From Camelus ferus (Eukaryota): 64,000 bases of DNA. The stretch is from NCBI RefSeq assembly GCF_009834535.1, contig NC_045702.1:19096001-19160000 (forward strand), given 5' to 3'. The translations under genes were made by a program, and so were the position numbers. Below the pieces are notes generated by a model that worked only from the letters and a program-made list of their open reading frames with translations, searched no databases and was not told where the DNA came from. Below are positions 1 through 64,000 of this stretch, one piece after another (position 1 is the first letter of the stretch; each line of letters opens with the position of its first letter).

Positions 1-949
1 GGAGCTGGGAAGTTGCTGTGTACTGGCCATGGATTGCTTTATAGGCCTTGGTAATGACTGGATTTTATTCACAGAAAGGGGAAGCTATCGAAGTGCTTTT
101 GCAGCTGAGTTGATTTGACTTACACTGTAAAAGACTCAGAGTGCTGTGGGGAGAACAGAGCATAGAGAGGTAAGATGGAGGTAAAGGAAGGTATTGCAAA
201 AGTCCAGGCAAAAGTTGGCGGTAACTTGGTTTAGGGAGACAGCAACAAAGATGGTGAGAAGTGACTGAATTCTGCTTTTGTCCAGCAGGTACAGCTGGTC
301 AAATCTGCTGATAAATTGTATGGGGGCTCTAAAGAAGGGAAGACGCCAACCCCTACTCCCTATCATTCCATTTGGTGTATTTTTTTTTAACATTTGTAAC
401 ATTTTGAACATTTATAATTATATCATGTATTTTTCTTTCCTGTTTTGTGTCTTACTTAAATACTAGAATACGTACTTCATGAGATCAGAAACTTTGTCCA
501 CCTGTTCTTGGCTATATCCCAGCTCCTAGAAGAGTGCCTGGCACTTACAGACACTCAGTACATATTTGCTTGTATGAGTCAGTGAAAGGAAAGGAATTTG
601 ACATCTACAACGAGTCCCTAATTTATTTTTGCCTATTCACTCTCTAATTTCACTCCTAGGAGTCTATTTTGAGGAAATCTTCACCAACACAGAGACTTAT
701 CCCCAGAGATAGACATCAAAGCAACTGATTTTAATAGTGGAAAATCAAATACATCCTAACTGTTCAACAAGAGGAGAACTGGGGGACACTGTCCAAAGCT
801 TCAAGGAAGACTCTGCCCACGTTCAGGGCAGGACAGTCAATGGTGGGAAACAGCTCTGTCTGCCAGGGCTTTAGCCTCCAGAGCCCAGCAGACCCATGGG
901 CACAGGACTGTGCCAGCTGGATGGCAGGGTTATGTCAGTTCCCTTCAAA

Positions 950-1395
950 TCATGCATTCTAATTAAAATTCTTAAAGTCTCCAGGGTTTAATTTAAAAAG
1001 TTTCACGGCAGGCTTTGAACCAATTCCTGGGGCCTCATTATTGTCAACTCTCTCCACCACGGGCCTGTGCGGAGGGACTTAAGGGAACAGAGAGAAGTGA
1101 CTAAGGGAAGAGAAGTGTATATGGTAAAAAAAAAAAAACCCAGGGAAAGTGGGGGCAGAGCTTTAATTAAAACCCAGCTGCGCAATTTGCATCAGTGAGT
1201 TTAACCCCAAGAATGCGAGGATAGCCTTAGGAAATAATGTGGGGATGTGGATTTGCTTGGCCCCTCAGAGGTAACACTTCCCATAGACCTCGAAGTACAG
1301 CTCCTGGTAGGAACGCACCTTCCTGTGGGAATTCATCCTTGTGTATGCAAGCGTGAGCTCGTTGGCATGTATGATTTTACCAATTAATGAAACCT
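950..1395. promoter_or_regulatory. Candidate homeodomain/EBF motif cluster (olfactory-receptor-type enhancer or promoter)
   Basis: TAATTA 960-965, TCTCCAGGGT next to TAATTT 978-994, TAATGAGGCCCCAGGAA on the minus strand 1024-1040, CCCAGGGAA 1139-1147, TTAATTAA 1163-1170, TTAATGA 1384-1390. Confidence 0.4.
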
Positions 1396-2999
1396 ACATT
1401 TATTCCGAGTGCTGAGTGCTCGGGAAAATAAATGAGATACAACCCCATTTTTTCTCACCAAAGAAAGAATCTTTTTTTTTTTTAACTTGCACAACAGAGT
1501 TCTGAGTCCTAGTAACCGATCTTCAGCATATTGATTCCCAAATCAAAGAATTTCTGACCTGAAAGATAATCAGAGCTATTTTGCCTCCTTATTTTACAAA
1601 TAAAGAAAATGATGCCTGGAGAGTACTTCAAGGTAGTAGAGAAAGGAAGAGAATGCTTTATTTTTCTGACCTTATTTCAGCTCCCTCTCCATGATTTTGT
1701 ACTGTTTTCTCATTTTTTTTTCCTGGATTTATTTATTCAGTAAATATTGCCTGAAAATTTGTGTGCAATGCACTAGTTAGTCACTGGGGAAAGTGGCACA
1801 CAAAGACGAAACAGGAATGAATTCTGTTTTCTAGAGCTGTGTCCTCTGGATGTATGTGTTCTCACACTCGTTCTTTCTCTCTCTTCCTTCTGCCTGACTC
1901 TAAAGCCAACTTTAGGTGGCCAAGATTTACATTATCAGGAGCCAAATAGAACCTAGTGCAAAGGAAAAAAAAATATAGTTACTGTTTGGTCTTCCAGACA
2001 TTCCAAGATTTGGGTAGAATTCTTGGAGAAAGAGTCTATCAGATTGGCCTGGGGATTGTACATTTGTGTGTATATCTGGTGTAGCACTTGGGGGTCTTGG
2101 CTGGAAAGCAACAGAAAAGAAAGCCTTGGCTAACTTCTGCAGGGAAGAAATTTACTGGAAGTAATTTGGGCAGCTCTCATAACTAATGGTGTGTGTGGAG
2201 AGACGGGCCTGAATACACTAGGAACTGGATCTACATGTTCGGGAGTGCAGCAAATATTATGCTACAAGAAGAGTTTGGTTAGGACGTGGCTGCTGTGGTC
2301 ACTGGCCACTGGATGTCACCAACAGAATTAACCCCATACTTTACACTCCCTTTGTGTCATCTGCTTGGTATTCGGTGTCCCAGTGGGCATGGCTGACTAC
2401 TTGTGAGCTCCAGGGTTGAGGGCCTCTTCAGTCCATGTGCTTTGAAGAAGGACATTGTCTTCCACAGAGACTCAGACTGTTTGAGGAAGACCCCAAACAG
2501 AATGAGAATCCAAATGCTGAGCAGCCAAAAAAGGGAAAAAAAAAACCTTAAAAAAGCCCCTGTGTTTGTTTAAAATTAAATAGAATGAAATGAGTTGAGA
2601 GCAAAGAGGCAATCTGTATGAATCCAGTCAAATTTCCACTTTTTCACCCATACAAGGATTCTGGATATGAATTAGTAAGTACTTTGTCAATACAGATTCA
2701 TCCCAAAGATACACTGAGAAGTAAGGTGCTATCATTAAGGGAAAAAAGCCCAGATGTTTTACTATTATGAAAATAATCTCTGAGTTAATTACCTACCTTT
2801 AAAAGAAAAAAAATCTTTTACGCATTAGTCTCTTAAACACCAAGCATACAACAAATTTCAAATCCAATTGAATTAATAGAAGATGACTTTGGTTGATCCA
2901 TGAATCATGTTCTATTGAATCTCTTTCCTATTACTTGAAAACTTCTTTATGATTTCATATAGAACTAGATTTATCTTTTCCCCCTTTCAAGCACATAAG

Positions 3000-3860
3000 T
3001 CAGTTTCTCCCTTCATACTGGATTATTCACATCTTCATCTTAGAAATATTCTCTGGTATTTCATCATCTTAAAAAACAAACTTTTCTCTTAGTCCTTTAT
3101 CCCTCCAGTTACCACTCTTTCTTTGCTTCCTTACTAAGAAAAATGTACCAAAAGTGCTTTGAATATGGATGTCTCAAATTCCTCACCTCCTGTTCTCCCC
3201 AACCTACCCAGGTGTTTTCTGACTCAGCCACCACCTACCCTGACAAGATCGCCAACAGCCTCCCCGAAGACTGATCCCAAAGTTCCATCTCCAAACTTCA
3301 CTTTACATGACTTTTCCATAAGCATTTAACAGCAGGACTGTTGACATCTTCCCCCTCCTCTGCTATAAAAAATATCTTCTTTTCCACAGTTCTGTGATAG
3401 ACTATAATAAATTTGGGCTTTCCTCTTATCTCACAAAGCTAGTCCTTCCCAGTCTCATTTTCTTGCCTCAAAATAGTGGCTTACAGCATTCTTAGTCTTC
3501 TTCTTCTCCTTAAGGAATTCAGTGTGGTCTAAAGCTTTGAATACCATCTATATTCTAATGAGTTCTAAATTTGTATCTTCAGACTTGACCTCTGCTCTGA
3601 AGTCTAGACTCATCTATCAAACTGCCTATCTAATATATCCTCTTAATTCTGTACACCAAACCTCTAAAGTCTAGACTCATATATCAAACTGCCTATTTAA
3701 TATTTTCTCTTAGTCCCATACTCTCATTTCCCACTGTCTCAGTTAAAGGTACGGAAAACACTGAGGGCTCACGCCGAGAGCCCTAGGTGTCATCTTTGAC
3801 TTCTTTACCTGTTTCCATCACATCCTCTTTATCAGCTTAGTCTATAGGTCCACTCTCAAA
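3000..3860 (+). mobile_element. L2 LINE fragment
   Basis: Pyrimidine-rich L2 signature (ttgacctctgctctgaagtctagactcatctatcaaactgcctat). Confidence 0.6.
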
Positions 3861-3949
3861 ATATAGAGGGTTATATTTTCTGAAAATAATGACTATTTTC
3901 CCCTTCATTTCCAGTGTGTCTATTTTTCTTGCCCGTAACGCATTAATAA

Positions 3950-4230
3950 GGACCTCCAAGGATATGCTGAAGGTAGCACTAAGAGTGAACGTTCTTCTCA
4001 TGTTCTTGAATTTAATGTGAGTGCTTCTAACTTTTTGCCACTTAGTATAATGCTTGCTAAAGGTTTCTGGTAGGATATGCTATTTGTTATAGAAAGTTTC
4101 TTTAATCATGACTAGGTCTTGAATTTTTCGAACTATTTTTTGTTATGATTATAAAGTTTTTCTCTTACAGTCTATGAATTAAGTGAATGTGCTAGATATA
4201 CTAGAATTGAATCGTCCTTGCATTTTTGAG
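3950..4230 (-). mobile_element. Old L1 ORF2 fragment
   Basis: gtgcttctaactttttgccacttagtataatgcttgct...tttaatcatgactagg. Confidence 0.55.
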
Positions 4231-6233
4231 ATTTCTCTGTTCCCCCAGTCTGCCTTCTCTGGACGTGGAGAGCGTAGCCTCTCTTGCTCTGTAAACCTCT
4301 CTGTGTGGGGCAGGCTCTCGGTTTTCTTTTGCCCTGTGATACTATCTCCTTGGATCTCTTAAGGGCCGTCCGATGCTGTGCTAGAGTTTTAGAAAAGGTC
4401 TTTTCTTTCTAGTAATTAAGGGCTGGGAGTTGAGGAGGCTGGTGCCTGTGCTGAGGGTGCCACCTTGAGGACAGACAGGAGAAGACCGGAGTCATCTTGG
4501 TTGATACAGAGAGACTTGGGGTCACCCTGGTTTAGAGGAATGTCCTTGACCCAGAATTTAATAACATATAACAGGCCTGGGGGAAGTGATAATTCAGAGA
4601 TAATTAACATTGTCAAGTTCAAGTGAGGAGAGAAAAGAAACAGGTGTGGGAAGAAGTGAAGACAGAGACCATAAAATGTCAAAGCCTGAGGAATTTAGTT
4701 ACAAACTAATTATATGTCTTGAAAGTTTCCAACATCAGCCTCCACAAAAATTTTCCTGAAAACATTCTCCTAAGTGCTGAATCTTGAATATATAAAAAGG
4801 GTGGGTAGAAGACCAATGGAAAGTTCCCTCTTGTCCAGTCTGATCAGTAATGTAATCAAAATTGTTGTAGCTTGGTATGAGGTAGGAAAAAAAAAGAAAA
4901 AACTGAAGTCACATTACAGCTTCCTTCTAGAATAATGGAAGAATTTCTTGGAATTTCAGTAAATATCATAGGCCTCTATGAGACACTTAATGGTGACAGG
5001 TGTTGGGAAACACCTGTCCGTCAAGTACCTGTCTATTACAAATCCCTATCCATCCAGAACTCTTGATGCGTTAGGAACTGCACTGTGCATTCAAGATAAA
5101 GCTCTGAGAAACACAGACATCAGCCCTGCCTTCATGAAATGCACGGTCTGGTGAGGTAAGAGAACATTAAACACACATTAAATGCGAACGTGATGAGAAG
5201 TATTGAGTGAAGCATGGGTGGTGTGACTGCAGGTAAACAGTGTGCACAGCCAGGACACGGCTGGGCATGGTGTTCCCTCTGAGAAAGGATCTTTTAAGTT
5301 GAAACCCCAAAGAGGAGACCAAGAACCAGTGGTCAGCCTTTCTGACTAGACTCCTCTCTTTCCAAAGCTGGGGAAAAAAACCCAAAGTCTTTGTCTATCC
5401 TCTCTGTCCAAAGGTACCTTTAAAAACAAGACTGTTTGGTTTCAGAATCACGGAATTCTACAGGCGAAGGCCTTGGTGACCATTGGTTACCTTTACCATC
5501 AATGGAAAACTGGCTTGTGTTATCATTCACTGGGCTCATGTCCTGCAGCTCACCCACGATGAGTGGAGGAAAGAGATTTGAAACCAGGAGGCATGTCCCC
5601 GGTGAGGAAAGGTAGGAGTCACATTTGCTCCAACAGCAAACTGGAGAGCACTTAAGAAAGGGGAGTTTTTAGTTGGACTTTTCTGATGACAAGTTAATAG
5701 GACCTGAACTCCAACGGGTAAAAACAAAAGGAAGCCGTTTCTTGATTCAAGAAACAGAAGTCCGGCAGTTGACCTCGAGCTTGAAGCACTGCTAGATCTA
5801 GATCCTTGGACAGTATCCTTAGGGACACAGAGCTTTGATTTGTCGTTGTTTTCCTTTGTGTGGGTTTTATTGTCCATCAGGCTCCCTTTTGTGTGAAAAC
5901 GATATTGCAAGGCAGCTCCTGAACTAAATGGCTCATAGAAGCTGTGATCTCATTAAAAAAATTCATTCTTCTTCTACCAGTGACTTTACTACTTATCAAA
6001 AAAGGACACGGCTTGGTTCTATTTAAGTCACGTGAACATCTGTGGCCCAGTCACTAGGTCTAGGGGGTGGAGTACTCTGGTTTTCTGTGTGGTCTTGTAC
6101 TTACTTTATATTGGGAATGCTGTGGTCCCTTGATTGACAACCCCATTCCAATCATGGAGAAGGCAGAGGCAGTTCCCAAGAAGAGGGTTCATAGAACAGG
6201 TGAATGTAAAGTCGTCCGCTGGAAAAGGGGCAT

Positions 6234-6273
6234 ATTAATTAATTAATTAATTAATTAATTAATTAATTAATTA
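6234..6273. repeat. (ATTA)10 microsatellite
   Basis: Perfect tetranucleotide run, self-complementary. Confidence 0.95.
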
Positions 6274-7426
6274 TTGCTCTGTCAGCTTATATCTGGCTCT
6301 TGTAGTCAGAGGAATAGTAGCTATGGTCATATGTTCTTTCAGTGAAGGACACTGCATCTGGAATCTAATAATCTGTTTCAAATTCTTGCTCTGCCATCTG
6401 TCACTTTGAAATTTAAATTTCCTTGTGTGCTAGTGAAGATGATACAGGCACACGTGGCTTAACAGTACTCCATTCAGCATGGGTTTGCAACGCTGATCCT
6501 CCAGCACGGAAACCCCTGACCAAAAAGCAGCCATGTATGCCTTACAAAGATTTCCCCTGTCTGCATGAACAAGCCAATATTTCTTTTGTTTGCTTGTCTT
6601 GGTCTATCTTTCTGGCACTGACATCAAATTTTCTCGGATAACAGACTTTAAATTGTCAGTGAATTCTCTAAATGTTCCCCAAAGGGGCCACAGTGGATGT
6701 TTGGTAGGCTGTGTGGCAGCTCCCATCTGTAGAGGTGAGATGGATGCGTGTGGTCCTCTATGCTACGGGAACAGTTCTAAAGAATGCTGTGAGGGTAAAT
6801 ATATAACCATACTCCCCTCCCTCCTCATGCATATGGAGTATATCTTCATGAAATTTTTAACTATTATCACGCTAGAGATTTACTTTCCAGGAACACATTC
6901 TCCTGCTTGGAATGCCTGTAATAGTTCCTTACTCATAGGGTCGCTGCAATCAGGAAATGACTTAGTCCAGTTAAAGCATTTACTGGCTGGCACACACTGA
7001 ATTCTCTACCATGCAGTTGTTTTTATTCATTTGCAACAAGTTTCTGTTGACCACCTACCATGCTCAAACCATGCAAACAAAAGATATTTGTGAAATGTAT
7101 GACATAATTTTAGGATAAAGAGGAGGGTGCTCTAAAGGCATCCAGAGAAAGACATTCCTGGGGTTAAGTCTCTGAGTCTGAGCAACTCTGGTCACCCGAT
7201 AAAGCAAATGTAAAACACTAAACAATCAAGAAACAAATCTCAGGATTAAAAAATAAAACTAGAGAAAACATGGTTGAGTTGTACATATTACTAATTTTGA
7301 AAAATCACTGTTTAATTTAATCTCTGCCTTGCGAAAGAGTTAGTATAGTCTGAACAAGGTTGAGAAAAATATAAAGTTGGAATTTGGGTTGATTACATGA
7401 GGATTCGATCTTCTGCATCCAACGAT

Positions 7427-7703
7427 CTATTTTAAAGTGAACAATTCTTCACTCCTTTCTAAAGATGCGTATGATTTCATGGGATTTTCTTGCCTCCCAG
7501 GCAGACAGACCAAGCTGTCAGCCACTTCCTTCTGGACCGGCCAGCTCCAGGCCTCAGAGAAAGGAACTAGTTTCTTTGCACCTTTTCAGAGAACTTCTTC
7601 ACTGACAGATTCATCTTGCCAGGCTTGTCTTTGGGGATGTCAGACAGGGTCTTTACTCAGCAAAGAGCCGGATGAAGGGCTCCCACCCAAAGGCCTCCAG
7701 GAG
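7427..7703 (-). pseudogene. Third TCAF paralog, exon 8 remnant
   Basis: ttcccag|CTC CTG GAG GCC TTT GGG TGG GAG...; two 1-nt deletions; about 88% identical to TCAF2 exon 8 by hand alignment. Confidence 0.9.
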
Positions 7704-8599
7704 CTGGGAAGAATGAGGTGTCTAGTCTATAGAAGCCACTCCCCCTCCACATACATGTAAAATTACACGCTATCCTTCGTTATAAGCCACCTTTAACACT
7801 GGTTTAATTCTCACCAGTGGCTCTGTCCTTCTGCATTCTCGAATATGTTCACTCTGGTGACTGGTGTCATGTCTCATTCTGCCTCCCTCCATTTTCAGAG
7901 ATTCAGTCTGTGCTTGTGTATCACCTGGTCCGTGATAGGTTCTCAGTAGATGGTAGTTACTTTTAGAATTATTATTTCGCTCACTCCTAAGCTTAGTGGT
8001 AAAGATTTTAGTCTGATTTTGGTGAGGGTACTGTCTCATCTTGTGTAGCTGAGAAGTGGAACCCTTCCATTTGAAAACACACATACCACCCTGACGTAAT
8101 GAGATTTTTATTCTTTGTCGAAGACTTGACTCTTGGTAAGTCTGCCATGTTGCCTTACGGAGACGGACAGTTAGGTAAGGAGAATGCATTCTTTGTGGAT
8201 AGAGCTAGGATGGACTCAGATAATAAGAGAGAGAGGTGCTCAGGGACAGTTCCTGGCAGGCCCCTGACTTAGTTAGTCAGGACTGTAAACTTTAGAGCTG
8301 GAAGGGACACAGTGGCCCATCATTTAGGAACCTATGACCCTGGAGAAGCACTGCCTCGAAGACAAGCTAGTGTCTCAACCATCGCTACTGTCATCCTTTC
8401 ATTGTTGCTCAGCTGCAACCACAGACTGAGCCATTAGGAGATATCTGATACTCATTGTGATCAACTTATTAAATACGTTTAATTATATTTTAATCAGTTA
8501 AGTTAAATTAACAAATAAGTGGCAATGTGGTGTCACTCGAATACAAACGAACATGGGGGAGCAAGCAGATAGTATCTCAAAGGAACATACTCAAGGAAG

Positions 8600-9100
8600 G
8601 CTTCTTGGAGAAGGTGACAAATGACCTGATTTTGTAAGATGAACATTTTTCCTTGTGTATAAAGAAAGCAAAACTATTTCAGGGAGAAAGAGCAATATTT
8701 GCAGATGTACGGAAACGTGAACCATGGTGATGTGTTCAGAAAACTGTAAACAGTTTGGATTTGAAAGAATAAAAGGCTGGGGACCTAGAACTCGAAGCAG
8801 GAGGGTAAGGCAGGGCCAGTTACTGAAGAGTGAGGCATTCTACTTGAAGGCATCAGAGTGTTACTGAAGGGTTTTTAGCTGAAATGTGTGGTTTGGCAGC
8901 ACTTTGGAAGATTGGTCAGTTGGGATTGTGGGCAGAAGCAGGGAGGCTAGAGAAGAGGCTGTTGGGATAGTTTGGATGGCAGATACCAGGGACTTGAATT
9001 TTGACCATGTGGTGGGGATGGAAGGTGAGGAGTCAGGGAGGTGGCTGCCTGGCCTGGACTTGAGTCTCAGACCCAGAGTGATAGTAGTCTAGGTAGGGAG
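8600..9100 (-). mobile_element. L2 LINE fragment
   Basis: ggaaggcttcttggagaaggtgac...gggagaaagagcaatatttgcaga purine-rich L2 antisense. Confidence 0.6.
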
Positions 9101-9279
9101 CAGTGAAGGGACTCTGCCCCCAGGGGCTTTGCATTAAACTTGTAGATCCAGCTTCTGGCTGGCACTGTGACTGTTTCATGCTGATGCTCAAACAGATTAC
9201 TTATTACTGAGGAATCTCAGAGTGTTTGGAATTGTGGACATCCAGAGACAGTGTGCTGTGGTGCCAAAAGCACGGGGAA

Positions 9280-9440
9280 TTGGAGTTAGAACACTGATCC
9301 TGAGTTCTCGGTCTGTCCCTTTCTCGTCAAGTGTAAGGTTGATGGCAAATCACTCACTTAAGCCTTCAGTTTCTGCACTTGTGAAATGACGATTGTGATA
9401 ATACATCCTAAGTGTATTTTATACGCCTGGCAAGGATTAG
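9280..9440 (+). mobile_element. MIR
   Basis: ggagttagaacac...ggcaaatcactcacttaagccttcagtttctgcacttgtgaaatg. Confidence 0.6.
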
Positions 9441-10004
9441 ATGGGAAGATGGAAGGGAAGGTTTTTGAAAAACATTGCACACGTATTATTTATTTTATAA
9501 TGAAACCAAGACTCATCCACATTTGGAGCTTGAGTAAGAAGATACCATTTTGAGAAGTTTGCTACCAGGTCACCTTCCCCAGCGTATGTCCTTACAATGC
9601 ATCGTTAAGTGAGGCGACGTTCTTGTGTTCTGGGCTATGAAGATAACTCAGGAGGAGCCATTCTGGTTTACATTTGGCAGAGCTGGGAGTCCCCCTCAAG
9701 GTCTTCTGGCCGGAGTCTTGTTGTCTTGGTGCACTTTTCACAATGACTCTACTCACTTTTATTTATTTCTACAAAGGTCTGAGGTGGGAGAGAGGAGTGG
9801 GAAACATGTTACCCATTTTAGACGTGTACAGCCTGAGCCACAGAGGGACACTACCATGCAGCCACCTCCCGTGTCCAGAGGAAGCGGTGCGCCTGTGACA
9901 GGGCGAGGGGTGATGTAGGAGCTGTAAGGGTCTTGAGGCTCCACCAGAATGGTGCACGGCTGTGGGGTCTTTGGTCCCCGTCTCCCTCCGTTTCTGCTCT
10001 GTAC

Positions 10005-10341
10005 CTGAAGATAGGCTTCCAGAGCCATCCAATGGTTCCAGTCACTCAGGGGGGCTCCCGGGTCCATGTGCATTTTGACCCTCCACTCTCGACTTTGAGG
10101 ACTCAGAGGAGAGGGGCCTGTGCCCTTGGGGTGTCCAGGACTGTCTCACTCACACAGACTGATCAGAGGTTGCACATGGCCTCGCTGGTATGGGGATGGA
10201 TAATCCATCCAGAGTGCCACAGGTTGGGGCCCATCTCACGGGAGAGACCTCAGATGCCTTTGGACCTTATGATCTTCTCATTAAAGAATACAGGCACCGA
10301 CTGCACATGGCACATGATGGGGTATCCATAATACATCCAAC
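10005..10341 (-). pseudogene. Third TCAF paralog, exon 7 remnant
   Basis: cag|GT TGG ATG TAT TAT GGA TAC CCC ATC ATG TGC...CTT CAG|gtacag; 337 nt vs 338; two TGG->TGA stops; one 1-nt deletion; the Zn motif reads REMGP. Confidence 0.9.
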
Positions 10342-11474
10342 CTGAAGGAAGCAATAAGGAAGAAGAAATGAAGTGATGTGTGATGTCCTTATAGATTGTA
10401 TTTCCTCTGTCGTCCCAGGAGACCCAGAACATTTTAAGTAGTCCCAGGTTAATCAGAAAAGCATCTGACTTTACCTTCCTGTCCAAGCTTATGTGCAGCC
10501 TAACTGGTCTTTTTCCCAGTTTCTCTAAGTTTTACATTTTCATCCCTACTTGATCCTGAAAAGTATATGTACACAGAATATAACTATTAGCATTATCATA
10601 CTCTTTTTCTGTTTTGCAAGGGTGACTGTTCCTATGCATGACAAGAGAAGCTATGCTATAAGCAGTGCCATGGAATACTATTCATCTGTGCCAAAAAACG
10701 AGGTGGATTCACATACACAGGGGAATTAGGCAAATGAGGAAAAACACTGACTTACCTTCTTGGGATTCAAGTCAAATTCATTTGCTCCAATCTAATGGTT
10801 ACGAGAGACCCCATCATTTGTCCAAGTTCTCTCTAATCTTTGCAAACAGAAGGGACCCTGCTCCACGGTGGAAGGAGATGTCAGGGGACCGCCCGTTGCT
10901 TCATAGCCATCAGCTCTTCCATCAGCTCAGAGATAACCCTCCCCGAGTTGTTCCAGAACACTCCTGGGCAGAGAAGCCCCCGAGTGTAAGGATTAGCCTG
11001 ACATGTTCTCCCTGCCATCCCTGGAACACACTGACTCTCAATTTCATTCATTCGTCAGTGTTTATTTGGTGTCTGCTGTATGCCAGCTGGTGCACTACAC
11101 GATGCTAGTGATACCAGGGTGCTAGCGGTAGACAGTAAGCAGAACAGACGTGATTCTTGTCTCTATAACCCTTGTAGATGTTCTCTCCGCTTACCAGCAC
11201 TCTCTAACTATTCAAAATTTGGAGACACGATAGTAAATAAAACAAAACAAAAAATCCTGCCCTCGAGGTGTATAATGCTCAGTCCATAGGAGAGAACAAA
11301 GAAGATATTGTCCTTTATTTGTCAGGGGCCATTGTTATAACTACATTAGTAATTTGTAGTGATTCCATTTCATACTGACAGGTTTCTCCTCTGCTAGACT
11401 GGAAGAGCCTTAAAAATAGGGAACAGACCGCTATTTAACGTAGATCCTGTTCCCCACAGGGACACGTTACTCAC

Positions 11475-12109
11475 CCGACGTGGAGAGGGTCCTTGGGCAC
11501 CTTCTTAGAAACCTTGAGTTGGCCTCTGTCCCCAAAGATGTCCATGAAGTACACTCCGACCACACTGGTCACCTGGTTCCCTGGGACCTTGGACAGCACC
11601 TTGTCACTGCTGTGCTGACTGGCCCAGTACAAGGCCTGGCCCCCGATGAGCAAGCCCCCTCCACGTTTCACAAACTGGATCAGCTCTGCAGTCATGGTGT
11701 CATCGTAGGCATCGATGCAGTAAACCCCCAGGGGTTCTCCCGGTTCTGGCTGAACCTGGGCCTCAACCCCAGAGCCCTGCAGGATGCTGGGCTAGTGATG
11801 CCAGGGATGGGTGCACTCCAACGGGAGCCCCACGTGAGGGACAGAGCCAGCCCACTGCATTGAGAAGAAATGGGGCCAAGCCAGCCTCCAGCAGGTAGCC
11901 CTCGTGGGACACAACCACAAGGCGGCCTTGACCATAGGAGGAGGCGGCAATGAGGACCTGGCCCTGGTCATTCACCATGACTGGGAAGGCGGCCTCTCCA
12001 GTCAGAAGGAGTTCACTGGGGATGGGGTCTTTGGGGACATCCCAGCTTGTCACTCCAGACATGAGGGCCTCAAAGGCAGCAGCGGGAGTTGTCGCCATGG
12101 TTCAATCAG
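11475..12109 (-). pseudogene. Third TCAF paralog, exon 2 (frameshifted)
   Basis: Near-copy of TCAF2 exon 2 with intact acceptor, ATG (12098) and donor GG|gtgagt; extra G at 11789-11791 (624 vs 623 nt) gives a premature stop at 11763. Confidence 0.9.
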
Positions 12110-15100
12110 CTGCAGCAGAAGAGAGCAAAGACTCCAGTATAGGGAATGAATGAACAAAAAATAAATGGATAGTACCAGCTGTGCAAGTGTTAACAGTGAA
12201 AAAGATGAGTAAAAGTTTAGTAATTTCAGTATTATTATGAAAAATAAATAAATGGAGAAAGGCAACAGTTGCCTGCTCTCCCATGGTGACCTGCCCCACA
12301 GTAACTGCAGCCAGGCTCACGTCGTGTGTGTGGCTGCCTCTCCATTGGTTCCCCAGGCTCTAGAACTCTTCATACAGATGATTTCTAAGGGGCCTCTCCC
12401 TCTTGATTTATTTTCATTACTCAGACGTTACCTACAGGAAGACATTGTCTGTCCCTTCCTCCCGTTCCCCAACCTAGGTTTTCTTCCTGGCTCTGTCCTC
12501 TGCCAGCTCAGCTGTCCTCTCTTCTAGCGTCATTTTGCCCATTTCCAGTTATCCTTCATTTGTGGCTGCTACAAATGATACCCATAGTTTATCCATATCC
12601 TGAACTTCTCCAGTGAACATAAATTCTTCATTTTAATCAGCATATGGAGCACTTGCACTAATCCTGCTCCAACTTTGTATGTAGAAAATTGAACTCATTT
12701 CTGTCCTTCTCAACTAGTTACTCTTCGATCCAATACTTCAGCTCACCTTTCTCATTTGCGTAAGGAAGATCATACCAGCCTTGAGGATTTTGAAGTGAGG
12801 GATCGATAGCATTATTACATGGCGAGTCTTTGCTAAGAGCCTGGCAAGTTACACCATCAAAAGCAAATTCCTGTGCTTTCAGCACTTTTTTTGGTTTCTC
12901 CAAATGATAGGAAACAGCACAGCCTTCGAATCATGATCAGCCTTTTCCTCTCTCCTCTTTGAACGTCCAAGTTGATCATCAAGCTTTGTCAAGAATCTGT
13001 CTCTTTCATTCCTGTCGCCACTAACCTGCTTCAGGTTCTTAGTACTTCGTGCTTGGACTGACCTGACCTGGAATCCTCAGTTCTCATAAATCCCCCTCAG
13101 AGCTGCACCACAGGTAAACCACGAGTGCCTCTTTCAGCCTGGGAGTGGAGGTCTTGGGGTCCCCCCCATCATGGTCTTTCAGCTTTATCTTCTGCCATTT
13201 CCAGAGCAGAGACTCTGTCCACTTGGGAAATGTGAACATGGCCTGTGATGCTAGCCTCTTTGTTCTGTAGGACGCCATTTCCTCCTTCCCTCCCCTTCTC
13301 TTTTGCCAACATTCATTACAAGAATTTTAAATGACTCGAAGAAGGCTGGTGAAAAGTTTCTGTATTTATTCTGAGAATAGAACCTTTTTATAGAAGGCCC
13401 TGGCGAGGTGGGTGAAGACTCATGAAACATGGTTTCGGTGCATTTTGCAGCTTGGATGTGAGCAGCAGGCATTTGGTTGAGAGGCATGGTCTGCTGACTT
13501 CTCAGCCCGACAAAACACTACCTTCCCCCCTGGCTTTTTCCAATCACCGAGGCTGGTGAAGAGGGGGAGAAATTGTTTATCATTTTGAGAAGCCAGGAGG
13601 CTTGGCATAATATTTCCATTTTAGCACTAGCCCAGACTCTGTGGGCTATTGCAGGTGACTGGTTTTCAAAGTTAAAGATCTGGTCTCCTCTTTGCAAATT
13701 TAAGGAAAGGCAGGAGTTTTCTGTAGGATCATTGAGTCCCTGCAACCAAAAAGTTAGCTAACATCCTGCCCAGTAGGTGTGTCCTTCGATCCATCATCAG
13801 TGTGGTGGCAGAGGCATATGCAAAGGTCTTTTTATTTGGATGAAGCAATCAGTTGCTTTGCTTAATGAATCCTGGGAGAGTACTTTTCAGCCTCAGAAAA
13901 AAATATTTCAGAGACAATAGTTAAATGTTTAGAGAAAGATAAAAATTAATCTCCTGCTTTGCTTGAGAAGAAGCTGAGGAGGTAAGCTTGGTTGGAGAAA
14001 GTCTTGGAAAAAGAGATAGGTGTATGATATAAGAGCCATTGTGGTTTCATCAGAGGCTTTAGAGATAGTTGACATCTGATTCCCTTTCATCTCAGAAAAT
14101 CAGGATCCATGAAGAGAGAAAGAAACGTGCTAGATCACCAGTCTGATGACAGGTCCCGGGTGGGCATGGGGACAGCCACGCGGGGGCAGACGTCCTCCAC
14201 TCAGTACACTAGCCTGAACACCTGTGACTGGGGCAGTGGAGCTGCAGGTAGAGGAACAGCACATATTCCTGTTCAGAAGTAACTTATGATGTGGCTGCCT
14301 TAAAGCCAAGAAAAAGTTTTCATTACAAAACCAAAAAATGAAATTTTCTACATATAGCCCCTGGATATTTTCTGAAAGTTTAAACTTCCCAGTGGGTGGG
14401 GAGGGAAGGACTTGAGAGCCTTTAGGAGAGGGTGTGGAGGTGGAAGCAGTGAGAATGACATAGGAGATGAACTGACGCTGAGAAGGTGAAGGCGTTCTGT
14501 GGGCCCCGTGGGGATGGGTGACTGTAGCCAGACTCTGTAAAGTGTCCCCAGGGAGGTGGGAGTCTAAGGGGTGAGGGAGGAAGAATTTGGGTGCTATGTC
14601 TAGAGAAAGTGGACTCAGTCTCTGTAAAGATGTCCTACCTTAATTAAGTAGCAGAACCACTGCTGAGACCATGGAGAGTGGGCATCTCGGCTGTAGCCAT
14701 TGTGGACCAGGGACCAGAGGGAGACTTCCTGAACGTTTTTTGCTTAAGTACTGAGCTGAGATTGAAAATTCCCCAGTGCTTAACAGACAATGAATTTCCT
14801 ACTAATCCAAGAGGACGTAGGCTCAGAGTCAAGTCTAATTTGATTGAAAGAAGATACAGTATCTGACATTTCTCCTTTCGCGATTGTAAAGGTCATGAGA
14901 ACAAGAACAGATTGTGACCTGCCACCACGTGTGTGACACTCTGAACCCGATAAGGAACGCTACACCCACGACACTGACTGGATGGTAGCTCTCCCCTCAC
15001 ACATTCCATATGTAATTGGAAACCACACCATATACTGAACTGTAAAAGAAGAGCAAACAAAATTCTGATTTTTTTTTTTTGGTGAAAACTTCAATTTTTT

Positions 15101-16599
15101 TTTTCAAAAACAAATGTGAAAATTCTTTTGAAAATGACTTTTGTTTTGACGCCTCTTCTTTGCTGCTGCCCCAGCCCACCCGTTGGATCCAGCAGGTCTG
15201 GGGACAGAGCATCCTCTTTCACCTCCCCAGGTTGCAGTTTTCTCACCTACCGTGTAACAGGACGAGGTCCCTAAATTCCTCTCAGCCCTGATGCTCTGCC
15301 TATGGCAGCCAAACAGACAAAATCCAGACTCTTGTCTGATACGACCTAACAAGGATAACTGTGGGAAAAAACAAAAGAAAGAGAACCAAAGAAAATCAGA
15401 AACAGAAAGCAGATCAACAGGAAAGAAACTTCTCTCGTGCACTTTGGGCACCTGGAGGCTCCAACTGAAACACTTGCATTTATGTCTTTCTTTGATCCAA
15501 GGACCCATTAGCTCACATCCTGTCAGTGTTATGTTTAAGCCCTAAGCACAGAAACCCCAGTTCCATCACACAAAGAGAGAACTTCAGAGAAACCTTCCTC
15601 CCTCCGTGCCCTGCACAGCGGGGACATTCACGCTCCAGAAGCAGTCGGAGAAGCCCATCTGATTGTGACTGTAGCTCAGGTCTGGTGTGAGAGGCGTCCG
15701 CCATGTAGGAGGGACGGCGGGATGGTCTGGAGGTGCTGCACAAAGGGAAGAGGATGTGATGATCTTTGGGAATATCCTTCTTCCTGCTCCCTCTTGGGAC
15801 AGTGGTGCTTGGCTGGGAGACCTCCCAGAACACCTGAACGACACCCAGTGGTGCTCCTTGCGGGTCTCCGGGTCACTTCTCTCTGCATCTGGGTCTGTTA
15901 CTGGGACTGAGATGATTCAGACTCTGAGGTTGTCTCAGCCTCCAAGTGTGTTCTCCAGATGCCACCATCATGGATATCACCATCATCATGATGGTATTTC
16001 CCTGCGGTGAGCAAAGGAGCCTCTGCAAAGCTTCTGTCACCTTTGGTGAGAAACATGGACCAAAAAAATGACAGGAAATGGTGGCTGGCTGAGGAAAGGC
16101 CTTTAACAAAATGAGCAAAAGCAATGAGGTTGGTGACTGCTCTGGGCACGTCCTGTCTCAGTGTCCTTGGAGGAGGCTCATCCTTTGGGTTTCATCTTTG
16201 CTCTTTAATCCTCGTCTAGGAAATTGAAATACTGCTCCTGACCAGACAGGGCAAGACTGAACATTCTGAGCTGGACGACTGCCCTCTGATAACAGTCCAA
16301 AGCGATGCATCCTGGTGCAGGGCATGGCCAGCTGCTGCACTGGGGATGCCTCACAAGCCACCTGGGGTCGGTGCTGATGGTTTACAAAGAACCATGGCAC
16401 TGAAAGTCACTTCACCAAGAGCTAAAGTTTGAAAATCCATACACTGGAAGCTAGGGTTCCTAGTGATTAATTTGCTGGATTTATTTGTTCCTTTTAGCAT
16501 TTATAAAAGGTGCAGCACTTTGTGTTAAATGGGTGTGGGTTTTGTTTTGGTTTTTGTTTTTGTTTTTGTTTTTTTTGTTTTTTTAGAGGTTGTTTGGTA

Positions 16600-16730
16600 A
16601 CACTTTGAGACATAATTCATGTACCATGCAATTCACCCATTTAAAATGTATATAATTCAGTGGTTTTTAGTATGTTCCTAGAGTAGTACAATCATTACCA
16701 CAATCAATTTTGAACATTTTCATTACCTAA
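16600..16730 (-). mobile_element. L1MB-type 3' end preceded by (TTTTG)n
   Basis: gagacataattcatgtaccatgcaattcacccatttaaaatgtatataattcagtggtttttag. Confidence 0.7.
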
Positions 16731-17216
16731 ATGGGGGTGGGTTTTGATGGATTATGAAGATATTTGTCTAGTTTAAGTTTCAGCTAATTTTTAATTTATG
16801 ACAGACTTTGAAAGACTTTTCAATTGTTCTTTTCACCAAAGCCTTGCTACTGTAGCTGAAAAGAGGTGGGACAGAGAGAATGAACTGTCTGCTTGAGAAA
16901 AGATAGAGTAAAAAGTGACCACTGAAAAATGTATGTATCTTAAAAGTTAACGTAAGAGAAGAAAAAAGACTGAAAATAAATTGAACTAAAATCATATTAA
17001 GTTAGAAAATGATAGTAAAATAACACCTCCCCTCCAAAGCAGAAGAAATGAAATAATGAAACTAAGAGGAAGTTTTATTTAAATAGAAAGAAAATGGAAA
17101 AAATTCCACGAGAATAATTTCACTGTTGCAGCTGATGGTCAGGAGCTGTAAGGTTTTCTGTATGGCCACAAGGGGGAGACAAAGAGCAACATAGGTGACC
17201 CTGGAATCCATGTCTA

Positions 17217-17222
17217 TTTATT
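17217..17222 (-). terminator. Candidate TCAF2 polyadenylation signal AATAAA
   Basis: AATAAA on the minus strand 1.5 kb past the stop, followed by a GU/U-rich element (tgttgctctttgtct); no transcript evidence. Confidence 0.35.
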
Positions 17223-18630
17223 CAAGATAAAAATCACTTTAATTCCCTTTAGCAGTGCTTGTTATTTAATTTCAACAATATTTTCCAGACGTATGAGGTT
17301 CTGTGGTTCCATTTAGTGTGACCAACTGCCAGTGCGTTAATGTTTTGAAATGAATTGCCCATTCCTCTAATAAGTCAGTGGCTATATTGGGCTCAGGGGA
17401 CAAAATAGAGCCACAGTCCTTTTACCTCCTTTAAAACTTTGAAGCAGCCACTACTGCTTCCCTAAAGTACCACTGGGTGATTTATGTCCTTCGAAATTTA
17501 TACAATTTGCTAGGACTTTGGGTATTTCAGATACTGAGCTAATAACCTACAGGAATGTATGCTTCCCGTTGACCCTGCTCTCAGACGTGAGGATGGAAGT
17601 TTGCATGTCCTTAAGAATGAGCGAAGAACACTTGGATACAAGCCCTGCGTTGAAGACAAGCTTCCTCTAGGACTCCACCAAGTTGTCATTTGAAGCATGG
17701 GAGCTTCAAAATCCTCCAGACTAAGGAGGTGGAGTCTTAGGTATTGAGGGATACGTGCCTTAGATGAATGACCCTGGTGGTTAAATATTCCTGCAGGAAC
17801 TAGAAAGAGCCTGTTTGGGTCTTAGCAGTTTTCACTGGGCCATTCTGTGACTCAGCAGTCATACACACAGCTCCCTGCAAGCAGAGGTCCAGGCCGTAGC
17901 AGACCCAGTAACAGAACACAGTGTAGTGTTGGCTCAAAGTCTGAGACCAGAGGTCAACTTCTGGAGCTGGACATGTGGCCTCACCGCTTGCTAGCTCTGT
18001 GTCTGCCTCTCTGAACAACAGAGATAGTAATAGTTACTGTTCTGTAGGACTGTTGTGGGCATAAATGAAAAGCATTCACAAGACTTCCTGGCAAGCAGCA
18101 TTTAATGATGATTCACCAGATCTGCACTGGCATCCATGGGAGCAAGTGTGCTCTGGAATGTGGAATACTCTCTGAGCGTCACAGTTACGGACAATTAATT
18201 CTGAACTTAGACAGAGCCACAGTCTCTCTGTAACACAGACAGGCTCCAGCTTCCAGAGAATGTGTGGAAAGTCAGGTTTTGTCTCGGTCTCTATGGCAAC
18301 CTCTTAAACCCAGCATTTTTCGTTCCTTATCTCTGGCTTCTTGGGTAAGAACACCCGTTCTGGAGTTGAGTTGCCTGGGTTCAAGTCCTTGCTCTGCCTG
18401 TAAGGGAGGCTAACCACACGCTGGACAACCAGGAAATCAGGAGCAATACCCTCTTGGAGGTTAAATTTCATGTTTAATAACAATTCAGTAGTGAACATGG
18501 GATAAATCAGAACTTTACTGAACTTACATTTTCTAGGTGAATTTTTGTTTAAATTATTAATCATTTATGGAGGAAAGTGCCACAATTTTTTAATTGCAAA
18601 AGCCCCGATTCTTCTGTGATTTCAGAGGTA

Positions 18631-18762
18631 ATTTAACATCCCTAAGTGACTGTTTTCTCATTTGTGAAATGGAGTAACTCAGAGGTTTGTCGTGAAGATT
18701 CCACGAGGTAACTCATAGGAAGTACCTCACACAATCCTTGGGGCATAAAGACTGCTCATTAA
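18631..18762 (+). mobile_element. MIR 3' fragment overlapping the TCAF2 C-terminal codons
   Basis: atttaacatccctaag...tttctcatttgtgaaatgg...ggtttgtcgtgaagatt...ctcacacaatccttggggcata...gctcattaa aligns to the MIR core and 3' end. Confidence 0.65.
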
Positions 18763-18991
18763 GCATGGGGTTTTCCTCCCACCCAGGCAGACAGGCCAGG
18801 CTGTCAGCCACTTCCTTCTGGACCGGCCAGCCCCAGGCCTCAAAGAAAGGAGCCAGATTCTTCTGCACCTTTTCAGAGAACTTCTGCACCCACAGGTTCA
18901 TCTTGCCAGGGTTGTCTTCAGGGATGTCAGACAGGGTCTGGTACTCAGCAAAGAGCTCGGTGAACGGCTCCCACCCAAAGGCCTCCTGGAG
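18713..18991 (-). CDS. TCAF2: TCAF2 exon 8, terminal coding part (279 nt including TGA)
   Basis: ttcccag|CTC CAG GAG GCC; [17 protein letters not shown]...[22 protein letters not shown]; exon sum 623+992+98+214+240+338+279=2784 nt = 927 aa + stop. Confidence 0.92.
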
Positions 18992-21551
18992 CTGGGAAGA
19001 CAAGGGAGGGCAGGGTGAGGCCCGGGGGTTAGTGGAAGTCCTGTGCAGCACGCATGCCCACGAGTGCACTTCCCTCCCGGTGCTTCTTCCCCTCAGTCAT
19101 CCACTAGCTTCATTCACTTCTTCACTCGCCCCTGTCTCCCCTCTTACTCCTGCACATAAATACAACCCTGCTGGCTCGTTCCACCCCCTGGCCACGAAGC
19201 CTGTACCCCAGGATCTAGTAGGGGACTTCATGAGGATCCTACTGTCCGAAAAGAGGTAGATGCTCAATAAATGAGAGCTGTCACCATTATCTGAGAAAGA
19301 CTTATATCCCCAGTTCCTTCGTGTTCTCCCAGGCACCAGACAGGTTTGTGCCTGACTGAGATGGGGACTGGGACCCCAAAGCTGGAAACTTCCAACAATT
19401 TTCAGACATAATAAAATCCTTTTTTTTTTTTCTTTTTTAGCCACCTCAGACCTGTGACTGTTCTCTTCTTCGTGGAACACTGCCTTTGGGATGAAACAAG
19501 GAAGAAGCAGGTATGTCACAAGGGGCTCAGCGTGGGAGTGGATCAGACTTTATAGGGAACAACTCACCTGAAAGCCATGGACAGGAGGCCCTTGTTAGCT
19601 AAGAATACAGAGATTTAGAATTAGCGGGGATCTTGGGGTTTCCAAGACCTCACTCCCCCTTTGATGGAGGAGAATCCTCTGACTCTGGGGTGTAAAAGCC
19701 TGAGGACAGATGACACTTGGATCAGCGCCCTCTGCTCGCACTGCCTTGGCCTTCGACGGTCCTCCTGCTCATCACCGTTAGTTTAATACATCGACAGATG
19801 TGGCACTTACTACACAAGTAACATTTATTAAATATCTGCAATGTGCCAGCTGTAGTGCTAGGCAAGAGCTCTTATCCTTCTGGAGGTCCCTGGCCAGCGG
19901 GACAGACAGACAGATGTGTAAGTAAAGAAATTACAAAAAAAGTTGGCTTGTCAAGGAGATGGCGTCAGGAGAAGAGGACGATAGAGCTGAATTGTGACAG
20001 GTGACTTGACAGGTGAGAGACAAGATGTTCAAGCACGTTTCAGCTGCAGGAGGGAAGCATGGAGCAGCCGAAACAGTGAGACGTGTTCCCAGTGGGGAGC
20101 AGGCGGGTAAACTGGAGGGTAACTGTGGAGGTGGGAGACTGGGAGTTGGGAGGGAGGTACTGGTGAACGTCTGATAATGAGGGGCCTTGTGCGCCCAGCC
20201 GAGCAGCTTCTGCTGTATCCTGTGTGCAAGGGAGAGCACGTGACGAGGTTTAAACGTGAACCTGCAGGCTGTTTTGGCGGTGGCAGTGGGAGGCGGGCTG
20301 CAGGGCGCCAAAGCAAGATGCCAGAACAGCCGGAGGAATGATGGGGAGTAGACCCCCCGCAGGTGGGGAAAGCCAAAGGTGTCTGTCTGTCCTCAGACCA
20401 AGCCTCAGATTCCAAGATGAGGGGGGTCTCTGCATAGCTTTTGCAAAATGATATCCAGGGCTCCCTGGTGAGTCGGCCAGTGGGTAGAGTGGAATTAGGG
20501 CTTTGTCTTGCACTTCAGTGCCGACTACCACGAGTGTCTGCTTCCCTGCAGACCCTCAGACTGGTTCTAGAAGAACCCTGAGCTGATGCAGTGCAAAGTG
20601 ATCTCATTGACTGGGGCTGTCTCACACTCACTCTTCAGAAAAACGAGTGAAAGAAAAAGAATCAAAGCGGGGGTTATGGAAGTGCAAAAGTCTGGGCTTG
20701 TCACGAACTCCTGATTTCAGGTTCTGGGGCCATCATTTACATGTGTGACACTGGGCAGGATGCCCGCGGTCTTTAACTCGATACTGTGCCTATGAAAAGC
20801 GGGCCGTGCCCACTAGAGGGTCATGGCACACAATGTAGGGGACCTGATGTGGGGAGCGGCTTTGATGACTTGAAAGTATTAAAATTCAAAGCAGGATGGG
20901 CGAGGGGACAGGGATTTACGCTCATTTCACAGGCAGTCAACTTGCTTCAGGACCTTGGTGCTCTCCCGAGTTGGTTATTTATTTACTCATTTCAGAAACA
21001 TTTTGGGTTCAGGTGGGTGATGGAATTCTGAGAATCTTGTTACCAGATTTATTTCCTACGAGGCTGTCTTAGTAATGCAGTTGCCCGTAACACGTCACTG
21101 TAAGTAACTAAGAAAGAATGCAATACTTACTGGACCCGTGAAATTAAGGAGAGGGAAAACAAAGCAAAACAGAGCAATTACCGTTGCTGAAACACTTTGG
21201 AGGGGACAAAGGACAAAAGCAGTGCGTGCGAGAGCTGTGGCTCAGTCTCGGGGAGTCTTACTCAGCAATTCCGCCCTTAATCAAGAAATCCGGGGCTGTG
21301 TTTCTCTCTACTTACTTTCTTTCATAACACTTTGCACTTCCTCTTACTTGTCATTGTGAAATCATAGGAGGTGAGAGGCACAGGAGTCACTGTCTCCATC
21401 TCAGAAACGTGTAACCAGAGCAGCACCGCCGTGCAGCCAGGGGAGCTGGTGGGCCCAGGCTAGCAGGGGTGGTTGGATCGAAGCTTCTACCTGACAGAAA
21501 GTTCTGGCCACCCCCACCCCACCCCAGTCTCCCTGAATTTCTGCTCAGTAC

Positions 21552-21889
21552 CTGTAGATACAGTTCCAGAGCCGTCCACAACTCCCAGTCATTCAGGGGG
21601 GCTCCCTTTCCCAGATGTGTTTTGATCCTCTTCTCTCGTTCTGGAGGGCTCAGATCAGGGTGGGCCTGATCCCTGGGGATGCCCAGGACCGTCTCGTGCA
21701 CGTAGACTGACCACAGGTTGCAGGTGGCCTCGGAGGTGTGCGGGGGGAACTCCCACTGCCAACGCTGCTGGTTGTGGCCCAGCTCGTGGATGGGTCCCCA
21801 CAGACCTCTGCTTCTCACGCCTGTCTCATTGATGAGCTCCTGCACCGACTCCAGGTGGCACATGATGGGGTACCCTGCGTGCATCCAGC
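21552..21889 (-). CDS. TCAF2: TCAF2 exon 7 (338 nt), M60-like peptidase core with intact HELGH motif
   Basis: cccag|GC TGG ATG CAC...CTA CAG|gtactg; [57 protein letters not shown]...LELYLQ. Confidence 0.96.
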
Positions 21890-22085
21890 CTGGGGACACA
21901 GGACAAAGAGTGAGGAGGGGGCGGGGGCACCTGCCCAAACCCATCTCCCTTCGTTCCTCTCCACTGTGTACATTTCCCTCTCCATCCTGGCTGTCCCCAG
22001 TAATTCCAGAATCTCCATGCTGATTGGAAAGCAGATGCTCTCTCTGACTTGGTAGAGACTGAAGAGACCCTACCCTCTTCCCAGC

Positions 22086-22240
22086 CTCTCACTCTGGCCC
22101 TGGATAGTCCTGTCAGTCTGGCCCTGGAGAGTACCGTCACTCTGGCCTTGGATAGTCCTGTCAGTCTGTCCCTGGACAGTCCTGTCACTCTGGCCCTGGA
22201 CAGTCCTGTCACTCTGGCCCTGGACAGTACTGTTACTCTC
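22086..22240. repeat. 24-bp minisatellite, about 6.4 copies, in TCAF2 intron 6
   Basis: Unit ctgtcactctggccctggacagtc with few variants. Confidence 0.92.
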
Positions 22241-22789
22241 TCTATAACTCAGTGCTTCATTTTATGTGATGTTCCCTTGTATGTGAGTTTGCGATGTAAG
22301 GTATTGTGTCTAAATTTGAGATCCTTGAGGCTAGAACATTGCCATTCCTTCTCCCACATAAACCACTGTTGTCCAGGTTCATTCTCTTTCATATCAATAA
22401 TCTTGTCTTTTTTTAAAAGATAAGAAACCAGGTCCAGAGAAATTTTCTGCACGTTGGAACCAGACGTCCTTATTTTTTTTAGCTGCCATTCTTTCCGCTA
22501 AGCCAGTCAGTACTTCACATAAGCCTCTTTACTCTCTTGTTTCGTTGCCAACTCTGACTTATGTTTGAAGGAGGTTCTTCTGTTTTAACTTCTCCTTGAA
22601 ACACCGTCACTGTTCCCTTGAGCTCCTGGTACTGATTTTTCTGTGACTGTTCTGCCATCCTGTGAAATCTCACCTTGTAGATGAACATGATTTACCTTTT
22701 CACATGTAAACATCTTTTTATTCCCATCAAGGTCCATGTCTTGAATGTCTTTTTTCTCTTTACTGGTAAAATTATGTCTTACACATATT

Positions 22790-23392
22790 GGACATTAGAA
22801 AAAGGCAAAATAAAATTCAGCAGAAGGAAGGAAATAATAAAGATCACAGAGGAAATAAATAAAACAGAGATAAAAGCAATAGAAAAGATCAATAAAACTG
22901 AGAGCTGGTTTTTTGAAAGGATAAACAAAATCCTTAAGCCAGGCTAACAAGAAGAAAAGAGAGAGGACTCAAATAAGCAAAATAAGAAATGGAAGAGGAG
23001 AAATAACTGATTCTACAGAATACAAAATCGTAAGAAAATACTATGAAGTTATATGCCAACAAACTGGATAACCTAGAAGAAATGGACAAGTTTCTAGACA
23101 CATACAGCTTGGCCAAACTGAGTCAAGAAGAAACATAATTTGTACAGACCAATCACTAGAAGTGAAATAGAATGTTTAATTAAAAAGACTCCCTACAAAC
23201 CAAAGCCCAGGACCAGATGGCTTCACTGGGGAATTCTACCAAACATACGAATAACTGACCCCTAACCTTCTCAAACTATTCCAAAAGACTGAAGAGGATG
23301 GAACATTCCCAAAGTCATTATATGAAGCCACCATCACCCTGATACCAAAACCAGATAAAGGCACTAAAAAAAAGAAAATCACGCCCCCCCCC
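22790..23392 (+). mobile_element. L1 ORF2 fragment in TCAF2 intron 6
   Basis: Degenerate translation KFSRRKEIIKITEEINKTEIKAIEKINKTESWFFERINK and gaaatggacaagttcctag-like and ccaggaccagatggcttcactgg motifs of L1 ORF2. Confidence 0.9.
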
Positions 23393-23454
23393 CAAAGGCA
23401 AAATGATAAATAAATGGTGTCCATAGACTAGGAGCCTCCCCCCGGGGTACCCAC

Positions 23455-23694
23455 CGGCTGAGAGCTGCACGTCAGCAACAATCCTCTCTGGACAGAGGAA
23501 AGGGAAGGGCTGGGCTGCCAGCCTGGCTATGGCCTGCATCATCTCATCCCAGAGGCGGAGCAAGGGCTCGGGGTCGTCCAGGCCCCTGAGGTCTGCAGTT
23601 GGCAGTGTCAAGATGATGTTGTCTGTTGCCAGCTCCCCCCAGGGAGCCGGGCTCTCCTGGATACAGTTCCTCCACTTCTCCAGGGACGTCTTAC
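23455..23694 (-). CDS. TCAF2: TCAF2 exon 6 (240 nt)
   Basis: cccag|GT AAG ACG TCC...TCA GCC G|gtgggt; [31 protein letters not shown]...ADVQLSA. Confidence 0.95.
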
Positions 23695-24033
23695 CTGGGA
23701 ATAAATACCATGGATCCTGTCACCCACTTCCTCAGGTTCCCTTGAGCTGAAAAACACCACCTGAACTCCCGGAGGAGGACACTGAAATAATGAGCGATCA
23801 TCACGTGGGGCTGCATGCTGCGAACTGAAGGACAGGCCTCTAGACCCTTCCGCCTGTTCTGCCCTGAAGTCTCTGTGGACACAGAGTGTACCTCACCTCC
23901 TGCCTCCACTTCCACCTTGAACAGTTCTTCCTCCTCCTGGCCACCAATCCTCTCCCTCCCCTTCGTAGCAGCAGCCCACAGCTACTGCGGCGTCCCCAGA
24001 TCTCCCGCCTCCCTCCACGTTCAGTCCACTCAC

Positions 24034-24247
24034 CCAGCTTGTAATACGGGGCAGGCACAGCTCTTCTGATGGTGACAGACACAGGGCCCAGTGTACTGCC
24101 CTTGGGCACGATGACATAGAGAAGACCACCCCAGAGGCAGGCGACTGTCCGTGTGGTCCTATCCATGCTGCACTGGTAAGTCACCACGGGGGCTCGAGAC
24201 AGCTTGCTGGCGCTCGTCAAGTCATCGGTGTGGCAGCCAACCTGTAC
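24034..24247 (-). CDS. TCAF2: TCAF2 exon 5 (214 nt)
   Basis: ccag|GTA CAG GTT GGC...AAG CTG G|gtgagt; [22 protein letters not shown]...YYKL. Confidence 0.95.
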
Positions 24248-25236
24248 CTGGAGAGGGGATTCCACCACGTGTGAGAGGAGCTGGGTCTCTGTGCTGTGGG
24301 TGTGGGGTTGTGTGTGGTGCGATGTGGAGGGCACGTATGAGAAAAACTCCGGCTTCCCCTTCCTGTGAGCTGTGCATGCAAGTCTATGAGATTTTAGCAC
24401 TCCAAAAGGCATACGGACCGCAAGGTATGGAGAACCATTTTTCTGGGGATTTAAACAGCTCCACAGTGGACCATCATTGGGCGGACCAGGCATAACCCTG
24501 AGGCTGATATTGACCAGGGTCCCCGGTGCCTCTGCAGCAGGCGCCAGGGCCCAAGCCCATGTCGTTATTCTGATGCTGGGAGTGAGGCCTAGGGGCTCCT
24601 CATCCCCACTCTGTGTACAGAAAGGAGGCCCGTCCAGAGGCACTGGGGTCTGGGCTGAGCCAGGGAGGACTGGCTCTCTCCTCCCTCTCGGTCCCGGCCT
24701 CCCCTCCTGCTCAGATGGATTGAGTGTTGTTTGGTCTGGAGCCCTGGGGCTGCTTTTCGTAGGTTTAATGTAGGTGAGCTCAAGAAAGGAGACTGACACA
24801 GAAGAAACCCCAACTTGTGGTGGGAAGTGACCCCCCCAGAACGGAGGCAGGAAGAATTTAATTCTGCATGACGGCCTATTTTTGTGAGTGATGGGATTAA
24901 GTATACCCTTCAGGTGTCAAGGTAAAGGGGTTTTAAGACTCAGGAAGGCTGAGCTGGGAAATGAGTGAGACTCTGCACATGTGACAGGTGCTTTCTCCTC
25001 ACGTCTCTGTCAGGAGGTGGAACTCTGAGGGCTTGTGTCTGGGCCTGGATCTGATGTTAGGAGCTCTGGCATCTTCAGCCACTGGCCTGGGCTCCCTGTG
25101 ACTTAGCCGTTCCATCTGTGAAATCTGTGACACGGGCAGAACGATGCCCGGCACTCTTGGGAGCACGGCTGCGAGCTGGATGAGAATGCAGCAGCTCTGT
25201 GGCTCTGAGATGTGGCAGAGGGGGTTCTGGTCTTAC

Positions 25237-25334
25237 CTTCAGGCCAGCAGAGGCCGCAGCTTCAGACAAGGAGACTTCTGCATCTTGTCCATTATGGAGG
25301 TAGAGCCCTGTACTCACCCAGGCATCCTCGCTGC
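25237..25334 (-). CDS. TCAF2: TCAF2 exon 4 (98 nt)
   Basis: tctcag|GC AGC GAG GAT...CTG AAG|gtaaga; SEDAWVSTGLYLHNGQDAEVSLSEAAASAGLK. Confidence 0.95.
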
Positions 25335-25606
25335 CTGAGAAGAACCATAGGAGAGGCTGAGTTCTCCCCCGACCTGACTTCACCCCACCTGGAGCCTCAC
25401 AGTCCCTCCCAGGGCTACAGCCCTGCTCTGCACACCTCCGCTCATCCATGCTTCTTGCATGCATCCTTCCTAAACCCTAAGCAGAATCCCAACCCCAGTT
25501 CCCTTGAAAGTACCTGACAGAATGGAGCTGGCCTGCCTGAGCTTCAGTGTCTGCGTGCCCCGGGAAGCCTGCTAGCCACACCTTCCCCCAGCCCCGTCTT
25601 CCCTAC

Positions 25607-26598
25607 CTGGGTTGCTTCCATCGATCTCCACCGTGATGGGGTGATCTGAGATGGACAGACTGGGGCTGCAGGACCAGACCCCAAGCTCCTGCGCCAGCTG
25701 GGAGCAGTCATTGCCGGAGTGCGCCAGCTCTGTGGCCAGGTAGAGCACTGCCGCCTCGCAGGTGTCACTGGCAACTGGGTTTTCCCGGCTCACAGCTGGG
25801 AGGCCCGACAGGCGCAGAGTCTTCCGCAGGAGCCGGTGCAAGGACGCATAAGCAGGGACCCCCTTGGCCGGAATCTGGAGGAAAGCTGCACCATCGACTC
25901 CCAGTCTGGCTAGCCAGCTCTTTTCCAAGTTCCCACCCCCATGATTCAGGACAGCCTGGAATTCAGAGAGCGCCTTGCGGAAGTGGTAGCTCTGCTTCTC
26001 CGGGGAAGGGACAGGGAAGCAGCCTGGGTTCACTGTCTGAGCTAGGATACTGAGGCCAAAGCAGTTGAGGATGACGTTACCAGGGAAGCCAGCCAGAGCG
26101 GAGCTGCCTGGGTTCTCGGAGGCCCACCACCAGGCCTGGCCCCCGATCAGCAAGCCCCCACCCTCGGCCACAAACTCCTGCAGCTGCGTAGCCTCCTCGT
26201 CACTGTAAGCCACACAGCAGTAGACACACAGGTCTCCCGTCAGATGGGGCTCCAGACTGCATTCCAGGCCATGCTCTGATAGCAGGGCACACAGGTTTTC
26301 CAGACTTGTGTTCACCCCAACTTTGCCCGTCTGGCCTCTGGCCAGCCAGTGCACAGCATTGAGCAAAAAGGGCTCCATCTTGGGAGCACAGAGCATGCCT
26401 TCGTGGGCAGCTAAGACCACCCGGCCCCGGCCATAGCGGGCAGCTGCCAGGAAGCAGCCGAGCGAGGCATCTAAGCCCAGGGGGAAGGCCAGGGCCCCGT
26501 GCACCAGCAGCTGCGAGGGGATCACTCCCGTCTGGATGTCCAGCTCTGTGATCCCTTCCAGGAGCTGCTGCTGATCCTGCCGGGGATCCTCCCCACAC
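25607..26598 (-). CDS. TCAF2: TCAF2 exon 3 (992 nt)
   Basis: tgcag|G TGT GGG GAG GAT...AAC CCA G|gtaggg; open frame CGEDPRQDQQQLLEGITELDIQTGVIPSQLLVHG...ITVEIDGSNP. Confidence 0.95.
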
Positions 26599-27050
26599 CT
26601 GCAACAGGGACAAAGGAAAAGGAGCAGAGGAGCTGCAGTTAGTGAACCACTGAAATGAGTTCACTGAACAGAGAAATCTGTGTGGGTTCAAAGATTACAG
26701 AGTTCATGCCAATCTTATTCTTACTAATAACATTTGAGATTTTAGTATGTAATACCATTTATTGAGTGCAAGGCATATTTTTTTACCTTTTAAAACAATT
26801 GATGGCATATCATTTAATTGGCAGTTTCCTCTTTAAAACTAAAATTTAAAAAATTGAAATAAAATAAAATAATGGTGCTCCTTAAAATAAATGTCATAGA
26901 TTTGATGAAATGCTGAAGAGTGAGGTAGTGGCTTTATCTGCACATTTTAAAACCCACATTCCCCAAGTAAACACTTCCAGGAGTTTGTTCTTTCCATGTT
27001 AATCGACTGAGTGTTGAATATTCTGCCTTGAATTTCAAGTCTTTAAAGTA

Positions 27051-27499
27051 CAGGCATACCTCCTTTAATTGCACTTCGCTTTACTGAGCTTTGAAGATAC
27101 TGCGTTTTTATTTTGTTTTGTTTTTTTACAAAGTGAAGGTTTGTGGCAACTCTGTGTCGGGGGAATCTATCAGAGCTATTTTTCCACCATCATTTGCTCA
27201 CTTTGTGTCTCTGTGTCACATTTTGGTAACTGCATATTTCCAGCTTTTTTGTTATTACTATATTTGTTACGGTGATCTGTGATCAGTGATCTTGGTGTTA
27301 CTATTGTAATTGGGCATTTTTTTTAGCAATGAAATATTTTTACATTAAGGTAGTTCAGACATAATGCCATTGCTCACTTAAAAGAGTACAGTCTAGTGTA
27401 AACATAACTTTTATATGCACTGGGAAACCAAAAACTTGGGTGACTCGCTTTATTGCGGTAGTCTGGAACAGCACCCTCAGAATCTCTGAGGTGTGCCTG
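27051..27499 (+). mobile_element. Internally deleted Tigger1 (Tigger1a-type MITE)
   Basis: TIRs CAGGCATACCTC / gaggtgtgcctg, TA on both flanks; Tigger1-like 5' and 3' ends joined without transposase. Confidence 0.88.
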
Positions 27500-28798
27500 T
27501 AACTAAGCTTTCAGATGAATTAAGTTAGAAAAATAGATCTGTTATTCCTTTAAAATGTAGTCCTTCTTATACATTTCTCAGAGAAGCGTTTCTGTAAAAG
27601 AAGGCAGCAAAAAACATCAAAGCCCCCTCTCCACATGCTGCTTCTGATCTACTGTTTAATACTAAACTTGAAGATTTATACAAGCCAACTTAAAAAAAAT
27701 TCTCACTTAAATCTGATAGGAATATTTACTAATTTGTGTTGAGAAATGACCAAAATGTAATGAATTCAGAAATGATTTTGTATTTCAAGAATTTTTTAAA
27801 CCCATCTGTAGATACTTTAAACGTCAAACAATAGGAAATTGGTTAAATAAGGTATGGTTAACTAAATAACAAACCATGCACTAATTTAAATAATTATTAG
27901 ATATTATTAGTAAACGCTTAATAGAAAAAATATAAAAATCAGATTCCAAGATACTATGCTCTAAATAAGCCGAAGTTTGCAAACGAAACACTAAAAACAA
28001 AACCCACAAAACCAGACATAGAAACAGTATCTAAAGTACATTTATCAAAATGTCTTCAGTGGTCATGTAAACTAGTAGGGTCACAGATTAGCTTTATAAA
28101 CCTTACTGTCTCATAATAAAAATAAAAAATAAAAAAAAAAAAGACTTACTCATTCGAATAGCAAAACATTACCAAACTAAAGCCCCCTTGTAGAGTTTCT
28201 CCTTAGTTTCTCTTCAGCATGAAAACGAGGACATATCATGGTTTAGTTTTGTCATCTCATTTTCAAACTAACATGGCAAATGTCAAAAGGTTTCAGGCGT
28301 CAGTTTGGCCTGTAGCTTTTTTTCTCCCTTTAGAGACTTAAAGACTTATTTTGTGGAGTAATGATGTTGAGTTACAAGACTCAGCTTGTAGACTTAGCTC
28401 CAGGTGTTCTTGCAGAATCTTCTGACAGATAAGGTCTCAGCTAATGATAGGACATCTTTACTATGGAGAGCCACGTTAATGCCACCGGTGACCTGCAGTT
28501 TACACGCATGTGCTTATAAAACTGTCTCACTGCTGCCATGCAGCTGAGCCAGCCACCGGGGGGCTCTGGCTCTAATCAGGAACGATCTCGCCTCCCCTCC
28601 GGCAGGGCAGCCAGAAAAGCCTTCCTTCTCAAAGCCACCACTTCCTCATTTGTTTCTGGGAGAATTCAATAAAGATGACCTCCCTAAACTGGCTAACATA
28701 GTGCCTTCAACACATGTTAGTGAGTATTTAAAATATATAAACACATACAGAATATTTATCTGATAATTAAGCCCTTTGTATCTGATAAACAGGGACCT

Positions 28799-28935
28799 NN
28801 NNNNNNNNNNNNNNNNNNNNNNNNNNNNNNNNNNNNNNNNNNNNNNNNNNNNNNNNNNNNNNNNNNNNNNNNNNNNNNNNNNNNNNNNNNNNNNNNNNNN
28901 NNNNNNNNNNNNNNNNNNNNNNNNNNNNNNNNNNN
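28799..28935. other. Assembly gap (137 N)
   Basis: N run. Confidence 1.
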
Positions 28936-29275
28936 GAGGTCACACTGGAGAAGTCCTCATCCAGTATGCCTGGTGTCCTTATAATAAGGGGGGGGTCTGG
29001 ACACAGACACCAGCACAGGGAGAACACCATGTGAAGTGAGGACAGTGCTCAGGGTGATGCTTCCACAAACCGAGGGANNNNNNNNNNNNNNNNNNNNNNN
29101 NNNNNNNNNNNNNNNNNNNNNNNNNNNNNNNNNNNNNNNNNNNNNNNNNNNNNNNNNNNNNNNNNNNNNNNNNNNNNNNNNNNNNNNNNNNNNNNNNNNN
29201 NNNNNNNNNNAAATTCTGTTAAGTCAACCAGTTTGTGCTGCCTTGTCACGGCAGCCCTAGGATGCTGATAGGATC
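28936..29275 (+). mobile_element. MLT1-type MaLR LTR interrupted by N gaps
   Basis: gaggtcacactggag...ggtgtccttataa...ggacacagac...catgtgaag; 3' end gtcacggcagccctagga. Confidence 0.7.
29078..29210. other. Assembly gap (133 N)
   Basis: N run. Confidence 1.
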
Positions 29276-30149
29276 ACAGTTCTGAGCACTGATCCACGTA
29301 GAACACCCTCGGTGTAGGCAACATGTAAAACCAGTCTGGATGTATCCTAATATTCTGGACTTACTTTCAGAAACACCGATACTGAATCAGAAGGTTGCTC
29401 TGGGGTAGGAGCACACTCTGTTTGTCTCCGGTTCCAGCAGCACCCAGTGTGGTCCTGGTGGGGAGACACTACCTAGCAGCAGTAAGACACGCCATAGAAA
29501 CGAGGTGGCAATTATGTCACATTAACCTGCAAGGGGACTGGAGCAGCCACCCCAGCTGCACTGCCTCTCACCTCTTACCTCGGCTTCCTCTGCTGAAAAA
29601 AGGACTCACCCCCTCATTAAATATGTGAATACACGTGTGTATATGTTTGTATTTACATGTTTGTGTATACATATATACACATATGCACAGAGACCTGTGT
29701 GCACACACAGACATGTATAATACCTGTAGATGATTATATGGACGTGGGGAGAATATGGAAGCTAACACCCTGGGTTGTCAACACTGGTTCCCTGGGAAGG
29801 GCTGGTAAGATGGTGCACATGGTACCATGAAGGAAGAGCAAATAAAAACCCGGGATTTAGCCATACTGTGGCTTACTATTTACCAGTTGAAAACAACAGG
29901 TAGACCTAGGACAACTAACATGGATAGTTCAGGATGAATCCACAATAAACTGACAAGGGCATTCTGGATTGAGTGATGGAGAGAAGGGGCTGGTATTGAA
30001 AGAGATGCTTAAGGGGCTTTTGTCTTGTCAGTATTGTTTCTTTAAATAAGGAGAACCTATAAATACATTTCTCGGGTAATTAACAAATTTTAAATGTTAA
30101 AGTAACTGATGGAAAATAGAAATAAAAGCATAGTCTACAAATGTACTGG

Positions 30150-30760
30150 GAGAACTTAAGTAGAGAAAACTAGGTCAAATAGAGTAGAAGCCAAAAAAAA
30201 AAAAATTAAAAAGAAACAATTAAAAACAAAATAAGAAAACAAGACGACAAGAGTAATACATTTGAATTATCAGTATCTCTGAATGGATTACATTTTTATA
30301 TGAAAAGATAGATGCTCTCAGAATGGGCTGAAAACATCTAGGTACAAACTGCTTATAAAAGACACACTAGAAACTAAATGCCACACAAAGACTGAAATGA
30401 GAAAATCAACAAAGCTGTATCTGGAAAATACAACAAAAAGAAAGCAGAAGTGCCAGTATCAATATAAGATGCAGTTGACCTCAAAGAGGAAAGAATTAAA
30501 GATGACTATTTTCTATGAACAGAAGTTAAGCTTTCCAAATACACAATTTTCATTAACTTTCATGGGCCTAAAAACAAAGTGCTAAAAGCAAAAACTGCTG
30601 CACAGAAAATTAAAACTTGATGAATTCATCATCGCATTTGGAGATGGTAATGGATCTCTCAGCATCTGATGGACTGATTCAAAAATGAAAGGACAGAGAT
30701 CATTTGAGCAGAAAGACTGACAAGCTTGATCAGAACCAGAAGACAACAGTGCTGTATCTT
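30150..30760 (+). mobile_element. Old L1 ORF2 endonuclease-region remnant
   Basis: A-rich, aaagaaagcagaagtgccagtatcaatat-type L1M ORF2 5' sequence. Confidence 0.6.
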
Positions 30761-33700
30761 AGAATCTGAGGACGAGAAAGTGAGAGCCTACAATGCTGTA
30801 CTGTCAGTCTGTTTTGTAAACATAACAGAAGAATGAAGACATTCTGAAACATGATACATTAAAAAGAGTAAATTTTTACAACACACACACAGGCAGAGAC
30901 AAGCAACTGAGATGATTCGTATCAAACTTCTAAGAGTGTCTGCCTGAGTCCAGGGGATGAGCCCAGGAGTGGTGGTGTGAAGGGGCAGAGGCAATTTGCT
31001 GATCTCCTCTGTACATTTATGTATTGTTTGTATTTTTCGTAGTAAGTTTGAATTAACTTTGAAATATTTTTGTAAAGAGATGAACTGTTTCTCAAGATAA
31101 AAAGAAGAGAGAAAGAAGGGAGGGAAGAAAGGGGGAGGAAGGAAGGAAGGACGGATGAACAAGTCAGCATAGAAGATGGGATGCTAAGTAATTCTTAACA
31201 GATATTTGTATTTACCAATATTTAAAGCTTTTATAAATCTGCATTTACAATATTTAAGTCTGGATAATAACATAACGGAAGTAGCTATTATGTAATGAGG
31301 TTTAAGATATGCTAGGCATTTACACATACTGCTTATCTCTTTTATAGAACAAACCTGAACCTATTCTTGCTTTCATAGATGAGGCTTAGAAGAGTTGGGC
31401 AATTTGTCCCATGTTCCTTAGCTGATAACCAGCAGGGACAGGAAGCAAACCCAGGGTGGTTTGTCTCTAAAGCCAGTGGTGGTGTCCACACACTGGAAAT
31501 CTCACTCTATTACTGAGTCTTTCGATGAAGCCCACAGCAGCCGGGTGTGCGGCAATCAACAGGTATATTTTGTGCAAAAGAGGCTTTAAATTGACATGAA
31601 GGTGCGAATGATACTGTATTTATGCAAATGGAAAAGCATGTGTTTCTTCAGAGCTGGAAGTGCAAGAGAAGGCACTGAGGAGGGAAGGAAAGGAGAGATG
31701 GCGGTGTTTAGGTAACATACCAAATCACACCTGAGCAAACAGGTGATGTGGGCGATGGCTTTCTGGATGGAGACTTAAAACCTGGCATAGCGATTAATGA
31801 CAGCAATGACTGGGGAGTCCAGTGTGAAGCGAGCTGCTGGCATTGTCACCATGCCCTGGCCTTGTCTCCTCTCTCCCTCATGGTGGACACTTGACTTACT
31901 TCACCAGGCGTGTTTGGTTCTTAATTTGTTCTCTTCACTCTGAAATCCCCTTTTGCATGTCCTTCTGTCTCTCCGTTTATTTTACACATATCTTTAGGAA
32001 GTTCTGTTATGCTGTGAAGCATTCTCAAGGAATGAATGTGTATTCATTCATCTATTTATTCACTAATTACATAATCTACAAATATTCTATTCTGTTCACT
32101 GGGCCACATTTTTCTTCCAGGCATAATTGATTCTGTTGTCTTTCCGTACTAAATTTCTGTCTCTCTTACATTTCCCTTTTAAATTAATTATCGCCTTTTC
32201 ATATAGTTACTGTACAGATTGTTTTCACAATTGGCACGAGCAGATCTTTGCACATCCTGATATCGTATGGGTGAGCTCTTACCCAGGACCTGTCTGTATG
32301 TAGATACACACCATGTCCATTCACCCTGAAGTATATCGGGTCTGTATAATGCTGCTTTCGCCTTCTTGTCACCTGAGGTTTGTAGCACTAACTGAAGGGC
32401 AGAGATCATCTGGGGCCTAATACTGTCCTTGCTGGGGCCTCGTTCCTCCACTCTTCAGGGACCTAAATCAAGGCCGACGCCACCCACCCAGGCATGGAAT
32501 GCACTGGAGGGGTTCAACCCGACCCCTGTGCTTGGCAGATGGCAAACACCAGCGTCCCTTTCTGCCTCCACCTAATCCTGAAGGAGCTCGGCTGCTTTTA
32601 CACTTGTACTCACCCAATCTGCTCATTCTTGTGTCATGAGAAGGCATTAATGACACCTCTTGCATTTGTGGGTTCAGCTTTTTCCCTTTGGTTGTGCGTC
32701 ATGGGTAGGCACAGTGTCAGGAGAGGCCGCACACTGCACCACACCTCAGTCACCTGGCCCTCCCGCTGGCCATGAAGCCGCAGTACCTGGGATCAGCATC
32801 AAAGCCTCCACACTCAGCTGCTTGCTCACTAGTTATCATCCACTCAGTCAGACTTGGTGGGAGGGCAATTCTGGGATCTAGGCTCATTTCACACTCCCTC
32901 TACCTGGAAACTCTCTACTTAGGGACCTTGAATATGAAAACAGAACCATGCTGCTTACAAGCTGAGAGTCCTCAGACAAAGACCTTGCACTCAGCGGGGT
33001 TGTGGTGGGGATCGAGAGAGAGAACACATAATCGTCAAGAGAGGGATAAACCTAAGCGACTAGTATGTATTCACTTTTATATGAGCAGCTCCTAATATGT
33101 TCTGCACCTTGCGGGTCACACCCCGTGTAAGCATAATGAGCTGTTGAGCCAAGGTCAGTGTTTCCCCCAGACTCTTCTCTGTCTTTGGATCTGGCTTTGC
33201 ATATTAAAGTGTGGGCAGTGTATATAAACTTAGGTGTGCAGCCAGCTCTTGCCCGTGGGGATAAGACCCGTGAGAGGATCTTTTGTTGGTTTTTAGAGAC
33301 TGCTCCTTCCCTCGGCAGACAGGACAGTTCCCTTAAGGAGTTCCAGAGCCTCCCTCGGGGATCTTACATTAGCAAGCTTGTTTGATCAGCCCAGGAGCCT
33401 TTAACCCAGATTTGCTGGCAGGCAAGGTCACTGAAAACTTCAAAGGAGACATGCATGGAGGAGGCAGGCATCTGAGCTGAGGGCCTGGGCTCAGTGCAGG
33501 CCCTTTTAAGACTTTAGAGTTGATGGGGTTGGTCAGCTCCAGCTCAGTTTTGGGCTGAGGGTGGAGGCCCCCGGAACTCAGCACGTTCCATGACGTGAAG
33601 CTGTCTGTAGTCTTAACCCTGGTGTCACAGGCCACCCTTTCTCTCCTATGCTTTAGAATGTGTGTTCGTTCACCTATTTACTCATTAATTTATATGGTCT

Positions 33701-34133
33701 GTAACATCTGTTGCTCTCTGCTACGTTTCGCACACCGCGCGCTGAGAATAAAGCAGCACACAGCGGGCAGGGTCAGTGCACCCGGGGAGCTTCAGACTCC
33801 GGAGGGCTGGACACGCACTGGCATGTACGCAGACAGGGTATTTACAGATTGTGGTCACTGATGTTAAGGCAAGAGACGGAGAGAAGTGAAACTGGAAGTT
33901 TGGCCCTGGGGTCACTGAGGAAGGCTTTTCTGAGCAGGGTGTTTGAGCTGAAACTGAATAAGGACAATAAACTGGCTTTCCAAGAGCTGAGGGCAGATGC
34001 AGAGTGGGAAGAGAAATCCCCAAACCAAGCCTCAGACTTAGCTTGGCCATTGAGCTGCCAGGCTATTTTTTTGACTAACTGCATTTCTAAGTATCTTAGT
34101 ATTTTATAAGATAAGAAACTGTAAAGAAAAAAA

Positions 34134-34574
34134 TGTTGCCATTCCAGTTCTAAAGGGTCAAGCCATCAGCCACCACAGTCACCCACCTACAGGGCACCCT
34201 GAGAGGAATTCAGGATGGAGAAAACCCGAAAGCATTCCAGCTTTGGACTTACTGGCCCCTAGATAGTTAAGATGCACATCTAAGGAAATATTGGACATGA
34301 CCCCAGATTCTTGAATCTTCCCCGACAGAAAGGCACTCAAATCATTAGCTTGGGATGCCTGTTCTTTGTCATTAGCAGTAATCTTTTGATGTTCAAAGAC
34401 ATGTTTTTTCCCAGCAAAAAAAATTCATGTATATATCCTGGCGCCTCCCTGACCTCTTCAGAGCCGTTCCTCAGAGCTCTCTAGAGCCCATCTCCCAGGC
34501 TATAGCTCTCAGTAAGTCCCCAGATAAAACGTAACTCACAACTTTACGTTGGGGTGTGCTTCCTTCAGTTGACA
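34134..34574 (+). mobile_element. ERV solo LTR (probably ERV1 class)
   Basis: TGTTG...TTGACA termini, TATA-like tatatat at 34430, gataaa at 34523, LTR-typical size; family not determined. Confidence 0.65.
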
Positions 34575-36179
34575 AAACCTAACGTTGCACTTGCGGCCTC
34601 TGCACTGAGGGAGATTTCTAAAATTCCTTAAAGATGTGAATGGCTGATTTGTCAGTTACAGCCCCTCCTCAAAATACCCAAACCAGAAGATAGCTAAGTA
34701 CTCAACTAAAGGAAACAGCTAAAACAAATTATGGAACATATATTGTGGTTAGAAATTCGCCTTGAGAAGATGACTTTTAGAAATAGGAAAGTGTCTTTAA
34801 GCAAAAACAAAACAGTGGTACTATGTAGTCACAACTAGCAAAGATATATGACAGTGGAAGATGGGTGAAGGTAAAGATTTTGTTGGGGATGTTATGAGAA
34901 ACTAAAAATATTCAAATGCTTAATGTCATATTGCTATTTCAGTAAAAGTTTTACAAATAAGGAAAACTGATAATGTGAAAAAATTATTTTTATTAAAGTA
35001 TAGAACAAATACAGACTTAAATGCTACTATAATCCCAGTGCCTAAAATAGCATTTAGAATTTAATAGGCACTCAGTATATTTTAGTTGAATGAAAGAATG
35101 GTTATATAGATGGGCACTAGAAAGAGGGAAGGAAAACTGATATTTAAGAAGATTTGTTTCTTTATACATTTTGTTGCTGAATTAATGAAGCAATTTAAAT
35201 GATGTGAGGTCAGAAAAAGTATGATTTGAAGACCATTTTCCTACTGTTTAAGGGTTTACAAGAAGGCAGAGAAGTAAGGTAAAAACTTTTCCTCCCCAGG
35301 TTATAGATAGACAATTTGGAGATAACAAATGTTTAAAGATAAAAATAGTAAACATCCATCAACTTATCACTAGAGATACAATATTAATACTTTTCTTCTG
35401 GTGTTACGTATTTCACCTACATATGCACACATTTTGACATCATTTGAATTTAGTTTTATACCTTAATTTTGTCTATTATATTATGAATATTTTCTTAGTC
35501 CTTCAACTAGTCTTTGACACATGATTTTTAATGGCTACATAATTATTCACTCTATAACTCTAGGATATATCATAATAATTTAAGCAATGTTCCATTCATG
35601 GACACAGAGTTCTCCCAGTGTTTTAATTAATAGCAAAAATACTATTTAAACATTTTCTATCAAATACTTGCCTCATAGCCCAATTTCTCCTCCTGTCCAA
35701 TCCTTTTCCTTCCTTCCTCTCCCCTTCTGATGTTGACGTGGAGTGTATGCCCTGACAAACTTCCCACACACTGGTCTCTGTCTCTGAGCCAGCTTCCTGG
35801 GGAACCCAGTTCTGGGGAATTTGGTAGTCTTTAGCAAAATTACATTTGCATTTCTCCTTTGACTTGGCAATCCCATTTTCAGTGATATGGCAAAAATATG
35901 AAAATATACGCACAAAGGCATTTGTTACAATATATATGCAACAGTAAGAATACTAGAAAAATTTTTAGAAAAATACTTGAAATTTGAACGTCGGTCAATA
36001 AAGAACTGAGTAAACTATACTGCATCTATACACTATATATAAGAAAATATATAGTGCATATCTCTGTACTATTATAGAGCCACATCCAGGAAATCATTTT
36101 TAGTAGAAAAGTAAGGGGGGAGGAGAATACACATAGTACACTATTGCCTTATTCAGGAAAGAAAAGGACCCCAATGTGC

Positions 36180-36205
36180 ATGTGTGTGTGTGTGTGTGTG
36201 TGTGT
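36180..36205. repeat. (GT)n microsatellite
   Basis: Dinucleotide run. Confidence 0.9.
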
Positions 36206-37092
36206 ACTTATATATAAACAAATTTTTTAGAAGGGGAGTGAGGAAGGACATTATACGAAGGGGACAGGGCTAGAATATAGGCTCTTGAGATTTTACTTTG
36301 GATCCACATGACTATTTTACATAGCTATAAATTAAAATTAATTTGCAAAAGTATTTCTGAAAAGCACAAGTAAAATAACCAAACGAATCTCCATGTGTAT
36401 TTACTCAGTGGTAGAATCACAGAGAAGAACTATTCTAAGTGACTTTAAGGATGGTTATTTGATTTTAGATAACCTAATAAAATATGCCATAAGGATAGAA
36501 AGAACTAATAGAATCTTTAATTGTGCTGGTAGCAGTACATTTACTTTGCAGTTGTTATGTGTGTATTGTGGGATAAAGCAAACGAGTCATGATGTTGCTT
36601 TCTCACAGAACTAGGATTTTTCATCATGGGATAAAAGGAGACACAGATCTAAGGTTGCTGAAATTAAATAAAACTTTGTAGCTCCAAACCTGAACCTGAA
36701 ATATCAGTGTGAACTCTTGATGTATTTACTTTTAAAAATACTTATTTCCTAGCTCTGCCCACTCAAAACACCCAGAAATAATCAACCCAGCGGATTGTGA
36801 TTTCTAAATACCATTTTCCACTAAAAAATGAGGGCTTTTTGGAGAAATGGCTGATCTTGGGTCTGGGGCAGGGAATGTGTAACATGACACGGAAACTTCT
36901 CGTTACAGTAAAAATCAAGGAAATCTATTCAGGTTAGGTCAAAAAGATTCAGTAATCAACTCAAATAGGCTCACAATGACCAAACACAAGACAATTTTGG
37001 CATTGATAATGATAATAAATGAAACAACACATTTGTTATGTGGGTGTGTTTCAATCTGTGAGTTCATAATGATACTAAAAAAGTTTCAAACA

Positions 37093-37259
37093 AGGAGGGG
37101 AGGGTACAGCTCAGCGTTAGGAGTGTGTGCTTAGCACGCACTAGGTCCTGGGTTCAATCCCCAAGTACGCCGTTAATAAAAAAAGAAAACTAATTACCTC
37201 CTCCCAAAACAAAAACAAAACAAACAACGAAAGTTTAAAAAAATTTAAAAATTTTTTTT
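37093..37259 (+). mobile_element. Camelid-type tRNA-derived SINE (vic-1-like) with target-site duplication
   Basis: ggggagggtacagctcagcg (A box)...gggttcaatcccc (B box), A-rich tail; 13-bp TSD aaagtttcaaaca at 37080-37092 and 37260-37272. Confidence 0.85.
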
Positions 37260-37404
37260 AAAGTTTCAAACACAATGGTAACTGTTGGAATATACTAGGG
37301 ATCCAGCTCAGTATTTTGAAAATGTTAAAAGGAGTGGGGATGGGGAGGATCAAGCATGTATCTTGCCTTCCCTATGTAAATTATACCACGTGGTAAGCAA
37401 ATAT

Positions 37405-37590
37405 ATTCTGTCCTCGGTATCTGTACATCCATGCATTCCGCCAACCCTGTGTCCCTTCCAGTCTGGGGTTGCCTGAATTCATGGATGTGAGACCTGTGCA
37501 TAGGGAAGATGGACTGCAACTCTGCCACTTTATGTAAGGGACTATGTCTCCTCAGGTTTGGTATCCACAGGGGTCCTGGACCCCCCCCCC
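37405..37590 (-). mobile_element. MER2 (Tigger) fragment
   Basis: tcctcggtatctgt...tttatgtaagggact...ggtatccacaggggtcctgga. Confidence 0.6.
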
Positions 37591-37867
37591 CCCAACAGAT
37601 ATAAAGGAACAATTGTAGCTGACGAAAGGAAGTTTGTTTTTTTTTTATAGAATATTCCAAAAATATTAAATAAAAGGAATGCTAGAATTTTAAACCTGCC
37701 ATTTGATAACCACTAATGAGTTCATGGATCAAGGGCTAGGCAATGACTGTTAGACTGCTGACGTCAGGAGGAGAGAAACAGACGCTACCTTCTAACCCAA
37801 GGAAGTACGTGCTACCACCCAGGGAACAGGCCAGAAATTCAAACATGAATCCGATCAAGCCGCTCAA

Positions 37868-38079
37868 CCAGGGTGTGGGAAGCTTTTTCTTAGCAGCTGG
37901 TTATAAACATCTTATGCTTGGGGGCCACACATCCTCCACTGATGCTACTCAGCTCTGCCGCGGTGGCTCAGACACAGCCACAGACAGTACGTACACACGC
38001 AGACCCATCTGTGCTTCTGTAGAACTTTAGTTACAGAAACAGGGGGCTGGCCCACAGGCCATAGTTGGCCAACCCCTGC
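37868..38079 (+). mobile_element. MER58A-like hAT-Charlie MITE
   Basis: cagggtgtgggaagctttttc...ctactcagctctgccg...ggcccacaggccatagttggccaacccctg. Confidence 0.75.
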
Positions 38080-39234
38080 CATAGACTCTAGATCTAACTT
38101 CAAATTTACGAAAAATACAGAGGACAGAGGAACACATTCAGTGAGACCACAGGGATCCAGTCAGCAAAACCCAGACTGAATTCTGAAGCAAACTCTTAGG
38201 ACAAAGTACCTAGTTTCTTCAACAAAAAGGCAGCAAGAGATGAAAAGAGCTGGAAAGGAAACTCACACCTTGTATGAGACATAAAAGTAATCAAAACATT
38301 TGGGTCTTAATTCCAACAAACTGAGAAAAAAATGAGATAATCGTGGAAATGTATAATGATATTAAGGAAGTATTACTTCTTTTAGGTGTGATAATGGTGC
38401 CTTGTGGTTATATTTTCAAAGCAGTTTAAACCTTTAGAGATACATACTGAAATACAGATGGAATATGCCTGCGATTTGCTTCAAAATAATTTGGGGTGAG
38501 GCAGGGGTGGGGCTATGGCTGAAATTCGACTGACTGTGAGTGGGCTGGTTTTGAGGTCAGATGAAATGACTCCATGGGGGCTGTAGTATCTCTATTTTTG
38601 CATACGTTTGAAGTTTTCCATAATTAAAAGTTAAAATAAACACAAAATATATCCCAGATTTAGCGGCAGAGATGAAATATGTAGGCATAGATGAAGAAAA
38701 ACAGGTTTTAGTTTGCTGGACAGGAGTCCTTTGGAACAATTAAGAGGAATTAGATTGATGGGGTTTAACCTGTTTGTCCCTTAGAATTAGAGTCAAAGAC
38801 AAGCTGGAGTGAATCAGATCTACCCTGCCATCTCCGAGAAACCCATCACCTCCCAACCCTCTCAGAGGGAAGGAAGTCCAAGTGGGCCAAGGCGTGGGGC
38901 TGAGGGCCCAGGGCACTGCAGGGTGCTCGTCAAATATGTGTATGCCCTTCCTTGTAGCAGAATCTTGATTTCTTCAGAGATGCCAGTGCCCATTTAAAAA
39001 TATTCAGCCCCTCAGACCCTCTGGCAGTTAGCTGAGCTAGTTTTGGCCACTGAAATATAATAGGAGTCTTTTGATCAAGGCTCCCAGAAAATACATTATT
39101 TTCTGCATTAAAAGGGACATATTCAGCAGGTGTACCCATTCTAGCTTATTCTTGCCCAGGTGTAATTGCAGTGCCCGAAGCAGCAGTAGCAATCTCGTAA
39201 CCATAAAGGTAAAAGTGACACACCACGATGGTGG

Positions 39235-39415
39235 GGGTGGAGAGAGAGGATGAATGAATCCGCTTGAGCGAACCTGGGAGGTCACGAAGCAGGGAGTCAC
39301 TGCCCAGGCCTGCCCTGCCTGGACTTCATGTTACGTGAGAAAACAACCTCCTACGTGGTCAGTCCACTGTTGTTAAGTCTTCTGTGACAGTGACCCAACA
39401 CAGTGACTTACTGAT
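39235..39415 (+). mobile_element. MLT1-type LTR 3' fragment
   Basis: ctggacttcatgttacgtgagaaaacaacctcc...ttaagtcttctgtgac. Confidence 0.45.
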
Positions 39416-39419
39416 TTAA

Positions 39420-40050
39420 CAAGTTCCCTAAAACCCCAGATATCCTGAACTAAACTCCTCACCTCTAATCTGTCTTCCAGTCGCTCACAGCTCCTTAAGC
39501 GGCAACGCCCATCCTGAAGGCATTCGACCACCAAAACTCTTGACTCCTTCCCCTCTTACTGCATATTCGGTTGAATAGCCAAGCCTGCTGGGCCCAGAAA
39601 CTAACCTCCAGCCCCTCCTTATGGCTGCAGTCCAGGTCACCATTTCTCATTTCAATACCTCCTGAATGGGCTCCTGTTTCAACCCTTGCCTCCTACAGTC
39701 TGTTCTCCACCATCACTCCATCAATCAAGGGTTCTTTTTGGATTGTAAGTACCTTATGTCAACCCTCTTCAAAATCCAAAAATGCCTTCTCATCTCGCTA
39801 CGGATAAGAGCTAAAGGTCCACCCATGGACTTCCAGTTCCTGTAGGACCTCAGCTCCAGTCCCCATTCACTCAGCTCCAGTCACACTGGCTGCCTTGATG
39901 TTCCTGGAATGAACCAAGCGGGCCTCGGCTTTAGACTCTCATCTTCGCTCCTGGCTCTGCCTGGAACCCTCTTTACATATTTGGCCCTATGGCCATTTTC
40001 TAAATTCCTTCAGGTCTCCTAAATGTCACCAGACCAGAGAAGACTTCCAA
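39420..40050 (+). mobile_element. L2 LINE fragment
   Basis: cttgcctcctacagtctgttctccacc...cagtcacactggctgccttgatgttcctggaa. Confidence 0.6.
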
Positions 40051-40059
40051 GCTGGCTAC

Positions 40060-40525
40060 CGGCTTGTTTGCCCTCAGATCCTCTTCCCACTCTTGTCTGT
40101 CAGCTGCGTAGCAGGATCTGCATTTCCTGGGCCCTCAGCTTCTGGTAGGTTCAGCCCATTAGAGGCAGAAGAATGGAGGCAGGCAGGAAGGAGGAAGGGG
40201 TCAAGGGATGTGTCTCTCTCCAGTCTGTGTCTCTGGCCATCACTGTGTCTTCTCTGAGACTCAGGTTCCACCATGCAGCTCCTACATACATCTGGGGTCC
40301 CAGCTCCCACTGGACAGGCCCAGCACCACCCCAGGCTCCACCAGGCGGCTGCAGGACCTGGCCTCCAGGACCACCCCCACCTCCCTCTGTGGGTCCTGTT
40401 GCTGCTCATCTTTCAGTTACCGTGCTGTCGCCTGTGCAGTTTTCAGCTCGTGGATCACCGGTTTAGTTAGTTCCCCATATTAAATCCCTTCTGTTTGAAA
40501 CACGAACTAATCCTGACCAGGCCTG
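40060..40525 (+). mobile_element. LTR33-like ERVL LTR
   Basis: ggccctcagcttctggtaggttcagccc...attaaatcccttctgtttgaa pattern. Confidence 0.5.
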
Positions 40526-41060
40526 ATTGATAAACCTTCCCTGATGACCTTAAACAAAATACCCTCCACTCTACTTGCTGTCACTCTATCACTTACCCTG
40601 CTTTACTTTTCTTTAAGCTCTTATCAACACCTGCTAGAGTTTGTATCTGTTTCCTTAACTGCCTAATTCTCCACTAGAATATAAGTGACAAGGCAGCAGG
40701 GCTCTGTCTGCTGCATGGAGCCTGGGACATGGTACGTGCTCACACAAGGGAGCAAATGCTTTCTCATTCCTTTAAGAGATGCACACACTCTGTGTCTCAG
40801 GCACCAGACACGGGAGACAGCGTGGCAAATATGACAAGCTTTCCTATTAGACTGATTGTCACTCTGGCCACCAGCAGGGGTTGCAGTGAGAACCCAGCCC
40901 CTCTTGGGCTTCAGTGCATTTTAATTATCCTGTTTTTCATTTGTGGTGGTTCTGAAAAGGAGTGAAAAAGTATGTGTATTAAAAGTGGACGCTCACTGAA
41001 GAGGGGGATCAAATGTATTGTGAACATGTGTCAGACTCCCCATAGGGAAACACCACTCAC

Positions 41061-41683
41061 CTGACCTGGAGAGGGATCTTGGGCACCTTCTTAGAGACCT
41101 TGAACTGGCCATTGTCCCCACAGGTGTCAGTGAAGTACACTCCGGCCACACTGGTCACCTGGTTCCCTGGGAACTTGGACAGCACCTTGTCACTGCCGTG
41201 CTCATTGGCCCAGCACCAGGCCTGGCCCCCGATGAGCAAGCCCCCTCCACATTTCACAAACTGGATCAGCTCTGCAGTCATGGTGTCATCGTAGGCATCG
41301 ATGCAGTAAACCCCCAGGGGTTCTCCCGGTTCTGGCTGAACCTGGGCCTCAACCCCAGAGCCCTGCAGGATGCTGGCTAGTGATGCCAGGGATGGGTGCA
41401 CTCCAACGGGAGCCCCACGTGAGGGACAGAGCCAGCCCACTGCATTGAGAAGAAATGGGGCCAAGCCAGCCTCCAGTAGGTAGCCCTCGTGGGACACAAC
41501 CACAAGGCGGCCTTGACCATAGGAGGAGGCGGCAATGAGGACCTGGCCCTGGTCATTCACCATGACTGGGAAGGCGGCCTCTCCAGTCAGAAGGAGTTCA
41601 CTGGGGATGGGGTCTTTGGGGACATCCCAGCTTGTCACTCCAGACATGAGGGCCTCAAAGGCAGCAGCCGGAGTTGTCGCCAT
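41061..41683 (-). CDS. TCAF2: TCAF2 exon 2, first coding exon (623 coding nt; exon begins at 41694)
   Basis: ctgcag|CTGATTGAACCATGG; [24 protein letters not shown]...KVPKIPLQV; donor GTC AG|gtgagt. Confidence 0.95.
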
Positions 41684-43179
41684 GGTTCAATCAGCTGCAG
41701 CAGAAGAGAGCAAAGACTCAGTTTGGTCAGAAAAAACGAACGAGTGAAAATTCAAACAACTAAATGCATTCATATGAAAACCACTTGCCAGGTTCCCCAA
41801 AATATGCCAAGCCCTGGGGGTGTGGCAAGGAACACAACAAAGTCCCTGCTTTCATGAATCTGATACTTGAGGTGGAGAGGGACAGTAAATAACTCGTTAG
41901 ATAAACAGATAAAATGCAGCAATTAATAATTGTTAGATAAAAATAAAACAGGGATGTGATATCGAGCAACTGGAAAATTACTTTCGATTGGGTGGCAGGA
42001 GAGGCCTACATGAGAAAGTGACATTGAAGCTGAAACCTGACATTTAAGTCATACATACATGACATAAAGGCCCTTCCCTGCTGGCTTCCCCTCTTTCCAG
42101 GATTTGTCCTCCCCACGTCCTCACTGCAGTGCTGGGCTCACTGCTCAAATCAGCTACCTGCACTCAGGTCCATCTGTCAGGCTTTGCTTTGGGGAACGGT
42201 GTCAACAGACAAACACCAAACCCTTCTGCTCTGTCTGTCTCATCCTTCCTCCCTCCTGTGTCCTACACCGTCAGCCGCCTCATTTAGTTCATCTTCTTTC
42301 ACCAGTCTCTCCACTATTGGTCCCTGTGGTTTCATATGGTTTCTGTCCCCAGGATGTATTCTTATCTACAGCCATCTTCAAGCCATCCGACTCACATGTC
42401 TTCCTAATCAGAACCCTCCAGATTCATCTCTCCCCTGAGGGAAAAACAGTGCCTCCCCCAGAATTTAAGCCTCCAGGGTCTGTGCTCTCCAGATTTTTAG
42501 ACTTTTTTCCTTTCCCTTTCTCCTCCAAATCTTTAGTAGGCTTGGCTCTCTGAGCACTCCCTGTATTTCCAGGAAAATTCTAGCTTCTTTTTTTCTCTTT
42601 TAACTTCCTTCCCAAGTACTACCTCTTTCTTAATATTGTCTCCAGGAAAGTGAATTCACAAAAGAGCACCAGTCCCCAGCTGGAGAATGGAGCCAGTGCG
42701 TGCCTGACCTCAGCTTTCGGGAAAAGGCAGCGGGAGGTGAGGAAGCCTGAGGTTGAGTTAACTGCCTCTGACAAGCCAAGAGAGGTCTTTCAGGAATTTG
42801 AGCCTCCCTAGTTTTACAAGAAAAATAACTAAAAAACCCCAGAAAAAAATATGTTCTCAGTACTCTGACCCCAACTCTCTATAGCTGCGTGCACGCGCGC
42901 ACGCACCCACCCCCACACAAGCACCCTCCACGCCATCACACATCATTTATCAAATTCCTGACCCACAAATTCAAAGAGGTGACAGAAAAGTGTTTTGAGA
43001 AAAGTAGCAAAGAGCGAAAGAATGGTGAAACGAAATAAAAACATGAGCCTAAGAAGAGACAGACACCCCGATTGCCGCGAACGTTCTCAGGCCTGCGTCT
43101 GGCACCTCGGGGCGCACCACCGTATCCAGGTGCTGGCCCCCGCCCCTCCCCGCGGGCCTGCTCGGACCGGCGAACTTAC

Positions 43180-43250
43180 GCTAGGACCGCAGAGGTGCGC
43201 AGCGCAGGCTGGAGAGCGAGGACTGGGCAGGGGCGCGGCGCGCGGTCCAG
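43180..43250 (-). other. TCAF2: Candidate non-coding first exon of TCAF2 (proximal)
   Basis: Consensus donor AGC|gtaagt at 43179-43174 just downstream of the GC boxes; the 5' end is a guess. Confidence 0.55.
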
Positions 43251-43529
43251 ACCTGCGGCCGGGCCGGGGCGGGGCGAGGGGCGGGGCCCCGGGGCACCTC
43301 CGCTAGGCCCCTCCCCGCCCGCTGCACCTGGGGCAGCGCCCTGCGAGGCGGGTTCCCTCGGCCTGCGGGGCATCGGGCCCGACACCGCCCCTCCTAGACC
43401 CTCCGAGGGTTCCTGCAGTGCCAGAGGAGCTCCGCAAAGTTACTGTCACACTTGGTGAGGAACATAAACGCCAGGTCTCCAATAAATCAGACTTGGGGCG
43501 GACAGTCCCCCAACGACGACGTAACTCAC

Positions 43530-43750
43530 GGCCGAGGATCTGCCTTGGCCCCTCATGAAGCCGGACACCCTCCCCTCCGGTCCTGGGGTGTGGCGTCCAA
43601 GAACCGCAGCCGCCGCGTCACCCCCGTCCCGGCCGCTCCCGCGTTGAGGGGCTGCCTCCTGGTGGTCAGCACCCGGCCGTGCGCCCCGTGCCGGGAAAGA
43701 TAAGCGACGGTCCAGGCAGCTCAACCAAGAGAACCGCGTCTGGGAGTGTA
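43530..43750 (-). other. TCAF2: Candidate alternative non-coding first exon of TCAF2 (distal)
   Basis: Consensus donor GCC|gtgagt at 43529-43524 inside the CpG island; the 5' end is a guess. Confidence 0.4.
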
Positions 43751-44729
43751 AACAGAAATGCTGCCCAGTGATGTGTCTTACAGCGCCAGGCACGTCCATT
43801 CCAGCTGAAACTATAGAGTGGTCGCAGCCTGAATTTCTATCAAAGAGGGTTGAGAAGGTCAAAATCAAGGTGCAAGAGCTCTGGATTTGGCCGAGAATCT
43901 GATTTTGCATAGCCTTGATCAGCAGAATGCTATTTTTACTTCTAGGGAATTTTTGTTTTTTTAAGGGGAGAGAGGGTACAGGAAGGGAGCAAGGGGTAGG
44001 GGAGTGAGCGTTATGCCTTGAGGGTGATTATGGAGAAGGGGGCTTTGGATCCCTGTTTTTTAAATCTCTCCCTCCCACTTTGGGGTTACCACTGGTTATA
44101 CATGTAAATCATTGCACTGCTTATAAAGTTACCAGATGTGTCTATTTTTCTTAAAGGTTCATGACTGTCTCTTTAGAAGCATTATTTAAAGGCAGCAGTT
44201 ATTCTCACACCCTCATTGAATTTTAGCACTTCGCTTGTATTCTCTTCTGTCTTGGGGGCTCATCAAGGCCAGTGTCTTCTCCAGATCTCCAACCCATTCT
44301 CTTTATAAAATAGGTAGCATCTCCTCCAGGATCTTGCTGTCCGATTCCTTCTCTTTTTTGTGTTTTCTTTCTGTAAATGTCTTTTTGACTTTTTCCTGGA
44401 TAAAAACATACCTCTGGTATATTCCCTTCCTTGCCTCTTTGAATAGAACCTGTCATTTATTCCCTGCAGCTCACCCTCTCCTTTGCCAAGAATGAGGCTC
44501 AGACGTGGGCAATCCAGCTGCTGGTGCTGCTTCATTTCCTTCCCGAGGTGGCCAGTGGACTCCTTCCCAAGCCCAGGCTCCACCCTTGCCTCCTTGCCTT
44601 CAGAGCACGCTGCGTAGTGCTCACTGACTCTTCATTTTCACTCTTTCTCTCTTAAACTAACATAATGGTATATCATTACTCTGTTTCTCTTTGGAACTTT
44701 ACTAAAATGTATTTTCAGCATAGCCTCTG

Positions 44730-44755
44730 CGTGTGTGTGTGTGTGTGTGTGTGTG
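44730..44755. repeat. (GT)n microsatellite
   Basis: Dinucleotide run. Confidence 0.9.
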
Positions 44756-44871
44756 AAGGCAAGGATTTCAGAAGAACTTGATAATCATGGTTACTTCTGA
44801 TAAGTGATTCCAGGGTATTTAGGAATGGAAAACACTTTTCCTTTTCATCTAGTGTAGTTCTTTTTTAATAT

Positions 44872-45691
44872 GTAACTTTTCTTTTTCTTTCTTTTTTTTC
44901 TTTCAGTTTTATTGAGATATAATTGACCTACAACACTGTGTAAGTTTAAGGTGTACAGCAGAATAATTTGAGTTACATACAGCATGAATTTATTACGACA
45001 GCAGCAAGTTTAGTGAACATCCATCATCTCATATAGATGCAAACTTAAAGAAATAGAAAAGTTTTTTTTCTTTGTGATGAGAACTGTTAAGATTCACTCT
45101 CTGAATGATTTTCATGTAAGATACAGCATGTTAATCACCTTTATTGTTTTGTTCTTTACATCCCTAGGGCTTATTTATCTTATAACTGGAAGTTTGTACC
45201 TTTTAACGGCTTTCATCCAATTTCCCCTCTCTCATTTCTTCCCCCACCCCCAGCATCTAGTAACCACAAATCTTATCTTTTTCTATGAGTTTGTTTGTTT
45301 TTGAAATATAATTAACCTACAACACTGTGTTAGTTCCTATTATGCAACATTGTGATTTGATATTTCTATACATTTAAAAATCATCACCATTATGTCTAGT
45401 TGTCATCTGCCAATGCACAAAAATATTATGTAATTATTGAATGTATTCTCCACACTGTACATTTTATACCTGTGACTGATTTATTTTGTAACTGAAAGTT
45501 TGTACCTTGATCTCCCTCACCTGTTTTCCTCCTCATCCTCCATCCTCTCCCCTCTGGCAACCTCCTGTTTGTTCCTTATCTTTTTGCTCTGTTTCTGTTA
45601 TGTTTGTTCATTTTTTTGTTGGTGTTTTTAGGATTCCACATATAAGGGATATCATACAGTATTTACCTTTCCTATCTGATTTATTTTAGTT
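44872..45691 (-). mobile_element. L1 3' end (L1MA/laurasiatherian type) running into an N gap
   Basis: T-rich start, ttattgagatataattgacctacaacactgtg...gattccacatataag; internal duplicated 3' segment. Confidence 0.8.
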
Positions 45692-45841
45692 NNNNNNNNN
45701 NNNNNNNNNNNNNNNNNNNNNNNNNNNNNNNNNNNNNNNNNNNNNNNNNNNNNNNNNNNNNNNNNNNNNNNNNNNNNNNNNNNNNNNNNNNNNNNNNNNN
45801 NNNNNNNNNNNNNNNNNNNNNNNNNNNNNNNNNNNNNNNNN
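45692..45841. other. Assembly gap (150 N)
   Basis: N run. Confidence 1.
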
Positions 45842-46930
45842 AATTAAACAACTATAAAATCAGATGAATTTATATAGATACTGAATTGGCTACAAATTAA
45901 GTGCAAGGTAGCAGAAAGGAAGAAGCAATTATTTCTAATTAATGTATTGGAGAAGAACTTATGGAGATGACACTAAAACTTAGCTCTGGAAAAATATGTA
46001 TGATCTTTGTGGGGAAATAAAAGTGGAAGTCTTCACAATATGAGGCTACATCATAGTCCATAGCATGGAGATGTGAATGTGAAAAGCTTGGCTTGGGAAA
46101 GAGAAAATGTTCATCATGACTGAAGCTTGTTAACAGGACTTCATATATATAATGCTAGCTCTGTGAGGCGTTTGGGCCACATTTTGTACCACCAAAGTCT
46201 GGTACACTAAGGAATTTGGATTGTAATTTACAGTCTGGAGGAAGGTTTTTTAGAAATGTTGTGTAGGAAACAGTGAGGTTTATCCCCTCAACATCTATTC
46301 CCTGTCCCACCTCTGTTGCCCTTTCTAACCAAATCCCAGTTTTGCAGATAATCTACCTCTCCCCTACGAGATTCAGTGGGAAATGAAGCCATTTCCAGTT
46401 CCAGGGGTGGATATGGATTAGCTTGAGCCAAGTGTGTTAACCTGTGCCCTTTGCACTGCAGTGACTGGGTTTTCTGAGTTGTAAATAATAGATTTGCACA
46501 AATCCTATCATAATTGTTCAGCACATGCAAGAAGCATACACAAGTCAGAACTGTGATTGTTATCAGTGGTACATCAGTCCTTTTTTATCAAATAGAGGAA
46601 AAACTCACAGTAATTCCAGTTTCTCACTGAGTCAAGTGCGGGGGTTACTTTGTGTACGTGCTTTCCAACAGTGGGCTGGCATTAATAGTCACTGGCTTCC
46701 TTCTTCAAGTATTTTTAGTTATGAGTTAAACTTAATGTGGTCCCGTATATTCTTTCCATAAAGGGCCTCAGGAATCTGAAAAGGATTAGCCACACTCTAA
46801 TTCAGGAATAGAGATGGATGGATCCTCCTATGTGCATTTACTGGTATGAATCACTGGGGAGGTTTATTAAGTCACTGTTTAGGATGGTCCAGAACAGGTG
46901 GCTACAGCTGTTTTAAGACTGACTGAGTAC

Positions 46931-47365
46931 TATGGTGGCCATGGAAATGTTCGGCTCAGATCTCCAACTGCAGGGAGTGGGTATGTAACTGACAGACAGC
47001 CCCAGCAGGTGCTTTCTGGAATCCTTGGCGCCAAGACCATGCTGCCCAGAAGCTCCTGCTGGCCAGTGATTAGGGATGGTGGAGATACTAAGGTGGGCCC
47101 ATTCCTAGAGACATGGGACTCTTTTGGTGGGTAACTTTGGCTTAAGGGCTCCCCAGTGGCCTTGATGAAACTTTCTGCGGTGCAGTGCAAGCCATCCCTT
47201 CTTTGACTCATTCCTTCACAAGGGTTAAAACCACATCACAGTCTGATGGCTCTCCCAGCCCCCTCTGGGTCCCTCTCCATTTTCTCTCACAAGTGTTTCC
47301 CTTAATAAATCTCTTGTACACCTGACCTTATCTGGCTTCTGCCTCTTGGAGGACCCCAGCTAACA
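46931..47365 (+). mobile_element. LTR16-like ERVL LTR, preceded by a probable internal remnant (about 46760-46900)
   Basis: ctcagatctcc near the 5' end; aataaatctcttg...ggaggacccc.gctaaca 3' end. Confidence 0.7.
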
Positions 47366-48959
47366 TAAGTACTGTTATAATTATATCTCCTAACATTAAA
47401 ACGCTCAAGTGTACTTGTTAAAATTGTATTGCGACGGGAGCAAAGAGCAGAGTCATGAGCTTGGGAGTATTTACGAAAGACTTATCCACTACATTTTTCC
47501 TTCTTTAGTACATGTATGATAACCTTTATTCAAATTACAGCATGATCTATTCCCAAGGGCAAGTTCCTGCCTGCCTGTTTATTTAAAGCAATGAAGCTGG
47601 AGTTTGCTGCTTCTCTTGACAGGTGCCCAGCCCTAACTCAAAGTTATAAAGGTGGTCATATTCTCCCTTGGTGTATTTGTGAAATTAATGTGGGCTTATA
47701 TTTTCTTTTTGGGTCAGAGGTGTATGGGATACACATGGTAAGGGCCAGCAATATTCTAATCACAGAAGATGTCTTGGAAAATATCACTGCCACTTCAGAG
47801 GTATCCAGGCTGAAACTCTCTTCCTCCAGTAACGAACAAGGGAGGGAGCTTCATACATTTCTAAACTCCTGTTTCCAGGTCAGGCATAAAGTTTGATTTT
47901 TACTGAAGTTTTCAGCCATCTGAGAGCCAGTGGAACTGACTTAGCCCAAGGCTGAGACAGGATGTTCTTCCTCTGGCTCTGAAATATCAGACCCAATGGG
48001 TAGGCATGCAACAGATACAATTTCCTATAGTGGCGCCTACACCAGTGTGAATTATACATCTTCAGACACAAACCCACAAGGGTTGCAGATACTAAGATGC
48101 CACAGGGGCTAGTGTATGGGGATTAGGAATCATGGAAGGTTAAATATCTCCATAAGAAAATCCCTACAGAGGAAGACTGTGTCAGAGTTCCTAGTCCTGT
48201 GGGAGCAGCAACATTATTATCTTTCTTGTAAATGCAAACAATTATTTCCAAATGGATTTGTGCCAGAGTTCCTGTGACATTAAGGTCTTCCTTCACAAGG
48301 CTTTCTATTATATATTGAGACTTGCGATCCTAAGTGTCTTTTAATTTTAACTGAGGATGAATGGACATTATTTGGCTTGGGCAGGTGGGGGAGGAGAAAG
48401 GGTGGATATGGAATAAGAAACCAAGAATAACAGCCTGAGTTTCCCACTGCTCTCTCCACATTTGTCCTGATGCATATCAATGTGTAAGACTAAGCGTTCA
48501 TTGCTATGCAAATTTAGTCATTTCTTTCCAGGTCAGTTTTCTCCATATGAATTTGGTTCCAAATTCCACTTAGATTGGATCCATTAGGCCATTGACAGGG
48601 GCCCAGGAATTAGTGTCAAAAAGTATTGTCATGTCTCCTTGGGCATCCAGGCTTTTTGGCAGAGGGCATAGCAATCACTGAGATAAACCCATCTTTCTTT
48701 TTAGTCAGAGAAATTTCAAGAGGGAGAAGCTGCAAAATTTACCGTGAAGTGTGTGTTGGCTTCATGGTGTGAGGACAGACATTCAAAAGTTGTGAGTTTC
48801 CGTCAGGTCAGTGGCTCCGTATCGTAACGTGAAGGTCAGAAACCTGTGCTCGAGACTTACATGTGAGAGAGTGGCCCTTGACTCTTCTAGGGATCAAATG
48901 CATGTCTGCGTTGCTTCTCTCAATATGCCAAGTATGATTTTACCCCTCTTTGCCATGAA

Positions 48960-49300
48960 TTCTTTATGGTTTCTCTAATCATTTCCTTCAAGAATCTGCT
49001 CAAAAATCACCTTACCAGAGAGGCTTTCCTGGACCTCACTACATAAAACAGCAACCACGCCCATTTGTCCAGTCCCCTGCCCCAGAACACTCTCTTCCCT
49101 ACCCTTAGTTTTATATTCCTTCACAGTACTTACCATACCTGTTGTATGTTTATTTGCTCATTTTTATGTTCAAACTGGAGCATGGGCAGAGCTTTATTTG
49201 GTTTATCTTGTATTTATTTGTTTATCTTGGTATTTCCCGTCCCTGTAACACTAACGAGCATTGCAGTTAGTGTTCAATACATGTTTATTGAATGAATTTT
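48960..49300 (+). mobile_element. L2 LINE 3' end
   Basis: gagaggctttcctggacc...gttcaatacatgtttattgaatgaat. Confidence 0.6.
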
Positions 49301-50218
49301 TAGGTGACTTGATGGCTAGACTGGAAGAGGATGCCCAAATGTGGGAAATGCATCTTACAGAAGCCAACATTGTATGATGATTAATGAATGTTTAAGAAAC
49401 ATGTTATGAATGCTTCTTAAAAGAGGGTGGGTAAAACAAGAAAGGCTTGAATTTAACTTAAGTAAGTATTTCTTGAGTGGCTTCATCTAGTTTAGTGCTA
49501 AAAAATACTGAAAATCTGGGTGAGGACATAGATCTTTACTACCTTAATCTCCTGTCCCAATGGAGCTCATAAATTTAACAAGGGAAGTTTGATCAGTGAA
49601 GAAACAGTTTCTATTACCCCTTTCAACCAAGCTTTATCTATCTAGTGGAAAAGTATCTTTCGGTTTCTGTTTTAAATTTCAGTTCCTTCTGTGTGGCCCA
49701 ACCATAGCAGTTAGCAAGCGAATTTACATGGATTGGAAAGGTATATTGTTACTCCTCCCGGGTGAAAGCAAACTGCTACCCTCATGACTACTCTCTGTTC
49801 CTCCCAGGAATGCTCTGGAGTCTACATTTGAGGAGTGGGGATGTTTCAGACAGTAAGTGAGTGCCCCCTAAGTATTGAGTATGGCCCCAACTTCACTTTA
49901 GTTTATAACAAGACTACAGCCAAATTGGGGGACCATCCAGGCACCATCCTTTCCTAGGCGATCTCTTGTGTGCCTTGTTATCTTTTCTTCTAATTTGTCC
50001 CTTATGCTCAGTCAACCGACGTGCAGTTTTGAATTTTCTGTAAGGCAAACAAAGGCTTTTTCTCTACTCTTTTGCATTGAGAAAGAAAGAAAGAAAAAAA
50101 AAAGAGCAGCCCCTGACACCCAGGATGTCATCTGACACTCAAAGCTAGAAGGAGGCCACGTTTGCTCCTGTTGGACGTAAACAATTTCACAGAACGTAGA
50201 CATCAGATGCAGTCACTC

Positions 50219-50603
50219 TGAGACTAGGCTAAAGGAGATCGAAGCAAGTTCTCTGGGCAACCACAAAATACCAAACATACCACTTTCTCGTCTAAAGTAA
50301 CTGCTCCTTTTTGAAAAAACAGTTACAACTTTAAGCTTACTTTAGTCAGCTCTTGTTAAAGATAAGATTTATTGAGAAACTCAATCATAGAATTGCCCCT
50401 GTATCCAATTGATAGCATCCAGTCCAGAACAAAGCCTTGCTTCTTTTGACCCTCCCCTAAACTACCGAACGAAGCCACAACACCTTCTTACTGAGATGGC
50501 CCCAGTTCCCCAGGCTATGCACTTCCCCCAGCTGCAATGAGTAATATGTCCAACTTGTTCAACTACAGGTGTGTTCCTCATCTCCGGCTGGAGGGCCCTA
50601 ACA
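50219..50603 (+). mobile_element. MER54/MER74-like ERVL solo LTR
   Basis: 3' end ttgttcaactacaggtgtgttcct...ggctggagggcc.taaca resembles MER54. Confidence 0.6.
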
Positions 50604-50880
50604 CCATCAACCACTTTACCCGAGGACATTCTCTCCTCTCACCCCATCAAAGGCCCTTCTTTGTCCAGTACCAGAGAAGCTTTATCCAAAAGGTCACTTG
50701 GACACTATTGACATGAGTCAGCAGTTTTCCCTTTTATAGTTCATCTCAGAGTTTCCCTTGGAGGACCTGAGATTGAAGTCGGCTCTAAGTTTTGATTGTT
50801 TGTCATCAATAAATAAGTTCATAGTGCCAGTCCTTTCGTGATTAGATGTCAAAGGCTCTAAGGCTTATTATTGTTTCTTT

Positions 50881-51014
50881 TTTTTTTTAACATTTTTTTA
50901 TTGAGTTATAGTCATTTTACAATGTTGTGTCAAATTCCAGTGTAGAGCACAATTTTTCAGTTATACATGAACATACATATATTCATTGTCACATTTTTTC
51001 CCACTGTGAGCTAC
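50881..51014 (-). mobile_element. 134-bp 5'-truncated young L1 3' end with TSD
   Basis: poly-T start, ttattgagttatagtcattttacaatgttgtgtcaaattccag; 15-bp TSD tattattgtttcttt at 50866-50880 and 51015-51029. Confidence 0.8.
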
Positions 51015-53199
51015 TATTATTGTTTCTTTTGTAACAGTTTGGCTCCAAGGCTACATAGACAGCAAGAAAAAGAGAAGCTCTGTTAAAAAAGCAAGTTGGA
51101 GTTTCCTGTCCCGCCTCTGTTAACCTTGATGAAGGATAAGGAGTGAGTTTATGATCTCTTTTCAGGTCCTTGGCTCCTGTTTAAAACACAGACTTCACAG
51201 ATACAACAGGACGAGGCATAGGTCTGGCCTGCTATATTGTTGAAAAGTGGGGAAGGCCTTCTCTCTATGTCTCTAGGGCCTCTTCTGAACCACCTGACTT
51301 GATTGTTTTTATACTGCACATTTGATCATTTTGTCCCCCACCACCCCACTGTTTCAGCACCATCTCAGTTCTCAAATTATACTAAATTTGGCCATCTGTA
51401 AAAGTGAATTGTATGTCCAAATTTAAGCAGTTCATGCAAAGAAATTTTTAGTACCTCCATATACATATTTCTTAAACAATTATATATGAGTTCCTATATA
51501 GTACAGATGAACAGAATTAACTTTCCAATGGCCCCCGGCACACTTCTGTGTATCAGCATAATCCTTGACTCCTGACACTGTCACCACTGGTCAGTGTATA
51601 GCTTGTTTTTAATTTACTCATTTATTTATTCTGTTTATTTCTAATATAATGAGCACCGATGAAGCCAGCCACCCAAAATGACACTCAAACATTGACAATA
51701 ATGTAAACCTCCCAAGCTTTCCTATCAAAGAATTCTACTTTACAGCATTTAAATCACAAGAATTCAAATAAGTAACATTGCTATAATGCTATTGAATTAG
51801 ACATGGAATTGTTTTTGTGTATATGTAGCTAGAAGATGTCTGAAAAGTTAAGGGTCACCCCCATCCCTTCCCTACCGTGCTTTAGAAGACTGACTCTAAT
51901 GTTGTGGGTCAATGAAAGAAATCTATTTCAAAAATGGAAGCCAAGTAGGGGGTCCAAAATCTTTGAAAGAGTAAAGAACATAGGAGTGAAGTCATCTTGA
52001 AAGAAGGATGTGTTACTTTTGGCAGCAAGAGTCAACAACTAAGTCTGCATCTGATTACCTACTGGCCTGTTAAGTACATATATTAGGTGAGATTGTGACA
52101 CTGGGTGGGGACAATGATTTACGTATATTAGAGAATGATCTTATGAAAAGGAGACGGGAGGGATCTCCAATAAATACAGCTGTTGAAGATTGGCAGTAAG
52201 GCCAATGCTCATTAGAGAGATCCAGTTGGCCTTGGGAGTTAGACAATAGAAGAAAGTAATTTAATGGAGAAGGAGGAGAGCCACCAAGAGACCAGGCACA
52301 GCAGGACACAACAAAACTTTAGAAGATGCCCACTAGATAGTTGACTTTTTCTCCCAACTACAGGGGAAAATAGCTGGAAACTATTCTGAAAACTAAACTG
52401 AAATGTGGCAAAGAACAAACCGAGGAGAATGGCAGACAGAAATCCTCTGACACCACCTGGTCTCATACATGACTAACACTTAACAAAACTGTCAGATGAA
52501 TGGGAGTTCATGAAAGCTTACAAGACAGTCTTGAAATGAATAGAGACAAATATCACGTGCTTTCTCAGGAAAGAACACTAGTTGGCGATCTTCATGAACG
52601 CCCATTCATTCACTCAGCAGGAGACTGAAAACCCGTGAGGCGGTATACTTAATCAACAGGCACGTGGTGAGATGGGAACAGGCTCTGTTTTCTGCGGAAC
52701 ACGTGTAGCAACAAGAGGAGGGGTGGTGTGTCTGAGTGGTTGGAGGTTAGTGTGGCTAGAACTACAGAGTCGTGGGGGTATGATGAGCCAGGGCACGTCA
52801 GGTGGACCCAAGCACTTAAGGGCTTTTTATAAGCCATTTTAAGGGTCTTGGTTGGACTGTATCTTGGTCAATATGAAGCCACGGAAGGATTTTTATTTGA
52901 ATTTATTAAAAATTTCTCAAATACATGCACAAGGTAAAAAATTAAATAGTACAGAAGGACTTAAAATGAAAAACATGGTTTCCCACCCCACCCTTTTAAC
53001 CCTAGTCCCGTACCCTAGACGCAATGCACTTAACAATTTCTATTTTTAGATATTCTGTTAACTAACTTCCTAACATTAAATAATACGTTTGAACAATAAT
53101 TTCTTGACTTATTAACTTTAGACAATCTTTAATAATTCCCCATTACAAAAGATAAGGATTTAACGTACGCAATTCCCACCTTTCATTTGCCTATCCTTT

Positions 53200-55250
53200 C
53201 CCAAGTTTTTGATAGATGTCATTTTTAATACCTAGGTTGGTTTCATTTATAGTTTTGAACAGTAGCTAATTCTTTAGTTCTTGTCCCATTGACTGTACAC
53301 TTGATCTTTTCACTTTGAATAGATACGTAATTCTAGTCTTCCTTCCACTCCACCCCCCCCACCGCCCCTCCACCTCCACCCACAACTAATCCTCAATCTC
53401 TTCCTGCTTTCTTTTTCCTTGTCAGGATTAACTACTTTGAATTTCATTTCTGAATAAAAAATTAAGCCATTCATATTTTGTCTATAGGCTGATCAGAACA
53501 CCAAATACCAATAAATAATATCTACATTATTTTGACTTTGTACATACTGTTTACTGAGAGCTAAGTAGAGCTAGGATATTTTCTTCCATACATATCCAGT
53601 GTCACGATTCCTGTGTCACTTGAAATGTACCTACCGCCGCTGTCAAATCGAGTCTCTTCTTACATTCTATGAGTATTTTTTGCTGTTGTTGCATAATTGG
53701 ACCTGAATTTGACGTATTTTTGTTTTGTTTTCTTTTTGTTGACTGAAGAATGTATCTCCTCTGTATTCTCAAACATTCCAGCTTCTCAGTGATACTCCCT
53801 ATGGTACATAATGCATATTCTCCCCAGGGAGCCCAAGACTGTGTACTCTCATCTGAAATGGGTCTCTTGGATGACTGTCACTCTAGAGTGAGACATCCTG
53901 TTGGATGACTGTCACTCTGGAGTAAGCCCATCCTATTGGATGAGTGTCACTCTAGAGTGAGATATCGTGTTGGATGACTGTCACTCTGGAGTAAGCCCGT
54001 CTGTTGGATGACTGTCACTCTGGAGTAAGCCCGTTCTGTTGGATGTCACTCTAGAGTGAGACATCCCTGTTGGATGACTGTCACTCTGGAGTAAGCCCAT
54101 CCTGTTGGATGACTGTCACTCTGGAGTAAGCCCGTTCTGTTGGATGTCACTCTAGAGTGAGACATCCCTGTTGGATGACTGTCACTCTGGAGTAAGCCCA
54201 TCCTGTTGGATGACTGTAACTCCAGAGTGAGACATCCTGTTGAATGACTGCAACTCTGGAGTGAGACATTTTGGGTGAGGTCCACTGTTTTCTGGATTCC
54301 ACTTCTTCCTCTTTCCCGATTTTCATCCTCATTTTGCTGGAGAACTTCCTCAAGGTACTTCCTCAGTAAGGGTGCAAAGAAGGTAGACTTTCTGGAAACA
54401 TGCATGTCAGAAAATTTCTTTCTTTTGACTTGACTCTTGACAGTTTGGCTTGCTGTGGAATTCTGGGTACAAGGATTTTCCATGTGAAGACACTTCTCTA
54501 TTGGCTCCTAGCATTGTGTTGCTGATGAAAAATCTGCTCCCAGTCTATTTTCATCCCTTTTCAGTTGAGTTAATTATGACCTAGTTTTATTTTCTCTCGG
54601 TACTTTCATTGCCTTCTTTATCCTTAATGTTCCAAATTTTCACAAGATTGTGTCTACATGTAGGTTGAATGGGGTCCCCTTAATTTGGAGACATAGTTCT
54701 TTCTGTTCAATTCTTTTTCATTTCTTCACCTACATTTTCTGTTCTCTCTTCCAGAAACTCCTAACAGTTAGATATCGATTGTCTATGTCTCTTCCCTCTC
54801 TTTATATTTTCTGTTTCTTTTTGCTCTGTTATCTAGGGAGATCAGCTTGACTTTATATTCCAGCCTGTCTCTAAATATTTCACCTTTGGGAAAGTTATTT
54901 CACATTAGGGAAAATTATTTCGCCTTAGGGTTCTTATTTTCAGGGTTTCCCCTTCTTTGTAGCATCCTGTTTTTATCTAACAAATACACCTCAGATCTCT
55001 CTGATGATATAGTTAGATTTTTAAGTTATCTTTTTTCCATGTTAACTCTGTTTCCCCCAGAGTTTGCTGTAGTTTTCAAATCTCCTGATTCTAATTGGTT
55101 ATTTTTCTTAGATAATTCTCTCTTGGTTCTTTCCCCAACCCCTGCTCCCAAGGCTCAGTGTCTGGGAATTCCTAGCTGACCATTTGCACTGAAGAATTAG
55201 TATGACTGCTGATGTTATATGGGAGTTGCTGTGGGTTCCCTCTGCCACTG
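53200..55250 (-). mobile_element. Ancient L1-family (HAL1/L1ME-like) fragment hosting the minisatellite
   Basis: cctcattttgctggagaacttcc...taagggtgc...catgcatgtcagaaaa...gacagtttggct...ggaattctggg. Confidence 0.6.
53867..54269. repeat. 31-35-bp minisatellite, 12 copies, with higher-order duplication
   Basis: Units ttggatgactgtcactct(a/g)gagt(gagacatcctg/aagcccatcctg); units 5-7 equal units 8-10. Confidence 0.93.
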
Positions 55251-55769
55251 TGTGGTCAGTCTGCTTCTCCAGCAAACCCTTCTATGACTAGAAGCACTTG
55301 GTTACTTGAGTAACCAAGATCTCAACTGTCAGTACAGAATTAGCTAATGGGCTAGGGGGTTACTTATTTCCACAAAAAGAGAAGTTTTATCTTGGAACAC
55401 GAACTCCTACCTCGCCTCAGGCAGTTTATTCGATTCCTTTATACAAACAACAATAGACTTTTAACTGAAACCAAGGGTAGATTGCCCGTGTTCTGTGCAC
55501 AATGGTTTGGGTAGAATGGGATGGGGTTCAATTTCACAATTAATATAATTCTTTAGTAGATAGACTTTTCAGATGCCCAAGTCTCTTTGGGGTTATGTGT
55601 TCAGATCAGCTTATTTTCTGTCTGAAAGGGAGCTTCACTCCTTCATTATCACTTCATCCATTTTCTCTCTTCCAGAAATGTGTTGAGATCTTCTTTACTA
55701 ATAACCAAATCCCTTCAGTTTTGTTGGCTGAGACGTGTCAGTTCTCTTTTATGTTTCTTGACTTCGGTT

Positions 55770-55779
55770 TCAGTGGGGC
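55770..55779 (-). CDS. TCAF1: TCAF1 terminal exon, coding part (G CCC CAC TGA, completing M-P-H-stop); the 3' UTR follows toward lower coordinates
   Basis: Pyrimidine tract and acceptor tttacttccctccctccctag|GCCCCACTGA; in phase with the exon 8 AT| donor; gives the ...TQMPH end I recall for human TCAF1. Confidence 0.85.
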
Positions 55780-56359
55780 CTAGGGAGGGAGGGAAGTAAA
55801 CTTACATGTTCAGTTCATCATCTTAAATTCAAAGTCCCACTGGAAATTTTTAGACAAGGAGATTGACATGGATAACTTGATATTTTTAAAAGGTCCCCAT
55901 GGTTGTACTGCTGAAAATGGCTTAAAGAGGGCAAGAATGAATATAAATATTGTTCTAAATGGCTGAGGATCTGATTTCTTTTCTGAAAACTTGCAGTGTC
56001 TGGGGCTTTTAGGAGTCAGACACTTTACCAAAATAGCCCATCATTCAAAATCCAGTAAGCTAGCAGGATGCTTTCATGGTGCCCTAGAGGGAAGGACTGA
56101 AACTTGAAGAACTTGGAACTCAGAAGACTAAAGGGGTCATCCAGCCCTGTCCACTGGGAAGCATGTCAGGAGCCTGCCTCAAGTCTTCCTTTGAACTGGC
56201 ATTTGGGATAAACAAAGGACTTCCTGTTCTGATAAAATCAGATGAGGGGCAGCCAAAGTCCTGGCAAGTAGGGACATAAAGGTCCTTCTACTTGCTGGTT
56301 GGTTTCTTCACTTACTCATTTATTTGGTTGTTCAAAGTACTGTAGTTACTAACACCTAG

Positions 56360-56530
56360 TCTGTAATCAGAATGCCTGGGTTCAAATCCCACATCTATCA
56401 CTTACTAGCAGTAAAGGCTTAGGCAATTTACTCAATCTCTGTAAAATTCAGTTCACTCATTTGTAAAATGGGAGCAGTAAGTTTCCATCCCGTAAGATTC
56501 CTGTGAAGATTAAATGTAACAATCTATACT
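56360..56530 (+). mobile_element. MIR
   Basis: cctgggttcaaatccc...cttactagc...ggcaatttactcaatctct...ctcatttgtaaaatggg. Confidence 0.75.
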
Positions 56531-57389
56531 TTGCACACACTCAACAACCCACCAGTTGATAGCAGTTATTTAAATGTTGAATGTTCATTCAGCGCCTATG
56601 TTTAAAGTATCCAGATGATAGATGTTTATGAAATAAGGGAAAATAATTCTAGGACTGAGAAATAACATGATAAAAGAATTCAAAGAAAAACACTGTCCAG
56701 GTCAAATCTTATTGTCTGTGCATCCACCCAATTCCCAATAAAGGGAAGAAAAAAGTGCATTAAAACAATTAAAATAAGTGAGTAAAGGGAAACTGGGTGG
56801 ATGTACACAGCAATAATCCTGGAGCCTCAACTCTAGGGGAAACGTCGAAGAAACGAGAGGTTCTGAATAAGATTGGAAGAAAAGTTAAGAAAATCTTTGA
56901 ATGCACTGTAATTAAATGAAATCTGGGTCGGCGGTATCCAGTTATCTTGTTCCAAAGTAAAGGTTTCTATTTGTGCATGGACTTTTATCTGCCAAACAGC
57001 AATAGGAATCTGTGTCACTACGGAAATACAAACGCTGTTACTAAGCCGGATGTCCCTTGTTTGCTAAGGACAAACACTGTCATGCAACTGTCCTGGTTTT
57101 TCAAGCAACCTCCACTCTTGACTTAATGAAAGAAGAGATTTTACCTGAAAAAGGGAATTGAAGAAGGAGACCAAACTCTCCAAGTAGGTTTAGAACCCCA
57201 CTGTGGATTTAGAGACCTTCCTTTAGACCACAGGGCAATGTACCAGAATCTTTTCAGAGTCACTGTATAAAGTGTAGGACGGGACAGGATTACTTCACTG
57301 CATCTGTAAATGCCATCTTAAAAGTGCAGTCCTGCTCCAAAACGATATTGAGTTGATCTGATAAAAATAGTGACAGCTGACATCTTCTC

Positions 57390-57600
57390 AGTACCTACTC
57401 ACTGACAGGTACTGTTCTAAGCACTTTTAGAGGCACTAAAATTTAATCCTCACAAGAATCCTATGAAACAGATCCCATTTTACAGATTAGGAAATTGAGT
57501 CACGGAGAAGTTAAGGAGCTTGCCCGGAGTCATACAACTAATTGGTGAAAGAACCAGGATTTGGATGTGGGGAGTCATCTGTGAGATGATGACCTTAACC
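57390..57600 (-). mobile_element. MIR
   Basis: tttaatcctcacaagaatcctatg...cccattttacagattaggaaattgagtcacggagaagttaag. Confidence 0.7.
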
Positions 57601-58328
57601 CCTGGGCTTTGGGAAGACAACGGGGAGTAGGAAGCTCACTACTCTGGACCAGCATAAAATAAAACCACGCCCTACAGTGCAGGCACGGGAGCCACACAGC
57701 TCCTCAGAATTACCAGAGTCTTCATGGCAACCCTGTGAGGCAGGGATCTTAACCCTGACCTCACATACAAAGAAAGGGGAGTTCAGGGACAAAATGACTT
57801 TCCTAAGAGCTAACCCTAGTTACAGGCCCTTCCGACTACACCAGACTGCTTTTCAAGCCACCCAAGATACAAAATCTATGAGTTATCAGGGAGCTATCTG
57901 AATATCATGGTAAATTTGTGTTTCATTTGGGTTCTATGGTCAGGTCTGGGGGGACATGATTAAAAATAAGAGCCCAGAGAGTCCTCAGGATGTCAAAAGG
58001 AGAGCCACCCTCTATGGGCTGTGGCCCTTGATGGTGAACCAAGGGCCATCCTAGAAGCAGGGGCCAACGCTCTCAGCACGGGCCCAGTCCAGGGACAGGA
58101 GGGAACCTGATGGCTGACAGCAGAGGAATGAGGCTCTGCTCCTGAGAAATTCTGATTCCACTTTTTTCTGTTTTCTTAACCCACTTCCCAGAGATACTGC
58201 TGAGATCCAGGGGCAGTGACCTGAGGGGGCAAGGCTAGGACCTAAGAGACAGAGGTCGAGGAGTGAATCCCCATCTCTGCCTACCTCCCCAGACCTCTCT
58301 ACCTGCCACCTCGCTGGGCACTCCTTAC

Positions 58329-58579
58329 ATCTGTGTGAGGAGGTACAATTTCATAATATTTTCCTTCCATTCGGGCAGATATGCCAGGCTGGTTGCCACT
58401 TCCTTCTGGATCGGCCAGGCCCAGGCCTCAAAGAACGGAGCCAGATTCTTCTGCACTTGGTGGGAGAACATCTTCACCCACAGGTTCATTTTGTCGACGT
58501 TGTCTGTGGGCAGGTTGGTCTGGTTCCTATACTCAGTGAAGAGACGGATGAACGGCTCCCACCCAAAGGCCTCCTGGAG
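58329..58579 (-). CDS. TCAF1: TCAF1 exon 8 (251 nt)
   Basis: cag|CTC CAG GAG GCC...ACA CAG AT|gtaagg; [17 protein letters not shown]...[12 protein letters not shown]. Confidence 0.93.
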
Positions 58580-60036
58580 CTGGAGAGAGAAGGAAGAAGC
58601 AGGATGAGCCATCTGGGCTACAGAAAGGAGACCTGACCAACACTCTGAATGGACTCGTGTATCTCACCCGTTAAACACCAGCTTCACACCCATCACCAAC
58701 CCTCTCCTGTTTGACCTGCTGGCCTTGCATGCTGCTGTCATGGTCTGAGGATGAGAAGGGCCTCTGAGCGAGCACGGCGCTCAGCACAAAGCAGACAATG
58801 GATAACTGCAGTGAATATTGTCAGGATTTACCACCACTTACTCATCTGTCTCACTAGATCATAAAAGTAGTGGTAGGATATGACACAAGGATTTAAAACT
58901 GGTTGAAGTGAAAAAATCCATTGTCTTTCATAGTTGCAAAGGTAAACTCCCACCCCTATTCTGCCATAATCTGCACTAATCATAGGTCCATGTCAATTTG
59001 CAAGGCGACTAAAATGGCTTTTGGGGAAAAAAGTGAGTTCAGTAGAAGCAGAAGACAATACACAGCCCAGGTAGCAAGAATTAAGAGTAAGGCGTCATTT
59101 TGGGAAAAGGCAGCCATCCTGAGGCTGGTGGAAAGAGGCCGTGTTAGGCTGGGTTAGGACACTTGGGAGCTCAGAGGGACATTAGCACTTCCATACTCAG
59201 CTGGGTTTCACAGATGAGGAACTCCTGTCCCTGGGGTGAAGTGGCCCCAATGACACAGTTAAAGCAGAGTCTCCTGGCAGCTTCACTGTCAGTTTCGTGG
59301 TGGAGGGAATCGACAGAGAGAAGTTGAGCAGCTGGGAGGACCAGAATAGTGTGTGCCGGGCCTGAGCCTGAGGTCCAGAGTCCAAGGTGATGCAACTCCC
59401 CATAGTGAGCTGGGAACTGATCCAGGGACTGGGGGGCCGGAACTGGGGTGTTGAATGATAACTCCAAGGCAAAGGCCACCCCCATGTTCAGGCCAGTGAG
59501 GAATCCTGGCTTGCTACTAAGGTGGAAACTGAGGCACAGGCAAGTCGTAAGGAGAAGATGGTATTTATCTAGGGGAAAAAATAGCTTCTATCCCACATAT
59601 TGTGTGTGTGTGTGGGTGGGTGGGTGCGTGAGGAGGGGGTGTGTTGAGTTTGAGAGAGCTATTTAAGTAGCACAGTTTGGCTTCAGTCTCAGGTGTGTCT
59701 GGGTTTAAAGCCAGTGATAGTAAGTTTATTTATAGTATTACATTTGCCTCTTAACATTTTTTAACCTTTTCTCAGTGCTTTCTATCTACTCTCATAATCT
59801 CTTAAAAATTCTGGGGTGAATGGTGGGGCTGAGATAATTAAGTCCACTTCAGGGTCATACAAAGTGACTCCCTGAGTGGCATCGGCAACCAGGACCCACA
59901 CACCTGGGCCGCGTCAGGGCCTCCCTCGGCCTGGTGTGGGAAGCAGATTAGTGTGAGGGCCCCTGGGCAGTCGCAAAACCATATGCTCAGGGTCCCCACA
60001 GTGGGGCTCCCACCACCCCCCATGCTGGCCCAGCAC

Positions 60037-60374
60037 CTGCAAGTACGTTTCCAGGGCCGTCCACGCATTCCAGTTTTTCACATTGGGACCCTTGCCCAGG
60101 TAGATTCTGACTCTCTTCTCCCGAACTGGGGGCCACAGAGCGATGTTGGCTCGTCCGCGAGGGATGCCCAGGACCGTCTCGTGCACGTAGACACACCACA
60201 GGTTGCAGGTGGCCTCGGTGGTGTGTGGAGGGAACTCCCACTCCTGCCGCTGCTGGTTGCGGCCCAGCTCGTGCACAGGGCCCCAGAGACCCTTGGTTCT
60301 GATGAGTTTCTCATTGATGAGCTCCTGCACCGACTCCAGGTGGCACATGATGGGGTACCCCGCGTGCATCCAGC
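60037..60374 (-). CDS. TCAF1: TCAF1 exon 7 (338 nt), M60-like peptidase core with degenerate HELGR motif
   Basis: cag|GC TGG ATG CAC...TTG CAG|gtgctg; [41 protein letters not shown]...ALETYLQ. Confidence 0.96.
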
Positions 60375-61454
60375 CTGGGAAAGGCAGGACAGGGAAGAGA
60401 AGGTTAGAATGCTTCCCACCCACCTTACAGAATTCTTCTCTGACTTGCATCTCCCGAAACTCCCCGTCATCCCCAATGACTTCCAGAACTCGGTGATGCT
60501 CAGAAAGGCAACCCAAACCCAGACCCTCCCAGGCTTTCCTCCTTCTCCTCTCATTCTGTAATAATGCCTGCATCCTCACTCTGACTGGCTGTGGGAGGTG
60601 AGGCAGGTATATATCGCCGCTCATGCTACTGTTCAGTTCTTCTGTTTCTAGGAGAGTGCCTTGTCCACCTGAACCTGTCATTACACTCCCTTCTCAGAAT
60701 TAAGAACTTGTTGAAGGCATGTTCCCTTCTCATTATTTAGAAGTGGACTTGCCCACCTGACACTACTCTACACTGATCACCTATGTAAGCCAAGCAAGCT
60801 AGCGTCCAGAGAGATTTCCGTGGTTCTTAAATTTCTATACCTCCCCCTCATTTTTTAGGGCTTTTGACCCACTGGCAAAGATCTTTTTATTCAGTGCCTT
60901 CTCGAAGTTGTTAAATTCCTTCTTCCAGCAACTGTGATCTAGGAAGAGGCCCTCCGCCATTTTTAGCCACCCCTTGAAGTCCCCTGATGGACATCTGTCA
61001 AAGCCCTGCATGTATTTTCTGCACCATCCAGACTGGCTGACAGCATCCCTTGACATGTTGACTTAAATGGTTACATATTTTAACATACTCCATACTTACA
61101 GTTCTAGGATCTGCTTTTTTGGTCACATAATCTCATCATATTTCCTTTAGCCATCAAAATATCACTTTAAATGTCTTCCTTAATGTCCATTGAAGGTACA
61201 CATAATACATTACATAACTGTTCCACAAATGTTGGACATTTAGGTAGTTTCCAATTTTTCTGCTTGGGAAGATGGCCAAGTCTTTTTTTTTTTTTTTTTT
61301 AATGTATTTTTCCCTTTTGATTTAAACAGCAAGGATTACATCTATGTCCTGCTAGAAAAACATTTTTACCCTGGTGGCTGCCCACTGCGTGGATGTTGTA
61401 AAACAGGAAGGCCCCGAGGGGCAGCATGCACAGAGGTTCGCCCCGGGTACCCAC

Positions 61455-61694
61455 CAACTGAGATCTGCACGTCGGCCACGATCCTCTGAGGCAGACGCAG
61501 TGGGAAGGGCTCGGCCCCCAGCCGGGCCACGGCCTGCATCACCTCGTCCCAGAGGCGAAGCAGTGGCTCAGGGTTATCCAGAGTGCGAAGGTTGGCAGTT
61601 GGCACAGTCAAGATGATGTTGTCCGTAGCCAGCTCTCCCCAGGGGCCTGGATTCTCCTGGATACGCCTTTTCCACTCCTCCTGGGATGTTTCCC
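61455..61694 (-). CDS. TCAF1: TCAF1 exon 6 (240 nt)
   Basis: cag|GG GAA ACA TCC...TCA GTT G|gtgggt; [31 protein letters not shown]...ADVQISV. Confidence 0.95.
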
Positions 61695-62007
61695 CTGGAA
61701 GAAAGGCCACAGGGCTTGAAACTCACTTTCTCAAACCCCTTGGACATTAACACGTGCAACTTGAACACCAGGAGGAGAACATCAAGGCCATGAACAGCCC
61801 GACCCCACCTCTGTCCCTCTTCTGCAAAGTTCCCGTGGATGCGAAGCGGTTTGGTCTTCATCTCCTTTGCCCCAAAGCTGAAGCTATGGAAGGCTACCTC
61901 CCGTCCCTCCACCAGTCTGCGTCTCTTCCTACACCAGCAGCCCCAGATGACCACCTCGCCCCCAGCTCTCCCTGTCCCTCGGGGCTGGCTCCGGGGCCTC
62001 CCCTCAC

Positions 62008-62221
62008 CCAGCTTGTAGTAGGGGGCACGCACAGCCCCCTTAACGGTGACGGGCACAGCGCCCAGCTTGCTGCTCTGAGGCACGATGATGTAGAGGAGGC
62101 CGCCCCAGAGGCAGGTGATCGACTTCGTGGGCTTGTCCAGGCAGCAGCGGTTAATCACAAGTGGGCCTCGGAACAGCTTGCTGGCCCTGGTCAGGTCGTC
62201 AGTGTGGCAGCCAATCTGTAC
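62008..62221 (-). CDS. TCAF1: TCAF1 exon 5 (214 nt)
   Basis: cag|GTA CAG ATT GGC...AAG CTG G|gtgagg; [22 protein letters not shown]...YYKL. Confidence 0.95.
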
Positions 62222-63084
62222 CTGGGGCAGAGAGATCCCCCAAGTCACCATGGGGTGTGTGTAGTCAGAAGGAGAAAGTGCCCAGGATGTGGGGACAGGA
62301 AGGGTCATAGGGCCCCATGCAAGCCCAAGCATCTCACCACTTATGAACCATATCTGCTAAACCCATCCTTTGAGGTCACATGGACCAGATGTGTAAATCC
62401 CCTCTCTGGGTGGGGGGGTCAAACAGCTCCACAAAGGGTCATGCTGAGACGCCGTGTGAGGGGCAACAGGTGTGACCCACAGGCTAATTCTGAGGAGGGC
62501 GACTCCCACACATTATCCCTTGGTGTCTTTGTAGCAGAATTGTAGGCTGCCTATTCCCTGGTGGTGATTTTGGCTTTGGGAGTGGGCAGAGGGGATCCTG
62601 CCTTTTGCTGACCAGAGAGAAGGCCCAGTGGGAAGGCAGTGTGATCAATGGATGAGCGGAGGGTTGATTCCCTTCCTCCCATTCACCAAGGCCCCCCGTT
62701 CCTGGGCCGATGGAGTGACCCCTGCCTTTGGAGGAGTCCTGGGACTGTTTTCCCGGGTTTATGCTAAACAAGTTCCAGGATAGATATAGGCACAGAACAG
62801 ACTCTAAATATCAGGGTGACCCTCAAAGGGGACAGAGCAGGACAGCAGCTTAATTTTGTGAACAGGGTGTGTGTATGTGAAAGTGACAGTGAAGGTGGGC
62901 TGGGCAGGTGAGGAACAGCCTGTGGCATCGCAGGGAAGAAGCTGACGTCAGAAGGGCCTCGTGCTCCAATGTGAGATGTACACAGCACGGAACATGAACG
63001 AGGATTTACTGGACGCTACTGTGTGCGAGGGCACCTTCCACTTGGTACCTTCCTTATTCCCCATCTTATGATGTAAACTAAAAG

Positions 63085-63275
63085 CACGGGGACCTGAGCC
63101 AGACGTCGGTTAGGTTTGAGTCCTAGACTCTGAAATGTGTCAGGTCCATACATTTAAATCAGTTAGCTGTTCTGTACCTTAGTTGCCCTGTTCTTAAAAT
63201 GGAGGTAAAGGTACGTGCCCTGTATCACCAATAGGGTTTGTAGGAGGATCAAACAAGATGCCGACTGTGAAAGCA
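63085..63275 (+). mobile_element. MIR
   Basis: ggtttgagtcctagactctg...cttagttgccctgttcttaaaatggagg...gtttgtaggaggatcaaacaagatg. Confidence 0.6.
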
Positions 63276-63326
63276 GGAGCATCTAGGTTCTGTGTTACGT
63301 ACGTAGCGAGATCAGGCATGCCTTAC

Positions 63327-63424
63327 CTTCAGGTCAGCAGAGGCAGCAGCTTCGGGCAATGAGACCTCTATAATTTGCCTTCCTGGTATGTAGAGCCCGG
63401 TACTCATCCAGCAATACCTGGTGC
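63327..63424 (-). CDS. TCAF1: TCAF1 exon 4 (98 nt)
   Basis: ag|GC ACC AGG TAT...CTG AAG|gtaagg; [32 protein letters not shown]; phase 1 to 0. Confidence 0.95.
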
Positions 63425-63683
63425 CTGCCAAAAGCAAAGGAGGAGCAGGCGTCACCCCTCCTCCAGGATGCCACCTCCACCCAGCTTCCAGGGTCCCTTC
63501 AAGAGCTCTGCATGCTGCCTCCCCCTCTGTGCTCCCTTGGCTGCACTCTTCCATTACCCGAACCCCCAACCCCCATCTTCTTGAGAGTGCCTGGCAGAGG
63601 ACGGAGATGGCCCCTGGGAGGCAATCAGACCCTGTCCTGTCCCCCAGGTCCCCACCCGCTGGCTCCCTCCCCTCCTTCCACAC

Positions 63684-64000
63684 CTGGATTGTTGCAGTTG
63701 ACCTCAACAGTGATGGGAGATTCCGAGGGGCGCAGGTACTGGCTGCTGTACATATCTTCCATTTCTGGGACTAACAGAGAGAGGTCACTTCCCGAGTGGG
63801 CCAGCCCGGTGGCCAGGGAGAGCATGGCACCCCTGCAGCAGTCGTTGATGACCGGGTTCTCTCGGGTGGCCACGGGGAGCCGATAGCGGCTCAGCAGCTT
63901 CCTCAGGAGCCGGTGCACCGACATGTAGGCGGGGACCTCCTCGGCCGGGATCTGCAGGAAGGCTGCGCCGTCCGGGCCCAGCTTTGCCAGCCAGCCCTTT
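63684..64000 (-). CDS. TCAF1: TCAF1 exon 3, 3' part (runs off the window end)
   Basis: Reads [105 protein letters not shown], matching human TCAF1 as I recall it; donor CCAG|gtgtgg at 63683. Confidence 0.95.

What the first reader, a model, noticed from the sequence alone, without database searches (positions are those of the whole stretch)
11632..12134. Sharp ~500-bp gene-conversion-like tract shared by TCAF2 exon 2 and the pseudogene exon 2
Seen: 11632-12134 matches 41218-41719 with only 3 substitutions (11665, 11892, 12084) and one extra G (11789-11791), about 99%. The adjoining 3' ~160 bp of the same exon has about 20 differences (~88%), and similarity stops abruptly ~25 bp into the upstream intron. 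The tract covers the acceptor and the ATG. Inference: recent non-allelic gene conversion between loci 29.6 kb apart, one of them dead. This could also carry the frameshift into functional TCAF2. Known: the human TCAF1/TCAF2 region is a duplication and structural-variation hotspot, so this would be an independent lineage showing similar instability.
Basis: partly seen in the sequence, partly recalled or inferred. Interest (0 to 1): 0.75.

Follow-up and report, generated by a model that had tools for sequence, protein, structure and literature searches.

The report
Old gene-conversion patch in camel TCAF2
The first coding exon of camel TCAF2 and the same exon of a decayed neighbouring copy share a real, near-identical tract of about 510 bases made by gene conversion, but the patch is also present in alpaca, so it is older than about 16 million years and is an ordinary kind of event.

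Summary
On the minus strand, 11632-12134 and 41218-41719 differ by 3 substitutions and 1 base of length. The next 181 bp differ at 25 sites (Fisher p = 9e-12). All homology stops about 25 bp outside the exon on both sides.

The 41-kb exon is the intact first coding exon of TCAF2 and splices in frame to 26598. The 11.7-kb exon belongs to a truncated, decayed paralog (A) 6.6 kb downstream. The frameshift is in A.

- **Not an artefact:** the same mosaic is in six assemblies of four camelid species.
- **Not local constraint:** camel-whale TCAF2 divergence is even along the exon (8.4% and 8.8%).
- **Trees:** the 3' part separates by paralog. In the 5' tract the two copies intermix.
- **Not recent:** alpaca has the same boundary, which I place at 11620-11626. 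The patch therefore predates the Camelini/Lamini split (~16.3 Ma).
- **Direction:** three derived states of A (11833 P89R, 11755 I115V, 11627) are also in Camelus TCAF2 but not in alpaca TCAF2. This points to a later transfer from the pseudogene into the working gene.

This is a known kind of event, interlocus gene conversion. No earlier report of this case was found in the scan or in the held literature.

The parts
11620..12134 (-). High-identity conversion tract in the decayed paralog A. It covers 25 bp of intron, the acceptor, the ATG at 12098-12096 and codons 1 to about 157.
   Evidence: It has 4 differences in 503 columns against TCAF2. The edge is set by a shared-derived site at 11636 and by the first paralog-specific sites shared by camel and alpaca at 11619 and 11617.
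11451..11619 (-). Older stratum of A exon 2: codons about 160-208, the donor (last exon base 11475) and 24 bp of intron.
   Evidence: It differs from TCAF2 at 13.8-14.9% of sites in every camelid. The A clade has 100% bootstrap, and camelid A plus TCAF2 group against Kogia at 93%. 15 of 17 differing codons are non-synonymous, including W156L.
11789..11791 (-). Homopolymer run with one extra base, the frameshift of A exon 2.
   Evidence: The extra base is in the A copies of C. ferus (both assemblies) and C. dromedarius. It is absent from A of C. bactrianus and alpaca and from every TCAF2 copy.
41206..41719 (-). The matching tract in the functional TCAF2 first coding exon.
41061..41683 (-). Coding part of TCAF2 exon 2 (208 codons open, donor GTGAGT follows).
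   Evidence: There is an open frame at 41057-41683. It is 100% identical to residues 1-208 of Camelus TCAF2 protein P0268. It joins in frame to 26598.
25607..26598 (-). TCAF2 exon 3, the second TCAF_N-like domain. It is 41% identical to exon 2 at protein level and is an internal repeat, not a rival exon 2.
   Evidence: Full-length TCAF proteins match the exon-2 query in two stretches.
18716..24251 (-). Remaining TCAF2 coding exons (M60-like_N, Peptidase_M60, C-terminus).
   Evidence: Pfam hits and tblastn of camelid TCAF2 proteins.
9975..10344 (-). Decayed Peptidase_M60 exon of paralog A, with in-frame stops and a frameshift.
   Evidence: It is 70% identical to TCAF2 and sits on a branch of 0.38 substitutions per site inside the TCAF2 clade.
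7460..7712 (-). Decayed last exon of paralog A, read in three frames. It is 87-89% identical to the TCAF2 last exon and may be another old patch.
58348..64000 (-). 3' part of TCAF1, which runs off the window.
   Evidence: Its M60 exon is 95-97% identical to primate and rodent TCAF1 proteins.

Best explanation
The tract is the product of interlocus (non-allelic) gene conversion between the first coding exon of TCAF2 and the same exon of an old, truncated, decayed TCAF2-like paralog (A) lying 6.6 kb downstream of TCAF2.

A shares no intron homology with TCAF2. Exchange is therefore confined to exons and stops about 25 bp outside them.

The exon carries two layers:
- An older patch covered the whole 684-bp block in the camelid stem lineage. 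It is now about 14% diverged.
- A later patch re-homogenised the 5' part (about 515 bp) shortly before Old World and New World camelids split. This created the sharp edge at 11620-11626 that both lineages still show.

In the Camelus stem a further exchange ran from A into TCAF2. It gave Camelus TCAF2 the A-lineage states R89, V115 and the synonymous C at 11627. It ended at the same edge because identity drops there.

The 1-bp insertion in A arose afterwards.

What is shown: the mosaic, its presence in four species, its boundary and the contrast between the partitions. What is inferred: the number, order and direction of events.
For: - **Mosaic and its significance:**
- **Same mosaic in six assemblies:** L001 alpaca, L002 and L006 C. 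ferus, L003 and L004 C. dromedarius, L005 C. bactrianus. The 5' tract has 4-8 differences in 503 in good Camelus assemblies and 13 in 502 in alpaca. The 3' part has 23-27 in 181 in all of them, at the same sites.
- **Even orthologous divergence:** camel against Kogia is 8.4% in the 5' tract and 8.8% in the 3' part. The low 5' divergence between paralogs is therefore not constraint or a cold spot.
- **Partition trees and AU tests:**
- **Homology limited to exons:** TCAF2 introns align between camel, Kogia and Puma for more than 1.5 kb on each side. A aligns to any TCAF2 only in exon +-25 bp, even with word size 7.
- **A is dead elsewhere:**. An almost intact exon 2 in A is what patching predicts.
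- **Older layer:** 5 sites in the 3' part are shared by camelid A and TCAF2 against Kogia = Puma, with bootstrap 93%.
- **Direction in Camelus:** at 11833, 11755 and 11627 the derived state is in A of both genera (at 11833 alpaca A has CAT, one CpG step from CGT) and in Camelus TCAF2. Alpaca TCAF2, Kogia, Puma and peccary keep P89, I115 and T.
Against: - In the 5' tract no topology is rejected (AU p = 0.14-0.74). The number and timing of events within the tract rests on a handful of sites.
- One Lamini assembly only.
- 11665 (C145R) conflicts with a simple A-to-TCAF2 story unless a CpG site mutated twice.
- 12105 cannot be polarised, because Kogia has C and Puma has T.
- No reads were examined.
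- The origin of A outside camelids was not established. No A-like exon lies within 10 kb downstream of TCAF2 in Kogia or Puma.
Confidence: 0.85

Rival explanations
1. There was a single conversion event at about the time of the Camelini/Lamini split and no later exchange. The three sites shared by A and Camelus TCAF2 reflect sorting of two ancestral TCAF2 haplotypes, or parallel mutation.
For: The AU test does not reject paralog monophyly in the 5' tract (p = 0.29). Alpaca A-versus-TCAF2 divergence (2.6%) is about equal to the orthologous camel-alpaca divergence (1.6-2.8%).
Against: It needs two TCAF2 haplotypes differing at 3 sites in 207 bp in one ancestral population, or three coincident hits at the same sites. 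My rough estimate, not a computed test, is p < 1e-3 for two identical parallel changes among about 4 substitutions. Camelus A-versus-TCAF2 divergence (0.6-1.6%) is below the orthologous divergence.
Confidence: 0.25
2. The near-identity was created when reads of one copy were used to build or correct the other (assembly collapse or mis-polishing).
For: Short near-identical paralogous segments are a known source of such errors. The extra base sits in a homopolymer.
Against: The same mosaic, with the same boundary, is present in six assemblies of four species made with different technologies. Each copy carries its own private variants. At about 86% identity, reads of the 3' part map uniquely.
Confidence: 0.02
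3. The 5' part of the exon is simply much more conserved or mutates more slowly than the 3' part, so two old copies stayed alike there.
For: The tract holds the start codon and the core of the TCAF_N domain.
Against: Orthologous TCAF2 divergence is the same in both parts: camel-Kogia 8.4% and 8.8%, camel-Puma 12.9% and 12.7%. A is a pseudogene with stops and frameshifts elsewhere. The tract includes 25 bp of intron.
Confidence: 0.02
4. A is a young partial duplicate of TCAF2. The 5' tract shows its true age, and the 3' part was later overwritten from a third, more distant copy.
For: The human TCAF locus is known for young segmental duplications (PMC8387397).
Against: There is no intron homology between A and TCAF2 at all. 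A's M60 exon lies on a branch of 0.38 substitutions per site. Most 3' differences are changes private to the A lineage, with outgroups agreeing with TCAF2 at 16 of 25 sites. No third donor was found in the loci.
Confidence: 0.03

Closest known systems
Interlocus gene conversion among human TCAF paralogs (Hsieh et al. 2021, PMC8387397)
   Same: It involves the same gene family and the same mechanism class. That paper reports candidate interlocus gene conversion sites among TCAF segmental duplicates.
   Different: The human events lie in young (>98% identical) human-specific segmental duplications and affect a putative enhancer. Here the partners are an old decayed paralog and the working gene. 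They share no intron homology, the tract is limited to an exon, and it is at least 16 million years old.
Pseudogene-templated conversion of a neighbouring functional gene (for example CYP21A1P/CYP21A2, GBAP1/GBA1); from general knowledge, not tested here
   Same: A dead tandem copy acts as donor of short tracts into the live gene. The inferred Camelus event moves A-lineage substitutions (P89R, I115V) into TCAF2.
   Different: Those human cases are recurrent pathogenic events between copies that are highly identical along introns too. Here the transfer is fixed in a genus, carried no disabling lesion, and the homology is confined to exons.
Rodent Tcaf3 (third TCAF gene next to Tcaf2); from general knowledge and the scan note s1-149398
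   Same: It is a third TCAF2-like copy adjacent to TCAF2. A's M60 exon falls inside the TCAF2 clade when rooted on TCAF1.
   Different: Orthology of A with Tcaf3 was not tested. A is truncated and decayed, and no A-like exon was seen within 10 kb downstream of TCAF2 in Kogia or Puma.

Membership tests
Interlocus (non-allelic) gene conversion tract | A segment of much higher identity between paralogs than the flanking homologous sequence, beyond chance | tested here: met
   0.8% against 13.8% divergence. Fisher p = 8.5e-12, and 0 of 5000 permutations reached the observed maximal chi-square.
Interlocus (non-allelic) gene conversion tract | Phylogenetic discordance: the tract does not cluster by paralog while the flank does | tested here: met
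   In the 3' part the A clade has 100% bootstrap and species trees are rejected (AU p < 1e-5). In the 5' tract A and TCAF2 are intermixed with no fixed paralog-specific site. Paralog monophyly is not formally rejected there (p = 0.29).
Interlocus (non-allelic) gene conversion tract | Not explained by local constraint or mutation-rate differences | tested here: met
   Orthologous TCAF2 divergence is equal in both parts.
Interlocus (non-allelic) gene conversion tract | Both copies really exist as assembled | tested here: met
   Six assemblies of four species show both copies with private variants. Reads themselves were not available.
   The boundary and the 3' paralog-specific sites are shared with alpaca. 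The split is dated ~16.3 Ma (PMC12337305).
Pseudogene-to-gene conversion (pseudogene as donor) | Derived states of the pseudogene lineage appear in the functional gene of one lineage, while the sister lineage and outgroups keep the ancestral state | tested here: inconclusive
   Three sites (11833, 11755, 11627) fit this pattern. 11665 conflicts unless a CpG site mutated twice. One Lamini genome only.
TCAF family (TRPM8 channel-associated factor) | TCAF_N x2, M60-like_N and Peptidase_M60 domains, with near-identity to annotated camelid TCAF2 | tested here: met
   Pfam hits. Exons are 99-100% identical to Camelus TCAF2 proteins.

The most novel reading that the evidence does not exclude
In the Camelus stem lineage the dead paralog acted as donor. 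It wrote at least 207 bp (11833-11627) of its own neutrally evolved sequence into the first coding exon of the working TCAF2 gene. This fixed two amino-acid replacements (P89R, I115V) in a regulator of the cold sensor TRPM8. The same route remains open for the frameshift now present in A of C. ferus and C. dromedarius.
Probability: 0.55. Interest if true: 0.45.

Novelty: new member of a known kind. Interest (0 to 1): 0.3.

Why it matters
It is a clean, multi-species example of exon-limited gene conversion between a working gene and a long-dead neighbour.

- **Persistent boundary:** a sharp identity boundary can persist for more than 16 million years and be reused by later events. Read in one genome only, it looks recent.
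- **Practical for camelid genomics:** the patched exon has already misled annotation. One C. ferus model joins the pseudogene exon to TCAF2, and NCBI- and 301-residue 'genes' on A. It will also confuse short-read mapping and variant calling in TCAF2 exon 2.
- **Possible biology:** if the pseudogene-to-gene direction holds, two Camelus-specific residues in a TRPM8 regulator came from a pseudogene. That can be tested, but nothing here shows a functional effect.

Tried and rejected
- **A rival TCAF2 exon 2 at 26.0-26.6 kb.** The 41% protein match there could have made the 41-kb exon an orphan. I rejected this. TCAF proteins carry two tandem TCAF_N-like domains (two matched stretches). The 41-kb exon splices in frame to 26598 and matches residues 1-208 of camelid TCAF2.
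- **Intron homology between A and TCAF2.** Sensitive blastn found none.
- **An A-like copy downstream of TCAF2 in Kogia and Puma.** None lies within 10 kb. This does not show absence further away.
- **Loci that could not be fetched.** Hippopotamus and Equus had no record, so ruminant, pig and hippo DNA was not compared. Only their proteins were compared.
- **GC-biased conversion signature.** Among changes shared by all camelid copies, weak-to-strong is 8 and strong-to-weak is 6, so there is no signal.
- **Maximal chi-square breakpoint.** It fell at 11544 rather than at the first difference. It marks where differences are densest, not the tract edge.
- **Literature.** No paper in the held library links TCAF2 and camels in this sense.
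- **N runs.** The runs at 28799-28935, 29078-29210 and 45692-45841 were left untouched.
Full report
**1. The observation**

Both blocks lie on the minus strand. A global alignment shows that 11632-12134 and 41218-41719 differ at 12084, 11892 and 11665, and by one extra base in the run 11789-11791 of the 11.7-kb copy. That is 4 differences in 503 columns.

The adjoining 11451-11631 has 25 differences in 181 columns. Fisher's exact test gives p = 8.5e-12 for the block and 1.4e-9 for exon bases only. None of 5000 permutations reached the observed maximal chi-square.

A self-comparison of the window and a more sensitive one show that homology between the two regions is confined to 11451-12134 / 41037-41719. 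That is the exon plus about 25 bp of intron on each side.

**2. What the two exons are**

The window carries, all on the minus strand:
- the 3' part of TCAF1 (58348 to the window end);
- a complete TCAF2;
- a third copy, A, at 7460-12134.

Pfam finds M60-like_N and Peptidase_M60 in the TCAF2 and TCAF1 exons.

The 41-kb exon has an open 208-codon frame ending at a GTGAGT donor. It joins in frame to the exon starting at 26598. It is 100% identical to residues 1-208 of Camelus TCAF2 (P0268), whose remaining residues map to 26600-18716.

The 41% protein match between this exon and 26010-26570 is the internal repeat of the family. Full-length TCAF proteins match the exon-2 query in two stretches.

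Copy A keeps only three pieces:
- exon 2;
- a Peptidase_M60 exon with in-frame stops and a frameshift;
- a last exon readable only in three frames.

A lacks exons 3-6. The frameshift in exon 2 is in A, where the frame from 12098 stops at 11763, and not in TCAF2.

An earlier scan note (s1-149398) also reads A as a third decayed paralog. My checks agree that it is decayed. I did not test orthology with rodent Tcaf3.

**3. Not an artefact, not constraint**

The window is identical in both blocks to C. ferus GCA_009834535.1 (L002).

I fetched the TCAF2 locus with 10-kb flanks from six sources:
- alpaca (L001);
- C. ferus, two assemblies (L002, L006);
- C. dromedarius, two assemblies (L003, L004);
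- C. bactrianus (L005).

Every one has both copies in the same arrangement and the same mosaic.
- The 5' tract has 4-8 differences in 503 in the good Camelus assemblies. The old dromedary assembly shows 20, mostly small indels.
- The 5' tract has 13 differences in 502 in alpaca.
- The 3' part has 23-27 differences in 181 in all of them, at the same positions.
- Each copy has private variants.

Assembly collapse is therefore excluded.

Orthologous TCAF2 divergence is even along the exon. Camel against Kogia is 8.4% and 8.8%, and camel against Puma is 12.9% and 12.7%. The low paralog divergence in the 5' tract is therefore not constraint or a mutational cold spot.

**4. Partition test**

ML trees put the 3' part into two clades by paralog. 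A has 100% bootstrap and TCAF2 has 81%. Camelid A plus TCAF2 group together against Kogia at 93%.

In the 5' tract the two paralogs are intermixed, and alpaca TCAF2 is sister to all other camelid sequences.

AU tests reject species-wise trees for the 3' part (p < 1e-5). They reject nothing for the 5' tract: paralog monophyly has p = 0.29, species-wise p = 0.14 and Camelus-only p = 0.50.

**5. Age and boundary**

Alpaca shares the boundary. The last site at which all camelid copies share a derived state against Kogia = Puma is 11636. The first sites that separate A from TCAF2 in both genera are 11619 and 11617.

Positions 11631 and 11611 are private to Camelus A, and 11628 is private to Camelus TCAF2. 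The edge is therefore at 11620-11626 and predates the Camelini/Lamini split, given as ~16.3 Ma in PMC12337305.

There is no fixed paralog-specific site in the 5' tract across genera. The homogenising event was therefore not long before the split. The tract is old, not recent.

**6. Layers**

TCAF2 introns align between camel, Kogia and Puma for more than 1.5 kb on each side of exon 2 at 67-84% identity. A aligns to any TCAF2 only within the exon +-25 bp.

A's M60 exon sits on a branch of 0.38 substitutions per site inside the TCAF2 clade, rooted on TCAF1. A's last exon has a branch of 0.087 and groups weakly (57%) with camelid TCAF2.

In the 3' part of exon 2:
- five sites are shared by camelid A and TCAF2 against the outgroups;
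- 16 of 25 differences are changes on the A branch;
- 5 are changes on the camelid TCAF2 branch.

I infer that A is an old paralog whose exons have been patched from TCAF2 at different times. The M60 exon was not patched or was patched very long ago. The last exon and all of exon 2 were patched in the camelid stem. The 5' part of exon 2 was patched again shortly before the split.

Fifteen of 17 differing codons in the 3' part are non-synonymous, including loss of the conserved W156. This fits neutral decay of A between patches.

**7. Direction in Camelus**

Three sites have the same pattern when polarised with Kogia, Puma and, at protein level, peccary:
- 11833 (codon 89): CCT is ancestral, CGT is in Camelus A and Camelus TCAF2, and CAT is in alpaca A.
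- 11755 (codon 115): ATT is ancestral, and GTT is in A of both genera and in Camelus TCAF2.
- 11627 (third base of codon 157): T is ancestral, and C is in A of both genera and in Camelus TCAF2.

Alpaca TCAF2 keeps the ancestral state at all three sites. Alpaca A's CAT is one CpG transition from CGT.

The simplest reading has three steps:
1. These changes arose in A before the split.
2. They were copied into TCAF2 in the Camelus stem, over at least 207 bp.
3. The copying ended at the old edge.

The opposite direction needs three coincident hits. Lineage sorting needs two ancestral TCAF2 haplotypes that differ at 3 sites in 207 bp. I rate the A-to-TCAF2 event at about 0.55.

Site 11665 (C145R, a CpG) conflicts unless it mutated twice. 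Site 12105 is T in both Camelus copies and C in both alpaca copies. It cannot be polarised because Kogia has C and Puma has T.

**8. The frameshift**

The extra base is in A of both C. ferus assemblies and of C. dromedarius. It is absent from A of C. bactrianus and alpaca and from all TCAF2 copies. In C. bactrianus and alpaca the 208-codon frame of A exon 2 is open, and NCBI calls short gene models there.

The distribution does not follow the species tree. It may reflect polymorphism, gene flow among camels (reported in PMC12337305) or a homopolymer error. Nothing shows it has entered TCAF2.

**9. Comparison with what is known**

Interlocus gene conversion is a well-known process. Candidate events among human TCAF duplicates are described in PMC8387397. 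Pseudogene-templated conversion of a live neighbour is also well known from human disease genes (general knowledge). I found no paper on camelid TCAF conversion.

This is a new instance of a known kind. The useful points are the persistence and reuse of the boundary, the exon-limited homology, and the likely pseudogene-to-gene transfer of two residues.

**10. Verdict**

- The gene conversion mechanism is supported (0.85).
- 'Recent' is not supported.
- The pseudogene is at 11.7 kb and TCAF2 exon 2 is at 41 kb.
- Interest is modest (0.3).

Noticed in passing
L006 (C. ferus GCA_000311805.2), protein P0269; window 11474-11779: The 2012 C. ferus gene model EPY80759 (921 aa) uses the post-frameshift 3' part of the pseudogene's exon 2 as its C-terminus. 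Its residues 820-921 match 11779-11474 at 99%. The model therefore fuses TCAF2 with copy A.
   Followed up: partly
L001 39539-42946; L002 39586-40213; L004 39550-40177; L005 39496-40122: Public annotations call short genes (208 or 301 residues, TCAF_N) on copy A. In C. bactrianus and alpaca the 208-codon frame of A exon 2 is open.
   Followed up: partly
window 41251, 41477, 41576, 41669 (TCAF2 exon 2) and the same sites in L002-L006: Camelus TCAF2 exon 2 comes in two haplotypes that do not follow species. The window and C. ferus GCA_009834535.1 match C. dromedarius. C. ferus CB1 matches C. bactrianus, including C145R. This fits the gene flow or incomplete sorting among camels reported in PMC12337305.
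   Followed up: no
A copy equivalents of window 12053, 12041, 12033 in L005 and L006: Three clustered substitutions within 21 bp (G>A, G>C, C>A) are seen only in copy A of C. bactrianus and C. ferus CB1. This could be a micro-conversion from an unseen donor or a multi-nucleotide mutation. No donor was looked for.
   Followed up: no
window 11606 equivalent in L001: Alpaca A and alpaca TCAF2 share a derived C at the 11606 equivalent. The site lies inside the otherwise paralog-specific 3' part. It is either a very short exchange in the alpaca lineage or a parallel change.
   Followed up: no
window 53864-54269: A tandem array of about four copies of a roughly 100-bp unit (82-91% identity between copies) lies in the TCAF1-TCAF2 intergenic region.
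   Followed up: no
window 7460-7712 vs 18746-19000: The last exon of A is 87-89% identical to the last exon of TCAF2, while the M60 exon is only 70% identical. Homology stops about 30 bp before the TCAF2 stop codon. That is the stretch another scan note (s1-149719) attributes to an antisense MIR.
   Followed up: partly
window 28799-28935, 29078-29210, 45692-45841: Three runs of N, two of them inside the 14.5-kb TCAF2 intron between exon 2 and exon 3.
   Followed up: no
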